DNA of 64,000 nt from NCBI RefSeq assembly GCF_964355755.1, contig NC_092673.1:12992948-13056947 (forward strand), read 5' to 3'. This DNA comes from Antedon mediterranea (taxonomy: Eukaryota; Animalia; Echinodermata). Positions within the stretch are counted from its first letter, which is position 1. Each line of letters opens with the position of its first letter. Both the position numbers and the translations under genes were made by a program. The notes below the pieces were generated by a model that was given only the letters and a program-made list of their open reading frames with translations, was not told the origin of the DNA and did no database searches. Positions 1 through 64,000 of the stretch are shown here, in pieces.

Positions 1-533
1 ACCAATAAAACATGTTACAATAGTAAACTGTTTCTCAATGTGTTTTTAACGGCAAAAAGGCCTACGTACGTACGGTGAACATAATTTCGGTCTGTTTATT
101 GTTTTTCGTGAGCTAGCTTGCAGCAGCAGCAGCATGGGTGATAAAAATAGCAAAGCGGGGCTTTGATTGATGCGCATGTGCAGAGGTGTCATAATCAAAT
201 AAAAACGCCCACACCTAGACCACATGTTTTTTAAGCTCTTTTATTTTGATGTAATTTGATAGCAATGATGAAAATTGATTAGGTAAACGAGCCAAGCAAT
301 AATGACACAATAATTAATTAGTAACATTTCAAAGTTTATTAACACTAGTTAAGTCAAGTTCATTCCGTTTTGCCATAATGATTTCCAAATTTATAATGAT
401 GCACATTTTTAGTGAAACATTCCTATTTAAAGTCCTATTGCAATTGTGAATTTAACAATGATTTAAACAAAACAAAGACACAAAGTGGAATGTAAATTGA
501 ACTTTATTAAAAAACAATTCATATGCTAAAAAA

Positions 534-561
534 CAGGGAGGGAGTTGTTAACAACTCCCTG
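534..561. mobile_element. 28-bp palindromic insert, probable P-element excision footprint
   Basis: CAGGGAG(GGAG)TTGTTAACAACTCCCTG flanked by CTAAAAA(A) on both sides; same termini as 25343-25375. Confidence 0.6.
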
Positions 562-829
562 CTAAAAACAATAGCGCTTCGATGTGAAAAATCCCACCGC
601 AGTTCGATAGGCAACAAAGCAATTGCCGCTTCGTGGGTTAACAATGAACTGACCTGTCAATCACATTGTAGCGCTCCTTAGCAACATTATTTGATCGTAC
701 CGCCAAAACGTCGCTCACTTCATGCATGGTCAGGGTATGGTTAAAAGCTTTTGTACATTGTGCATGTATTGAATCCGAGTCAGCGACAACGATGTTACGT
801 TGTTTTTGTAAATATTTGGAGTTTTTTAA

Positions 830-1025
830 CTGTCAGTCCGGTTTTCAGAGACTAATTTTCGTGTTTTGTACTTCATAATTTGTCCGGATTCCGGAATTGG
901 GTATTCCGCTTTTCATAATAAATTACAGTACATTTAGAATAGGGACAAATTGGGCCCTCCAAAAAAGTCCGGTTTTTTGTGAATTCCGGTTTTGGGAGAG
1001 TCCGGTATTGGGAGAGTTGACTGTA
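830..1025. mobile_element. end of a pogo/Tc1-type MITE
   Basis: Repeated TCCGGT motifs ending in GAGAGTTGACTG|TA (reverse complement TA|CAGTCAACTCTC); partner end not found. Confidence 0.35.
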
Positions 1026-1228
1026 CTCAATATTCAACACACAGCACCAACACCAGAATTCTATTACTCAATATTCAACACACAGCACCAACACCAGAAT
1101 TCTATTACTCAATATTCAACACACAGCACCAACACCAGAATTCTATTACTCAATATTCAACACACAGCACCAACACTAGAATTCTATTACTCAATATTCA
1201 ACACACAGCACCAACACCAGAACTCTAT
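1024..1228. repeat. minisatellite, 5 x 41 bp
   Basis: Unit TACTCAATATTCAACACACAGCACCAACACCAGAATTCTAT at 1024, 1065, 1106, 1147, 1188. Confidence 0.95.
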
Positions 1229-2171
1229 GCGTCTAAAATAAGTTTTTACGCCCTAGCAGCATTGCCAAAACCTTCAAAACAAATTTATTCAATAAACGTT
1301 ACAAGAAAATATTAAACGTCAAACACACAAATATGTAAATTCTTGACATTTTATTGATGAATATTGGTAAAGTTGTACATATATATTTAGTATATTATAC
1401 TTTACTGACAAAAACCTGTGTGACCCTAATTGGTTTTTTTTTGGTAGGACAAGTTACTTAAAATGTGGGTAAAACCAGATTTAATAACGAATACATTTAG
1501 GTCTATTTTAAAATATATACGGTTAATACAACATTTAAAAGAAATTCAAAACAGATTAGGTAGGCAATTACCTATACTTTATTAACGTACAGTTTAACGT
1601 CCACGTGTGTCATTAATTTGTATTTGAAGTTCATCAAAATGAATGAAAATGATCACAAACGGTATGAAACCCAATATTCAAGTGCAAAATCGGTTTTTGA
1701 TTAAATTGCACAAAAAGCCAGACGCGCTGCACAATTTTGATATGTTTAAAATGAACGCAAACTTATATTTCTACAATAGGTTGATTAGAATTAGAACACT
1801 TATTGCATGGAAGTGATGGCTTAATTACCATGACCAGACTTAAACTTTTATTAATTAGAATAACAAAAACACATGTAAGAAGAACATGTAGGCCTTATGT
1901 TTACATTCATCGGATCAGTTATTTTCTTTTCGTAAAAATAAATATAAAAAAACCGATCTTCTCTTTAGCGAGTTAGTTATCCGTACGACAAACGCCAATG
2001 CAGATCAAAATGTGTCAAACTTGTCTGCATTAATGCATGTAAAGTATAGGAGCAACAAAATACTTTCAACTTTTTCTTATATTGAAAAATGTAATTGCAC
2101 ATTTTACGATGAAATATCGATGTGCACAGCGTACAGAAGTACTTGGGGCAAAAAATATTGCTAGTACATTA

Positions 2172-2270
2172 TAAAGTTAGATTGATTGATTTTGGAACGA
2201 AACATCCCATAACTACGTCATAAAGTTCGATTGATTGATTTTGGAACGAAACATCCCATAACTACGTCAT
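2172..2270. repeat. 49-bp tandem duplication
   Basis: TAAAGTT(A/C)GATTGATTGATTTTGGAACGAAACATCCCATAACTACGTCA twice. Confidence 0.9.
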
Positions 2271-2367
2271 ATTAATAACAATTATGTAATATTTTCAATT
2301 CATAATGCATGCTTTGATGACTAAATAAAATAATAAAGTTTTGTGGATATATTTGTTAATATACTGA

Positions 2368-3048
2368 AAGGGGTATGAACAATATTTTACAAATGAAATG
2401 AATTTTAAAAACGCTATATAAAAGAGACGCGCACGCCCTCAGCGTGCGAATTCTTTGACACAAAAATGGCTTCTAATTTTCAATGTCGTAACTCTTTATA
2501 TATATGGCTCTGTTTATTATGTTATGGTTGTTCTTTTCGGTTCACAAGTAATATCTATCTTATAATCATCCACTAAGAAACAAATAATTAAATATCCCAA
2601 CAGCATTTAACATGATGTTGGTATGTAGTTAAAAACATTTTTTGTCATGAAAACGCTACCGGTGGTCCAGGCTTAGAATTAGATTAGTTTGATCGCCACA
2701 AAAGTTGTATATATCCTAACTTATGGCGGCGCCCTCCACATGGACAATACCGCTGATTCCTCATGCTTGTGATATAATTCTTCGGTATTGAATACGCCCC
2801 CAAGACATATACAAACTTAATATAACTTAGAGGGCTCTATTAGTTTTAAGCAAACAATAAAATATCACAAAAGTCGATTAGAGTTTCTTCACATTAAGTT
2901 GGTGTTTTCTTTTCGTTTGTATGGTAATGTTTAGTATATTTACTTTAATCATAGTATCAACCATTTATCGCAATTTTAGGCCTAAATGAGGGTGCGCGCG
3001 TAACTTTTTATGAAAAACTCCATTTTTAATCGACATAGAGTTGGCCCT
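2368..3048. mobile_element. possible degenerate MITE (Kolobok-like ends)
   Basis: Inverted pair TAAAAGAGACGCGCACGCCCTCA (~2420) / TGAGGGTGCGCGCGTAACTTTTTA (~2987); AGGG...CCCT ends; no clean TSD. Confidence 0.3.
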
Positions 3049-3371
3049 TGATATGAATTACATTTTACAGCCAGTTTTTCAGTAATTTGCATAAGGCCTA
3101 ATAATAATAAAAATAAGTTAGGATAACTTACCACATCCAAAATGCAACAGAAAATGTTCTTCTTGGAACAATTTCAATATTTGTCAAACGAAGAACACCA
3201 GAAGTCTCCGCAAAATAAGCAGCGTAATCCGTGAGGTCAACAGGGTCAGAATATTGTATGTGTCTGGGAAACTGAGCATGGTCATCCCGCTTAGTACGGC
3301 CATGAGATGTCAAACATTGTCTCCCTTTTAGATCTTGTTGCTCTGATTTTCCGTAAGCACGGTCAATACAA

Positions 3372-6300
3372 TAGTGTAGGCCACTATGTAATTTCGTGTC
3401 ATTTTTTTGTTAAAAGCAAAATTCCAGCTGATTTAGTGTCTTTAGGATGTAAAGTAATGAAAAAAATATGTTGCCATTTTTTTAAAAAAGCTTAAGGGTG
3501 TCAAATCCAAGATGGCCGCCAATACGTAAAATATCCAATAAATGTACCATATTGGACAAAGTAACACCCATTATGAATAATATTTTAAGTTCATATGGGT
3601 TCTCTGCTATATAAGAATTATTATAAACCTATATTCATTAGTATTCTGACATTTTGAATTTCAAAATGGCCGCCATTTTTTAAAAATTGATTAAATTTCT
3701 TATTAAAACATGTGCAAGCTATGACGTTGATTGAAATCACATAAAATGATAGGCCTATGACAACAAAATTTGTGATTAACACAAAATGGCGGCCAATTTG
3801 AATTTTAAAATGGCCGCCATTTTTTTAAAATGGGTTAAATTTCTTATTAAAACTTGTATAAGTTAAATAAAATTAGATTGAAATATACAAAGTGATATGC
3901 TTATGACAACAACATGGTGATCAACACAAAATGTTGACCATCAGGAGGTCTACTGTACTGACAGTACACTTCTTCATATTAAAACATCTCATAAACTTTT
4001 TCAGTTAAATGACAACTAACTCTGCCAAAGTCCTTCAATGAAATATTTCTAATCTTGAATGCGATACAGTAAGTTGTTCTCTACTACTGTATCCATCAAA
4101 CTTCCACAGACTGATCTGCGTTCCCAACAACCTTGTTCAGAAACAAATTGGCAAAATAACTGAAATACCTCATTTCACCGGCAAATAATCTCTATAGGAG
4201 TCTTCTTTTACTTTGATAAGTTTGTCACCTGTATTCACCGTCATATATATTTTTTGCCAATATTCGTCTTTTTCTTAGGATCCCATATAGACAGTTTGCC
4301 TTCTACAAGACTTTTACCAATGCCTCAAACATTTTCTGTCCAATTTCATCATGCCATGGCCAACAAACACCTTTGTGCGAATTGCAGCATTCTTCATTAA
4401 TCGGGATATCATCTCTCTTTAAATGTTAACTAGATTTACCAGCTCTGATGAAATCATTAATTTGTGTTATTCCAATGATACCACGCTCAAAGACCCTGAT
4501 CAATTGATGTAAATCCAGCAAGTCCCACACATACATGTCCTCTCATATACATATATAGGGATATAGTTTAACCACATCATTTAGATTTCGTCGACTCTCT
4601 GTATGTATTCAAATTAATATCTTTATGATCAGCCTCTTTCAAACAAAATGATACTTAACTTAGAATCTCTTTTTCCGTCTGCATTTGTAGAAGCAAGTTG
4701 TAGAGAGAAAGCAGAATTAGTGTGCTTTTGTCCATTTAAGATATTTGTGTCACTGGTTGTATATGTAATACAAGTTCAGTTTCAACAAAAGCACTTGCCT
4801 CAACACTATTTTCACAATCCACTCATCTCGGGCAAGAGTCATCACCAGGCATTCTTGTCTTTCCTTAGTACATGAGTTTTTATACCACAACCATGTGCAC
4901 TCATCAAACCAGTGTATAATGCTGTAGGGGGTACATATCTAATGAAATTGGTTGAGATTGTAGAAGATGAGAAGTAGGAATTCATTCATTTACAAGGTTA
5001 TTTATAGGCAGAGCTGTATCTGTATTTCCTTCAAGCTTCTGCCAAAAGTTGACCGGTTGAAAACTTACCAACCATACTGGCCCTGAAGGTTCAGACATTG
5101 AATTACATAGCAATAACGCATTTATTATTTAACATATTTATACAGGATTTCACAATAAGGTATAAATGCACTTGTTTTATATTGTGGTCCTGTCTCCTGT
5201 CAAGTTTCAGTTTCATGAAAAGAAATGAGATCTGTAATTTAGAATCTATATAAATTATGGTTAATTCTGACATAGGCGAGCACAATGGAAAAACTTTGGA
5301 ACAAATTTCTGCCTTGGATACCTACCTGAACTATCTCAGGTGTACCGCGAAATGTAAAACAGTTTTCACTATTACGATATTGTTCCATATTTCTATCTTA
5401 GGAATATATTATAAAGAGTTTTAAAACAAAATTTCTGATTCATCGGTAGATTTTCAACTCAATTTCAATTGTACGCGGTCAAAGTAATTTCCGGGTTCAC
5501 GATGAGTTCACAGGTTCACTTGCAACTACCTGGTTTCAGTTAAGTTGGTCGTTAGTAGCTATTTTAGTTTTTTTTTTATTTTCGGATCGGACCGCCCGTG
5601 TGAAGGTACAGTAGTTAAAAAATAAAATCCCGATAGCCGAGTTTTATTGAGTAAGCTGGCAGGAATAACTGTAGGCTATCTGTGTCCCATTAGGGCCCAT
5701 ATTGCAAGCCGTCTAAAACATCTTCCTTCTTGGGCCGAAACGGCCTACACTGTCGCGGAAGTTAGTTTCAAAAGATGTTTAAATTAAATAATGTATTATG
5801 ATGTTATTTATTTGAATAAACACCTCCCCAATAAAACATCACTTTGAATAATAATCGCCTACACCCCCCCCCCCCCCCCCTCACCTACCCAACTATCTAA
5901 TAAACGCCCATCCACATTAATTATACCTACAATATTGTATATACTATTTATAATAGAATTCATTACACTGTTAACTATAATTTACCAAGCATTTGTTATA
6001 ATTTTTTACCACTTTTCATATCTATTAGAGGATTTTATTTGATTATGAATGTTACGATATTATTAAAACTAAAAAATCCCTCGAATAAGCATCTCCCTCA
6101 AATGAACTCTGCCTCCACCTCCACCCTATACAACAATAAACACTATACTTTAAAATTTTATCAATCATCTAAGACACTGTGAAACAGAGTAGGTTTAGTT
6201 TTTCGAATGTCAAGCATTTTCAATAATGGTAACCGACAGAAAACGTACAAGGAGAACGTCCTTCTAAAACCTTTTTACCCGAGTCATTATCCTTCCGAGA

Positions 6301-6937
6301 ACCTTCGTTTACACTTCCTAGAGGGGAGCGAACGAACTAGAGGTCTAACCCTCTAGTTAGACGTAATTGTTGTTGAATATTTGATATAAATTGTTAATTT
6401 GTTCCATACTTTTGCAACTCCAACTTTGAACGATTACTTAATTTAATAGTCATAGTGGGGTATTATATATCTGTTATATAGAGAGAGGACATTGACAACT
6501 TTAGACTTATATTTACAATTTATAATCCTGTGAGAAGTGACAATTTTAGAACATTGTGTACAAACAACAATTTATGCACACATATTTAAAAAAAATTATT
6601 TAAAGAATTTAATTTTTAGTGGTGGCCATTTTGAAATCCAAGATGGCCGACAGATTATCACTTTACACAGTTAGGATTGTATAATGGCTACAGTAATACC
6701 ATCAAAACGGACTTTTTCCACATTCATAATATGTATTATTGGTGATATTCTGATTTTTAATAGGGTTATTTGAATGTTGGTGGCCATCTTGAATTTGGTC
6801 CTTTAAATGTCTTTTGAAAAAATGGCAACATATTTTTTTTCATTCCTTATATTATCAAGATATGAAATAAAGTCAAAGTTTGCTTTTAACAAAAAATATA
6901 CACGACATTCATATAAACGACATACCAGCCTACACTA
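3372..6937 (-). mobile_element. Academ-type DNA transposon, decayed
   Basis: TIR TAGTGTAGGC...GCCTACACTA with >100 bp imperfect subterminal inverted identity; 3-bp TSD CAA (3369-3371, 6938-6940); decayed transposase fragments at ~4000-5350 (e.g. IDQ..GIIGIT). Confidence 0.8.
6214..6357 (+). mobile_element. short non-autonomous Helitron/Helentron-like 3' fragment
   Basis: Near-identical copy at 60335-60458; ends in hairpin plus CTAGT. Confidence 0.55.
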
Positions 6938-8163
6938 CAAGACCAACCGCGAATAAAAGTAAATGCTGGAAATTAGATACTGCCATGCTTGGAATCAAAC
7001 GTATAATAAGCACTGCTAATCTTACTACTGCCTTAAATTCAATGCTCATGGACCAATGAGTTGCTGATTGGCTGCGAAAAATCCGGGCCTCTTGTACCAA
7101 GGTGTTGTAAAAGCCTTTGTTTGGTTCAATTACACCTTTACGCCTTTACTCTGATTCATTGTTTTTTAAAATTTGCATACTTAGCAGATGCAGATGTTTT
7201 ACCTCCGCCTAGTACGGGGCGCTGTTCGGGACATTACTCATTTTGTCGACATAATACAATTAAACACGTTGTTATAGGCCTAATAATTATAAAAATAAGT
7301 CAGGATAACTTACCACTATTATGACATTTGACTTGAAGAAAAACATTTGGTTTTAGTAATTTTAAACATCCTTTTGCAAAGTTACAACAAATATTCAAAA
7401 ACCTCAAACAATGGCGTTTTTACGTATTCCTCGCCTATGTTAACAGCAGCAACAAAGGTATAAAACAGATCATTTTGTTTTACAGCAAACTATTTCTGAA
7501 TCTAGCGTATTAATTTAGCAAAAGTAAATCCAAGATCATCTTAGTGTTGTTGAACAAGGCGCGTAAGAGTAGAATTTCGTTGAAAAGGTGTTGCTGAAAC
7601 AGATGCAGTGTTCAATCAACATGAAGTGAAGAGACATGAACCACGAGGGTACATGTCTTTCGCAACTCAATCGCAACTATTTTCTTTTTAGGAGAGTAAA
7701 AAAAATGTTTTTAAAATCTACTTCCACAAATATAAACAATATACAATATCGACAATATCTCCGTTTTTGTTGTGATCGTTAAAATACAAATTGAAGATAA
7801 AAGCAATTAACATTTTTTACAAGTAATAATAAACAGATATTTACAGCTTCAAGAGTACACTTCATGACAATGAACAAGTCTGGCGTGTGCAACATCTACG
7901 TAATGGAAAAATCCCTAGTCTTTGGAAAATTCTGTCATGCAGCTCACAGCAAAATTTCATCATATCTCCATGACGCCGTACTCAGAAATTAGGGTCTGTG
8001 TTTTGGTTTGTTTGAAAACAGAGACGACCGCAGAAACTGCGCATATTACAATACATGCACACAGACTGTTTTTCTTTTGTTGTGTCCAAAAATAAGATAT
8101 TCCTTGGGTTATATAGTTATAACTTTTCACACTAAGCCAGTCAGACATCATAACAAATTCAAA

Positions 8164-8951
8164 CGCCCGTATTCTTAAACCGGACTTTAGTTGTAGTTCG
8201 AAGGTCGACTTGAAAAAATTGTAGTTCGAGCTATTACTTCAAATTCGATTAAAAAACAAAGTAGTCGAAGTTTGCAGTTCGACTTAATGAAGTCGAGCTT
8301 TTAGTCGAGTTGCACACGTCTGGGTAACAAAGGCTATACATTGGCCAATGACAAGAAAGTATTTGAGGAGCAGACGAAATTTTGCGCATTGATATCACTT
8401 CGCACTTTCTTACAACACTTTTTACGCATCAGGACTATATACATGAAAAGTAATTTTAATCGTTAATTATTAGAACAAGATCAGTATTAATTTAACAGTG
8501 AAGTACTTTTGATTAACAACAAACAAAATCTTCAAAATATATTCAGGAACCATGGCGGTACGGTAACTTTTATATTTTCCAGGCCCCCAACAAAGTATGA
8601 TCGCGACGAACCACGCACTTCATAGCGTAACAGAAAGCGCTAGGCCCCCTAAACATTGCGTGGTGAATTTCCGCATCTGCCATTGTCGCTATGGCGTGAC
8701 GTAGTTCAAGTCGGACTTGCGCGAAGAAAATAATTTAATTTGTATACGGTTGTAAATAAAGATTATTTTCATTATTATAATATCAATGTATATTTAATTA
8801 AGCTAATATTAAAAAATAGATATTTCATTCTTCAATATCTGGCCAATATAACAACTCAATGACTGTTACATTTTTCATAAACATCGTTTAAAAACCATTT
8901 AGGCGACCATTTAGCGTGCCCCCTCCAGGACTAAAAAAATCGATCAAAATT
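8164..8951. mobile_element. truncated non-autonomous Harbinger related to 40746-42478
   Basis: Starts with the same TIR CGCCCGTATTCTTAAACCGGACTTTAG; 8877-8950 matches 42272-42345. Confidence 0.75.
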
Positions 8952-8952
8952 C

Positions 8953-9585
8953 TGACCCGGGCAAGTAGAACATTTTCTGGATCATACTACATCAATCTAA
9001 CCCGGCCCGAGGTGTGGTCATATATTGCGACTTTAAAATTGGTGCTATTAAAACTTAGTAAAATAACATTAAAAATACGCATTGTAAATTGCTTTAAAAC
9101 AGGTACTTGCCCGAACTGGGATGCCAGGATCATACTAAGTCAATCTATACTATTGAGAACCCGGCCCAAGGCGTCGGGGTGTGATCATAATGCCAATTAA
9201 AAAGTGGTGCTATTAATACTTCAAAAACACTAAAAATACTCATTTTAAATTGCTTTAAAAGACGTACTTGCCCGCACTGGGCCGAGGCAAGTGGCACATT
9301 TCTGGAATGCCAGGACCATACTACGTCAATCTATACTATTATGAACCCGGCCCGAGGCGTCGGGGTGTGGTCATATGGCCACTTTAAAAGTGGTGTTTAC
9401 TAAAAAAAAAACACAAAAAACTGCATTTTAAATTGCTTTAAAACACGTACTTGCCCACACTGGGCCGGGGCAAATGGCACATTTCTGGAATGCCAGGACC
9501 ATACTACGTCAATCTATACAATTGTGAACCCGCCCCGAGGCGTCTGGTGTCGTCATATTTTCTAATTGAAAAGTGGTGTTTTTAA
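8953..9585. repeat. diverged satellite, ~3.5 x ~180 bp
   Basis: Recurring AACCCGGCCCGAGGCGTCGGGGTGTGGTCATAT...AAATTGCTTTAAAA...GTACTTGCCC at ~9000, 9159, 9344, 9527. Confidence 0.8.
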
Positions 9586-9994
9586 TGGTCTAAATTAATG
9601 CTAAAAATACGCCTAGCGAACGTCTAATAAGGAACCAACTTCACAAATGAATGTCGAATAGGGAATAAGTAACAGCAGGAGATTGGTTGGTGGTGCACGG
9701 CATATTTACCGCTGGGAAATTATCAATTTTGGCCTAGCCTAGCGAATGTCGAACGTTGAATAAGGAACCAACTTCCATTGACGAATGTCGAAAAGCAATA
9801 AGTAACCAACTTTACGGCGCTCATAAAATGATGAACATTGGCCACTTAATAATAATTACAATCAATAATTATACAATAAAAAAGTCACTGGGTGACCCTT
9901 TGGGCAAGGATGGTACTGTACTAGCTACTGATGGTACTACCAGGGAGGTGAAATAAAGCAGAGAGCTCGAAGTCCAGAAACTAATTTACTAGTA

Positions 9995-10836
9995 CCGTAT
10001 ATTTCGGTGTATAAGTCGCACCTGTGTATAAGACGCACCCCCAACTGAGAGTAAAATATCGGTATTTTTTATATCGTCGATGTATAAGACGCACCTTATA
10101 TTTCATCAAAACAATGTTTTTTTAAATTGTAATCAATATTATTGTAATAATATATTTTGTTATATCTACAACGGCATCCTTTATTTATGTTTTTTCTTAC
10201 CTAGGCTCAGCCGCGCCCAGCCTCAACAAGTTCTTTCCAACTTGTTATTCATGAGTTTCGCCGCAACATATCGAGTGCATGACCGTGTGTGTAACACGCA
10301 CGTGTGTGGGCTATCCTCGCTTGATCATTTCGAGAGGGCGCGCGTTTTCACGGACAATCGTATTCGATTAGTATCTATGTATCCGAGAAGTGTGTACGCT
10401 AGGTCCATGCTATAATCACCTGGAGAATATACTAGTCGAATACCGTACACCATGTGGCCACCAAAAGAAGGGCTTGCGCTTGGGGCACGGCGGTCGTGCG
10501 TATAACTACTGTATAAATAAATACTATTCCAATCGTATGACGTAAACGTTTACAAATAAAATTTTATCGGAGCGCCATAATGAACAAATCTTTTCATCAT
10601 ATTTAGTATAACATCATGCTGAAATGACTTGAAAACTAGGCAGAAGCAGGTTGCCGTTACGTTAGTTAGTTACTGTAGCTAGGCCTAGCCTACTCAGGCC
10701 TAGCAAACGAGGTGATAGCCTAGGCCTATGTACAATCTGTGTGGTGAGGCATTTATGTTCGGTGTATAAGACGCACCCTTAATTTAGAGGTCAAATTTGC
10801 GTGTCAAAAGTGCGACTTATACACCGAAATATACGG
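9995..10836. mobile_element. pogo/Tigger-like MITE
   Basis: Perfect 27-bp TIR CCGTATATTTCGGTGTATAAGTCGCAC; TA TSD at 9993-9994 and 10837-10838. Confidence 0.92.
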
Positions 10837-11441
10837 TAAATCAATTATCAAGACATGCGCTATGGTTTCTTCAAAGTCGGAAGGTCACTTAATCCTCGCT
10901 CAGGCTATGAAGGCTGCTCGAAAAAGTAGCTTTGATATCTTGGTTGGTCACCGTAAAAAAACTATTATTGTATGGATGCGCATTAATATGTTGGTTCTTT
11001 ACATGCGCACTAATGTTAAATGAAAACCCCACGAAAATCCCAACAAAGATGTACCAAGGTAAACACACTTCCTAATTGTATATTACTTTTTTTTTAAAGT
11101 TATTAGTGATTTTATTTTTGAAATTCATATAAATTCAATTGTTTTAATTGTTTTGATATAAATTTTGTTTTTTTGGTACAGTATTTATGAAGTTATTAAA
11201 GGTGTTTGAACATTATTCATGTATTATTCATGTATTTAAATTTATATTATTTATTTCTGATAATGCAGAGTTCATAAATAGACTGAGTTTTTGTTTAAAT
11301 AATATATAGATACTAATAGTTAAATAAGAATGTTAACTTATAATTGTTAATAATGAAGGCGGTAGACAATTTATTTCTTGGCTAGTCCCAGTTATAAATA
11401 GTAATTAAAATAACTAAATATTGTATATATATATTTTGGAT

Positions 11442-12070
11442 ATGGAAAGCCCTTGTCAGCTTTGTGGTTCTAATGCCATTCCATTGGATAAATGTCCTTA
11501 TCAAAAGGAGAAGTTTACTTTGCAAATAGAGAGAGCGTTTGATGTTCAAGTTAGTGAAAATCAGGATTTTCATCCTCAGCTAGTATGCACATTATGTGTA
11601 AGATCACTGAGAAGGTGGTGGGAAAAAGCTATAAAAAAAACAAGAAAGTATTAAACTTTAAATATTAAACTTTACGATTTTACATCAACTGAGCAGGAAG
11701 ACGCTACAAAACTACATGTAAACTGGGACACGCTTGTAACTGTGGCTTTGCAACATGGTCTTGCTCATTGGGAAGAAGGAGGTGTACATATTTTTGTAGC
11801 ACTAACTTCCAATGGTATTGCTACTAATTAAAGTTGACGGGGAAAATTAGGAGGTACATTCAAACGGTGTGATTGTTCAAAAATCAGTAGTAACAGGTAA
11901 GATCTAAAAAATTAATTATGGCTGTTTTTAGAAAGAAATACAAAGCAGGATACATGCCAAATTCTTATTGAAACTGAAGGTCGATGTTTTCAGTGCAAGA
12001 TATATCAAAGCGATATCATGTCACGTTCAGCTAAGCGGCGTAAAGCGCCACCTATTAAGGATATTTAGCA
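11442..12070 (+). pseudogene. N-terminal part of a P-superfamily transposase with RAG1-N-terminus/Chapa-like zinc domain
   Basis: CQLCG...AFDVQVSENQDFHPQLVCTLC..LRRW; colinear with 33336-32504, which continues into P transposase motifs. Confidence 0.55.
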
Positions 12071-12348
12071 TCTAGGACAAGAAATGATTGTTTGCCACGT
12101 TCTTTAGTAAACGAGAAAGCAGTTAAATTAAAACAAAGAAACAAATGCTGTTAATCTTTCTGTTTTGAGTGAATTTATTTAGAAGCAAACTTTTAATATC
12201 AATTCCCTGTAAATTTACCAATGTTTTTCCAGATATTCTTTGATATTCAATTTCTTTTTCTCTGAAAAAAGGAAAAACTTTTTCATTGATTTTAAATAAA
12301 CCTTCACGATTTTGCCTTTGAATCCATGAGTTAGCATAATTTTAATTG

Positions 12349-13917
12349 TCAGTTTCGTGTATCTTTGCATGAGGCACATAAACCAGCAGTATACTTAAGA
12401 ATTTCTTCTTCATCTTGTGTTATACTTATAATACCTAAGGAATCCTCATTTACTTTGTTGCACTCTACCATTAACAAGTTCAGAAGACCTAAAAGAAATT
12501 CTTGACATAAAATGTTTGCAGGAATTTTGTTGCACTGTACTTCGATTTTTGTTAGTAAATCTTGCCATACGCCAAGTGAATGCATCTTTAGCACCTGAAA
12601 GGTTTACCATATTTTATTGTCTTCTTCTGATGAGAAGTACTTGCTTCTGCGTTTTTCCAAGCACTCCCACAGCTCTAACGTAATATTTTTATAAAATGCA
12701 GTCAACAAGTAGTTGTTTGCATAACTGCCTCACCTCTACAACATTTGGGTAATTTTTCTGAAATACATGTATGTTTTTGTAGGATTTCTTTTAATGTTGC
12801 TGTAGCCAGCATTTTCCCCTTTTGCCTTAGTAAAATTTGATTTTGGTCGCAACACTAAATAAGAAAAGGCAAAAAATATATTGTAATGTAAAATAAGAAT
12901 CAAATTTGTCAATGTAATATACCTTTTTCTGTTCTTTTTCTTGTTTCCTTTTTGTCGTTCTTAAGCTTGGTATCATTATTTGATGTCTTATTAGGACTTG
13001 ATGGTTTAACCATACCCTGTTCTCTGATCGATGACGAACCTTTATGTTAAAATAAATGTGAATTTATTATACTGTATTATTACGTATTTAGGCCTGTACG
13101 CGTACTGAGTGAGTATAAAATTTAAAATACAGTAAATTATAGATAGAAATGGACCAGCAATATACAGTAGCAGGCCTTGGCCCCTACCTACCTAGTACTG
13201 TAGTCTAGGCCTAAAGGGTTTTGTTGTAATAATAATACTGTAGAGGTGCTTAAAAATTTAAAATATTGATTGATTGACAAAATAATAATAAATTACCATT
13301 AAACAAACGAATTAATTGGACTAACTTAGGCCTATTATAACCAGGGAGGTGTTGTTTTTTTCACCTTCCTGTTATAGCTACTTATTTTACACAAACAGAC
13401 CAGCGCCTATCGCTAGTTGACTAATAAGACCGCCTTCACCAAAGAACCAGACTCCTGAAAGTATCGAATGCTCAGTGAGGCCGACGCATTCGTAATAATA
13501 CCACCCGACATACATGATGAACTCTCACAAAATATAATTTTTTTTGGTGCCAACGTTTCCACAAATGCACAGGTTTAATCTCATCAACATCATTTTCCGA
13601 CTCTTGGACAGATTGAAGTCTACAGCTAATTCTTCTTCAAAATCTCACCCAACAAAATAGTCTTCCTTGCTGTAAACCGCCATGATGATAGCTGTACTGT
13701 TCACTAAACCATCCAGTTCTTCAGCCTTTTCTTCTGTTAAAGTAACACTTTGGTGTACCATCATCTTTTCTATTGTTTTTTCCAACTTAGGGTTTCTGGT
13801 TTCTAGTGAGCGACGGAAATTTTGGAAATTTTTAAATTTTTCATACAGCTCACTGTGATTCATCATGTCATGGCGGACATGCGACGACGACAATGTTCTC
13901 AGAGAAGAGATTATCAT
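12349..13917 (-). pseudogene. decayed multi-exon gene with PHD finger, probably TE-borne
   Basis: ~13580-13440 reads CICGNVGTKKIIFCESSSCMSG/WYYYECVGL..GVWF across frameshifts; downstream exon ..GVWQDLL..EEEILKYTAG. Confidence 0.45.
13342..13371. mobile_element. 30-bp quasi-palindromic insert, probable P excision footprint (second family)
   Basis: CAGGGAGGTG...CACCTTCCTG flanked by TTATAAC / TTATAGC; matches solo end CAGGGAGGTGAAAT at 9941. Confidence 0.6.
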
Positions 13918-14899
13918 AACTTTTTAACGAAAGGTCGGAAATTAAAGGGGGTTTTTGTAAAATATGTTTTGCAGAATTCTGTAATGGCGTAAACAAATAG
14001 ACGAAGAAGGAATTATCCGACTGCGCATGCCTACAATGTTTGTTTGTCAGGAATGCATCAAAATTCTTTACTCAAAATGGACGAATCCCAGCGATAGAGG
14101 GCCTGGCATCATCGGCAAAGGAGACTCCAAACAAAAGGCAGGAAATTAGTGCCCGTTGACTGCATAATCATTGAAGTTCCTGTATACCGCTCGTCGCTTA
14201 TTGGCTGTAGATCAGTTGATACATTTTTTGTTACTCCATCTAATAACAACTCCCTGTTTTAGGTAAAATAACCAGTAGTTTTAAACAAGGAAGTACATCA
14301 TACACAAAACAATTATTTTAATCAACTTCATCCATTTATTATGATATTACACTTTTATTATCAATTTTTCCCCCCTCTTTTTTTTTTTTTTACTTTTTTT
14401 ATGAAATATTATTATTGCATATATGGTAATCAAAACATATATTTACCTTATCTATTTTTTCATAAAATTGTTACTATGTCACTTTATATTATGTTCCAGG
14501 CTTGCCCAACACATGTCCTTCATCGGGATCAAGCTTTCTTTCAATGTTACTTTGTCATATTATGTATTACCTTTTATTTTGTTACCATGACATTGAAAGT
14601 AAATAAATGTTTAAATGCAAAAAATTATAAAAAATACCTCATGATTTACAATAATGCGTTATCATAAATAATTAAATATGCCACATGTACAGTAAACATT
14701 TTTTGCACTTATTGCCATGTTACAGAATACTTTTTGATATTATTTACATATTGAATTTACTTACAAACTTATAAATATAAAAAACACATTTTGATATTGT
14801 TATAGTATACACATTGAATTTACAAGTTACAAACTTATAAATATAAAAAAAAACTACATTTTTTTGTAGGAATTGATGGCAAAATTGCATTTGGGTATA

Positions 14900-15620
14900 A
14901 CCTATCCAATCCAAGCCTTGAGTTGTCTTCACTTGTGTCTGCTTTTGCTTTCTTTGGATATCTTGCTGTAGATACACCAACCATCATTTGAAGTTCAACT
15001 CAAATTGTTACCTCCATCATCGAGCATTCTCTCCAAAAACATTACGTCACCGGTTAGGAAAAAATATCATTCTTTCTGCTAAATAAACATACAGGGTACA
15101 CCTCTTTTGATAACTGAAACTTTTTCCCATGTAAGGCTATTTCGTTGTTAACAACACTCAACGACAGATATGTACTCGTGCGTCCTCCTACTTCCCGTCC
15201 ATCTCAATACAGCCGCCAGTAAAATTTATCACCGAACCAGTGATACTGTAGTTGTAAAATAACACTTCAGCTAATCTCTGAGGATCAATACGCCATCCCG
15301 AAAAAATCATCTGAGGTAAAAGAATTCAATTAAACTCAAAATCGTGGTGTTTTTTGCGAAGTCGCTCCAATCTCTAAGTAGGCATCATGTTTGGTATGTT
15401 TTTTCTAAAGGCTTCCATCAATCATGTTCCAAATTTTCTTGCAGATAGATTATATCGTCAACTGAAAGCCCTTTAACATTCTCTTGGCAGTTGGTTTAAT
15501 GTGTCTGTCTTGGCACTTCTTTTTCTTATAGTTTTCTTTGGTTTTGAAATATTCTTCTCAAACTCAGTCACAAACACATTTTGTAAATCATCTCTCAGTT
15601 GGATCCATTGTTAGGGGCCT
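14900..15620 (-). pseudogene. decayed DDE transposase, possibly Transib/RAG1-related
   Basis: Fragments WRLY*DGREVGGRTSTYLSLSVVNNE and FLTGDVMFLERMLD..GWCIY. Confidence 0.35.
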
Positions 15621-16876
15621 AAAAAATAAAACACAGCTCCATATCGGCCATTTCGAAAACAAAAAAAATACATATATACAAACATGCCAACTGAATTATT
15701 GATGCCTGCAACGGGAACATCGAACATTGTTTCTAGAATATCCAAAACTGTTCACATGTGAATTATGCCTACTTTTGTAACCATTTTTGGAGAAACTTAA
15801 ATCCGTATAGGAGCAGCATTCTGAGAAATAATGAAAACAATTCAATAATTTATGATCAGGCCTGTTTATGATGCAGAGTTGGTATAGTCAAAATGATGCT
15901 TTTATAAGCAGGGAAATATACATTACATGATATAATTAAAGTTAATAAATTAAATTTATTAAACAAAAAATTACCTAATTATCTAAATAGATGTTCAGAG
16001 AGAGTAAAGTCATAGGAGATATTTATTTGTATAACTATTTAATTTGCCTAATTGACAAGTTCATTATTCCGACAAGCAAATAATATTCGTTAGACTTTTG
16101 TATTTTATTATAGATGGACAACAAAGAGCTTTAATAATTATTGATACAGTATAGGCCTACATCAATTTATGGGGTCTAGTTAGTCTAGTAGGTAGCCCTA
16201 GCTGTACAGCATTGAACAAGTACAAACAGGCAACAATGACATTTGTTGGGCTAGAATGGATGAATTCGGTCTCTGGTGTTTGACAGAGCTTGTCTTTTTG
16301 CATTTCTCTGCAGTTTCACTGTTTTTATTTTTTTCTTATGGTTGGGACTAGCCTTAAATCAAATCCATGTCATTATCATTATCCTCAATATGATCATTCA
16401 AGTTAATATTAGTGCAACAAAAAACATGCATCCTAGCCAATCCTGAAAGGTGCATTTCCATGGCTTTTACTTTTCTGGCAAGAAGTGAATGTTACTGTAA
16501 ATGGTAAATTGATTATGGATTACTGTTACATTATTATATGCAATATCTATTATTTATTTTAGAATACAAAAAAAAGTAATACATTATCATTATACGAAGT
16601 AACACAATTCTGGACTTCCTGATCATCTAGAAATAACTGAGACACATGCTTGGGTGGTCCAACCAGCCTTAATCCTCCTCAATAAACAACAATTGGCATC
16701 CATAGCTATAAATTTAGTTCTACCATCCTAATAATAAATATTAGGATGTGCTATAAAATAAACCTTTGGACATGCAGGACACACTGTTCCAACAGATTTG
16801 CCAATTCCTTTTTTCAGCAATTAATCTGGAACAAAACATTAAAAGGGTAAAATTAATAAGCAGATATGTATATACA

Positions 16877-17025
16877 ACTAGAAAGCCACTCCAAGAGTGC
16901 ATACCTCCGCCTACTGTAAAATTCTCCTATATAAGATTTCTCCGGTAAAAAAAAAAAATATATATTTGTGTGTGTCTAATGCTGTTTGTGATTTAGGCTA
17001 ATTTCATTACAAGCATGTGTATGCG
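16877..17025 (-). mobile_element. Helentron-associated (HINE/DINE-like) 3' end, truncated copy
   Basis: ACTAGAAAGCCACTCCAAGAGTGCATACCTCCGCC; duplicate of 17776-17930. Confidence 0.7.
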
Positions 17026-17775
17026 CATACACATGGAACAAGGGACGGTTGGTTGAGCATCAATGTCTGCATCCAAAGACTTTTTTTCTGCACAAGAGTT
17101 TTGATTGAATGTAGCTTCAACTACTTTTTTAAGTCTTGTAAAAATTCACCTGGAATAATGGATAATTTGTTTAGTCAAGCATGTACACAATTTTACAAAG
17201 GCAAATGGCAACAGTAAAACATATTTAAATTTGTGGTGAAAAAAAAGCAATTTACCTTCATATATTTGAATGGATGCATCCTGTCTCATGCATTAAAAAA
17301 AAAATATTTTAAACGTGCGTGTCTAACAACTAAACAATTACGGTGAGCAGTAAAATACTAAATACATAATTTAATTAGCTCTTTTATGATCGTTACACGC
17401 AACAAACTATCAAGCTATAAGCGGTGACCGTTTGACACAATTTGTATGTGAAAACATTTGGACATGATGCCTTATATACGTCCTTTTCCAGCATATCATA
17501 CATTTTTTTTAAATAGACCAAGCAATGTGTGCAAAGCTGGAATGGATACCTGGAAAATATTATTTTAATACTGAAAAATAAAGGTATGCATGCTATATTA
17601 TGATTGGTATTGTTTTTTTATATTTTTAAAAGCGGTTTATGATTTCAGGCATCTGATGCTCTGAGTTGCCCTGTTTTTTTTATCATCCTGGTTGCAATAG
17701 CAGTAGATGCAACTGTATTTGCCTATAAGAAAACCATTGCTAAAACATCTTAGTTGCATTTTAATAAAAAAAAAA

Positions 17776-18420
17776 ACTAGAAAGCCACTCCGAGAGTGCA
17801 TACCTCCGCCTACTGTAAAATTCTCCTACATAAGATTTCTCCGGTAAAAAAAAAAAAAAAATATATATATATATTTGTGTGTGTCTTAATGTTTCTGATT
17901 TAGGCTAATTTTACTACAAGCTGTGTATGCGAGTTTGGTGTAATGGTTATGTAACAAGCCTTTCAATTAACAATAGCTTCAGTTGACTAACAATAGAACA
18001 ACAACGCGAAAATCAAACGAGTGAATTTGAAAAGAAATAGGTTTTTTAAACTACTCGCATCAAAAAACGTGCACATTAAATCAAATTATATTTTAAGATT
18101 ACAAATCACAAATTATAACTCTTGCCTCTTGTTCAAAAATGAAGTTTTTTGGACAAGTAGTTCTCGAGAAAATGCAATTTCAGTTTACTTGTTACTTTAA
18201 GACTGCTCGCCGGCTTTTGAAAAATTCTGTTCTATCTTTTAACACTAGCAGGTCTGAAAAAGTATACTATAAAGTGGTCCAGAATTGGGACTGTGGTCCC
18301 AAATGGTCCCAAAATTTAATGGAATGGTCCTTGACCACATATCTATCTGTCTATTCATTTTGGTAAAGATTTTGTAATTACTTTTTGAGTAATCTTGCTA
18401 ACAAACAAACAAACAAACAA
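17776..18420 (-). mobile_element. Helentron-associated non-autonomous element (HINE/DINE-like)
   Basis: Minus strand ends GGCGGAGGT-hairpin(GCACTC/GAGTGG)-TTTCTAGT in a T-run; internal (CAAA)n microsatellite at 18400-18420. Confidence 0.7.
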
Positions 18421-19454
18421 ATGAAAGCACTCAGAAACTGAGTGAAGTACTTGGCAAAATATGTCCACTGATTGGGAGCATATTGACAATTTTTTTGATT
18501 TAGTAGGTATTAGCTTTATATATATATATATATATATAAACTTGTTTGCTTTCTACTGCGTACTGGGCACTCAGAAGATAATCTATTGATTTTGCAAATC
18601 TGCCGTCACAGTCAAGTAGCCGTTGATTGAAATATCTTCTTGTATGTATATATGTTTCTCTTTCAGAAGTCAGAGCATTATTACCATATGGGTATTTGTC
18701 TGGATTTGCCAATTCCTCAAAATATTTATCTGTCAGAAGGTTCAGAGGTTTTTCTCCTTCGCCAGGAGCAATGCAAATGACTTTGTTGGTAATATCTGGA
18801 TTTTCTTTCAACATACAGGTTTCATAAGGTAAACCAGAAACCTCTGAATTGTTTTCGAATGCTGCTCCATCCTGAGAATTTTCAATTTCTTCTGTATTCG
18901 TCAGGTTCTCATGATCAGAAATGTTTGTCACTGTAACTGTGGGTTCATTTCTGTGTTCATTTCCTTTATTCTCTTCCAGCACAACATAGTGGTATTGTGC
19001 AATTATTAGTCCAAGGTGAAATTCATGAGCTGTTCTAACCCTTGAACATACTTTCTCTACATGGTCGCTATTTGTCGTATGTACATGTACTTCCAATGAG
19101 AACTGATCTGCAATCGCTTGCAACACTATGTGATCTCCCCACTGGGAACCATTCTCTACTCCATCTAAATATCTGAGCCATCTAATTTCACTCTGAGTAT
19201 CTGCGTCACTGACTTGTGCTATAACAACATCTGCGATCGTGGGTTGTTCAGTGTCTGCATTAGTCAGGTCACTGTCAGCTACACGATTAGAAACAAAGTC
19301 TTTGTAAAACTCAGGATATTTTGACATATATATTGACGTAATGACTTAGGATCTGTTTTATGGATTCCTAGGCTTTCTAACTGATGACATACTGCTGAAT
19401 ATAAACAGTTGCCATCTCGTGGCACATCAACTACTCTCATGTGAATTACATCTG

Positions 19455-19690
19455 CAACATGACCAATGTCACTACGGTCAACTTGATCCGGAAAATAATT
19501 ACGTTTATCAGCAACACGACCAATGTCACTAATGTCCATTTGATCGGGAAAATAATTACTTTCATCATCAGCAACACGACCAATGTCACTACGGTCCACT
19601 TGATCCGGAAAGTAATTACTTTTATCAGCAACACGACAAATGTCACTACGGTCCACTTGATCCGGAAAAAAATTACTTTCATTATCAGCA
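19455..19690. repeat. coding minisatellite, 4 x 57-60 bp
   Basis: Encodes ADKSNYFPDQVDRSDIGRV repeats upstream of OTU. Confidence 0.85.
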
Positions 19691-20449
19691 CAGGTCATCG
19701 CTTTCCAGAGTTCCTTATTATCTGTTCTCGCTTCAACTGTCCAGTTTTGATTTATATTAATGTTCTTGTAATGTGGATTGTTTTCTTTCAGCCACCGAAG
19801 TGCCGACAGGACCTTCTGAGGGTTTACATAATCATACATGTAATATGACTTGTATTTTCTTCTCCGTTTAAACTTCAGTGGCAATAACTGACTCTGTGAA
19901 GGCAGTCGCGGAAACAACTTACAAACAGTGTCCACTTTTGCTGGGACATTTACTGCAGGACCATGGATTGCATGTTGCCTTCCACGTGGTAATCCTACCA
20001 GTTTCATGAAAGGAATTCTTTGAGAAATAAGTCGTAGTTCAAGTGGGTTTAAATGTTTCAACTCTGGAGGCTGATCTGCAAGTTGTAAGTTGTTGGCTTT
20101 GGATTGACATGGCATTTTCCCATTTTTCATGGATTTATGACATGTGTGACAAATCCATTCTTTGTTATCCATTGATGTTTAATTAAAAATCTGTCTTTTC
20201 AGCTTTTGATAATTCAGTGGTTTAAATTGTACTACTGAACACCGATATAATAATCTGTGACACGAACAACAAATATAATCAGCAGCATCTTTCACATGTT
20301 TATGAAAATTAGCAATTACTTCTGCACTACTTGTAATGCTTAAGTCTCTTTTCTGACGCTGGTTTTTCACATTCTCACACACCTTGTCACGTCGTGCACG
20401 CTTTTCAACAGCAGTTTCCACACTTCGAGTTCTTTTTATATTTTGGTTT

Positions 20450-21497
20450 GCTTTGGCCAGTCTCTCTTTTTTTTGTTCCGTTGTTTCCTTATTTCGGGAT
20501 CTTGTAACATTCGTTTTTAGTTTGGCCAGTCTTTCATTTTTTTGTTCCATTGTTTCCTTACTTCGGGATCTTGTAACATTCGTTTTTACTTTGGTTGGTC
20601 TCTCTTTTTTTTGTTCCGTTGTTTCCTTATTTCGGGATCTTGTAACATTCGTTTTTAGTTTGGCCAGTCTTTCATTTTTTTTGTTCTGTTGTTTCCTTAC
20701 TTCGGGATCTTGTAACACTCGTTTTTACTTTGGTCAGTCTCTCTTTTTTTTGTTCCGTTGTTTCCTTATTTCGGGATCTTGTAACACTCGTTTTTACTTT
20801 GGCCAGTCTCTCTTTTTTTTTGTTCCGTTGTTTCCTTATTTCGGGATCTTGTAACATTCGTTTTTACTTTGGTCAGTCTCTCTTTTTTTTGTTCCGTTGT
20901 TTCCTTATTTCGGGATCTTGTAACACTCGTTTTTACTTTGGCCAGTCTTTCATTTTTTTGTTCCGTTGTTTCCTTACTTCGGGATCTTGTAACACTCGTT
21001 TTTACTTTGACCAGTCTCTCTTTTTTTTGTTCTGTTGTTTCCTAACTTCGGGATCTTGTAACACTCGTTTTTACTTTGGTCAGTCTCTCTTTTTTTTGTT
21101 CCGTTGTTTCCTTATTTCGGGATCTTGTAACACTCGTTTTTACTTTGGTCAGTCTCTCTTTTTTTTGTTCCGTTGTTTCCTTATTTCGGAATCTTGTAAC
21201 ACTCGTTTTTACTTTGGTCAGTCTCTCTTTTTTTTGTTCCGTTGTTTCCTTATTTCGGGATCTTGTAACACTCGTTTTTACTTTGGCCAGTCTCTCTTTT
21301 TTTTTGTTCCGTTGTTTCCTTATTTCGGGATCTTGTAACATTCGTTTTTACTTTGGTCAGTCTCTCTTTTTTTTGTTCCGTTGTTTCCTTATTTCGGGAT
21401 CTTGTAACATTCGTTTTTACTTCGGCCAGTCTCTCTTTTTTTTGTTCCGTTGTTTCCTTACTTCGGGATCTTGTAACATTCGTTTTTACTTTGGTCA
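20450..21497. repeat. coding tandem repeat, ~15 x 69 bp
   Basis: Encodes ERLAKVKTNVTRSRNKETTEQKK; frame shifts at T-runs. Confidence 0.92.
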
Positions 21498-24042
21498 AAG
21501 TAGTCAAGATGTGTCCCATTTTCTATCATCAATGCTTATATTTGACCAGGGTCAAAGGTTAATCTTTTTTTTCCTTTGTTTTATAAATGATATAAGTGAT
21601 GATACATTTGTACTCGTACTTGTACTAATAACACTCAAACAAATGATTCTAAAAGTTGACATACACATAAAATATTAATCCAAACACTATATATATACAT
21701 AAATGATTTAATGAATTTAAATATTTTTATAAATATTAATTATTAATATTCATATTATGAATATTAATTGTTTATATTACTGTGAAATGTAAAAAACCGT
21801 AAAGAAACAGTATTATATCTACATATACATCAATATACACACTGTATTTTCTATAGTGTGACGCATGCGAAAACAATGCTTATTAAAATGCGTACACATT
21901 AAGGAGTAACTTGAAAAAAGCCACGCATTTAAAATGTAACCAAATTTAAGGCTTTTTTGGCTCTGCTTTTTCATGTGGCGCATGCAAAATGAAATGTATG
22001 TGTGCAACATGATATTTTTACTTGTATGTACTGTATTTACATCAATGTATAAGAAAGCTACATAGTAGTTATTAGTCTGGGCTCCAGACGGAGTTTTTTC
22101 TTAATATTAGTAAAAATATAAACATTTTTGCACATATGGCGTTTCATACGTGTATTACTTGAGTTTGGATACTCCGTCTGGGGAAACACGCAAAAGTCAC
22201 GTGGTTTGACACCAAGAATTCTTGGTGCATAGATTATCCGGTTGACTAGTTTCAGCTGCATGCGATTGGCTACTCACTCGTACACCGTTTTAATATTCAT
22301 ATTTCAGAATTTCAAAGACTCAACAACTAAGATGGTACGCATGCGCTATGTTACGTTTAGACAATGTACTTGGGTACATTGATCGGGACATTGATGAAAG
22401 TTTCTGAAGGCTAGAAATGATTTTGATGGGATTTTCCCCAAGAACATGAAAACTCGTCTTGCTTCTCCGCAAATCAAACATTGAATGGATCATTTAATAT
22501 TACGCGGAGATAATTTGATTTAAATCCCACCTAGACCCTGTCCTGTTCTGAGTAGTGGTGTCGTAGCCCTGTCTGTTGTGTGTGAATCCTGTTGTGTGCC
22601 GGTGGTGGTATGTAGGCCTACCTCTTATTGGCGTTTTATTTGGCAGATCATACGTGCGAGTTGAAGTAGGCCTAGGCTAAATAAGGACTAAACAATTAAT
22701 AAACAAAACAACTTGGCAACACGATTTCATATTTCAACAGTCTCGATCGTACATTCAGCACTGTACGCACTCGATCTTTTTCATTTTGAAACAAAATGAT
22801 CATTGGTTGATTTGAAATCCATATTTACATACCGCCCGCCCCATATAACCAAATACGGTATGATAACCTACGTCATTCTTACAGTTGTTTGCGGTCTGCA
22901 AATCGATTTCTATACGTGTTTCACAAGTCTGTATTTTCAGAAAAAAATCGCGGTCGAAATAAAAACAAATAAATTATAAAAAAAAACAATACAGACTTGG
23001 GGCAAGTCTAAGTAGTTATATGCAAAATTGAACATTCAATTTTTCAATTGACAATTTACATTTTAATTACAAGTTCAGCCTTTTCAAAGTCTTGTAAAAG
23101 GATCATACATTTCTAACTCTATTTCAAAATCATATTCGATAGCATAAACAGCTTTTTGCTTGTTTGCATTTGCTTTATACCATCTGATTTCTTTGTTGAC
23201 TTTGAACATATGGTCCACTCGCTTCTCTATAAGTAATTCCGGGTTTTCTTTAGTTCTTCTAAATACTGTTATAAACTTGTCCTCATTCTCAATCCTCTGA
23301 CTAATTTTTAGTTTTTGTTGAATGAACTGTTCATCCCTGTGAATCAGTTTACAGTACTAATAGTTTCCTGCAGGCTGCCACTTTTTCTCTTTAAGCATTT
23401 GTTTTGTTGATGATCTGGAACCTAAAATATCTCCAACATCTCACAAGTTCATACCCTTATGTGGAGTTTGCATTTAAAGCAATGCACCATCTTAACATGG
23501 CCATTTCAAATGTAGCCTGTCAATTTATTTGTAAGTATAAGGAGCTCAATTATTTTGCTTTCGTTAAGATTGGATGAAAAGTTCTTCAAGACTTCGGTTT
23601 TACTACCTTGTCTCCGTATGTGTTCCAATCTTCTGTTGATATAGACAAGCATTTACTGGCCTGTCCAGTGTAATTGACAATAGCAATTAAAGACATGAAA
23701 TACCATCAATACAATGACCAAAGCCAAAAGACTTTGTACATGTTCTGCTATGTCTTCCCATTTCCCATATCAATGATTGGAAGTATATTACTATATACAA
23801 TATTACTCAACAAGTTGAATATTTAATGTTTAATGTGAGGTAAAAATTATTATTTCCTCACTGTCAATACTAGGCTAGGGTTGGCCTAGGGATTACTTAC
23901 ATGTTGCTAATATTAAAATTAATAACTAGCTGCTAGCCTACTGTAGGTCCAGACTACTTTACATCAATAATTACATCCTATATTTAAATAGATTATTTAT
24001 TATTAGAATAATGCTACTAATATTTTCCTAATTAGGGAGTAC

Positions 24043-24237
24043 CTAACTCAACAGTATATTAATGCATGCTTTACAATCAAATTCTGAACACTTGACTGTC
24101 ACAAAATTTAATTTAGATTTTGCCCCAGTCATATTGAACGCTGCCATTTCTTTTTGAGTAAACATAACATCCATAAGTTGAGGTGTTACTATTGTAGTCT
24201 TGCTGCCACCAAGACACCGCAAATATTTCCTATCCAT
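24043..24237 (-). pseudogene. BEN-domain-like fragment
   Basis: LGGSKTTIVTPQLMDVMFTQKEMAAFNMTG pattern. Confidence 0.4.
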
Positions 24238-25342
24238 CTATCTATCTATCAATAATACTCTTGGCCAATCATGCCAACTATGCCTTTTTATTTTCCATAA
24301 CCACAACATTTGTTGGTTACCAAATTGCTTACTTTTTTTCCCCATTTACCAGCAATCAAAACACATACTTGTTTGTCGTCACCGCTTCGTTTTTTTTTTT
24401 GCCGAAAATCGCCAAAGAAACATCTTCTATTCGCTGTCTAATTCTGGTCGTTCAATTGTCACTCTTCAGCAGTCATATTGCAATTGACTGCTGTATTTTT
24501 AAATGTTGATTTTAATGTAATTTAATATAATCATTTTGGTTTTTCATTTACAGTACTAGTCAAGCCAAAGAGTTAATTTGTTTAAAAAACAAACCATTGT
24601 CACAAAATGAATGAGAAGTTTAAAGATCATTTACAACAAAATAATAAGTCTTCCAATTTTTCAAAATTCAAGAAGTACAAATTAACAAGATAATGTTAGG
24701 ATCAAACACCACATTATGTCATTAAATATATCATTAAATATATCGGCAATCCAATCTATTTCCTTTTCAGTTGGTATATCTACAATTGATCCATCAAAAA
24801 GAATACTAACTTCTTGCCATTGTAAGTTCCTTGTTGGTGCAATACCATAAGCTAACATCTTTGTTGTCCATTTCCATCTAATTCTCATCTTTCTAACACG
24901 TTAACAGTTTTGGCTGATGTCAAGTTACTTTATTCATCTTAGGATCTTGTAATTGTGAATTTGGAAGAACAAGGTCAGCCTAATTTATTGGGAAATAAAC
25001 TACAACAATATATATTGTGATGAAAGATGTTTTATTGAAAAAGTGGAGAATTTATTCAGAATATACTACCTTTAGCTATGACTGTATCTTTGATGGCTGA
25101 AAGAATAAACCTAAAACATGAAGATAAATAAACAAATGGACTGGTTGAAGTTAGAGAAGATGTCACATGCACAAAGTATCATACCAGAATTAAACTGTTT
25201 TCATATACTGTGGAACACACCCATCTAACCACAACTACTGAGCTCAGGCACAATGTCTGTGTTCATCAAGCAGAAGAGGATCATGAACTGAATATTTAAA
25301 TTCTGTAAACAGTACAGTGACTATTAGTTTTGAACTTCTACC

Positions 25343-25375
25343 CAGGGAGTTGTTATTAGTAATAACAACTCCCTG
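25343..25375. mobile_element. 33-bp perfect palindrome with 7-bp TSD, probable P excision footprint
   Basis: TTCTACC|CAGGGAGTTGTTATTAGTAATAACAACTCCCTG|TTCTACC. Confidence 0.8.
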
Positions 25376-25486
25376 TTCTACCATTGAGCAACAATGTTGA
25401 AACTGATATCACCATCCAATCAGTGGTTGAAATGGCTTGTCAAACACAAACAATGGAAAAAGCTGTGACATAAAAGATACAGTATG

Positions 25487-25974
25487 AACTGACAACTGAG
25501 TGTTAACATGTGGTATTGTACCAACAACAGGATATACTTTTAACTGACAACTGAGTGTTAACATGTGGTATTGTACCAACAACAGGATATACTTTTAACT
25601 GACAACTGAGTGTTAACATGTGGTATTGTACCAACAACAGGATATACTTTAACTGACAACTGAGTGTTAACATGTGGTATTGTACCAACAACAGGATATA
25701 CTTTTAACTGACAACTGAGTGTTAACATGTGGTATTCAGGATATACTTTTAACTGACAACTGAATATTAACATGTGGTATTGTACCAACAACAGGATATA
25801 CTTTTAACTGACAACTGAGTGTTAACATGTGGTATTGTACCAACAACAGGATATACTTTTAACTGACAACTGAGTGTTAACATGTGGTATTGTACCAACA
25901 ACAGGATATAGTTTTAACTGACAACTGAGTGTTAACATGTGGTATTGTATCAACAACAGGATATACTTTTAACT
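25487..25974. repeat. minisatellite, ~9 x 55 bp
   Basis: Unit AACTGACAACTGAGTGTTAACATGTGGTATTGTACCAACAACAGGATATACTTTT, no spacers. Confidence 0.95.
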
Positions 25975-26299
25975 TTAAGGAAGGAGATGGGACAAAATTA
26001 AAGAGTGTCTAAATAAAGCTACTTGGATCAGTATCATACAAACCAATGCCGATATATTTGACTTAATACAGGTAGAATAACACTGTATGTAATATTTGTT
26101 ATACACTAAATCTAAAGTCTGGTCATGAATTAACTGTACATTTTAAATTTATTCTCTTAATTTTTATAAAATACTTTTCTATTGAATTTTTTGAATTTTG
26201 ACATGTCATATTTATTTGCAGATGAAAATATTATACCACTTTATCACAAGTGGTAACACTTAACTTCAGAATGATGTTACAATCATAACATGATCTTAA

Positions 26300-28750
26300 T
26301 ATCTTTGGCCAGATTAGATATTGAAACACCAGAATGAATACATTGAAATTTGATCTCATTTTTTTAAAGGTTCAATCTCCTTTGGTTAAAAAAATGGCTT
26401 CTTTATTGTGTGAATGTAAGCGGAGTCTAGGTCAAACTTTGAGAAATATATTCATATATATTCATCTACAGTCAGAGTCACATTTTTTTTCGGCATATCA
26501 GTTCAATCACATTTGGGACAATAACAAGGTGTGACAGCCATGGTATAAATTTTCTTTTTAATCCATGGCGTTAAAAGTAATATAACTCAAATATAAAACA
26601 GATTATTGCCTTAATGATGTAATTTCATAGGGTGAATTGAGCTAAAGTGTAAAGATTGGTAACATTTCTCAGCAGCTCTCTCCAAACACTTAATGAAAGC
26701 CATTGTTAAGGTTGTTCCTACAGTTCTTCCTTTACAGCATTGCCTACACTGAGGTATTCATTTGCCTGTAAAAAATTTATTCTGCACTCTACTCTAGTTG
26801 TTTATTCTAGTCCATCAGTATGTTCACTATGTGCTGGTTGCTTATATTGTTCATGCTAAAATTTGATTTCAATTTTGTTCCTGGTTTGACAGACATCCTT
26901 CACATGCAGACTTGTTCTATGACATTCATGTCAAAGTCAAATGCTTGTACAACATGCTATTTAAAGTGGACTGGTTCCACAATTACCTCTTTATATGTTT
27001 TCCATACTGTCTGGAATTACATTATGTTGTGTACCTTGATTCTAAACATGAAATGGGCTGGATACTCCGATGTAGCCCTTGTTTATTTTCAAAACTTGGA
27101 TTTGGATGTTGGTATTGTTCAATTACATGCACTTTTATTAGGATTGTAATTTATAAGTCAGGGCATCACATATAAAAACTGATTTGCTCTCCTAGGATTA
27201 CTAAGAATATCTTGCTCTCCTTGCAAAAATTTAAAATCACTATCCTCAAATAAAGCCATGTACTCCTGGTGTATTCGAGGAGAGTGATGGTAATTTTTAT
27301 TCAAATTTCCAATAAAAAGAACAATAAATTCACTGCACAATTTAAAAAAACTCCATACTCCAACATAACTTTTATTATACTAAAAAAATATATCAGGGGC
27401 TACAATTAAAAAAGCATACAGTATTGTATATACATTATAAATATAAAAGAAAGTATTAAAAGTGCTTTGTTTGCTTCTGTGTTCAAATTTTTTAAATAAA
27501 AAAGATACAGTATTGTATATACATTATAAATGTAAAAGAAATAATTAAAAATTCTTTGCTTGCTCCTGTGTTCCAATTTGTTTTATATCTCATGGTTATT
27601 TCTTATATTTTCGAGTGTTAAGTTACATTACAGTTTAAAAAAAATAGTTACAACTTAGAGTTTAAAAAAAAAGAGTTGAACTGAATTCTTTACCATTATT
27701 CTGATTAAGCGTTTTTTTAAAATATGTCTGTACTGTATGTAATTTACAGTGAGTTGAATTAGAATGATGAATCAGATGCCACACTACTAGAAGATGGATC
27801 ACTCTGGGCAGAGTCTTGTAATTCCATTAAATCTTAAATAAATATTAAAACCAGATTGCTGCATCAGTGTATCCTTGACTGCAAGTTCCAGCGAATGTGT
27901 GTGTCACTTGTTTTCTCGAACGTGGTAGTTGTCCAGGATTTTTGGACAGAACCAAACTACCAGACTTTGAACACTCAGTTACTGAAGCAGTCGCTATTTT
28001 GTTTTTTAAGGCCTTGATTGTGCACTTCTGAGTCTGATAGAAGGGTGACTTTCCATATTTCTTGAAATTCACTTTTGTTGATATTCGTTTTACAATGATA
28101 TTGAAATAGGCATGTGTTATATATCATCAGTCCATTTTCATTTCTGATTTGACTTACAGAGTCTATAGTCATTTTGTCTTGAGTGTAAATGATATTCGTT
28201 TTTGTTTTGGATGTCAACCTTTTTTTTGCCAGTATGGTTGCTTGTCCATTTTCCACTTCAACAGTCCATATATCGGCTCGCAGAATGTTTCGATATACAC
28301 TGTTCATATCATTTCTTTGTATTTTTCAACATCAACCAAGAAACTTAAATTTTCGCACACTCGAAGTGGAGTGTTTGTACACTTGCAATATTCTTTGGTA
28401 TTTAGTAATATCTTGACTGCTTCTGCTGGAGTGTATCTACTCCTTCGACACTTAAAAAAAATTGGAAGTAGATTGTCGTTCTTATACAGTCCGTTAAAAA
28501 TAACAGAATATCGTAATAATATTTTATTTAATATAATTGTTAATAAAAATAATTCATTAAAAAATAACTGGGACGTAAACAATAATTGCGTAGAAGTACA
28601 CTACAGAAACAATAATTCCGTATGTGTTATAATAATTTGACGAAAACTGTATCTTTCTTACCATAGTCGGCTTAGCATCATGTGTTTTAATGTTAGCTTC
28701 ATCTTCATCAGAAATATCAAATTCTTCAGTGATTTCATTTTTGATAGATA
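26300..28750 (-). pseudogene. decayed transposase-like gene (MULE-like)
   Basis: Broken minus-strand ORFs, including TPLRVCENLSFLVDV..DIW and PGQLPRSRKQV; no catalytic residues seen. Confidence 0.3.
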
Positions 28751-28996
28751 CTGATAGAACAAAATTTAACAATATAATTAAATTTAAAAGGCATTTTCCT
28801 AAAAATGGCAATGCTATGGGTATGGGTTACTCGCTTATCTAGCCGTTATTTATGAAATACTTTATGTTTTAAGGATATGTGTAATTAATTAATCAATCAG
28901 TAGATATAACTAAACACCTTTTAATTTGGCGGCTCGGCATGTTTAGATACAATACAGAGGCCGTTGGTAGGTGACGTACAGTAACATCTAGAAAAA

Positions 28997-31900
28997 CATG
29001 GCCGTCTAATTACTGTGATATAGCCTATCGTGTGCGGCCCATCAAAAAACATCAGTGTGCCGAGTGTGCCCGTACAGTAGGCCTACCAATCAGCGGTTTC
29101 GGAAGAGATACGTAGAATTACGCGACCAATTAGTAGCATTAACATATAATGGTTTTAATGGTTTTTAATTTATATAGCGCAAAATACAAATAATCTCTAT
29201 GCGCTGTTTAGCAAAAGTGTGAAAATGAAAATGTTGATGTAAAATAAACCACGAAATAGATAAGATACGTTTTTTTCTTTCAGATATATAAACTATTTAA
29301 TTAATTAATTTCTATTACAATAACCAAACTTTATTACTTTTTTGGCAAGGGGGTGTGTCATCAAGATGGACAGGTTGATAAACTACTCTGCTATTTCCTC
29401 TTTTCAATGCTTTTGCACACTCAGATGCAACATACATGGAATGCATGTTATGGCCAAACTGCGCTAAACTAGGGTTCTCACACCTTCCACCTGCCCCTCT
29501 CTGCATCTGGACAATCTAACAATTCTTTCCCAGGAAAGAAATGAGTTCACTAAAAGAAAGAAAAAAACGTTTGATTATAAAAATTGTTTTGTGATAAAGT
29601 GCTCTGATAATATACACTTAACTAAAAGGCTTTCCATTCCTCCCTTGATATTCTGCGATGTGCACCTTTATATTTCTTATGATTATTGTATTATGCAACT
29701 TAGTACTAACCTGTTATTCTATGCCCTTCCATTGTTTCTTGACTTAACAGCATTTTTTTTGCCTTGTTGCTTTATCGACATCCTGGTCCTCCCACTCTTG
29801 TAAGAATCCTAAAAATTCTTCCTTAAGCCACTATAAAAAAAAAAGTTTTTAGTGTTATAAAATTGATTAGGTTTGTTGTCAACATGATTTCATAAGGTCA
29901 TTATTCTACCCTCCATGGTTGAGTTTTTCCTTATTTCTAGTAACATAAGCACACATACCTTAAAACGCCAATCATTTTCTATATTCTTTCAATTCCATTA
30001 ACACAGTTAGAAACATTGAGGCAATCCAAGAAACGATCGAACATTCTGATAAACTTCACAGTCGATTGCGTACATCCTTTGCCAGACATCTCCATATCAT
30101 TGGCGAGAGTAAAAATAAACACTATTTAAAACATAACATATTTACACAAAAGCTAACATCGTAATCAACTGTTCAGTATTGTCAGTGTTGGTATTCAAGG
30201 TTAAAAATATAGCTGTGCTGCCATGTAAAAACGCATTCTTAGGGACGTGTCAGATGTAGATGTTCAAATGATATCTTGTGGAGGCGGCGCAATCCTGGGC
30301 AACTTCTGTTTAGCCCAATATCCCACTCGTACAAGTCAAGCAATTGAGTCCATTTGATGTCCTATTTAGCATACTGTATAAGAAAATGAAATACGTAATA
30401 CGTAATGAACAGAATATATATTTTTGTAAAACACAAATTTGAGAGTTGAGGTAATTCAAAATGATAGTGATAACAACTAAATTTACATGTAAGTGTCTTG
30501 TTGTGGTAACTAGAATTCTCAAAATTGTTTCTTGTGGTTTTAAGTAGATGAGGCACATTACATATAAAATATACAGTCCTTGCTGGATCTACATGGTGCA
30601 CCGAAGAATAAACTGTGGATTTTTCACCGGGAGCTGAATGAAAACGATAACATTTTCTATTTGGAGAGGCACCATCCGAGACCATTGCCCTAACTTCAAA
30701 TCCACTAGCTTCAACTAGTTCAATTGTTCACTCGTTGCAGTTAAAGTGGCATAGTAGCCAATAGGCGCATGAAGATCAGAAAATATCCCCCGAAGCATTA
30801 AGACAAGAACGTGTGACGCAACTGTGCATTGTGCATTAGGCGTCATCTACAAATTATTTCAGACCACAGAGACGCGTCTGAAAACTTGCAACCCATCAGA
30901 CGCGTCTGTCCAATGCTGAACCTCATTAACGATCTATTATGAATATTCATGAGCTACCCAATCGCGGCGAAAACGCGTCTGTGTGATTAAAACCCGTCTT
31001 CGTTGTTTAGTAGGTAAAACAATAGAAAACGCGTCTGAGTGATTAAAACCCGTCTGTATTGCTTTTATGGTGAAACAACATTGGTATCATTTCACAGAAC
31101 CAACAAATCTGAGACTAGGCCTAGGTTATCCTATTTGGACGGAAATTCGTCTCATCGGGCCTCTGGGCCTCTGGACTTCAGCTCATGCAGAGAGAAAGAA
31201 AGTCTAGGCTAGCCTAGTTTCGGCGGCCTACACTACTAGGCCTATAAATTACTTAACGCTCCTACCTTGGGTTAGCGAATTATAAAAACAACGACACCTA
31301 GGCCTAGGCTAGGATATGAAAAATAAATATATATTCCATATTAAGATTTAACATAGGCCTAGGGCCTAGGCCTTTTAAAATGATTACGACATGTGTAAAG
31401 AAAAAGGCTCGACCAGAATTTGGAGGGGAAAAACATGTGAGCAGTTTAGAGCTAGAGAGAGTATTAGGTTTCATGTCATGCGACACAAAATCCAGGTACA
31501 CGATCTTTACTGTTTTATCGTCGTCAGACGGCAGCCGCCAGAGTATCGCGTTTCATGCCATGTGACAAAAAAAACTAGGTCTGTATTTATTACGGTCTTC
31601 TGTCGGCAGTCTTTTTGAGCGACCGACTGAAAACGTTCTGATACTATATTTAGAATGAATTGTTTACGATCTTTTTTTCTCGGCATCGTTCTGGATGGAC
31701 TGGACGTTCGCTATATGTTTATTAGTTGGCCTGTTCGTTGAGGTTCACCTGTGTTGGATCGCGTGTCTCTACGTTGAGTAGGTAAACACGCACGAAGGAA
31801 ACGATTACGATTAAAAAATATTATATATTTACAACTTGGTCCTCCGCCAGTTAAATTTAAAACATTAATTTCACACCTTCTTACTTCACTAAGAACATCG

Positions 31901-33336
31901 TAGGGTTGTTTATTTAGGTTACAAACTCCCTACGAAGTTCAGAACGTAGCTCATTGAAAGTTGTTTATTGAGGTTACGAAGCCAAACAATGGAACCTACG
32001 AAGCCAACAACGTAGCCTACAAAGCTACTTCGTAGGTAAAGTTGCAGTATTTTCTTTCTGTACTGTAGGTCAATAGTTTGAGTGATTCCATGTTCCAAAA
32101 GTTAACTTTAACGTTTTTGCATGTGGTAAATTCACTCTTTAGCACAAGAAAAATAAAATCGCAAAAATAAAAGGTCGCGAATAAATAGAAACGAAAATTT
32201 GCGCTTTACAGTATACTCTGTCGGCGGTAAACGGGTATACCTGTACTGATTTGTTTGTCTTACTGCCGGTTGTAAATAATAATTTAATATCATTCACTCT
32301 TGCATGTAGCGCGTTTAACACCAGTACACAGTATAACAATGTGCAGTCAGCCGTATATAGGGGCGGGGCCATAGTCGAACATGCATATTGGCGTCTAGAC
32401 GCAGCCAAATCAGACGGGTTTTGAGACGCGTTTTTGGGTAAACAATAGAAAACGCGTCTGGACGCTGATTTGTGGTCTGAAATAATTTGTAGATGACGCC
32501 TTAAGCAGATATTGTTGATTGGGCATTATTTTGTCTTTTCCTTAATTGAAATAAATTTGGTCGCAATACTGTACATAAACTACAACGTTCTTGGTCCTTA
32601 GGAATAAATAGATTGCACTTGTTGTGGTATTTCCCCATTTGGCCCCTTCTTCCACTCTATTATCTCCTTAAAATCATCATTCCCAATGCAAATTTTTTTT
32701 TGAAAAAACATCCTATCATACTAATGATCTTTATATCTAAATTGTAAAAAACTTCTTTTCTGGCAAAAGCTGAAATTATTCCAAACTGTTACATTTAAAA
32801 TTACTTGGCCTGTAGGTGCTAATTGAATGACTTGATCACCATTTCGCCAACATATAAGACCATTATCGCGAGCTTCTTGTTCTAAATCTGCTAATGTCCT
32901 ACTACCTGTACTGATACACAAAGTTTCCTCAGCTCCACATGGACAAATATGCTCTTCGTATTTAGCAACAACAATGTTGGTTTTCACAGTTTTTCTGTCA
33001 GAGGTTTTTATCTTCTTGGTTTTGACTTTCCACCGGTTTAGTTTCATCGAGCAGCATTTGCAAATATAATATGCATGGATACCTATAAATTAGAAAATAA
33101 ACAAGTTTAAAAAAAAATAATGCGGGCAGTGAGAGTTAACATTTACAGTACAAAGAATATATTTTTAGATACATGAAAAATATTGTTCGTTTACCTTCTA
33201 CATCAGATTCAACATCAATCTCTAACGCATCACAGATTAGTTTTGCCACTGCTTCTTTTTTCAATGGTGCCCTATCTGTCCATGAAGGAGGGTTTTCGCA
33301 ACCGCAAAGCCTGCATACACTCAGAATTTTTTCCAT
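28997..33336 (-). mobile_element. P-superfamily (THAP9-like core) transposon, decayed, with RAG1-N-like zinc domain instead of THAP
   Basis: ASHVLVLMLRGIFSDLHAPIGYY, VSDGASPNRK, ICNVPHLLKTTRNNF, QRGAGGRCENPS; N-terminus CRLCG..LEIDVESDVEG|IHAYYICKCC (intron 33194-33083); candidate end CATGGCCGTCTAATTACTGTG at 28997. Confidence 0.75.
30839..32500. mobile_element. PIF/Harbinger non-autonomous element inside the P transposase
   Basis: 30-bp TIR GGCGTCATCTACAAATTATTTCAGACCACA; TTA TSD 30836-30838 and 32501-32503; subterminal ACGCGTCTG repeats. Confidence 0.88.
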
Positions 33337-34719
33337 CTGTAATAAGTAACAACACGAAATGGTAAATTTAAAATTTTTTATAACCAAACAATTAAGGTTG
33401 TAGACATGTTCATACAAAAGAAAAATTAACAACCTGGGCCTAACTGAACATGGTATCAATAATTAATAAATACTACTGTCAGAACAAGTAAAATTGTTTT
33501 TTGATTATTTAGGCCTAGTAGTCTAGTAGTAAAAATTTAAAATTTTGACCCAGCCAGTAGTGTTCTTTGCATGGATGACAACTACAGTATGCCTAAATTT
33601 ATCCTTAGAACATAAACTTTAATTTTCCGGGTGTTGTCACTTTTTAAAATTACCCGAACATGCAAATTATAGAGGTACATCTATAAATCGATCATATCTT
33701 AACAATGCTTTTCTCTATTGAACTAATTTTGGTACCACTTGATTTAGAAGATAATAATAATCTATATATTAATGCTACTAAATGTTTCTCGTAATTTTAC
33801 GTATCTCCTCCAAAACCACTGAAAGATAAGTGCTTACATTTGGCACACTGATGTTTATTGAGGGGCCGCACACAATATTCTGTCACTTTCCTGAATTTTA
33901 AGGATAAACACTAAAAAAGGGCAAAAAATAGCAGTAATTTGACGTCACAGCGACCATGTTACGTCACTGTATAAACTATGCAACGTTCTCTGTTGTGTAC
34001 CGCTATGGCCGGATACCATGCCAGGCCGCTAAATAAACAGTCTTTAGTCAACCGTATCGAATGATCGCGCCATTGAAGTTTTAAATAATTACACCTATCC
34101 TTGGAACAAAATGTATTTTTTAAATCACGGTTTGGCTCACTGAGCAAATCGCCGTGACCATTAATATCAATGTTCAGGACTTCGAGTTCGAATCTGCGAC
34201 ATGGTTAAATTAAAAAATCAAAACTAGACCTCAATCTAATAATCTAATTACAAAACTAGCAAAAGAGATACGAAACCTCATACGCACACAAAAAGCAAAA
34301 TATAATAAACCATGAAATAACAAAAATGTAAATGAACACAAAAAAACCACAAATGGATTAACGAAAAATACACCTGAAATATAGTTTGGTATTACTTTCG
34401 TTAGTGTCCGCGCGCATCATCTTATTTCAACATCATGCATTTTTTTGTGTTGATTTCAAGTCCGTAAGAGGCTGTGGTTTCATTATGCCAATACTTCTCA
34501 ATTCTATAAATTACCAATTCATATGTTCACATTGAAATTTTTTCAACTGCCAACTGATTATCAGAGTTCAACCTGCATCTCCCTCTCATGTGCACCCTAG
34601 ATTAATATTCACACAGCGACTTCCCATATCCAGTATTGCTTTCATTTTGTAGCTCATAGTTTACTTAAAAGTGAAGGAATACTTGTATAACAAAATCCAT
34701 GGCTTTTTATGAGTGATAT

Positions 34720-35920
34720 GATATGAAGAGTGCGCTTATTATGATACTTACTCATCCCATGCGAATTAGTATATAACCATATATCAAAGCCGACAAAAAC
34801 TGCGACTGCTAGTAATAATTTATTTCGGAACTTCACTTTTGTAACAGTGGCACACTTCACATTTTGAAGGTGCGTCCAACAACAATATATAATAAATGAA
34901 AGCACAAGATAGACAAAAACATAGGCAATCTTACTTAATCTACATACGGTAACATGTAATAAACTCATTCATTCCCCTCCCTCCCCTTCTCCAAATATAA
35001 CAAGTACAACATGTAATTTAAATACAGTACATGATTACTCTTAATCTACAAAACCAATCACTAAGGGCTTGTTTGACTACAGACGAGCAGAATGTATTGG
35101 GAATATCTTTGAAGTTACGAATACAATCAAATATATCATTGGCGTTACCTTTCTTAAATATATTTTCTATACAGCTTAAAATCTTATAACTGAAGTAATT
35201 AAAATGACAATTGAAGGCAATTAAAGAATCAAGTAATAACCTCGGCCAACGTCTTTTTTCCATCTTTAAAACTCAATCTATGAAATTATTTTGTATGTCT
35301 GATATAGGTATCCAGCCAAGATATGAAGAGTGCGCTTATTATGATACTTACTCATCCCATGCGAATTAGTATATAACCATATATCAAAGCCGACAAAGAC
35401 TGCGACTGCTAGTAATAATTTATTTCGGAACTTCACTTTTGTAACAGTGGCACACTTCACATTTTGAAGGTGTGTCCAACAACAATATATAATAAATGAA
35501 AGCACAAGATAGACAAAAACATAGGCAATCTTACTTAATCTACATACGGTAACATGTAATAAACTCATTCATTCCCCTCCCTCCCCTTCTCCAAATATAA
35601 CAAGTACAACATGTAATTTAAATACAGTACATGATTACTCTTAATCTACAAAACCAATCACTAAGTGCTTGTTTGACTACAGACGAGCAGAATGTATTGG
35701 GAATATCTTTGAAGTTACGAATACAATCAAATATATCATTGGCGTTACCTTTCTTAAATATATTTTCTATACAGCTTAAAATCTTATAACTTAAGTAATT
35801 AAAATCACAATTGAAGGCAATTAAAGAATCAAGTAATAACCTCGGCCAACGTCTTTTTTCCATCTTTAAAACTCAATCTATGAAATTATTTTGTATGTCT
35901 GATATAGGTATCCAGCCAAG
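34720..35920. repeat. 600-bp tandem duplication of a LINE 3' region
   Basis: 34720-35319 vs 35320-35919, only a few substitutions. Confidence 0.92.
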
Positions 35921-36560
35921 GTCACCGTATAATGCTGTTCGTGGAGTATTACGAGATGCTTTCAAAATGCATCGGGCCATTTGCAGTTGCAACCGTTCAA
36001 GTTTATCGGTATCGCAACTACTACCGCACCACACAGAACATGCATATAGTTAATTGAAGGAAGAGCAATTGCTTTCCACAAGATATTACCATAATATACT
36101 CAATTTAAGTTATTACAATGGTCAATGATGGATTTTATATACGCAATAAGGCGATTTCCTTTCTTAATTACATCATCAATATGAAAGTGATCATTGAGGT
36201 TATATTTATAGTGATCTACTTCTGAAATACCATGGTTACCTAATTTCCAAATTTTAGTTTTATTAGTACGCTTGCCAATAACCATGAGATTGTACTTTTC
36301 ATAATTAAATTGCAATTTCCAAACTTGTGAAAACATATTTTTCATTTTGTGTTCATTGTCTGCAATCAAGACAACATCATCAGCCCAAAACAACCCCCCT
36401 AACCAAATACCATTAATTCTTACACCAATATCATGGGATCTCAGAAGTTTTGTAAACTCATTTTATAAATATGCAGAACAACACCGATGAAAGGACACAC
36501 CCTTGTTTCACACCTTGTTCAATACCGAATGCCTCTGTATATATATCTCCAAATTTGTCC
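34900..36560 (-). mobile_element. 5'-truncated LINE (RT C-terminal half)
   Basis: VKQGCVLSSVLF, LFWADDVVLIAD, YKY motif. Confidence 0.8.
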
Positions 36561-36979
36561 TTTAATATGTTTATACAACAGATCTATGATTTATATATAC
36601 TTTTCTATATGTGCTAATGAAATATTGTCGGAAGTGTCATTTTTCTCACCATCTGATCTTTGACCTGGGCCTAACATATCTCTTTAACCATTTAAAGATA
36701 TGATAAAATTTAGTCTAATAGAACATTTTGGCAAAATAGGACCACAAGTGAGATTATTAACCTTTAACTATATTTTGACATGCTTTTGGTATTTAGTAAT
36801 ACTTTTTTCATAGACTCAAATGGGATTTGATATAATTATAATAATGGTAATAGTCTAATGGTTAATTTTTTCATAAAATGGCCAAAACTTCAGTTATAAT
36901 TGTAATATATTTAATTATTTACCATAGTAAATCTATGGACAGGTTTTTTTTTTCTAAAATGATTTGTATTGTGCTATTA

Positions 36980-38110
36980 TACATACTGAAACTAATAATA
37001 TTTTAGATAATGCTTGTTGCATTTTATTGTGTGTTTTCCACATCTTCTACGTGATCATTGCAATTATAAATATTTTGACATTCCATCACTACAACCACAT
37101 GATCCAGTACATCGTAGTCCCTTTGAGCGACAACTGCAGCTAGCTCTAGAGCATGAAGTACGTCCACAGAATATCAGTTGTCAACAATGTTGGTATGAGT
37201 TCTTTGGTGCTTTCATCAATGTTCCATCCATAGTTGGTTGCTGCTGGGATATCCTGATTGCTTCTTGTTGACTGTAGCCAGACACATGTTTGGTAATGAG
37301 CCCTCTTTATATGGATTTTCCCCCTCAAAAATAACTTTAAACGTAGCTTGTAGTGGATTTCACTGTGGTTGCATTATAGTACAGCTTGCATACAAATTCT
37401 TCTACATTTCTGTTGACATTTGCAACAAGGGGAAATCTTCAAAACACCATCTAGAAGGCTGCTTCCATGCTGCTTTCTTTGAAATTCCATGGAATTGGCT
37501 TACAGTATCACAACCACTTATAGCATGGAATAAATGATTTTGTACAATATTTACAGGCAAATTGATGCACCGGCACATATTTTGGCTGTTTATCCAAACC
37601 TCATAAGTGAGAAGATCCCAGAAATGTAAAAGTAAGACGAGAACATCTGTATCTCTACTCATGATTATTGTACATTTATAACCAATGGCTTTTGCATCAA
37701 TTGTATGGAGGATTATCCAAGTATCGGCTTCCTCGTGATCAGATTGTAACTTAGTTGATGATTCCACTCTGAAATCGTCAACAAATCCACCAGCAGTAAC
37801 TATTTCTCTGTTCATTGTTCCTTTTTCCACAAGTGATGTAGACAGGAAATCAGTAAGGTTGGTCTTGTTTTCTGACATATCAATAAATGACTTCCAATTA
37901 TCTGGCAAAGGTTCTGATGGTTCATTGATAATTCGCCTAAATGGGTTTGCTTCTTTTTCCAGCTCGTTTGACACGAGTACCACTTTTAATTGAGCCCTTT
38001 AGGTACTGGTCGAAAGTACAGTAACATCTATTCTAGTACAGTTAGGGATGTTCCGAAAGTTGCTGAAGTTAATGCATCTGCTAACTTACCAAATTGCGTG
38101 GGACCTTTTG
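36980..38110 (-). pseudogene. Academ transposase C-terminus (XPG/PIN-like nuclease plus Cys-rich tail)
   Basis: NKTNLTDFL, SDHEEADTWIILH, SRDTDVLVLL, HAISGCDTVS, HIKRAHYQ..W, YGW, Cys cluster. Confidence 0.82.
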
Positions 38111-39035
38111 GCTTTCCACCTATGGCCTATATATTCGGTAACCCTATATATTCTCGCCTAATAATAAATAGTTTAGGCAGCCTAGGTCTACATACAATTA
38201 ATATTAATAGTAAATACTATTAATTATTGAATAACAAATATCATAATATTATTAAGCTAAATATATTGAATAATTATATGTAGCTAGGGCCTAGGCCAAA
38301 GCATCGGAACGCCACCTAAAACACAACACTGAATTGCCTAGGCCTAGATTGGCGGCTAGGGCCTAGGAGCGCCTAGGCAGGTCAAGCACTCCCCCAGAGC
38401 CACGCTCGTAAATGAAAGCAGCAGCCTGCAAATTAACCACCGTGCTCTTGGAACAAAGTGGACGAACAATTAACATGGTCTATTAAAAACTTAAACAATT
38501 TATCTTTTTAAGTACCTAAGTTTTAATATGCCAATACGTGCAGAAAACTTTAATAATACAATTTAAAAATACATAAAATATATCTATCTACGAATCTATA
38601 AAACTTGAAATTGACTTCTTCTTGACTGATCTTTTCGTGTTTGGTATTAAATTGCATGTTTCAAAAGCTAATTAAAATTCTGTTAAAAAACGGCTGGATT
38701 TGCGACCATGTACACTGTTATTCCCATATTTAGAAATCGTTTGTGTTTTATTTACTTTACACGCCAAAACTCGCCGGTAGAGGCCGGTGGTCTAATGGTG
38801 TATACACAAAGTACTACCGGAAATGATAAGATCTACAGGCTCGCGACACTTTGTAATGCTGTAGCATAGGAAATTATGTTTATTAAGGCAGAATTAATTA
38901 GGTTATAAACAAGCGATTAAACATTAGCATCTTCTTCTGTATATTTCCTCCATGGTTTTACCATACTCCGATTGATTTACACATGCACATTCTCATATAG
39001 TATCATCTGCGGTAAAAAAATAAAAGTTTTTCTTA

Positions 39036-40170
39036 CAATGATATCATGTATATCAACGTCATTTACATCGATTATCGTTTTCGTTAATGTTGTTGTCTTC
39101 TTCGTTGGCAATGGTATCATGCATACTGTATCAACGTCATCAACAATATCGATCTTATCTTCATAATTTTCGTTAATGTTGTTTTCTTCGTTGGCAATAG
39201 TATCATGCATATCAACGTCATTAACATCGATGTTATCTTCAAAATTTTCGTTAATGTTGTTGTCTTCTTCGTTGGCAATGGTATCATGCATATCAACGTC
39301 AATAACAACATCGATCTTATCTTCATAATTTTCGTTAATGTTGTTGTCTTCTTCGTTGGCAATGGTATCATGTAGATCAACGTCATTAACATCAATCTTA
39401 TCTTCATAATTTTCGTTAATGTTGTTGTCTTCTTCGTTGGCAATGGTATCATGTAGATCAACGTCATTAACATCGATCTTATCTTCATAATTTTCGTTAA
39501 TGTTGTTGTCTTCTTCGTTGGCAATGGTATCATGCATATCAACGTCATTAACAACATCGATCTTATCTTCATAATTTTCGTTAATGTTGTTTTCTTCCTT
39601 GGCAATGGTATCATGCATATCAACGTCATTAACAACATCGATCTTATCTTCATAATTTTCGTTAATGTTGTTTTCTTCTTCGTTGGCAATGATATCATGT
39701 ATATCAATGTCATTAACATCGATCTTCATAATTTTCATTAATGTTGTTGTCTTCTTTATTGGCAATGGTATCATGCATATCAACAGCATTAACAACATCG
39801 ATCTTATCTTCATAATTTTCATTAATGTTGTCTTCTTCGTTGTCAATGGTATCATGTATAACAACGTCATTAACATCGATCTTATCTTCATAATTTTCAT
39901 TAATGTTGTTGTCTTCTTCGTTGTCAATGGTATCATGCATATCAACGTCATTAACAACATCGATCTTATCTTCATAATTTTTGTTAATGTTGTCTTCTTC
40001 GTTATCAATGGTATCATGCATATCAACGTCATTAACATCGATCTTATCTTCATAATTTTCGTTACTGTTTTTGTCTTCTTCGTTGGCAATGGTATCATGC
40101 ATATCAACGTCATTAACATCGATCTTATCTTCATAATTTTCCCTAATGTTTTTGTCTTCTTCGTTGTCAA
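39036..40170. repeat. minisatellite, ~14 x ~81 bp, potentially encoding D/E/N-rich repeats
   Basis: Minus frame DVDMHDTIANEEDNNINENYEDKIDVN; unit lengths mostly differ by 3 nt. Confidence 0.9.
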
Positions 40171-40745
40171 TATCACTCGATAGTAAGAAATTAGAAACTA
40201 ATAATTGAAAAGCAGTACAATATTAATTTCTATGCTGGAGATTGTATTATTATTATTTATCATAATTAATTGTATTATTTTGTTTGTAAACTATATGTAA
40301 CTGTTATTTATTTTCTTTGTTATGTTATTGTAATACCGTATGTGTTACATGTATGAAATGAAATAGTTAGTCTTCGGTCTCTTCATTGTCTTTGATAACT
40401 GTCATGGCGAGACATGTGTTCCAACCACCACCGTTTAAAAAGGTTACATGTACGGGTAGCGGCAGGTTTTGTAGATCACCATCAACTATGGTATCCTGTG
40501 TGATGGTAAACAAGAAATTTGTCGTCTGGTGTTGCAATTACGGCCTCAAATGGACGTGTTAAACTATAGGATAAATTAAAAAGAAAAAGAAGATTTTTTT
40601 TTTATGTATCATTGATATTTGTATATTATGTATCAGGCATATGGGATAAACCCATTAAAACGAAGGACGGCCATACATTGCAAAATAAAATAATTTGAAC
40701 GTAACAGTAGAGAAAATCCGAACTGGATTGAAAAATATAGATTAA

Positions 40746-42478
40746 CGCCCGTATTCTTAAACCGGACTTTAGTCGTAGTTCGAAGTTCGACTTGAAAATG
40801 TCGTAGTTCGAGCTATTACTTCAAATTCGATTCAAAAACGATGTATCCAAAATTTAACTTTTCATGTTGTTCATATCAAAATGTATTGCTATTAAATTAC
40901 TCAATGTACAGAGGAGAGTGACGTGTGTGCTTCGTTCGTCCAACACAAGCATGATGATGGAAGGGGGAAATTATGTTACAATGTTTATGACGTACCTTGA
41001 TGACGGGTGTCCTTATGTAAAATATTGGTCGATTATAGCTTGTCTGTAGACTCTACCAGCTAATGCATCCTCTACATTTTCATCACCATTAACTTCTTCA
41101 TCGATTTCAATATCTACATCATCCCGTATAAATTCTACATTTCTTATAATGGTGATGTTGTGTAGGCAAGCTACAGCAACTATGGTTGTTAGGGTTGTTT
41201 CAAGCTTTAAGCGTAAATAATTTAAACAATTGAATTTACGCTTCCAGTTCCCAAACAACCGCTCAACTGAATTCCTGGTTCTAATTTGGGACCGGTTGTA
41301 CCTCTGTTGAGGCCTCCTATCAGGATTGATAACTGGTGTCAGGAGGTACCTCTTGCACCCATAACCAGAATCTCCAAGTAGCACACCATTGTGTACTCGA
41401 CGTTCAAATTCTTCGCAAATTAAACTATTTTCAAAAATACGAGAGTCGTGCACGGACCCTTGCCATCTAGCAACAATGTCTCTAATCATTAGACGATGGT
41501 CACCTATAACTTGGACATTTATAGAAAAATATCCCTTTCTGTTCCGAAATAGTTCGGCTTCCTGTCCACCTGGACAAGGTATCCGTACGTGCGTGCAGTC
41601 GATACATCCGATTACATTAGGGAAACCAGCAATCGCCCTAAATCCTTGTTGAACGATATCTCTGCCATCACCCATTGGAAACACAATCCACCTTCTATTC
41701 TCCTGTGCTAAAGCTCGAGAAACTTTTGCGATTATTCTGGAAAGGGTAGTTGCGATATGTTTTTTGCATCCCCGTGCATTAACTGAAATGTTCCAGTAGC
41801 AAAATAGCGTAGGGCTACGCAAACCTCTAACAACGGTGGTATTGTTGGGTGACCACCACCTCCTCTTGTATCCTTACGTAAATCAAGAATTCCTAACAAT
41901 TCAACAATAATCTCTTTAGAAACCCGATACCTTTGGACGAATTGGGAATCGTCATAATCAAATAGGGGGTTTGAACGATCTCTTATTACTTCAATTTCAC
42001 GATAATTTAAGCGATCATATCGCTGAACACGGGCGTTGAATTGCCTCGCCATGGTTATTAAAAATGGCGGATCAAAATAAAGTCCAACTTAACCAAGTTA
42101 AGTCGGACTTCAACATTACAAAAAAAGCCATTTATGACACGGTGTTAAAAAACCCCAATTAGCATTATCAAAATAAATATAAAATAATATTGTAATGAGC
42201 TAATAAAAAACTAGACATTTCATAATTCAAAATGCAACAAAAGTGATACGTTTATTCACGACACCTTTTTTATAAACATCGTTTAAAAACCATTTAGTCG
42301 ACCATTTAGTCTGCCCCATCCAGGACTAAAAAAATCGATCAAAATCCGTCTTGATTTAGTCGAGGTTGGCCTGAATTAGTCGGCGATTTAGTTGAAGTTC
42401 GGTTTATGAATTAAAATGACGTCATTTTTAAAGTTTTAGCTCGAACTACGACTAAAATCCGGTTTAAGAATACGGGCG
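40746..42478 (-). mobile_element. PIF/Harbinger transposon
   Basis: TIR CGCCCGTATTCTTAAACCGGA at both ends; TAA TSD at 40743-40745 and 42479-42481. Confidence 0.95.
41013..42052 (-). CDS. HARBI1-like Harbinger DDE transposase (one frameshift near 41750)
   Basis: ALRYFATG, GCIDCTHV, NRKGYFSINVQ, GSVHDSRIF, LLGDSGY, RNSVERLFG, ACLHN. Confidence 0.92.
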
Positions 42479-42919
42479 TAAGTGCCAACAGGAAAATATT
42501 CCGAATATCTGCAGAGGTACCATCTCGTCATTCGGATTATTTTCCAGTTGGCACTTAATCTATTTTTTTGCAGCATGCAATTCAACAACTGTTATCGCGA
42601 TGAGGGCGTGATCAGGTTTCATTCTCCATCCACGTGTGAGACAAGTAGTGTCACCATAAAGTTACTATAGTCGCATTTCTAGCTCTCTATGTAAAATGTA
42701 TGTGCGCGAATGCAAACATAAATATGTTATATGTTAGCCCATGATATGAAATTGATGGGAGTGAGTTTAGTTGATATGGGTTGTGTTATTATATGGAGAT
42801 ATGACAGTCTTCTCTTCATTTAACTTCAGCATGTTGGTACTCATCCATTAACTACCATTATTTATTAATTACCTATAAGTTTACTTGCGGCAAGCATAAG
42901 TGAACCATCCGTCATAAGC

Positions 42920-43530
42920 TGATGTCTTTGGTAGGATCTTCACAGTCCCTAAACAAGTCCGTGTAGTAGAAGTGAAAGTTAATGGTGGGATCAAAACTCG
43001 ACCAGTCAATAAACTATGCCCACTAGTAGAATGCACCGAGGAGCAGAACTGTACTTTGATAATCAAAATAATCAATACTAATAAAATTGGAAATCACCGA
43101 CGTCACCATTATTGGGCCTATCAATGTTCTGTTGCCTAGTGTTGTTGGTTACACGTCTTTTTTCCTAAAAAATGGAATGCGATAGGTTTTCAAGCATGTT
43201 AAGTTAATAATACAAAATAGAAAGAATAGTTAAAATTACGTTACTGAAACATTTTTAGATGATTTTGTTAAGACAAGGTTGCATTACATTACTTATTCTA
43301 ATATCTATAGATTTAGAAGTTGTTAAAAATAATTTTCTTTAGTTTGACATCAGTCTGTCAAGAAGTGGAGAATGTTCCGGAGATAATCATTAGAATAATA
43401 ACCCTGGCGGATATGTGGTTGCTACGATGATGCAGAATAATAACCCTGGCGGATATGTGGTTGCTAGGATGATGCAGATGTCATTGTACTGATGTAATGT
43501 TAAATTCTTCTCCATAACACACAGCATTTA
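42920..43530 (+). mobile_element. BEL/Pao LTR retrotransposon 3' end
   Basis: VRVVEVKVNGGIKTRPVNKLCPL (integrase C-terminus); purine tract AAGAAGTGGAGAA then TG LTR start at 43373. Confidence 0.7.
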
Positions 43531-46500
43531 CACTGTGTTATAAATTTTACCGCCGTTTAGCGGTATGGTATATGCGCATACCTGGCGCGTGTATGTGCGG
43601 ACCTTAAATGACAGGTAATTCTAGCCAATCGTAGCACTGCGAAACAAAATGCACTGAAATTTTACACACGAAAACGCGTTTGATAGGCGCGTCAACAATT
43701 CAGAAGCTGTAGATGTTATAAAATTTGATCGGACTTTGTAAAGCTATTAAACATACTTAATTTAATAATAATTATTATTATAATAATTTTTAAAAAGTAC
43801 AGTTAATATCTTGAATAATATAAATATGTACATATCTACTTCATATTGTTATTTAATGTCTTTTTAGTTGTTTTACAGCTGTTTCAAAAACCATCGTTTA
43901 GCATTTGTGACATGGTTGTTTTGCAACGACATGCACACGCACAGACAATTCAACAGCTCAGACTGTGCTGTTATGTGTTTTATTATGTGAAGCTAGCAAC
44001 TGTAGAAAAACTGAATAAAGTTAAAAATATACCTACCTGTGTTTTCATTTGATAAACTTGTTTTATTCACTGAATTGATATGATTGATTTTAGTAAGGGC
44101 ATCACATTTTAACATAACTATTTTGTAGGTGGTCTAATACAATCATCATGACTGAAACAAAATACACAAAAACTTTGGTTTGTTTGGTACTGTATGTGCT
44201 TTAAAAAAAATTTTTTTTTTTTATGGTGAAACAGGCATATTATGTCTATATAATTATAGATACATTTAGTGTTTTTTGGTGAAACTATCCCCTGCCGGAC
44301 ACCAACCCGGTATTTCTGAGTCGCGGTTTCGGGGTCATGATTTTATACAATTTATACAATGATATATAGGCCTACAAGAACATAATTGGGTTTTCTCTCT
44401 ATACACCATGGTTTTTTGTTTTTTTTTATGGTAAAACTATTCCCCGCAGGACACCAACCTGGTATTTCTGAGTCGCGGTTTCAGCGCCATGATTTATATA
44501 GGCCTACAAGAAAAAAAAAATTACAAATAACGTATGATAGACAATGTTAACATAAATAGGCCTGTGCTTTCTCTCTATATACAGTGTTTTTTTTGGTGTT
44601 TTTTTTTAAATGGTAAAACTATCCCCCACCGGACACCAACTTGGTATTTCTTTCTTTTTTTTTTTTTTTTTTTTTTTGTGTAATTTACACAATTTATACA
44701 ATAATTTATATATAGGCCTACAAGAACAAAAACATAATTTTACAAATAACGTATGATAGACAATGTTAACATAAATAGGCCTGTGTTTTCTCTCTATACA
44801 ACGTGTTTTTTTAATTAATTAATAAATTTTTTTTTATGTTAAAACTATTTCCTGCTGGACACCAACTCGGTATTTCTTAGTTGCGGTTTTGGGGCCATGA
44901 TTTATGTAGGCCTACAAGAACAAAAAGTGCTCTCTGAGTATGGAGATTAAATACTAACATTAGCCTTTCAACATTATCTCGAACTGGGGCATATTGTCTG
45001 GCGTCTGCATTTACTGCCGTGTTCGGACAACAGACCTAAAGTCCTAAACACAAGGGCGCATTCATTAACATGGGATATTAAGATGTGCAGTTTGGGCGGA
45101 ATGTTCTGCTCAGGAAATATACTACAAAAGAAAATTCTCAATGCACAACAGCTGCCACCTCGTTGTTGCATAAAAATGTTGCACTTGTGAAAAAAAAAAT
45201 ATGGTCCAACCTACCGGCAAATTAACATACCTCTGGTGATCGAGAAGTCCCTCTAAGCATACCAGGACTCTCACCGAATTACGCAAAATCTCCTTGAAAT
45301 GATTCCCAATAAAACATTGCGAATGGTATGCTTGATTTTTGACGTGCAGCTCATCATCCAAAATTGAATTCAACAACTTTTCTCTTGGACCAATTATCCC
45401 TTTAACTTCTTCATATACTTCCGCCAATTCCTTTTCTGCTACACCCTTCTCCTTTTCCATCTTTTCTACGCTTTCCTTACAACTTTTTTCTCTATTGGTG
45501 TTCAAGCTGCTTTCTACATTGATGACAATGGAATTCCATATTGCACATAGTCCTCACCCTTCAAGCCCACACAATCTACATGAAACCATTTCCTATCCTC
45601 TTCCAACTCCTCATCACAGCTTTCGCATCTAATCCAGGAAATGTCCCCAGCCACTACTCCTTCTACTTTATGCCTTGCGAGTTCACTAGTGGCTAGGGCA
45701 CATTTGTCCGAAAGACCATTTCCACGTTGACGATTCATACAATTTCGAAATCCTTCCAGAAGTGAAACTTGATATCTTAAGTCGGCTCTTGATACTTCCG
45801 TCTTCTCTTCTAATTCTAGTTCTGTTATTTATTTGTTAATTTCGTAGCTTAAGTTAGTTAAGATGTTTTAAAAGGTACCAAGCTTGATTAGCTCTGGCTA
45901 TATCTTGGCTACCTTTTGTATTGATTAATTGTTTGATAAAATAAAGAAGAAGAACAGGGAAAAAATTACTTTACCTTTTCCGTTTTCATGTTCCATTCAA
46001 CGAACGTCGGGTTCTCTTCGACATTTTTACTTCCGCTTTTCTCGCTATGTCCTCGATTTGCTTTGAAAAACGAACCGTGAGACCTAACATGATATGTAGT
46101 ACTGGTGGAACTACATGCACCATGTCACTTCCCATTGGCAGTAATGGTGCCTCGAAGATTGAGTGGTGGAACTTGCTGTCTCCTTTATTTTTTTTATCTG
46201 CTTTGCAGTTTGCGAGGTCTGTGGCCATTTGTCCTGGTGTTCTTTCTTCGGCATACCACGAGGCGTTTTCACACCAGTTGCCATCTTCAGATTTTACCAT
46301 TGGTGAATGTGGACGAATGGTTCGTTCATTTACAGGCCTGTACAGGTCGTCACGATGGATATAACACCACAGACAGGGGAAGGTAGACACCGGTCCGAGG
46401 TGGCCCACTTGAGCCACTCATAATTACTGACTGGTTTTTCACATTTTCTGTAGTGTTAACTCATTCTGCAAATGAACTGTTAAGTGTACACACCTAACAT

Positions 46501-46793
46501 AGCTATGTCCTCGATTTGCTTTGAAAAACGAACCGTGAGACCTAACATGATATGTAGTACTGGTGGAACTACATGCACCATGTCACTTCCCATTGGCAGT
46601 AATGGTGCCTCGAAGATTGAGTGGTGGAACTTGCTGTCTCCTTTATTTTTTTTATCTTCTTTGCAGTTTGCGATGGATGGATGGATATAACACCACAGAC
46701 AGGGGAAGGTAGACACCGGTCCGAGGTGGCCCACTTGAGCCACTCATAATTACTGACTGGTTTTTCACATTTTCTGTAGTGTTAACTCATTCT
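43531..46793 (-). mobile_element. Chapaev-type (CMC/Transib-related) transposon, 3' half
   Basis: GHLGPVSTFPCLWC, VPPVLHIMLG, GPREKLL..QAYHSQCFIGNH, IPPKLHILISHV..LGLLSEHG; terminus CACTGTG at 43531. Confidence 0.75.
44275..44925. repeat. subterminal repeats, 4 x ~175-215 bp
   Basis: AAACTAT....GGACACCAAC..GGTATTTCT..GCGGTTT recurring at ~44282, 44434, 44616, 44842. Confidence 0.8.
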
Positions 46794-47658
46794 TTGACAT
46801 GTATCTCAAATGGTGGTAGCATGTTGTATCCTACACAACTTCTGCATTGATGAATGAGATATATACAATCAAGTGGGATGTTGCAGATGAACATTACCAG
46901 CAGCCACATGTAGAAGATGAGCCTTTTGTAGAGGCCAATGCCATTAGGGCAGCTTTAGTACAGTACTTTGCCTATTTACTGTAATGTAGACAAGAAAACA
47001 TTCTGTAATAAATATTTTGCTATCTATAAATAATGTGCTGCAATTTCATTCAATTTTTGGGTAAACATGCGAGACTTTATTCATAATTTAAAATATACGT
47101 TACAGTAATAATGAAATAACAAATAACTTGGAAAAGAAGACATCGAATATTGAATGATTTTTTGTAATACAGCAATTGCATAAAGATACTGAATATGTAA
47201 ATATGTGTACAATTTTATTTCTTAAAAATTAAAATGTAATACAGTAATAACCTTGTTCACAATTATACAGCAAAATGATGCAACAAGTAACTTTTATAAT
47301 GCAATATAAGCAACTGCACAAGGCCATCCATTCTGTACTGTACATATGTAAACATTTTCTTTTTTGTTTTAGTACACCAATGAATTCATAATTAAAATTA
47401 TACGGTAGTGATGAAATGACAATGGATTTTATAATGCACCAGCAACAATTGCATATTAAGGCTACCTATTCTGTATGTACTTATATTTTAACATTTTTCT
47501 TTTCTTAAATTGATATAACTTCTTTTATGTTTTAATTACACTTAATGCACACTTCTAAATTTGACAGTAATATAGGGTTGCATAAACATTGTTTTTAAAC
47601 TGGGAAAACGAATGTGCAACATGCAATAATACGTGAAAATATTTGCTCGCAGCGCCAA

Positions 47659-47966
47659 TGTTGTAAAACGGCCGAGAATATAATCAGATTAGCAGAAAGT
47701 AGTGTGGCTTACCTGTCGTTGTGGGCTGGTCTCTTGGGAGTTCATAGCCCAGCAATTTCCAACAGTAAACACTACAATCTTTATGTGGTATCTGGGTATC
47801 ACGCACGGTAGACACTCAGTCTAATATTCCGATGAGCGGTGTCTGTTCTCCGTGTATCTGCTATTCCGTCTAAACCTCAAGAGAGCGCAGGTCTCTCCGG
47901 GACGGCACACATGACCTCGGGTCACTCGGTGGACCAAACCATTAAGCGGAGGGGTATTTCACTACA
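47659..47966 (-). repeat. 3' LTR of the Gypsy element
   Basis: Minus-strand PPT GGGGGAAG followed by TGTAGTGAA; ends ..TTTACAACA (distal boundary approximate). Confidence 0.7.
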
Positions 47967-48141
47967 CTTCCCCCGATTTTATAAGGCCAGGGCCGGCGCC
48001 CGGGTGGTCATGCTGTAAAAAAAAACAATAACTTCTGGTTAACGCTAAGATAACTGAATCTGGTGCATCTTCTAGCACCTTACAAAAAATAACATAATAA
48101 AATAACTTAAAACTTCTGGTAGGCCGCCGGAATGGTCGGCT

Positions 48142-49679
48142 CTACACCATAAGGAACAGATCTCGGCCGTTCTTCCGGGTCAAGTCTAGAACTTGCTCGG
48201 CGTCCTGGCCCAAGATCCTTCCGACTACCTCGGTGCACCCACTCGTTGCCCCGGAGGAGCAAAGTGGGGCCCATCGGATTCCAGTAGCAGGCGAAAGATG
48301 TGTAAAGCTGAAATAGGTCAGGGGGAAAACACTCCTAAACCTATCGGCCATTAGCACAGTCGATGAGAAATTATGCAGTAGAATGCGTACACATCTTTGA
48401 ACCCGTGCTATCTGCAAGATGTTTAGGCAGTTCTGATAACACGTCTCCGCCGTCGGGTCGTTGCGACTGCCTCTTAGGTGCAGTCAAATCGCCAGATGGT
48501 GTCGAGGTGAGAAAACCTGTGCCAGTCAGCTACCGGAACGGAGTGGTCCAAGCCAATCTCCCCGAGCACCCGGGTAGCGCCGGAGCGCACCAAGGCCTTC
48601 AGTCGGGAGAGTTGACCAGGCGAGACCTTTTTGGGGTGCACCCCGACCCCCACCTCATATCCCTCTCGCCGAAGGCGATGAATCTCCTCCGCTGAAGGGT
48701 AAGAGGGAGGATCGCAAAAGATGGCGACACCCCCAACAGGTCTTACCGGCTTTGTCTGGGCTCAAGCTGGTTCAGCTAGCAAGGTCTCCATCAGTGTGGC
48801 TCGAGGAGACAGCCTCAGAAAAGAGCGCAAACGGTCCGGGTGGAAGTGGGCGTCGAACGCTCTCATCGTGGTCCGCACCATCTTCTTCTGCCGCCTGGAG
48901 GGGGTCGGTGACCCGAGCCTCCTTTTGCGTTTTACGTTCTTAAGTCTGGTGGCCGGTGGCTGGGCGCGGCCAGTCTCGGCCTCAGCTTCGGCTGCGGCGG
49001 GCTGGGCGAGGGGATTCTCGGCCTCAGCTTCGGCGGCTAGCTGGCTCATCTTGGTGATGTCCATCCGCTGGGCCATCGCTACCATGTAGCGCCAATGGAT
49101 TAGGGCCGCTGGATGGTTGAGTGGCACAAGGTTAAATCCTTCAGGTGGCTCACCTCCGATCGCCACTTGTAGCTCGGACATCATCTCCAGTGTCCTCTGG
49201 TCGATGACGCCTACATGCGGACCAACAGCCCTCTCAGCATTCAGCTGGGTGACCAGGTCGTCCAAAGTGGACTCCGGCCTACCCAATATTTCAACGGCGT
49301 ACTTCCGCAGCAGGCAGAGCTTGGTCTGTGTTTTTTGCGGAGTCGACGGTAATTTAAAACATGAGGGGAGGTGGTGCGACCACACGTGCCTCCTCATGTT
49401 GTGCACAGCCTCGAAGTTACATCCCGGAAACACGCACAGGTTTTTACGCCGTGGGCGTGAATCCTCGGTCGGCGCTGGATGGTGGTGGTTCTGGCGTTGA
49501 CTCGAGGGCAGTATCTACGCCGGTCACGTCTCCACTGACCTCCGCCGTTGGTGCTGGGGTAGGTTCAGATGCGAGTAGTCGTCGCCAGGTTTCCTCCTGC
49601 TCCTCTCCCGACAGGGCACGCCACCGTCCATCGACTTGCCGTTGTTGTCTCAACCCGATTTCGGTTGCGCCGAAAACAA
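48142..49679 (-). pseudogene. Gypsy extra ORF: C2H2 zinc finger plus TatD-family metallo-nuclease, decayed
   Basis: CVFPGC..MRRHVWSHH; FDAHFHPD, VGVHPK, LGEIGLDHS, LHLRG, ILLHNF, RLLLESDGPH, TRKNGRDLF; stops and frameshifts. Confidence 0.82.
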
Positions 49680-49748
49680 CTTATGGAGATACAAAAATAC
49701 GAAGACAATTAAATAACGGTACCCTACAATCGCTTCAGCTTGGACTAC

Positions 49749-51510
49749 TCAGTCTCTGCAGTTAGCGCATTTGTAGCGGTCGATATTCAGAGCGTCTAAA
49801 GGTGAGACATTCACGCAGGCGCCATGGTACCAAACGTCACAGTAATCGCACTGAATCATGAATGACCCAGCCCAGGGCTTCCGGCAGGAACAGTATAGCG
49901 TTCCAGGCGCATCGTCGACGTTCTCCTCGCTCGGATCTGAAAGAGATAAATGATAGTTAGTTATCCACCTCGGGAGCTGCCGGTCGTGACAGGGCTTGAG
50001 CTTGTCGTGGTTAAAAACCATCACTTTGTTCCTCAGCTTGACCCGGAACAGTCCCGGAGAGATAACTTGGATGATGATGCCGGGTCCCTTCCAAGGAGGA
50101 CACAGCTTCTTGCATTTACCCTTCGGTTGGCTATTATCTAGCACATATACCTTATCCCCACGGTCGTAGGGGCGTGAGAGGACACGGAGGTCGTAGTCTC
50201 TCTTCATGCGTCGCTGCGTTTCCCCCAGAGTAGCCCATGCTATGTCGTGTACTTCACGGATTGATTGTGTGAGAGCGGTCACGTAGCTATCGGGTGCTCG
50301 TGCAGTTGGAGGGTCGCTAGCTGTAAACATGAGATCGGCCGGAAGGTTGATCTCTCGTCCGAGCATCAGCATGTTGGGAGTGTACCCCGTCGAGCGATTC
50401 ACCGTCGCCCAGAGGGCTCCAGTTAGCTGTGGTAGAAACACATCCCAATCTTTCTGCTGCCGGCCTACAAAACATCTCACAGCATCCATCAGTGTCCGGT
50501 TGTATCGCTCCACCTGGCCGTTGGCGGCGGGTCGGTAACTGGTGGTCCTGGTCTTGTGGATCTGTAAAACTTTACATAAAGAACTAAATAATTCACTTTC
50601 AAAATTACTCCCCTGATCAGAGTGGAGTTCCAAAGGCATCCCGAACCGGGAGAAGAAATTCCCTACCACGGCTCGGGCCGTTACCTCCGCTGTCTGACAA
50701 GGAAGTGGGCTCGCTTCAACCCACTTAGTGAATTGGTCCACCATCATGAGAATGTATACATTGCCCATGTTGGTTTTAGGCAAAGGCCCAAGGAAATCGA
50801 TATGTACCCGTTCCATGGGTGTACCTGCATGAAAGTTTGTTAAGGGATACCGGGCTTTACGGCCGGTTTTCTTATTATGAAGGGTCGTCTTTGCGCTCCA
50901 ACCACCGCAGGATAGGCTGGAGATCAGCATCCTTACGTTGTTGGTCCCGGAGTTCGCTGACGGAGTACCCCCAACATCGGGCGGTCGGTGTCTCCGGCTG
51001 AATCGATGTGACCATATCTCCATCCTGTAAAATACAAATATTAGTTAATCCCTTGGAAGCCCGGGTTACTTCCACGGTCGCTCGACCACCCGGGTCCCAT
51101 ACAAACCCCTCATTACCCACTCCTCCACTTGCCTGTCGAATCTGGGAGATGGGTACGACGTCGTCGACATCCTCCCGGAACCGGGCCCATTTCGCATGCG
51201 TCCTACGGCAGTAGGTGCAACCCCCACAGGGCAGGTCGTCCGGAGTGATGGCACCGTGCTCACACCCCCCAAGACGGGAGAGTGCGTCTGCATTGGTGTG
51301 TAAACTACCTCGCTGGTGCTCGACTACCATGCTATACTGGCTGAGCTCCTCCATCCAACAAGCTAGTTGTCCTTGGGGACCTTTGAAATTAAGGAGCCAG
51401 GTTAGACTGCTGTGGTCGGTTCTTACCCGGAAAGGCTGGCCCAGCAGGTAGTGGCGGAAATGCCGGGTCATATACACAATGGCCAGCAACTCCTTACGAG
51501 TTGTGCACCA
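49749..51510 (-). pseudogene. Gypsy pol 3' part: RNase H end, integrase, C-terminal PHD finger
   Basis: TTRKELLAIV..RTDHSSL; HIDFLGP, HSDQGSNFES, NGQVERYNRT, WKGPG; LYCSCRKPW..MIQCDYCDVWYHGACV..YKCANC; integrase HHCC region missing. Confidence 0.92.
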
Positions 51511-51587
51511 GTAATGACAAGCTTACAACCATGGTTTGTGTGCATCAAACTTTGCAGATGTGCTTGCTCGCGATGAAGATTGAGAGT

Positions 51588-53246
51588 TTATATCTGGAAC
51601 ATTGATTTGCTTAACTTATTGCTGCTTGAGAAGGAAGAGATGACTGCTGACTTGACTGGTAATAATGTGAAGGATGAAGCTGAATAAGGCATTGCATTTG
51701 CTGCATTTGGTTTTTGTCGGTTATTGAACATTTGTCCAAGCACTGTATACAATTCTAGTTGTCGTTGATGAGCTTGTTCGGCTTCTTTGTGCCATTGTAC
51801 GGCTTCTTCTCGTCTCTGTTCTTCGGACATGAGTAAGTTTTGTTGAAGTTCCAATTGGTGGCTATGGTGAGACGCACCAAATTGTTTGCTGGCTTCTGCA
51901 ATGGACTCCGTAAAACATGATACAATTTCATCTACCTTTGCCTTTTTTTTTAACCAAGATAGAGAAAATTTTAACTATATCTATATCGTTTTTAGGTAGT
52001 TTGGCTTATTAAAGACTTCCAATTAATATTAGGTGAATATTAGGTAATATGGCTGTCTTTAGGCCAAGTTACTAAATCAATGTTACTTCAGTCTACATAG
52101 GATCATCTTATTTAATTGTTCTTAATTAGGAATGATTAGATTGCATGTAAACAAACGTACCTTTGCCTTTTGTTTTTGATTGTTGCTTCTCCTGTTTATC
52201 CTCAGGAGTGGAAGATTCTTTTCTTTTTCTTGCAACTGGTGTAAATAGATCTATGAAAAATGTTTGTGTTAATGCCAAAAACAATGAAGTACTATTATAT
52301 TTATTCTTAACTGAACATATTTAGAGTTGTTTAGATTGAATGACAATGTTTTTTCATTTGCAAGTACAACCTAAACACTAGATTTGTTTTACAATACAAT
52401 TGTCAAGAATGGTCACAGATAATTGTTATTTAAATGTAATGGACACACCGTTATTAATATAATTATGAGTATGCCTACCATCAACTACATCCTCTGTCAG
52501 AATGTCATCTTCCTGGAGAAGATCCAGAAGATTAGACTTGCCATCGTCTTGTGTCCCTTCGGACAAATTTGATTCATCAGTAACTGTAAATTGAAACAAT
52601 AATTTTTAATTTAGTTTTAATAGACAGTGTGTTGACCTTTTTTTTTTTTAATTAAGTAAAGTTGCTGTAGGCATACATGCCAATGATTAAATACATTTTC
52701 CAATTTAATCTTATTAATTAAAATTTTAAAGCTAAAAGTCAGATTTGTGTAAAACAAAGGGTTTCCCAAACAAAGGCCCTGCTCCTCGTGACTGAAGAGA
52801 ACAATAACATCGGCCTAGATTTAGGACATAATATATCTGATTATATTGGTAGATAGTATTTAATCTTACCTGATGGTTCATTTGCTTCAAAAGTTGTGGC
52901 ATCCATTCCATCCAGGACGATGTTTGGCCTGCTGACAGGTCGATCTCCAAAAATGGAGTCCATTTCGGGGAAGTACAGCCATTCTGTAGGGGGACTTGTT
53001 ATTTTCATCTTTTGCGGCAGTGTATTGTCGTCGCAAATTCTTGCATTTGTTGATGATTTGTTTGTTGAAATCGTATCCGTTTTCACACAATTTTTTCGCG
53101 ATTTTAACATAAATGGACGCGTTTTGTCTTGTCCCGTCAAATCCAACTTGTATACGCTCTTCTCCCCATATTTCTATCAACGCATGTGTTGCAGCGTCAC
53201 TCCAACCTCGGTTGCCTGTTGCTGACTCATGCAATGTTTGTATCAT
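51588..53246 (-). pseudogene. Myb/SANT-like (trihelix) DNA-binding gene of Harbinger, multi-exon
   Basis: WSDAATHALIEIWGE..IYVKIAKKL..KCKNLRRQY..WLYFPEMDSIFGDRP; donor at ~52869; coiled-coil last exon. Confidence 0.8.
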
Positions 53247-53799
53247 TGTGTATTAAATGAGTTAATTGCCGCTTTTATTTTGTATTAATTTATTTAGTTT
53301 ATTGATAACATTTGTAGTGTGAAAATTGCCAGCATGAAAAAAAGTCGAGCCTGACGCATCGTCTTTTGAATGACTTATCTTTTTTATTTTTAAATAAACA
53401 TTTAGCGTCATACAACGATTTCTTTTTATTTACTTTAAAAACGATAAGATAATACACAAGCGGCATCTTTTGAATACTTATTTTGGTATCAGTCCTTCCT
53501 GAATACAGTAGGAATAGGCTAGGCTGTTGATTATTACCATGGAGATGACATAATATCCGACAAAAGCTGGTTAGTAAATAATTAATTACATTGGAGAGGT
53601 CAACTTGTCCCCCGAGGCTACTTAAAAAGGCTACTTCAGATACTCCAACCGGCCAAATTCCAGATGGTATAGTAATTACACGGAATCTATTTCTGTTTAT
53701 ACAACGCGCCAACGTCAATGCGTGTAAATTTAGCGTGTTGTATAAACGGGCCCAGAGACAGAGTTACCCACCCTCACATATTGAGACCTATGTAAGAAA

Positions 53800-54160
53800 A
53801 TCACTTATCCAGAGTGAAATATAAGGGCTGATGTTCCACTTAAGATAGCTTTTCCAATAGGATATGCGGTTGCATTAGATTAAAGGCTGGTGAATAATCA
53901 ATGAATAAGCCTCTCGCATATGTACCCTTCTTGTCTAAATGTGAACCAACAAGATGTAGGAGGGCAAGTATGGCTTCATCAACCCCACAATCACACTGGT
54001 AAGCAAATTGCATATTGTCAAGATAGTCATTAAATTCCTTCATTAGTTGCCCTACTGGGCGGAAATCATTAATCACTTTAGGAACAGGTATTATTTCGGA
54101 CATTTTCCATAGTTCCGGAATAACACCAGATTTTAAGGAACATTCAAAACCCATTTACAC
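53800..54160 (-). mobile_element. LINE RT fragment (Rex1/L2-like)
   Basis: WKMSEIIPVPK, NDFRPV, LDNMQFAY, LFIDYSPAFN. Confidence 0.8.
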
Positions 54161-55847
54161 ATGATCTGGTCATTTATCTTTATTTACTATTTCTTAACAT
54201 CCAATGGATCTATTTTTATACATTCTGAATCAGGCAGTTTCCCTTTAAAACTCTGCGTATTAGGGCATTAGGGAGATATTATTATTATCATATTATGGCG
54301 TATTACAGTAAACTCCACCTAAGTTGAATCTAATGGGACCGATCAAGAAATGTGACTTTTTATTTTATTTATGACTACTTTTACAGAAAAGTAGGCATAG
54401 GCCTATACCACATACTCGAATCCAGCCAGGCCCTAGCCTGGACGAATAGAGCAAGGTCTGGTTAGTTGTTAGTTTTCAAATGTCATTACGTCCAATTTAA
54501 CTTTTGTTTAGTTATGAACATTACTGTACCAATATTTTAAAATTAATTTGATGTCTGTTCAGCCATTCTCCATGGTTCAGCCACCCCGCGGTAGAGTCAA
54601 TCGTAGAGAAAGCTGAATGCAGAGTGGGCGCCAATGATGTGTTAAATACAGCTTTTGATCCAATTCTCGTCGACCGGTACATTATAAAAACACAGTATAC
54701 ATTTTTTACACTTTAATAAGTTTTCAATCTTTAATAAATACAATATGTTTTTTTAAAGAAATCGGATGTTTAAATTCCGCGGCAAAATCATTTGTTTTTG
54801 TAGGCAGCATATTGCCATCAATGCGAATATGCATAATCGATTGTTTTTTTCTGAACCAGGTCCTTGTCACTTACATAACTTTGCGGACAAATTTAAGACT
54901 CGCGCTAACTTCTCGGGTCTGGTTTTGCATCGTATGAGATTACTGCGAGCCTACGAAATAAATTTTAAATTTACCGTATATGAAACAGCCGTGTCCAAAC
55001 TCATTAGTTTGTATGCCGTATCTTTACAAACAGATATAACAAAGTATTCAGGAGATCCTAACAATAGTAGCCACCATATCGAAACATCCATCATCATCAT
55101 CATCATCGTCATTTGTAAAGGTATGGCATACAAACTAATGAGATGTTAGCAAATGTTTAAATAAAAACACTGAATAATGGTGATGAAGGCTTTAATAACA
55201 TGCGTACCCCGCCACATATTATACACTACACTAGTCATGTTCCAACAGGTTTGATGGAACCGACACAAATGTGTCATCATGATTGTGCATGAAGATGCTT
55301 TTCTTAACAATGTGTGTCACTTGTATTAGTACCGTGGACAACGGTTTGACCTTCTGGATATGATGGCATAATCTCATTTCCTCATACGCACGTATTTGAG
55401 GATGCCTTATTTGATTGAAAGTAAATACCAAGCTGGTAAATTTAAAAGCATTTTTCTTAAAGCACTGATTGTAACAGCCAAAACTTTAGAATGAGATATC
55501 TCTGGAAGTAGACATGATATCAAGATATTTTTTTCAGCATTTTAAATCTTGGATTATGTAGTTTTAGTATTTGTGAAAATCTCAATTTTGAAAATTCCAA
55601 CTTATGTCTGCTTTCCCTTGCATGTGCCACATTTGGTTGATGTTTTAGGCTATTTTTGTTGGATGATTAATTATAATTAAAAACTACCATAGATTTGTAG
55701 TAGAAGTTAAATGTTTATTTAAAAATTACCATAGATTGTAGGGAATTGCTGTCATAAAATTGACGCAACGAAAATGTGATCAATTGACTGTTCGTGACTT
55801 TGTGTTGCATCTGTACAATGAGGAATTAAATACTTTTCAAATGTTAA

Positions 55848-56905
55848 TATTAGTATTATTATTATTATTACTTGTATAGCGCACATTTATACAACATTTA
55901 ATTATAATCAGCGGCGTTTCACATCAATTAGTATCGTAACATTGTTTGAAATATAGTGCTTTTAAATGCTTTTTAAACTGATTATAGTCTAAGTGTTTAA
56001 TGTGACTTGGTAATCTGTTCCAAATTTTGGGTCCTGCTACGGCGAACGAACGGTCAGCAAATTTCTTTCGTTTAATTCGTAGGATTGTCAGGTTATAATT
56101 GCTGGTGCTTGAACGAGTACTGCGAGAAACATTCCGCACAGTAAGAATATCTCTCGGGTAACTTGGAGCGGAACCTTTAAGCGAACGCCATACAAGACAC
56201 GCTATTTTGAATTGACATCTATGAGACATCGGAAGCCAGTAAAAGGATCGCATGGCGTTTAGTTGCACTGTCATACCGACCTTTCCTGACAATTATTTTC
56301 GCAGCTTGGTGCAGTAACCTCTTCATTGGAGCAAGGTATTAGCAGGTAGACCATAATACAATGCATTGGCGTAATCAATATGTGACAGCACGAGCGATTG
56401 AACTAGTTGTTGGCAAAGGTCCTTGGAGAGAAATTTGCGGATTTGACGAATATAGTATAAATTAACAGCTATCGTTCTGCATTTATCACGTATGTGGTTC
56501 TTGAAAGATATTAACACCAAGGTATTTTACAGATGAACCACGTGTTATTCTGTCCTGACATACGATGATATGATCTTTCTCACATTTCAGGAGTTGAGCT
56601 CTGCTTCCCAATAGTATGAACTCTGTTTTTTCACTGTTCATTTTTAGTCTGTTGGACTTCATCCAGTCGTTGATGGATATGAGGCACTCTTGTAATTTGG
56701 TGATTGTATTTTCCATACTAGAACTAGAATTTGGATTAAATGAATCATACACTGAGTGATCATCGGCATATCCCATCACAGAAATATCAAACTTACTGAT
56801 ATGATCTTGTAAAGTGCTGGCATATATGGTGTATAGAACTGGACCGCATATACTACCCTGAGGTACAGAGAAGGACAAATTGGCTTTCATCCACACTCCG
56901 TCAGG
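55848..56905 (-). mobile_element. 5'-truncated L2/CR1-group LINE with (TAA)n tail
   Basis: VPQGSICGPVLY, YADD, RLKMNSEKTE, IDYANALYYG, RSFAVAGPKIWNRLP. Confidence 0.9.
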
Positions 56906-57129
56906 TCAGGTGACAAATTTAGGCGTTTTTTATTGACAAAAGTCTCTTGATAAAAAGAAGAGCAATCTAAATAAATACAATTTGGTGTGTCTAGGTCTTG
57001 TGAATTCTGCAGATACGTCAGAGGTGGCACTTTTTTCATCGACTAGTTAAGATCCACAGAACACTCTTTGCGCTGCCTTTCCAGAAAGCGTGTGTATTTC
57101 CCTATGCACAAGTGCAACAATATTTTTAA

Positions 57130-58400
57130 GCCCACTACCTTCCAATATACCCAAGTGAATTCATAAATGTGTGAAAACAGCCCAACATCAGAACAGTCGA
57201 CTACTCTGCGATGCATTTAAAATGATTTCCTCAGCTTTACAATACAATGGTTGGTCAAATATTATTACTGGTAACATGCCATGTTTTGCTGTAAGACTGC
57301 AAAATACTCCAAATGTTGAAAGAACGCATGTCTTATCTCCAGAATGTCAATCATTGACTAAAATACTATTGACGATTGTTACTTACTTACTGATAGATTA
57401 GTATTAAAAAAATGGAATTCTTGTCTTCTCAATGATATTTAAATCAGAGAGTTTTTGTCGTGCAATGACTATTATCTTTTGTGCAGGTTTTATTGCTACA
57501 ATTATTCCCCAATAATGGAATGTCCCTTTCCCATCCAATGTTATGTTATTTTTTGGTCACAAAGAAAATCTAAAGGAATATAGTTGGCAGCAATTGTCTT
57601 AAACCTTCATCGTATGAGGAACAGAATCCCATTCTATTGAGGCTATTTACAAGAAACTTGGACTGTGTCATATGGTGCACCCGAGATTCCAATACTTTTC
57701 TTGTTATCTTCTGTCTTTACCTTTGTTATATGCGGATTCAATCAGTAGATAGTCATCAAAATCTGATTATATTATAGATTCAAGGTTTAATGAGCCATGC
57801 CGCTGTTTCTTTTGGTTTTTTTCATCACCACTCTGCTTCTCAAAGTACTGAATGACCTAGTTTGATTATTAAGATTAACTTATATTTGTTGTTATATTAT
57901 TTATGCACGTAGTAGACCTGTTTGCATTTTATTATATCAAAGTAGGCATAATGCTGTAATACATGTCTTCTCTTTCATTGTGACTACACTACATGGCACC
58001 CAGCAGACACCCATTTTTATTGTCTTTAAGTAACCCTCTATTAGTAACTAGTTCACCTGGGCTGCCGGTCTATCTGTCTGGATATCTACATAATGCTAGC
58101 AACAACACAACTTTATTTCTATGATCTGTACTTCTCTACCTAAACGGGCAAGAATCAATAACAAAAATGCAACAAATGTTCATAAAAATGCAGAAATATC
58201 TGGATAATTTACTTGATAATACCATGCCAGGTGAGAATTTATTTAAATAGATTTTCTTGCTTGTAGCCCTACCAATTGCTGATTTTACCTGTAAACTCGT
58301 GTTAAGTTTAAGCCACTCTACCATGCTTTTAAATTCATTTTCAGACACTTTAGATTCTGTGAAGGTAAGTACACATTACGTAGTCTTTGTAGTTGTTGAC
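57130..58400 (-). pseudogene. Academ transposase fragment
   Basis: VHHMTQSKFLVNSLNRMGFCSSYDE, NITLDGKGTFH..GII, IIFDQPLYCKA. Confidence 0.72.
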
Positions 58401-59240
58401 AATCTTCATCAATGGCTATTATGCACTGTTTCATGTCATGGTTTGTTTGGAAACAAGGATGGAAGAAAAATGAAACACGTTTTTCTTGACAAACTGGATT
58501 TCAGACAGGACTTATTTCATAAACAGTTTTCTCACGAGTCCCAAAGCGAAATTTGTGTTCTGTGACTTCACCAATCCCATTTTTTCATCCATTCTAGATT
58601 CGCTTTTCAAAACATGCTATACCTCTAAGTGCAATGCACTGCCGTCCAAAAAAAAGTATAGCTTCGGCAACAGTTCTAATTATATGCCTATTTCTTTCAA
58701 TGTTTTTCTTTTATTCTTCATCAAAATAAATATCTATGTTATTCTGTGGTGTCTCTACAGAATTGACCAAGTGATGCTGATGCAATCATTGAATTTATGT
58801 GATATTGATTTTGTTGATGTGATTTTGCTTTTTCATTTAGTTTATATATGTATAAACGGCGTATTAACAAAAGCCCCCATCCGTTTCCTGTCACTGGCAG
58901 GGACCATCAGTGCGCAATGAATGCAGAATGCGGCATCCAACGACGGACTATACACCATACACGCATAATCTTTTAGGTACTTTAATTTGAATTGGCGTTG
59001 GCAATTATGTAGAAAGCGTGATTGGTTTTTTTAATAGATAGTACTATTCTTTTATGAATTCAGTATTTTCGTCGGCGTCTACTGTACGATCTATGCTAGC
59101 TGACCTATTATTGTTAGTAGTAGTACTAAGCATAGTGTCATCATGATCCCCAACATCCACGGCCTGTGTTTCTTTTTTTGTCTCATTTGTTTCACCTTCT
59201 TCTTGCCCATCAGCTCGGTCTCTCTTAGTCTTACTCATCC
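58400..59240 (-). pseudogene. hAT (ZMYM1-like) transposase N-terminus
   Basis: TTF-type Zn finger RQFKLKYLKDYACMVYSPSLDAAFCIHC. Confidence 0.65.
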
Positions 59241-59579
59241 ACTGACCCAGAGACTTGCATTTTTAGCAGCTGCTTTTCTTTTCCGTTCATTTTGTTCTTT
59301 TCGACCCATAATGATAATATTGTAATAAATGACCATTGCTGAGTAGCCTACAGGGAATACAACTTGTAAACAGGCTGACTATGGCACACGGTACAATATT
59401 GTTCACTTTATTTGATGTTCACTTGTTTGTATGTGCCGCGCCATCTAACACTACAGTGTGTGTTGGCATGCGGTACAATATTGTTCACTTTATTTTTTGT
59501 GGTACTGTACCTGGTTGGTAAAAAATTACTGAATGACTATGATTTCTTTATTATAAAATACATTTATATTAAATAAACA

Positions 59580-60300
59580 AGATGAAGGCTAGAGAATATA
59601 ATGTATAATACACTACAGATTTATTTTACACTCTCTCAAAATACCTCTCCCACTCTAAACCTCTTTTTCACACCCTAAATACCCTAAACATTTTTGACAT
59701 TAATAAATTGCAAACTGCCCTCTTCATGTTTAGGTACTCAAATAACAAACTACCATCCACTTTCAACGGTTTCTTCACTAAAAATAACGAACTACACAAA
59801 TATAACACTAGGAACGCAAACCACTACATTTCCAAAAACTTTAACAGTAAGCAAATACTTAACTTTATACTACATACCGGGTCCCCTACTCTGGAACTCT
59901 CTTAATCCGTCAATAACTAATAGCAAAACAAATAATACTCTAAAAATAAACTACAAATCTTATCTAATAAATTAAATTAATTATTTTGATCATATTAATA
60001 CCTTATAATTAATTTTAATTAGGCAAATCATATAAATAGCGTTTGTCATTCCTGTCGTCCTTGTCGTGTTTGTATCGTCGTACATGTTCGTCCCTGTCTG
60101 TCAGTAGCTAACCTTCACCTTATGCTTATTATTATTTTTAACTTTTTTATTCTTTCTGGTGGATCCAGGCTTTAAAGCCCCTTGGGGTTTAAATGGTATT
60201 CTCCATGCATAATGCAACTATTATTTACTTAATTTCCAACCACTTTTATATTTTGTATAATGTTTGCATTATGTGAATAAATTTGAACTTGAACTTAAAT
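59580..60300 (+). mobile_element. CR1-group LINE 3' end
   Basis: LQTALFMFRY..LPSTF..HKYNTR, GPLLWNSL; AATAAA plus (TTGAAC)n tail. Confidence 0.75.
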
Positions 60301-60334
60301 TGAATTTTAAGACCCTATAAAATGAGGACCTTTT

Positions 60335-60458
60335 GCAATTTTCAATAATGGTAACCGACAGAAAACGTACAAGGAGAACGTCCTTTTTACCCGAGTCATT
60401 ATCATTCCGAGAATCATCGTCTACACTTCCTAGAGAGGGGCGAGCTCACCCTCTAGTT
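60335..60458 (+). mobile_element. second copy of the 6214-6357 Helitron-like fragment
   Basis: Shared ATAATGGTAACCGACAGAAAACGTACAAGGAGAACGTCC; hairpin plus CTAGT end. Confidence 0.55.
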
Positions 60459-60559
60459 TTGAAAAATTTAAATTGACTAAAATAGTGCATACAGTACACA
60501 ATGAACAAATTCAGTGTAAATAAAATCTCCATAACAAAGTGCATTTATTGCCACATAAG

Positions 60560-60590
<31 letters not shown>

Positions 60591-60859
60591 CCTTTATTGC
60601 ATCAAGTAACTACATAATGAATACAAAATCACAAATAATACATTAACTAAACTAATCATAAAGTAACTTTAATTGGCAATTCAATTCTGTTAAACTTTAG
60701 TATAAAATATATAAATTTTAAAAACAAATGTTTTTGAAAAGGATACAAACACATACACACATGGAGGTCATTGTCAAACTGCTGTTGAACATCTTTGTAT
60801 TTCTACTGGTTAAAAAAATCGTTTAAAATACCCAATATAAATACTGTAACCATGGCAAC

Positions 60860-60950
60860 AAAAATGGAATGTTAATTCTTTTCTTGTTTATTCGCCTTTG
60901 GGATTAGAGTGATTGCTCCCTGTTTTTGAGTGACTGAAAGGTTACCTTTA
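60860..60950 (-). mobile_element. L1/Tx1 RT fragment
   Basis: GNLSVTQKQGAITLIPK. Confidence 0.5.
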
Positions 60951-61356
60951 TATTAAGGCTGATGGTGTTCTAGGAAGGGGCGTCCCTGATGTTGTTGGGA
61001 TGCGAGATGTTGGGTCAAGTTTTTTGTTTCATACATGGGATCAAGTAGGCAAGTCAGGACCGGTCTCTGTAAGTGATGATGTTGTTCGTTGTCATATTGA
61101 GGGGGTCAGTAGCTTGTCTGTGTCAACGGCGGCAGGATTGAATGGAGGGAAGCTGATTTTGTCCACCTCTGAGTTTTGTTGACCGTCACATCAACACGTT
61201 GCCTTCCTAGTGCCTCAGGTAGTCGCATTGATAGTTATATGGCGACGTAAAAAGTTACGCGCCCATCGACAACCATGCAGATTATACACAAAAGGGTTCG
61301 GTCTACTATCGGCATCCAGAAACTTCTTTACCACTCTCTTTATTTCTGTCATCGTT

Positions 61357-61425
61357 AATAATAATAATAATAATAATAAGATTTTTATAGCGCACATACC
61401 ACTCCAAAGTGCTCAAGGCGCATTT
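61357..61425 (-). mobile_element. LINE/SINE 3' tail
   Basis: GCGCCTTGAGCAC..GCGCTATAAAAATC plus (TTA)n. Confidence 0.5.
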
Positions 61426-61499
61426 CTAGACTACCATAGCCAATCTTCGCCATCCCTATCGCCCATCCCACTTGTTCTTTCTGTCTTGATAAATAGGCT

Positions 61500-61620
61500 C
61501 TGGTTCTTTGAGTCGATTCACTTTGCGTACTCACGACTTAGGAACACCGTACATTCGAGCAGCTGCTCCAAATGAGAGCTCTCCCTTTCTTACAGTCAAT
61601 ACGTACAAGCTCCTAGCTCT
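61500..61620 (-). pseudogene. HTH-psq fragment (pogo-like transposase N-terminus)
   Basis: KKGELSFGAAARMYGVPKS. Confidence 0.4.
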
Positions 61621-61899
61621 ATCTATTTTTTAGTTTTCTTTACGTTTTTCTTCTTTTACTCTCTTTCTTATTTGGCTGCTTCTTCTTTTTTTTTCTCTCG
61701 TAATCAACAAAAACAAATTTCAACACAGCATTTACAAGGCATTGTCTTTTGCAATTAAAATAAAATACATGAAATATAAATAAACAACTTAAATATTGAA
61801 GATTTTGTTTTACTTGTATTCAGTATATTTTATATAGAATTTGTATTTATTTCATAATTTAATTACCAAGCAAATATGGTATGACAAGTATTGCTGCTG

Positions 61900-63139
61900 T
61901 GGCTTGTCGAGTAGAAGAAGATGTTCCAACAATTTCTGTATCAACTTGATCAAATATACCGTAATCGTCACCACTGATTTTGTTGGATGCTTTTCCAAGT
62001 GTCAAAATATCAGTAGCTACATTCTCCAGAGAACATCAAAATTTTGTATGCAAACAACTACCCATCAAACATTTAAATTCATTGTCTAGACTTTCAAATT
62101 GAAATAAACATGGGAACTCTTCTTTAATTTCTGAAACTGGAGGGTTCAAATTTATAAACTGACGTCTTTGAGGATAGGTGATTTCCATTCTTCGCTCTAT
62201 TAGCTTTTGATTTGGTACATTTTTCTTGTTTTCCTTCTTCATATCATCTTTATGTTTTGTCAGTGTTAGTTCATCTTCCCCTTCTGGTATTTCAACTGCA
62301 AAGTTTACTTCTCCTCTATTAGCCTGAAAATTGAATTAAAGAAATAGTAATAAGTAAAAATATTAGCGATAACAATTAAAACAATATAATTTTGATAATT
62401 ACATGGCAATCATAACAAAATGGAATCATTACCATAGCCAAAATAGCTGTGCTATTTCATAGTCATAGTCATATATACTTTATTGTCCATTTAAAAAACA
62501 GAAATGTGATTTGAAAACTGGCAAAATACAAAAATATAAAATACAATTTACAAAAAAACACACAAAAAGTTAAGAGGCTAAAAATTGTTAAAATTAGATA
62601 AAAATTAATATCGGTTACATTTTACCTTTGTACTCTGGAGTTATATAAGTGTATAGCATTAGGTACAAACGAGCACCTAAACCGTTTTTTATTTAAAGTT
62701 AATAATACAGATACTCGCTTTCTTCAACTGGGATTCTAGAGCATTCTGTTTTGGATTATTTCGTTTTAAAGGGCCTTCTGATTTTTTGTTTCTACGGACA
62801 TTTTTCATTTTGTCACGTATCCGCTCCTGCCATCCATCTGTTCCACTCCCTAGATTTTCTTTCAAATATGGATACTTTTGTATTAAAGCAATACAAACTT
62901 CTTTTCGTTGCTGCCTACTTGGAATGTATGTATATTTCAAAATTTCTTCTGATAAATTGTCCAATATTTCTTTCCTTTGGCTCCAATTTAGAGGTTTTTT
63001 GTAGTACAGTGCATCTTGCAAATCTTTTTGAAAAACGATCTTCATTTATAGGAAATTTGGTTGGAAATCTTTCATTGAGATAGTAAGACAAGTTTCCAGT
63101 GCATGTTTCATCTGAACTTGACTGGCTGTCTTTTTCCAT
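61900..63139 (-). pseudogene. SAMD3-like accessory gene typical of animal CACTA/EnSpm elements
   Basis: EVCIALIQKYPYLKE..GWQERIRDKMKNVR; RRMEITYPQRRQFI..EEFPCLF; intron ~62718-62324. Confidence 0.65.
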
Positions 63140-64000
63140 TGCGGAGTCATCAGAACTCTGGGAACGATGTCGGAGAAATTGTATTTCGTAAACTAGCGTC
63201 TAATGAAAAAAGATCACTAGAACATATCCTCTAGAAGTAATGTGGAATCAGACTCACAGGAATCATTTAAGACGTGAATAAATGTAGGATGTGATGAGTT
63301 AGATTCAAAGAGAGGCAGGCATCTTAGAATGGTTCTGTCCATGCAAAGTTATTTGCACCCGCTATATATAGGTTAAATGTCAAAATAATGTGTTTCTTGA
63401 CATTGAGCACCTTTAAGTCACTACCAAACACCCAGTAGTTACCAAGTTAATGCAGGGTCTATATTTTGACCATGTTGACCTTTTGGCCCCTGTACTGACC
63501 AAGCATCCCAATTTTTTTTCGGCCAACAGCAAAAAATCGATTTATGTTGATATAAGGAAGCAAAAAAACATTGTTAATATAGTTTGCTAGAGGGTGCAAG
63601 TAAACCCCTTCTGGCTCCCCAACTATAATCAATATTTTGACAGTTCTTTTCACATTAAAAATGTATAAAACGTACTATTACATATCACAATAACAATAAT
63701 GATAGCATGTACTTGAAGGGTAGGAAACATGTATTACTCCTACTGTTATTAATTATCTATACTAGATGGTTCTCAAATACACAGTAATTTCAGCGTAACA
63801 AAACTGGCGATTTCAAATGTACTATTATATAATACATTGTCGTTTACAGAAATGAATAAATAGACACAATGATTTATGTAGTCAACTAAAATTAGCACCC
63901 TGGGAATTACTTCCGAAGGAGAAACTTATCACAAAATGTTTGATTTGGGACTCATTTAAAGAAACCCAATTTGTGTTTTGTATGTAACATTAGGTTTGAG

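Follow-up and report, generated by a model that had tools for sequence, protein, structure and literature searches.

The window, that is, the whole stretch of 64,000 nucleotides that was analysed, contains a dead, 5′-truncated copy of a Gypsy-type LTR retrotransposon. On the minus strand, RNase H is followed by an integrase that ends in a PHD finger, then a decayed ORF3, a polypurine tract (PPT), an LTR, and a primer-binding site, at the following positions of the window.

50878..51505, minus strand: 3′ part of RNase H and linker to the integrase (Pfam RT_RNaseH, E-value 2.4e-17)
49749..50877, minus strand: integrase core, SH3-like part, and C-terminal PHD finger (Pfam rve, E-value 5.2e-15; PHD, E-value 5.8e-8)
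49681..49700, minus strand: pyrimidine tract ending in AG, a putative splice acceptor, not a canonical YAG, at the same place as the splice-acceptor-like site of relatives
49447..49680, minus strand: disordered, Pro/Glu-rich 5′ piece of ORF3 (translation; frame without a start codon)
49050..49440, minus strand: zinc domain of ORF3 (alignments A1 and A3, conservation, and structure model of a relative's domain)
48860..49049, minus strand: linker; basic patches resembling nuclear-localisation signals at 48932 and 48896
48142..48859, minus strand: class II (HxH) TatD TIM-barrel domain, in pieces (Pfam; tblastn with crinoid relatives)
47967..47980, minus strand: PPT, ending at 47967 (sequence)
47659..47966, minus strand: LTR, TG...CA, 308 bp long; it contains a site resembling a splice donor at 47715 (sequence)
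47644..47657, minus strand: primer-binding-site-like 14-mer adjoining the LTR (similar motif after the LTR in loci L018, L021, and L035)

The order of the pol domains in the window, RNase H (RH) and then integrase (IN), is that of Ty3/Gypsy elements, and the whole PR-RT-RH-IN order was found in L018 and L035. The LTR signs of this group were also present (TG...CA ends, a PPT before the LTR, and a primer-binding-site-like sequence after it), and the G-run of the PPT also stands immediately before TGT in L011, L015, L018, L021, and L035. The 5′ end of the element is cut at RNase H, and gag, the protease, the reverse transcriptase, and the 5′ LTR are missing from this copy. The insert stops at 47644, as seen from a joint of 47644 to 51506 in sequencing run X6. 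One LTR lies within the window, the copy being truncated, and the LTRs of relatives seem to be collapsed in their short contigs. Pfam Integrase_H2C2 gave no match in the window integrase, whose N-terminal zinc finger is missing near 50876; intact relatives have it. Between the pol stop at 49749 (minus strand) and the PPT and LTR, the original prediction had read a same-strand, GC-rich ORF remnant belonging to a dead copy, and both points held: the GC content of the ORF3 region is 0.58 versus 0.36 in each flank, the TatD part contains an in-frame stop near 48762 and a stop near 48485, and ORF3 has deletions or frameshifts near 49450–49510, 48520, 48300, and 48230. In sequencing-run contigs, other copies have loose ends at 48522 and 48300, matching the TatD breakpoints in the window.

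The ordered TatD motifs read in this remnant were all located on the minus strand in the predicted order (DAHFH at 48854–48840, GVHP at 48644–48633, GEIGLD at 48563–48546, LHLR at 48483–48472, and LLLESDGP at 48290–48267), with the TatD end motif and a stop near 48142, and the class II TatD residues (HxH, E of GExGLD, H, H, and ExD) occur in order across the window pieces. The proposed HMM check was borne out by a Pfam TatD_DNase match to the piece at 48477–48761 (E-value 2.4e-5; 24.3 bits, under the 27-bit cut-off), and the piece at 48145–48483 gave an E-value of 0.047. The proteins closest to the window element are crinoid; these relatives gave Pfam TatD_DNase E-values of 1e-18 to 6e-27, and they tile the ORF3 region of the window (tblastn, E-values of 1e-79 to 2e-50). 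Because of the Pfam pieces, the crinoid Pfam scores, and the tblastn tiling, the TatD identity is far beyond chance. The seven active-site residues (H, H, E, H, H, E, and D) are all kept in 188 of the 212 proteins spanning the site, and active-site residues are lost in the crinoid proteins P0005 and P0006. By eye, the 5′ piece of ORF3 in the window also has a short stretch like P0005. The TatD model of the relative P0024 had a pLDDT of 85.9 and matched TatD/YcfH structures in Foldseek (E-values of 5e-14 to 3e-12), and profile ranking placed YcfH (137 bits) before E. coli TatD (113), YjjV (81), TATDN3 (63), and TATDN1 (57). Catalytic activity as a metal-dependent 3′ nuclease is predicted for the ORF3 protein. 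TATDN1, TATDN3, TatD, and YcfH are reported to be 3′ exonucleases on single-stranded DNA, with a preference for single strands, and AP endonucleases (PMC10085689). Human TATDN2 is reported to degrade the RNA of R-loops, to require its disordered N-terminus for binding, and to leave plain RNA-DNA duplexes uncut (PMC10711561); a role on the hybrids of reverse transcription therefore cannot be derived from TATDN2.

Upstream of the TatD domain, the original prediction had placed a C2H2 finger. A finger is indeed present, with the pattern C-x4-C-x10-H-x4-H-x-P from 49436 (minus strand), but it opens a larger domain, of approximately 145 residues, in which a helical body and a P-x-N-x-P-A-x-L-I-H-W-R motif follow. 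The model of this zinc domain, built on a relative's sequence, had a pLDDT of 97 and a pTM of 0.90. Compared with 48,161 solved chains, its best Z was 3.5; there was no Atlas match at 0.9 or more, and no viral match at an E-value ≤0.001. These results show neither a new fold nor a difference from known folds. Both the active site and the zinc domain are strongly conserved across the family proteins. A basic patch was found in 30 of 118 proteins versus 9.2 expected, the other 88 having none at the threshold used.

Family members were found well beyond the crinoids. A profile search yielded 367 clusters at an E-value ≤1e-30, and the named members occur in echinoderms (including sea urchins and starfish), a hemichordate, bivalves, and abalone. 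Eight of 28 pattern-matched loci were chance matches and were removed before counting (L012, L013, L019, L024, L028, L029, L030, and L037), which left 20 family loci. Same-strand pol lies upstream in all nine of those having at least 2.2 kb of upstream DNA, in agreement with the predicted lineage of retrotransposons having a TatD nuclease of their own; the remaining 11 end within 1.8 kb upstream and were excluded from this count. Other copies of the family also carry the ORF, as was to be checked, including L018 and L035, in which intact gag and pol (PR-RT-RH-IN-PHD) are followed by an ORF3 of 907 and 1081 aa, respectively, and then a PPT. The family layout is thus HhH-Gag, PR-RT-RH-IN-PHD, ORF3, PPT, and LTR. 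Among the relatives, the Gag domains PNMA, Retrotrans_gag, Ty3_capsid, and zf-CCHC were matched in L016, L018, L022, and L035, and intact members also keep an undisrupted RNase H within pol. ORF3 is separate from pol in intact elements and unfused in all 46 long family proteins scanned, and the window integrase and RNase H had no matches in the first 153 family proteins. A starfish gene model, P0196, combines integrase, PHD, and TatD; this and a second pol-TatD model, P0178, are probably annotation joins of adjoining ORFs. In viral contigs, the P0002 query found no relative, and the alignment A4 query found only 10 short bacterial-type TatDs, later taken as outgroup. The RT part of the clade may already stand under a Gypsy clade name (A, B, C/SURL, CsRn1, or MolGy of PMC6238403) without ORF3.

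Acceptor-like sites after the pol stop were found in six of nine loci, versus 0.12–0.45 expected per 520 nt; none reached the threshold in L022, L032, and L038. Donor-like sites were seen in the LTR of the window copy, in L018, and, following its PPT, in L026; counted over the six loci other than the window copy, such a site followed the PPT in only two, and none of four contig ends had one upstream of gag. As a splice-acceptor-like site precedes ORF3, the protein probably has a spliced transcript of its own. The env genes of Ty3/Gypsy elements are expressed by splicing, a pattern that ORF3 probably shares. Like ORF3, env in errantiviruses and in other Ty3/Gypsy elements stands after pol (PMC13524379), but the protein here is a predicted enzyme without a membrane segment, a hydrophobic 19-mer occurring in only two of 118 proteins and not in the main ORF3 piece of the window. 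An env glycoprotein identity was considered and rejected, as the signal peptide and transmembrane anchor of such a protein were not found, and a Pfam Metaviral_G match (E-value 0.015) was discarded because it lay on a low-complexity linker and under the cut-off. ORF3 is accordingly classed, by its predicted features, as encoding an enzyme and not a fusion protein. In the available text of an env survey, no env-carrying elements were found in echinoderms and the term TatD does not occur (PMC13524379).

The dN/dS proposed with the original prediction came to approximately 0.11 in the measurable cases. Among 136 TatD pairs examined, 12 passed the identity filter and two had a measurable dS, giving 0.11 for L020/L034 (178 codons) and 0.12 for L016/L033 (few changes); the other 10 had saturated dS at 45–59% amino-acid identity. 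TatD is under purifying selection in the two measurable pairs. When the TatD and integrase phylogenies were compared, as had also been suggested, the two trees yielded the same two groups, the integrase split having a support of 71/94 and the deep branches being poorly resolved. A first integrase/TatD comparison had given a weak rank correlation of 0.38 over 36 non-independent pairs, with unresolved trees. A test of whether the window integrase and those of L015, L022, L031, L034, and L038 make up a single clade neither established nor rejected this grouping (p-AU 0.31). The sole outgroup of the TatD tree was eight bacterial TatDs, and no true animal TATDN2 was among its proteins. The multi-copy, element-borne context does not fit a host TATDN2 orthologue; descent from TATDN2 is possible.

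The public annotation of some relatives as “putative deoxyribonuclease TATDN2” would suit a host TATDN gene captured once, by this copy alone, but we regard this as extremely improbable, given that all nine informative loci share the layout, that the proteins annotated as TATDN2 place among element-borne rows of the TatD tree, and that the TatD part is covered by numerous divergent contigs from three samples (four of nine sequencing runs). Read depth in these runs hints at many copies and gives no copy number; runs X1 and X3 are one sample, perhaps the source of the window. The TatD ORF3 is a family trait, not a single-event capture, and our confidence is high that the TatD gene is borne by the elements as a functional trait of the clade. 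It is also improbable that the element carries the gene as passive cargo, or that the gene persists for the benefit of the host, as in germ-line DNA repair, rather than that of the element. Although fish primordial germ cells require host Tatdn2 (PMC12709183) and rotifer ORF3s are described without a clear link to copy number (PMC5408684), purifying selection acts between dispersed copies, near-identical copies occur on many contigs of one mussel genome (P0206 cluster, 47 members), the zinc domain is element-specific, and the trees track integrase and not the host; these four observations point to selection acting on the element itself.

Our best explanation, held tentatively, is that the ORF3 TatD is a nuclear, self-serving nuclease acting on the element's own nucleic acids. 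Splicing would join a donor near the 5′ end of the element to the acceptor before ORF3, basic patches would import the protein into the nucleus, and the zinc domain and long disordered arms would target it, as the disordered arm of TATDN2 does. Its likely substrates there would be RNA-DNA hybrids and single-stranded ends of the element itself, so that it may clear R-loops across the GC-rich element and trim 3′ ends at integration gaps. Gypsy elements mostly replicate without such a gene. A possible but less probable reading is a counter-defence enzyme of an old Gypsy clade of marine invertebrates, in which a TatD aimed by the zinc domain destroys element cDNA, RNA-DNA hybrids or R-loops, or nascent or small silencing RNAs, thereby evading sensing and silencing. 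Retroelement cDNA is cleared by TREX1, and cGAS-like receptors are numerous in bivalves. Expression apart from pol suits action in trans, the reported substrates of TatD enzymes fit (PMC10085689, PMC10711561), a possible part in silencing is brought up by Rodriguez et al. for the DEDDy ORF3 (PMC5408684), and a TatD-like nuclease works in a phage-defence system (PMC13434339). However, host conflicts often show fast change, whereas here the catalytic residues and the zinc domain show strong conservation and dN/dS is low, a comparison that covers the folded domains. Packaging of ORF3 in the particle, where it would trim untemplated 3′ additions or primers during reverse transcription and thus enable strand transfer and integration, seems unlikely. 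TatD enzymes are 3′ exonucleases preferring single strands (PMC10085689) and the TatD gene travels with pol, but ORF3 is not fused to pol, the proteins of 700–1100 aa with long disordered arms show no evident packaging signal, and pol already has an intact RNase H.

Compared with known systems, the TatD-bearing element described here has its closest parallel in the LTR retrotransposons Juno and Vesta of bdelloid rotifers, whose ORF3 is a DEDDy 3′–5′ exonuclease or a GDSL esterase (PMC5408684). The assertion that Gypsy elements normally carry env or nothing in this position was therefore too strong. The main inference of the original prediction, a TatD-bearing retrotransposon lineage, holds, and the outcomes set out there as refuting it were not seen. 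As in our family, these are Gypsy-type elements with a predicted 3′ exonuclease as ORF3 between pol and the 3′ LTR, and the DEDDy catalytic residues are intact (PMC5408684). In contrast, the folds are unrelated (TatD TIM barrel here, RNase H-like DEDD there), and here ORF3 marks a clade across at least three phyla. The elements here are also set apart by the added zinc domain of ORF3, the PHD finger that closes pol, and the HhH at the start of Gag. The available text of the rotifer paper contains no occurrence of TatD (PMC5408684), and the literature searched yielded no description of a retrotransposon carrying a TatD nuclease. The family shares HxH, E of GExGLD, two more His, ExD, and the TatD fold with E. 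coli YcfH and human TATDN2 and TATDN3 (PMC10085689, PMC10711561), and a long disordered N-terminal arm with basic patches with TATDN2. Unlike those class II TatDs, it is element-borne and multi-copy, with a single long ORF in intact elements; its folded 145-residue zinc domain also differs from TATDN2, which is described in the available text as a disordered N-terminus and TatD only (PMC12709183).

The family adds a new enzyme class to the cargo of LTR retrotransposons, one that marks a whole clade and is not a sporadic capture, and it bears on the question of what non-env ORF3 nucleases do for retroelements. With hundreds of natural intact proteins and a well-studied active site, the role of the ORF3 nuclease is directly testable. 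The family also yields a confidently modelled zinc domain without a solved relative. Many bivalve and echinoderm genes annotated as “TATDN2-like”, “tatD”, or “YcfH-like”, and some TatD genes of symbiont bins, are probably transposon genes, an origin that affects claims of gene-family expansion.

The minus-strand element (51505–47644) was composed of the following parts.

Within 51505–47644, minus strand: RNase H (Pfam E-value 2.4e-17)
Within 51505–47644, 3′ of RNase H, minus strand: integrase core (Pfam E-value 5.2e-15)
Before the stop at 49749, minus strand: PHD finger at the C-terminal end of the integrase (Pfam E-value 5.8e-8)
49749, minus strand: pol stop
3′ of 49749, minus strand: decayed ORF3, then a purine tract, then the LTR
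47966–47659, minus strand: LTR of 308 bp, TG...CA
Directly after the LTR, minus strand: primer-binding-site-like 14-mer

The GC content of the ORF3 region was 58%, against 36% for the background. The TatD motifs were confirmed on the minus strand at the positions where the original prediction had placed them; the expected match to Pfam TatD_DNase was obtained for 48477–48761 (E-value 2.4e-5), although its score was under the curated cut-off, and the piece 48145–48483 gave an E-value of 0.047. The copy is dead, as had been proposed, with stops near 48762 and 48485 and deletions or frameshifts near 49450–49510, 48520, 48300, and 48230, and it also lacks the zinc finger of the integrase and all element sequence 5′ of RNase H. 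No second LTR was found within the 64-kb window. In a contig from the public sequencing run X6, which carries a different organism code, 47644 and 51506 are joined; this is an empty site, and both ends of the insert are thereby defined. The insert (47644–51505) runs from the middle of RNase H to the end of the primer-binding site behind the sole LTR, and no duplication was evident at the empty site, where 29 other letters lie between the joined ends. Such a shape fits either an incomplete product of reverse transcription that was patched into a break independently of integrase or what is left of a tandem or one-LTR-circle insertion.

The context of TatD was examined in 28 metagenome loci collected with a DNA pattern for the family HxH motif, of which 20 were family members and 8 were chance matches. 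Whether TatD always lies between integrase and LTR had been proposed as a check, and a same-strand pol was upstream in all nine loci that extend 2.2 kb or more beyond the motif on that side; the remaining 11 of the 20 end within 1.8 kb, one of them with gag downstream of a purine tract. In two loci, L018 and L035, all three genes are unbroken: gag encodes 514 and 508 aa, pol has the order PR-RT-RH-IN-PHD, and ORF3 encodes 907 and 1081 aa, with a G-rich tract and TGT after it. The PHD finger was at the pol end in 9/9 loci (in L016, by similarity to the window integrase), and Gag started with a helix-hairpin-helix (HhH) motif (Pfam HHH_3, E-values 1e-6 to 4e-3) in all four elements retaining the gag start (L016, L018, L022, and L035). 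These surveys of Gag, pol, and ORF3 together give three marks of the clade: HhH-Gag, IN-PHD, and a TatD ORF3. The HhH DNA-binding motif is an unusual addition to Gag. In L022 (2978–4029, oriented), gag and protease are followed directly by the integrase-PHD end and then a TatD ORF3 without breaks. This locus lacks RT, RNase H, and the integrase core and is possibly a non-autonomous derivative retaining ORF3.

A tree of 46 TatD domains was rooted on eight bacterial TatDs, with animal TATDN2 not among the rows, and the family formed one side of a starred branch. The crinoid rows and one unbroken piece from the window, forming a starred group of their own, were nested with bivalve proteins and loci L015, L022, L031, and L034 (100/99). 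The rows from sea urchins and starfish were separate from these and grouped with L018 and L035 (99/99). For integrase, 97% of bootstrap trees divided the rows into these two sets as well (support 71/94, ignoring unlabelled rows), and joining the crinoid and starfish integrases was rejected (p-AU 0.008). The matching splits suggest, with modest deep support, that TatD follows the element rather than the host. Among solved structures ranked by profile score, YcfH came closest and TATDN1 and TATDN3 were far, in a list with no TATDN2 entry.

The read-through ORF of the window had four protein matches among 7,995 scored candidates, all with PF01026. Antedon mediterranea accounted for one (86% over its best segment), Anneissia japonica for two, and Lytechinus pictus for one, which makes a crinoid the likely host. 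The database protein P0002 keeps 7/7 active-site residues. Contigs from four public runs spanned the whole element, including the TatD part, at several times the flank depth (X3, 1288–2293 in TatD versus 202 in the right flank; X6, 976–2311 versus 164–331), and many were 80–99% alike; run depth is not copy number, and X1 and X3 represent one sample, so these values only hint at many diverged copies. A contig of run X5, from a second study, covers 49652–49960 with 10 differences and so extends across the pol stop into the beginning of the ORF3 region.

When 1.84 billion representatives were searched with a six-sequence profile, 367 clusters scored at E ≤1e-30. The proteins share one architecture: a variable, disordered arm with a median of about 240 residues precedes a zinc domain (C-x4-C...H-x4-H-x-P followed by P-x-N-S-P-A-x-L-x-H-W-R), which a linker connects to TatD. 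Named members came from crinoids, sea urchins (Lytechinus, Diadema, and Strongylocentrotus), the starfish Acanthaster, the hemichordate Ptychodera, bivalves (Crassostrea, Magallana, Saccostrea, Ostrea, Mytilus, Pinctada, Pecten, Mya, Ruditapes, Mercenaria, and Dreissena), and the abalone Haliotis, under the labels “uncharacterized,” “tatD,” “putative deoxyribonuclease TATDN2,” and “mucin-like.” In Dreissena, one cluster (90% identity) comprises 47 members across several long contigs, with an identical 866-residue protein on five contigs. Five members (P0029, P0177, P0081, P0195, and P0229) are annotated in bacterial genome bins (Sedimenticola and Ca. Thiodiazotropha), and such symbiont-bin members are probably animal host DNA. 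Two others (P0108 and P0116) have CCHC zinc knuckles in the N-terminal arm. The residues H, H, E, H, H, E, and D were all kept in 188 of the 212 proteins spanning the active site; the equivalents of E91, E201, and D203 (E. coli type) are described as required for the activity of TatD and TATDN2 (PMC10711561). In the crinoid proteins P0005 and P0006, active-site residues are replaced in an intact frame, and the N-terminus of P0005 is unrelated and His/Pro-rich; these are either decayed copies or host-adopted non-catalytic versions.

The modelled structure of the relative P0024 has two confident domains, the C-terminal one being TatD, separated by a disordered linker. The zinc domain modelled alone (pLDDT 97, pTM 0.90) did not clearly match any solved or viral structure. 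A hydrophobic segment occurred in 2/118 proteins, and judged from its sequence the ORF3 product is not an envelope protein. Basic patches, present in the window copy, were found in 30/118 proteins against 9.2 expected, an approximately threefold enrichment. In intact elements, ORF3 has its own frame and its own start. A pyrimidine tract with YAG lay no more than 520 nt past the pol stop in six of nine loci (0.12–0.45 expected from pol), with an ATG no more than 10 nt after YAG in four of these six; in L022, an ATG likewise follows within 10 nt, and the acceptor-like site narrowly misses the threshold. In the window, the tract is present and ends in a non-canonical AG at 49681. A donor-like site was present in the window LTR (47715), L018, and L026, and absent from the four other loci examined. 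These acceptor- and donor-like sites suggest that ORF3 is likely expressed from a spliced, env-like message.

We tentatively read ORF3 as a predicted nuclear accessory nuclease serving the element, by analogy with TATDN2, TATDN1, TATDN3, and YcfH and from the other chromatin- or DNA-binding additions of the clade. TATDN2 is described as degrading R-loop RNA and requiring its disordered N-terminus (PMC10711561), and TATDN1, TATDN3, and YcfH are further nucleases (PMC10085689). The protein would be produced separately from Gag-Pol and targeted through the zinc domain and disordered arms, and the nuclease could clear R-loop RNA over the GC-rich element or trim single-stranded 3′ ends at integration gaps. 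Among the rival readings, we regard a counter-defence enzyme as rather unlikely; action within the particle is less likely again. The suggested dN/dS measurement gave low TatD values (0.11 and 0.12 in the two measurable pairs of 136), similar to that of integrase (0.10, one pair), and we consider it improbable that the gene is passive or host-serving cargo. With pol beside TatD at every sufficiently long locus, a single-copy, one-off capture is very hard to credit.

The observation is real: in this Gypsy clade, the third gene codes for a TatD nuclease. The rotifer elements Juno and Vesta, whose ORF3 is a DEDDy exonuclease, offer a conceptual precedent (PMC5408684), and TatD occurs 0 times in the available text of that paper. 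Accessory domains described elsewhere include the chromodomain and a DnaQ-like exonuclease (PMC6338049). No description of a TatD-bearing Gypsy or LTR retroelement was found in the freely accessible papers searched: mentions of TatD in PMC5408686 and PMC6962438 were off topic, and the term occurred 0 times in the main texts of surveys covering LTR elements of molluscs (PMC6238403) and env in metazoans (PMC13524379). The RT of the clade may already be named elsewhere; the additions here are the crinoid branch, the context count, the TatD/integrase tree comparison, and the zinc domain. A TatD third gene would surprise specialists and is directly testable, though its enzyme function is a prediction and the window copy is dead.

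The window also contains the following features.

51588–53252, minus strand: decayed Myb/SANT gene, Harbinger type (Pfam Myb_DNA-bind_4, E-value 1.8e-13)
40745–42479: Harbinger-type transposase (DDE_Tnp_4, E-value 4.5e-29), flanked by 54-bp inverted repeats
45122–46793, minus strand: fragments containing Cys/His motifs and locally duplicated sequence; nothing matched in Pfam
55924–56905 and 53840–54154, minus strand: non-LTR retrotransposon reverse-transcriptase fragments (RVT_1, E-value 1.1e-14 for 56489–56905)
20345–21613, 25409–26024, 39036–40264, and 1024–1269: tandem arrays, unit length about 69, 55, 81, and 41 nt, respectively

The TatD element lies just downstream of, or inside, the decayed Myb/SANT gene, and 45122–46793 is possibly another decayed DNA transposon. 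An end related to that of the Harbinger-type element at 40745–42479 occurs at 8163–8273, and the 81-nt array has long open frames of acidic repeats.
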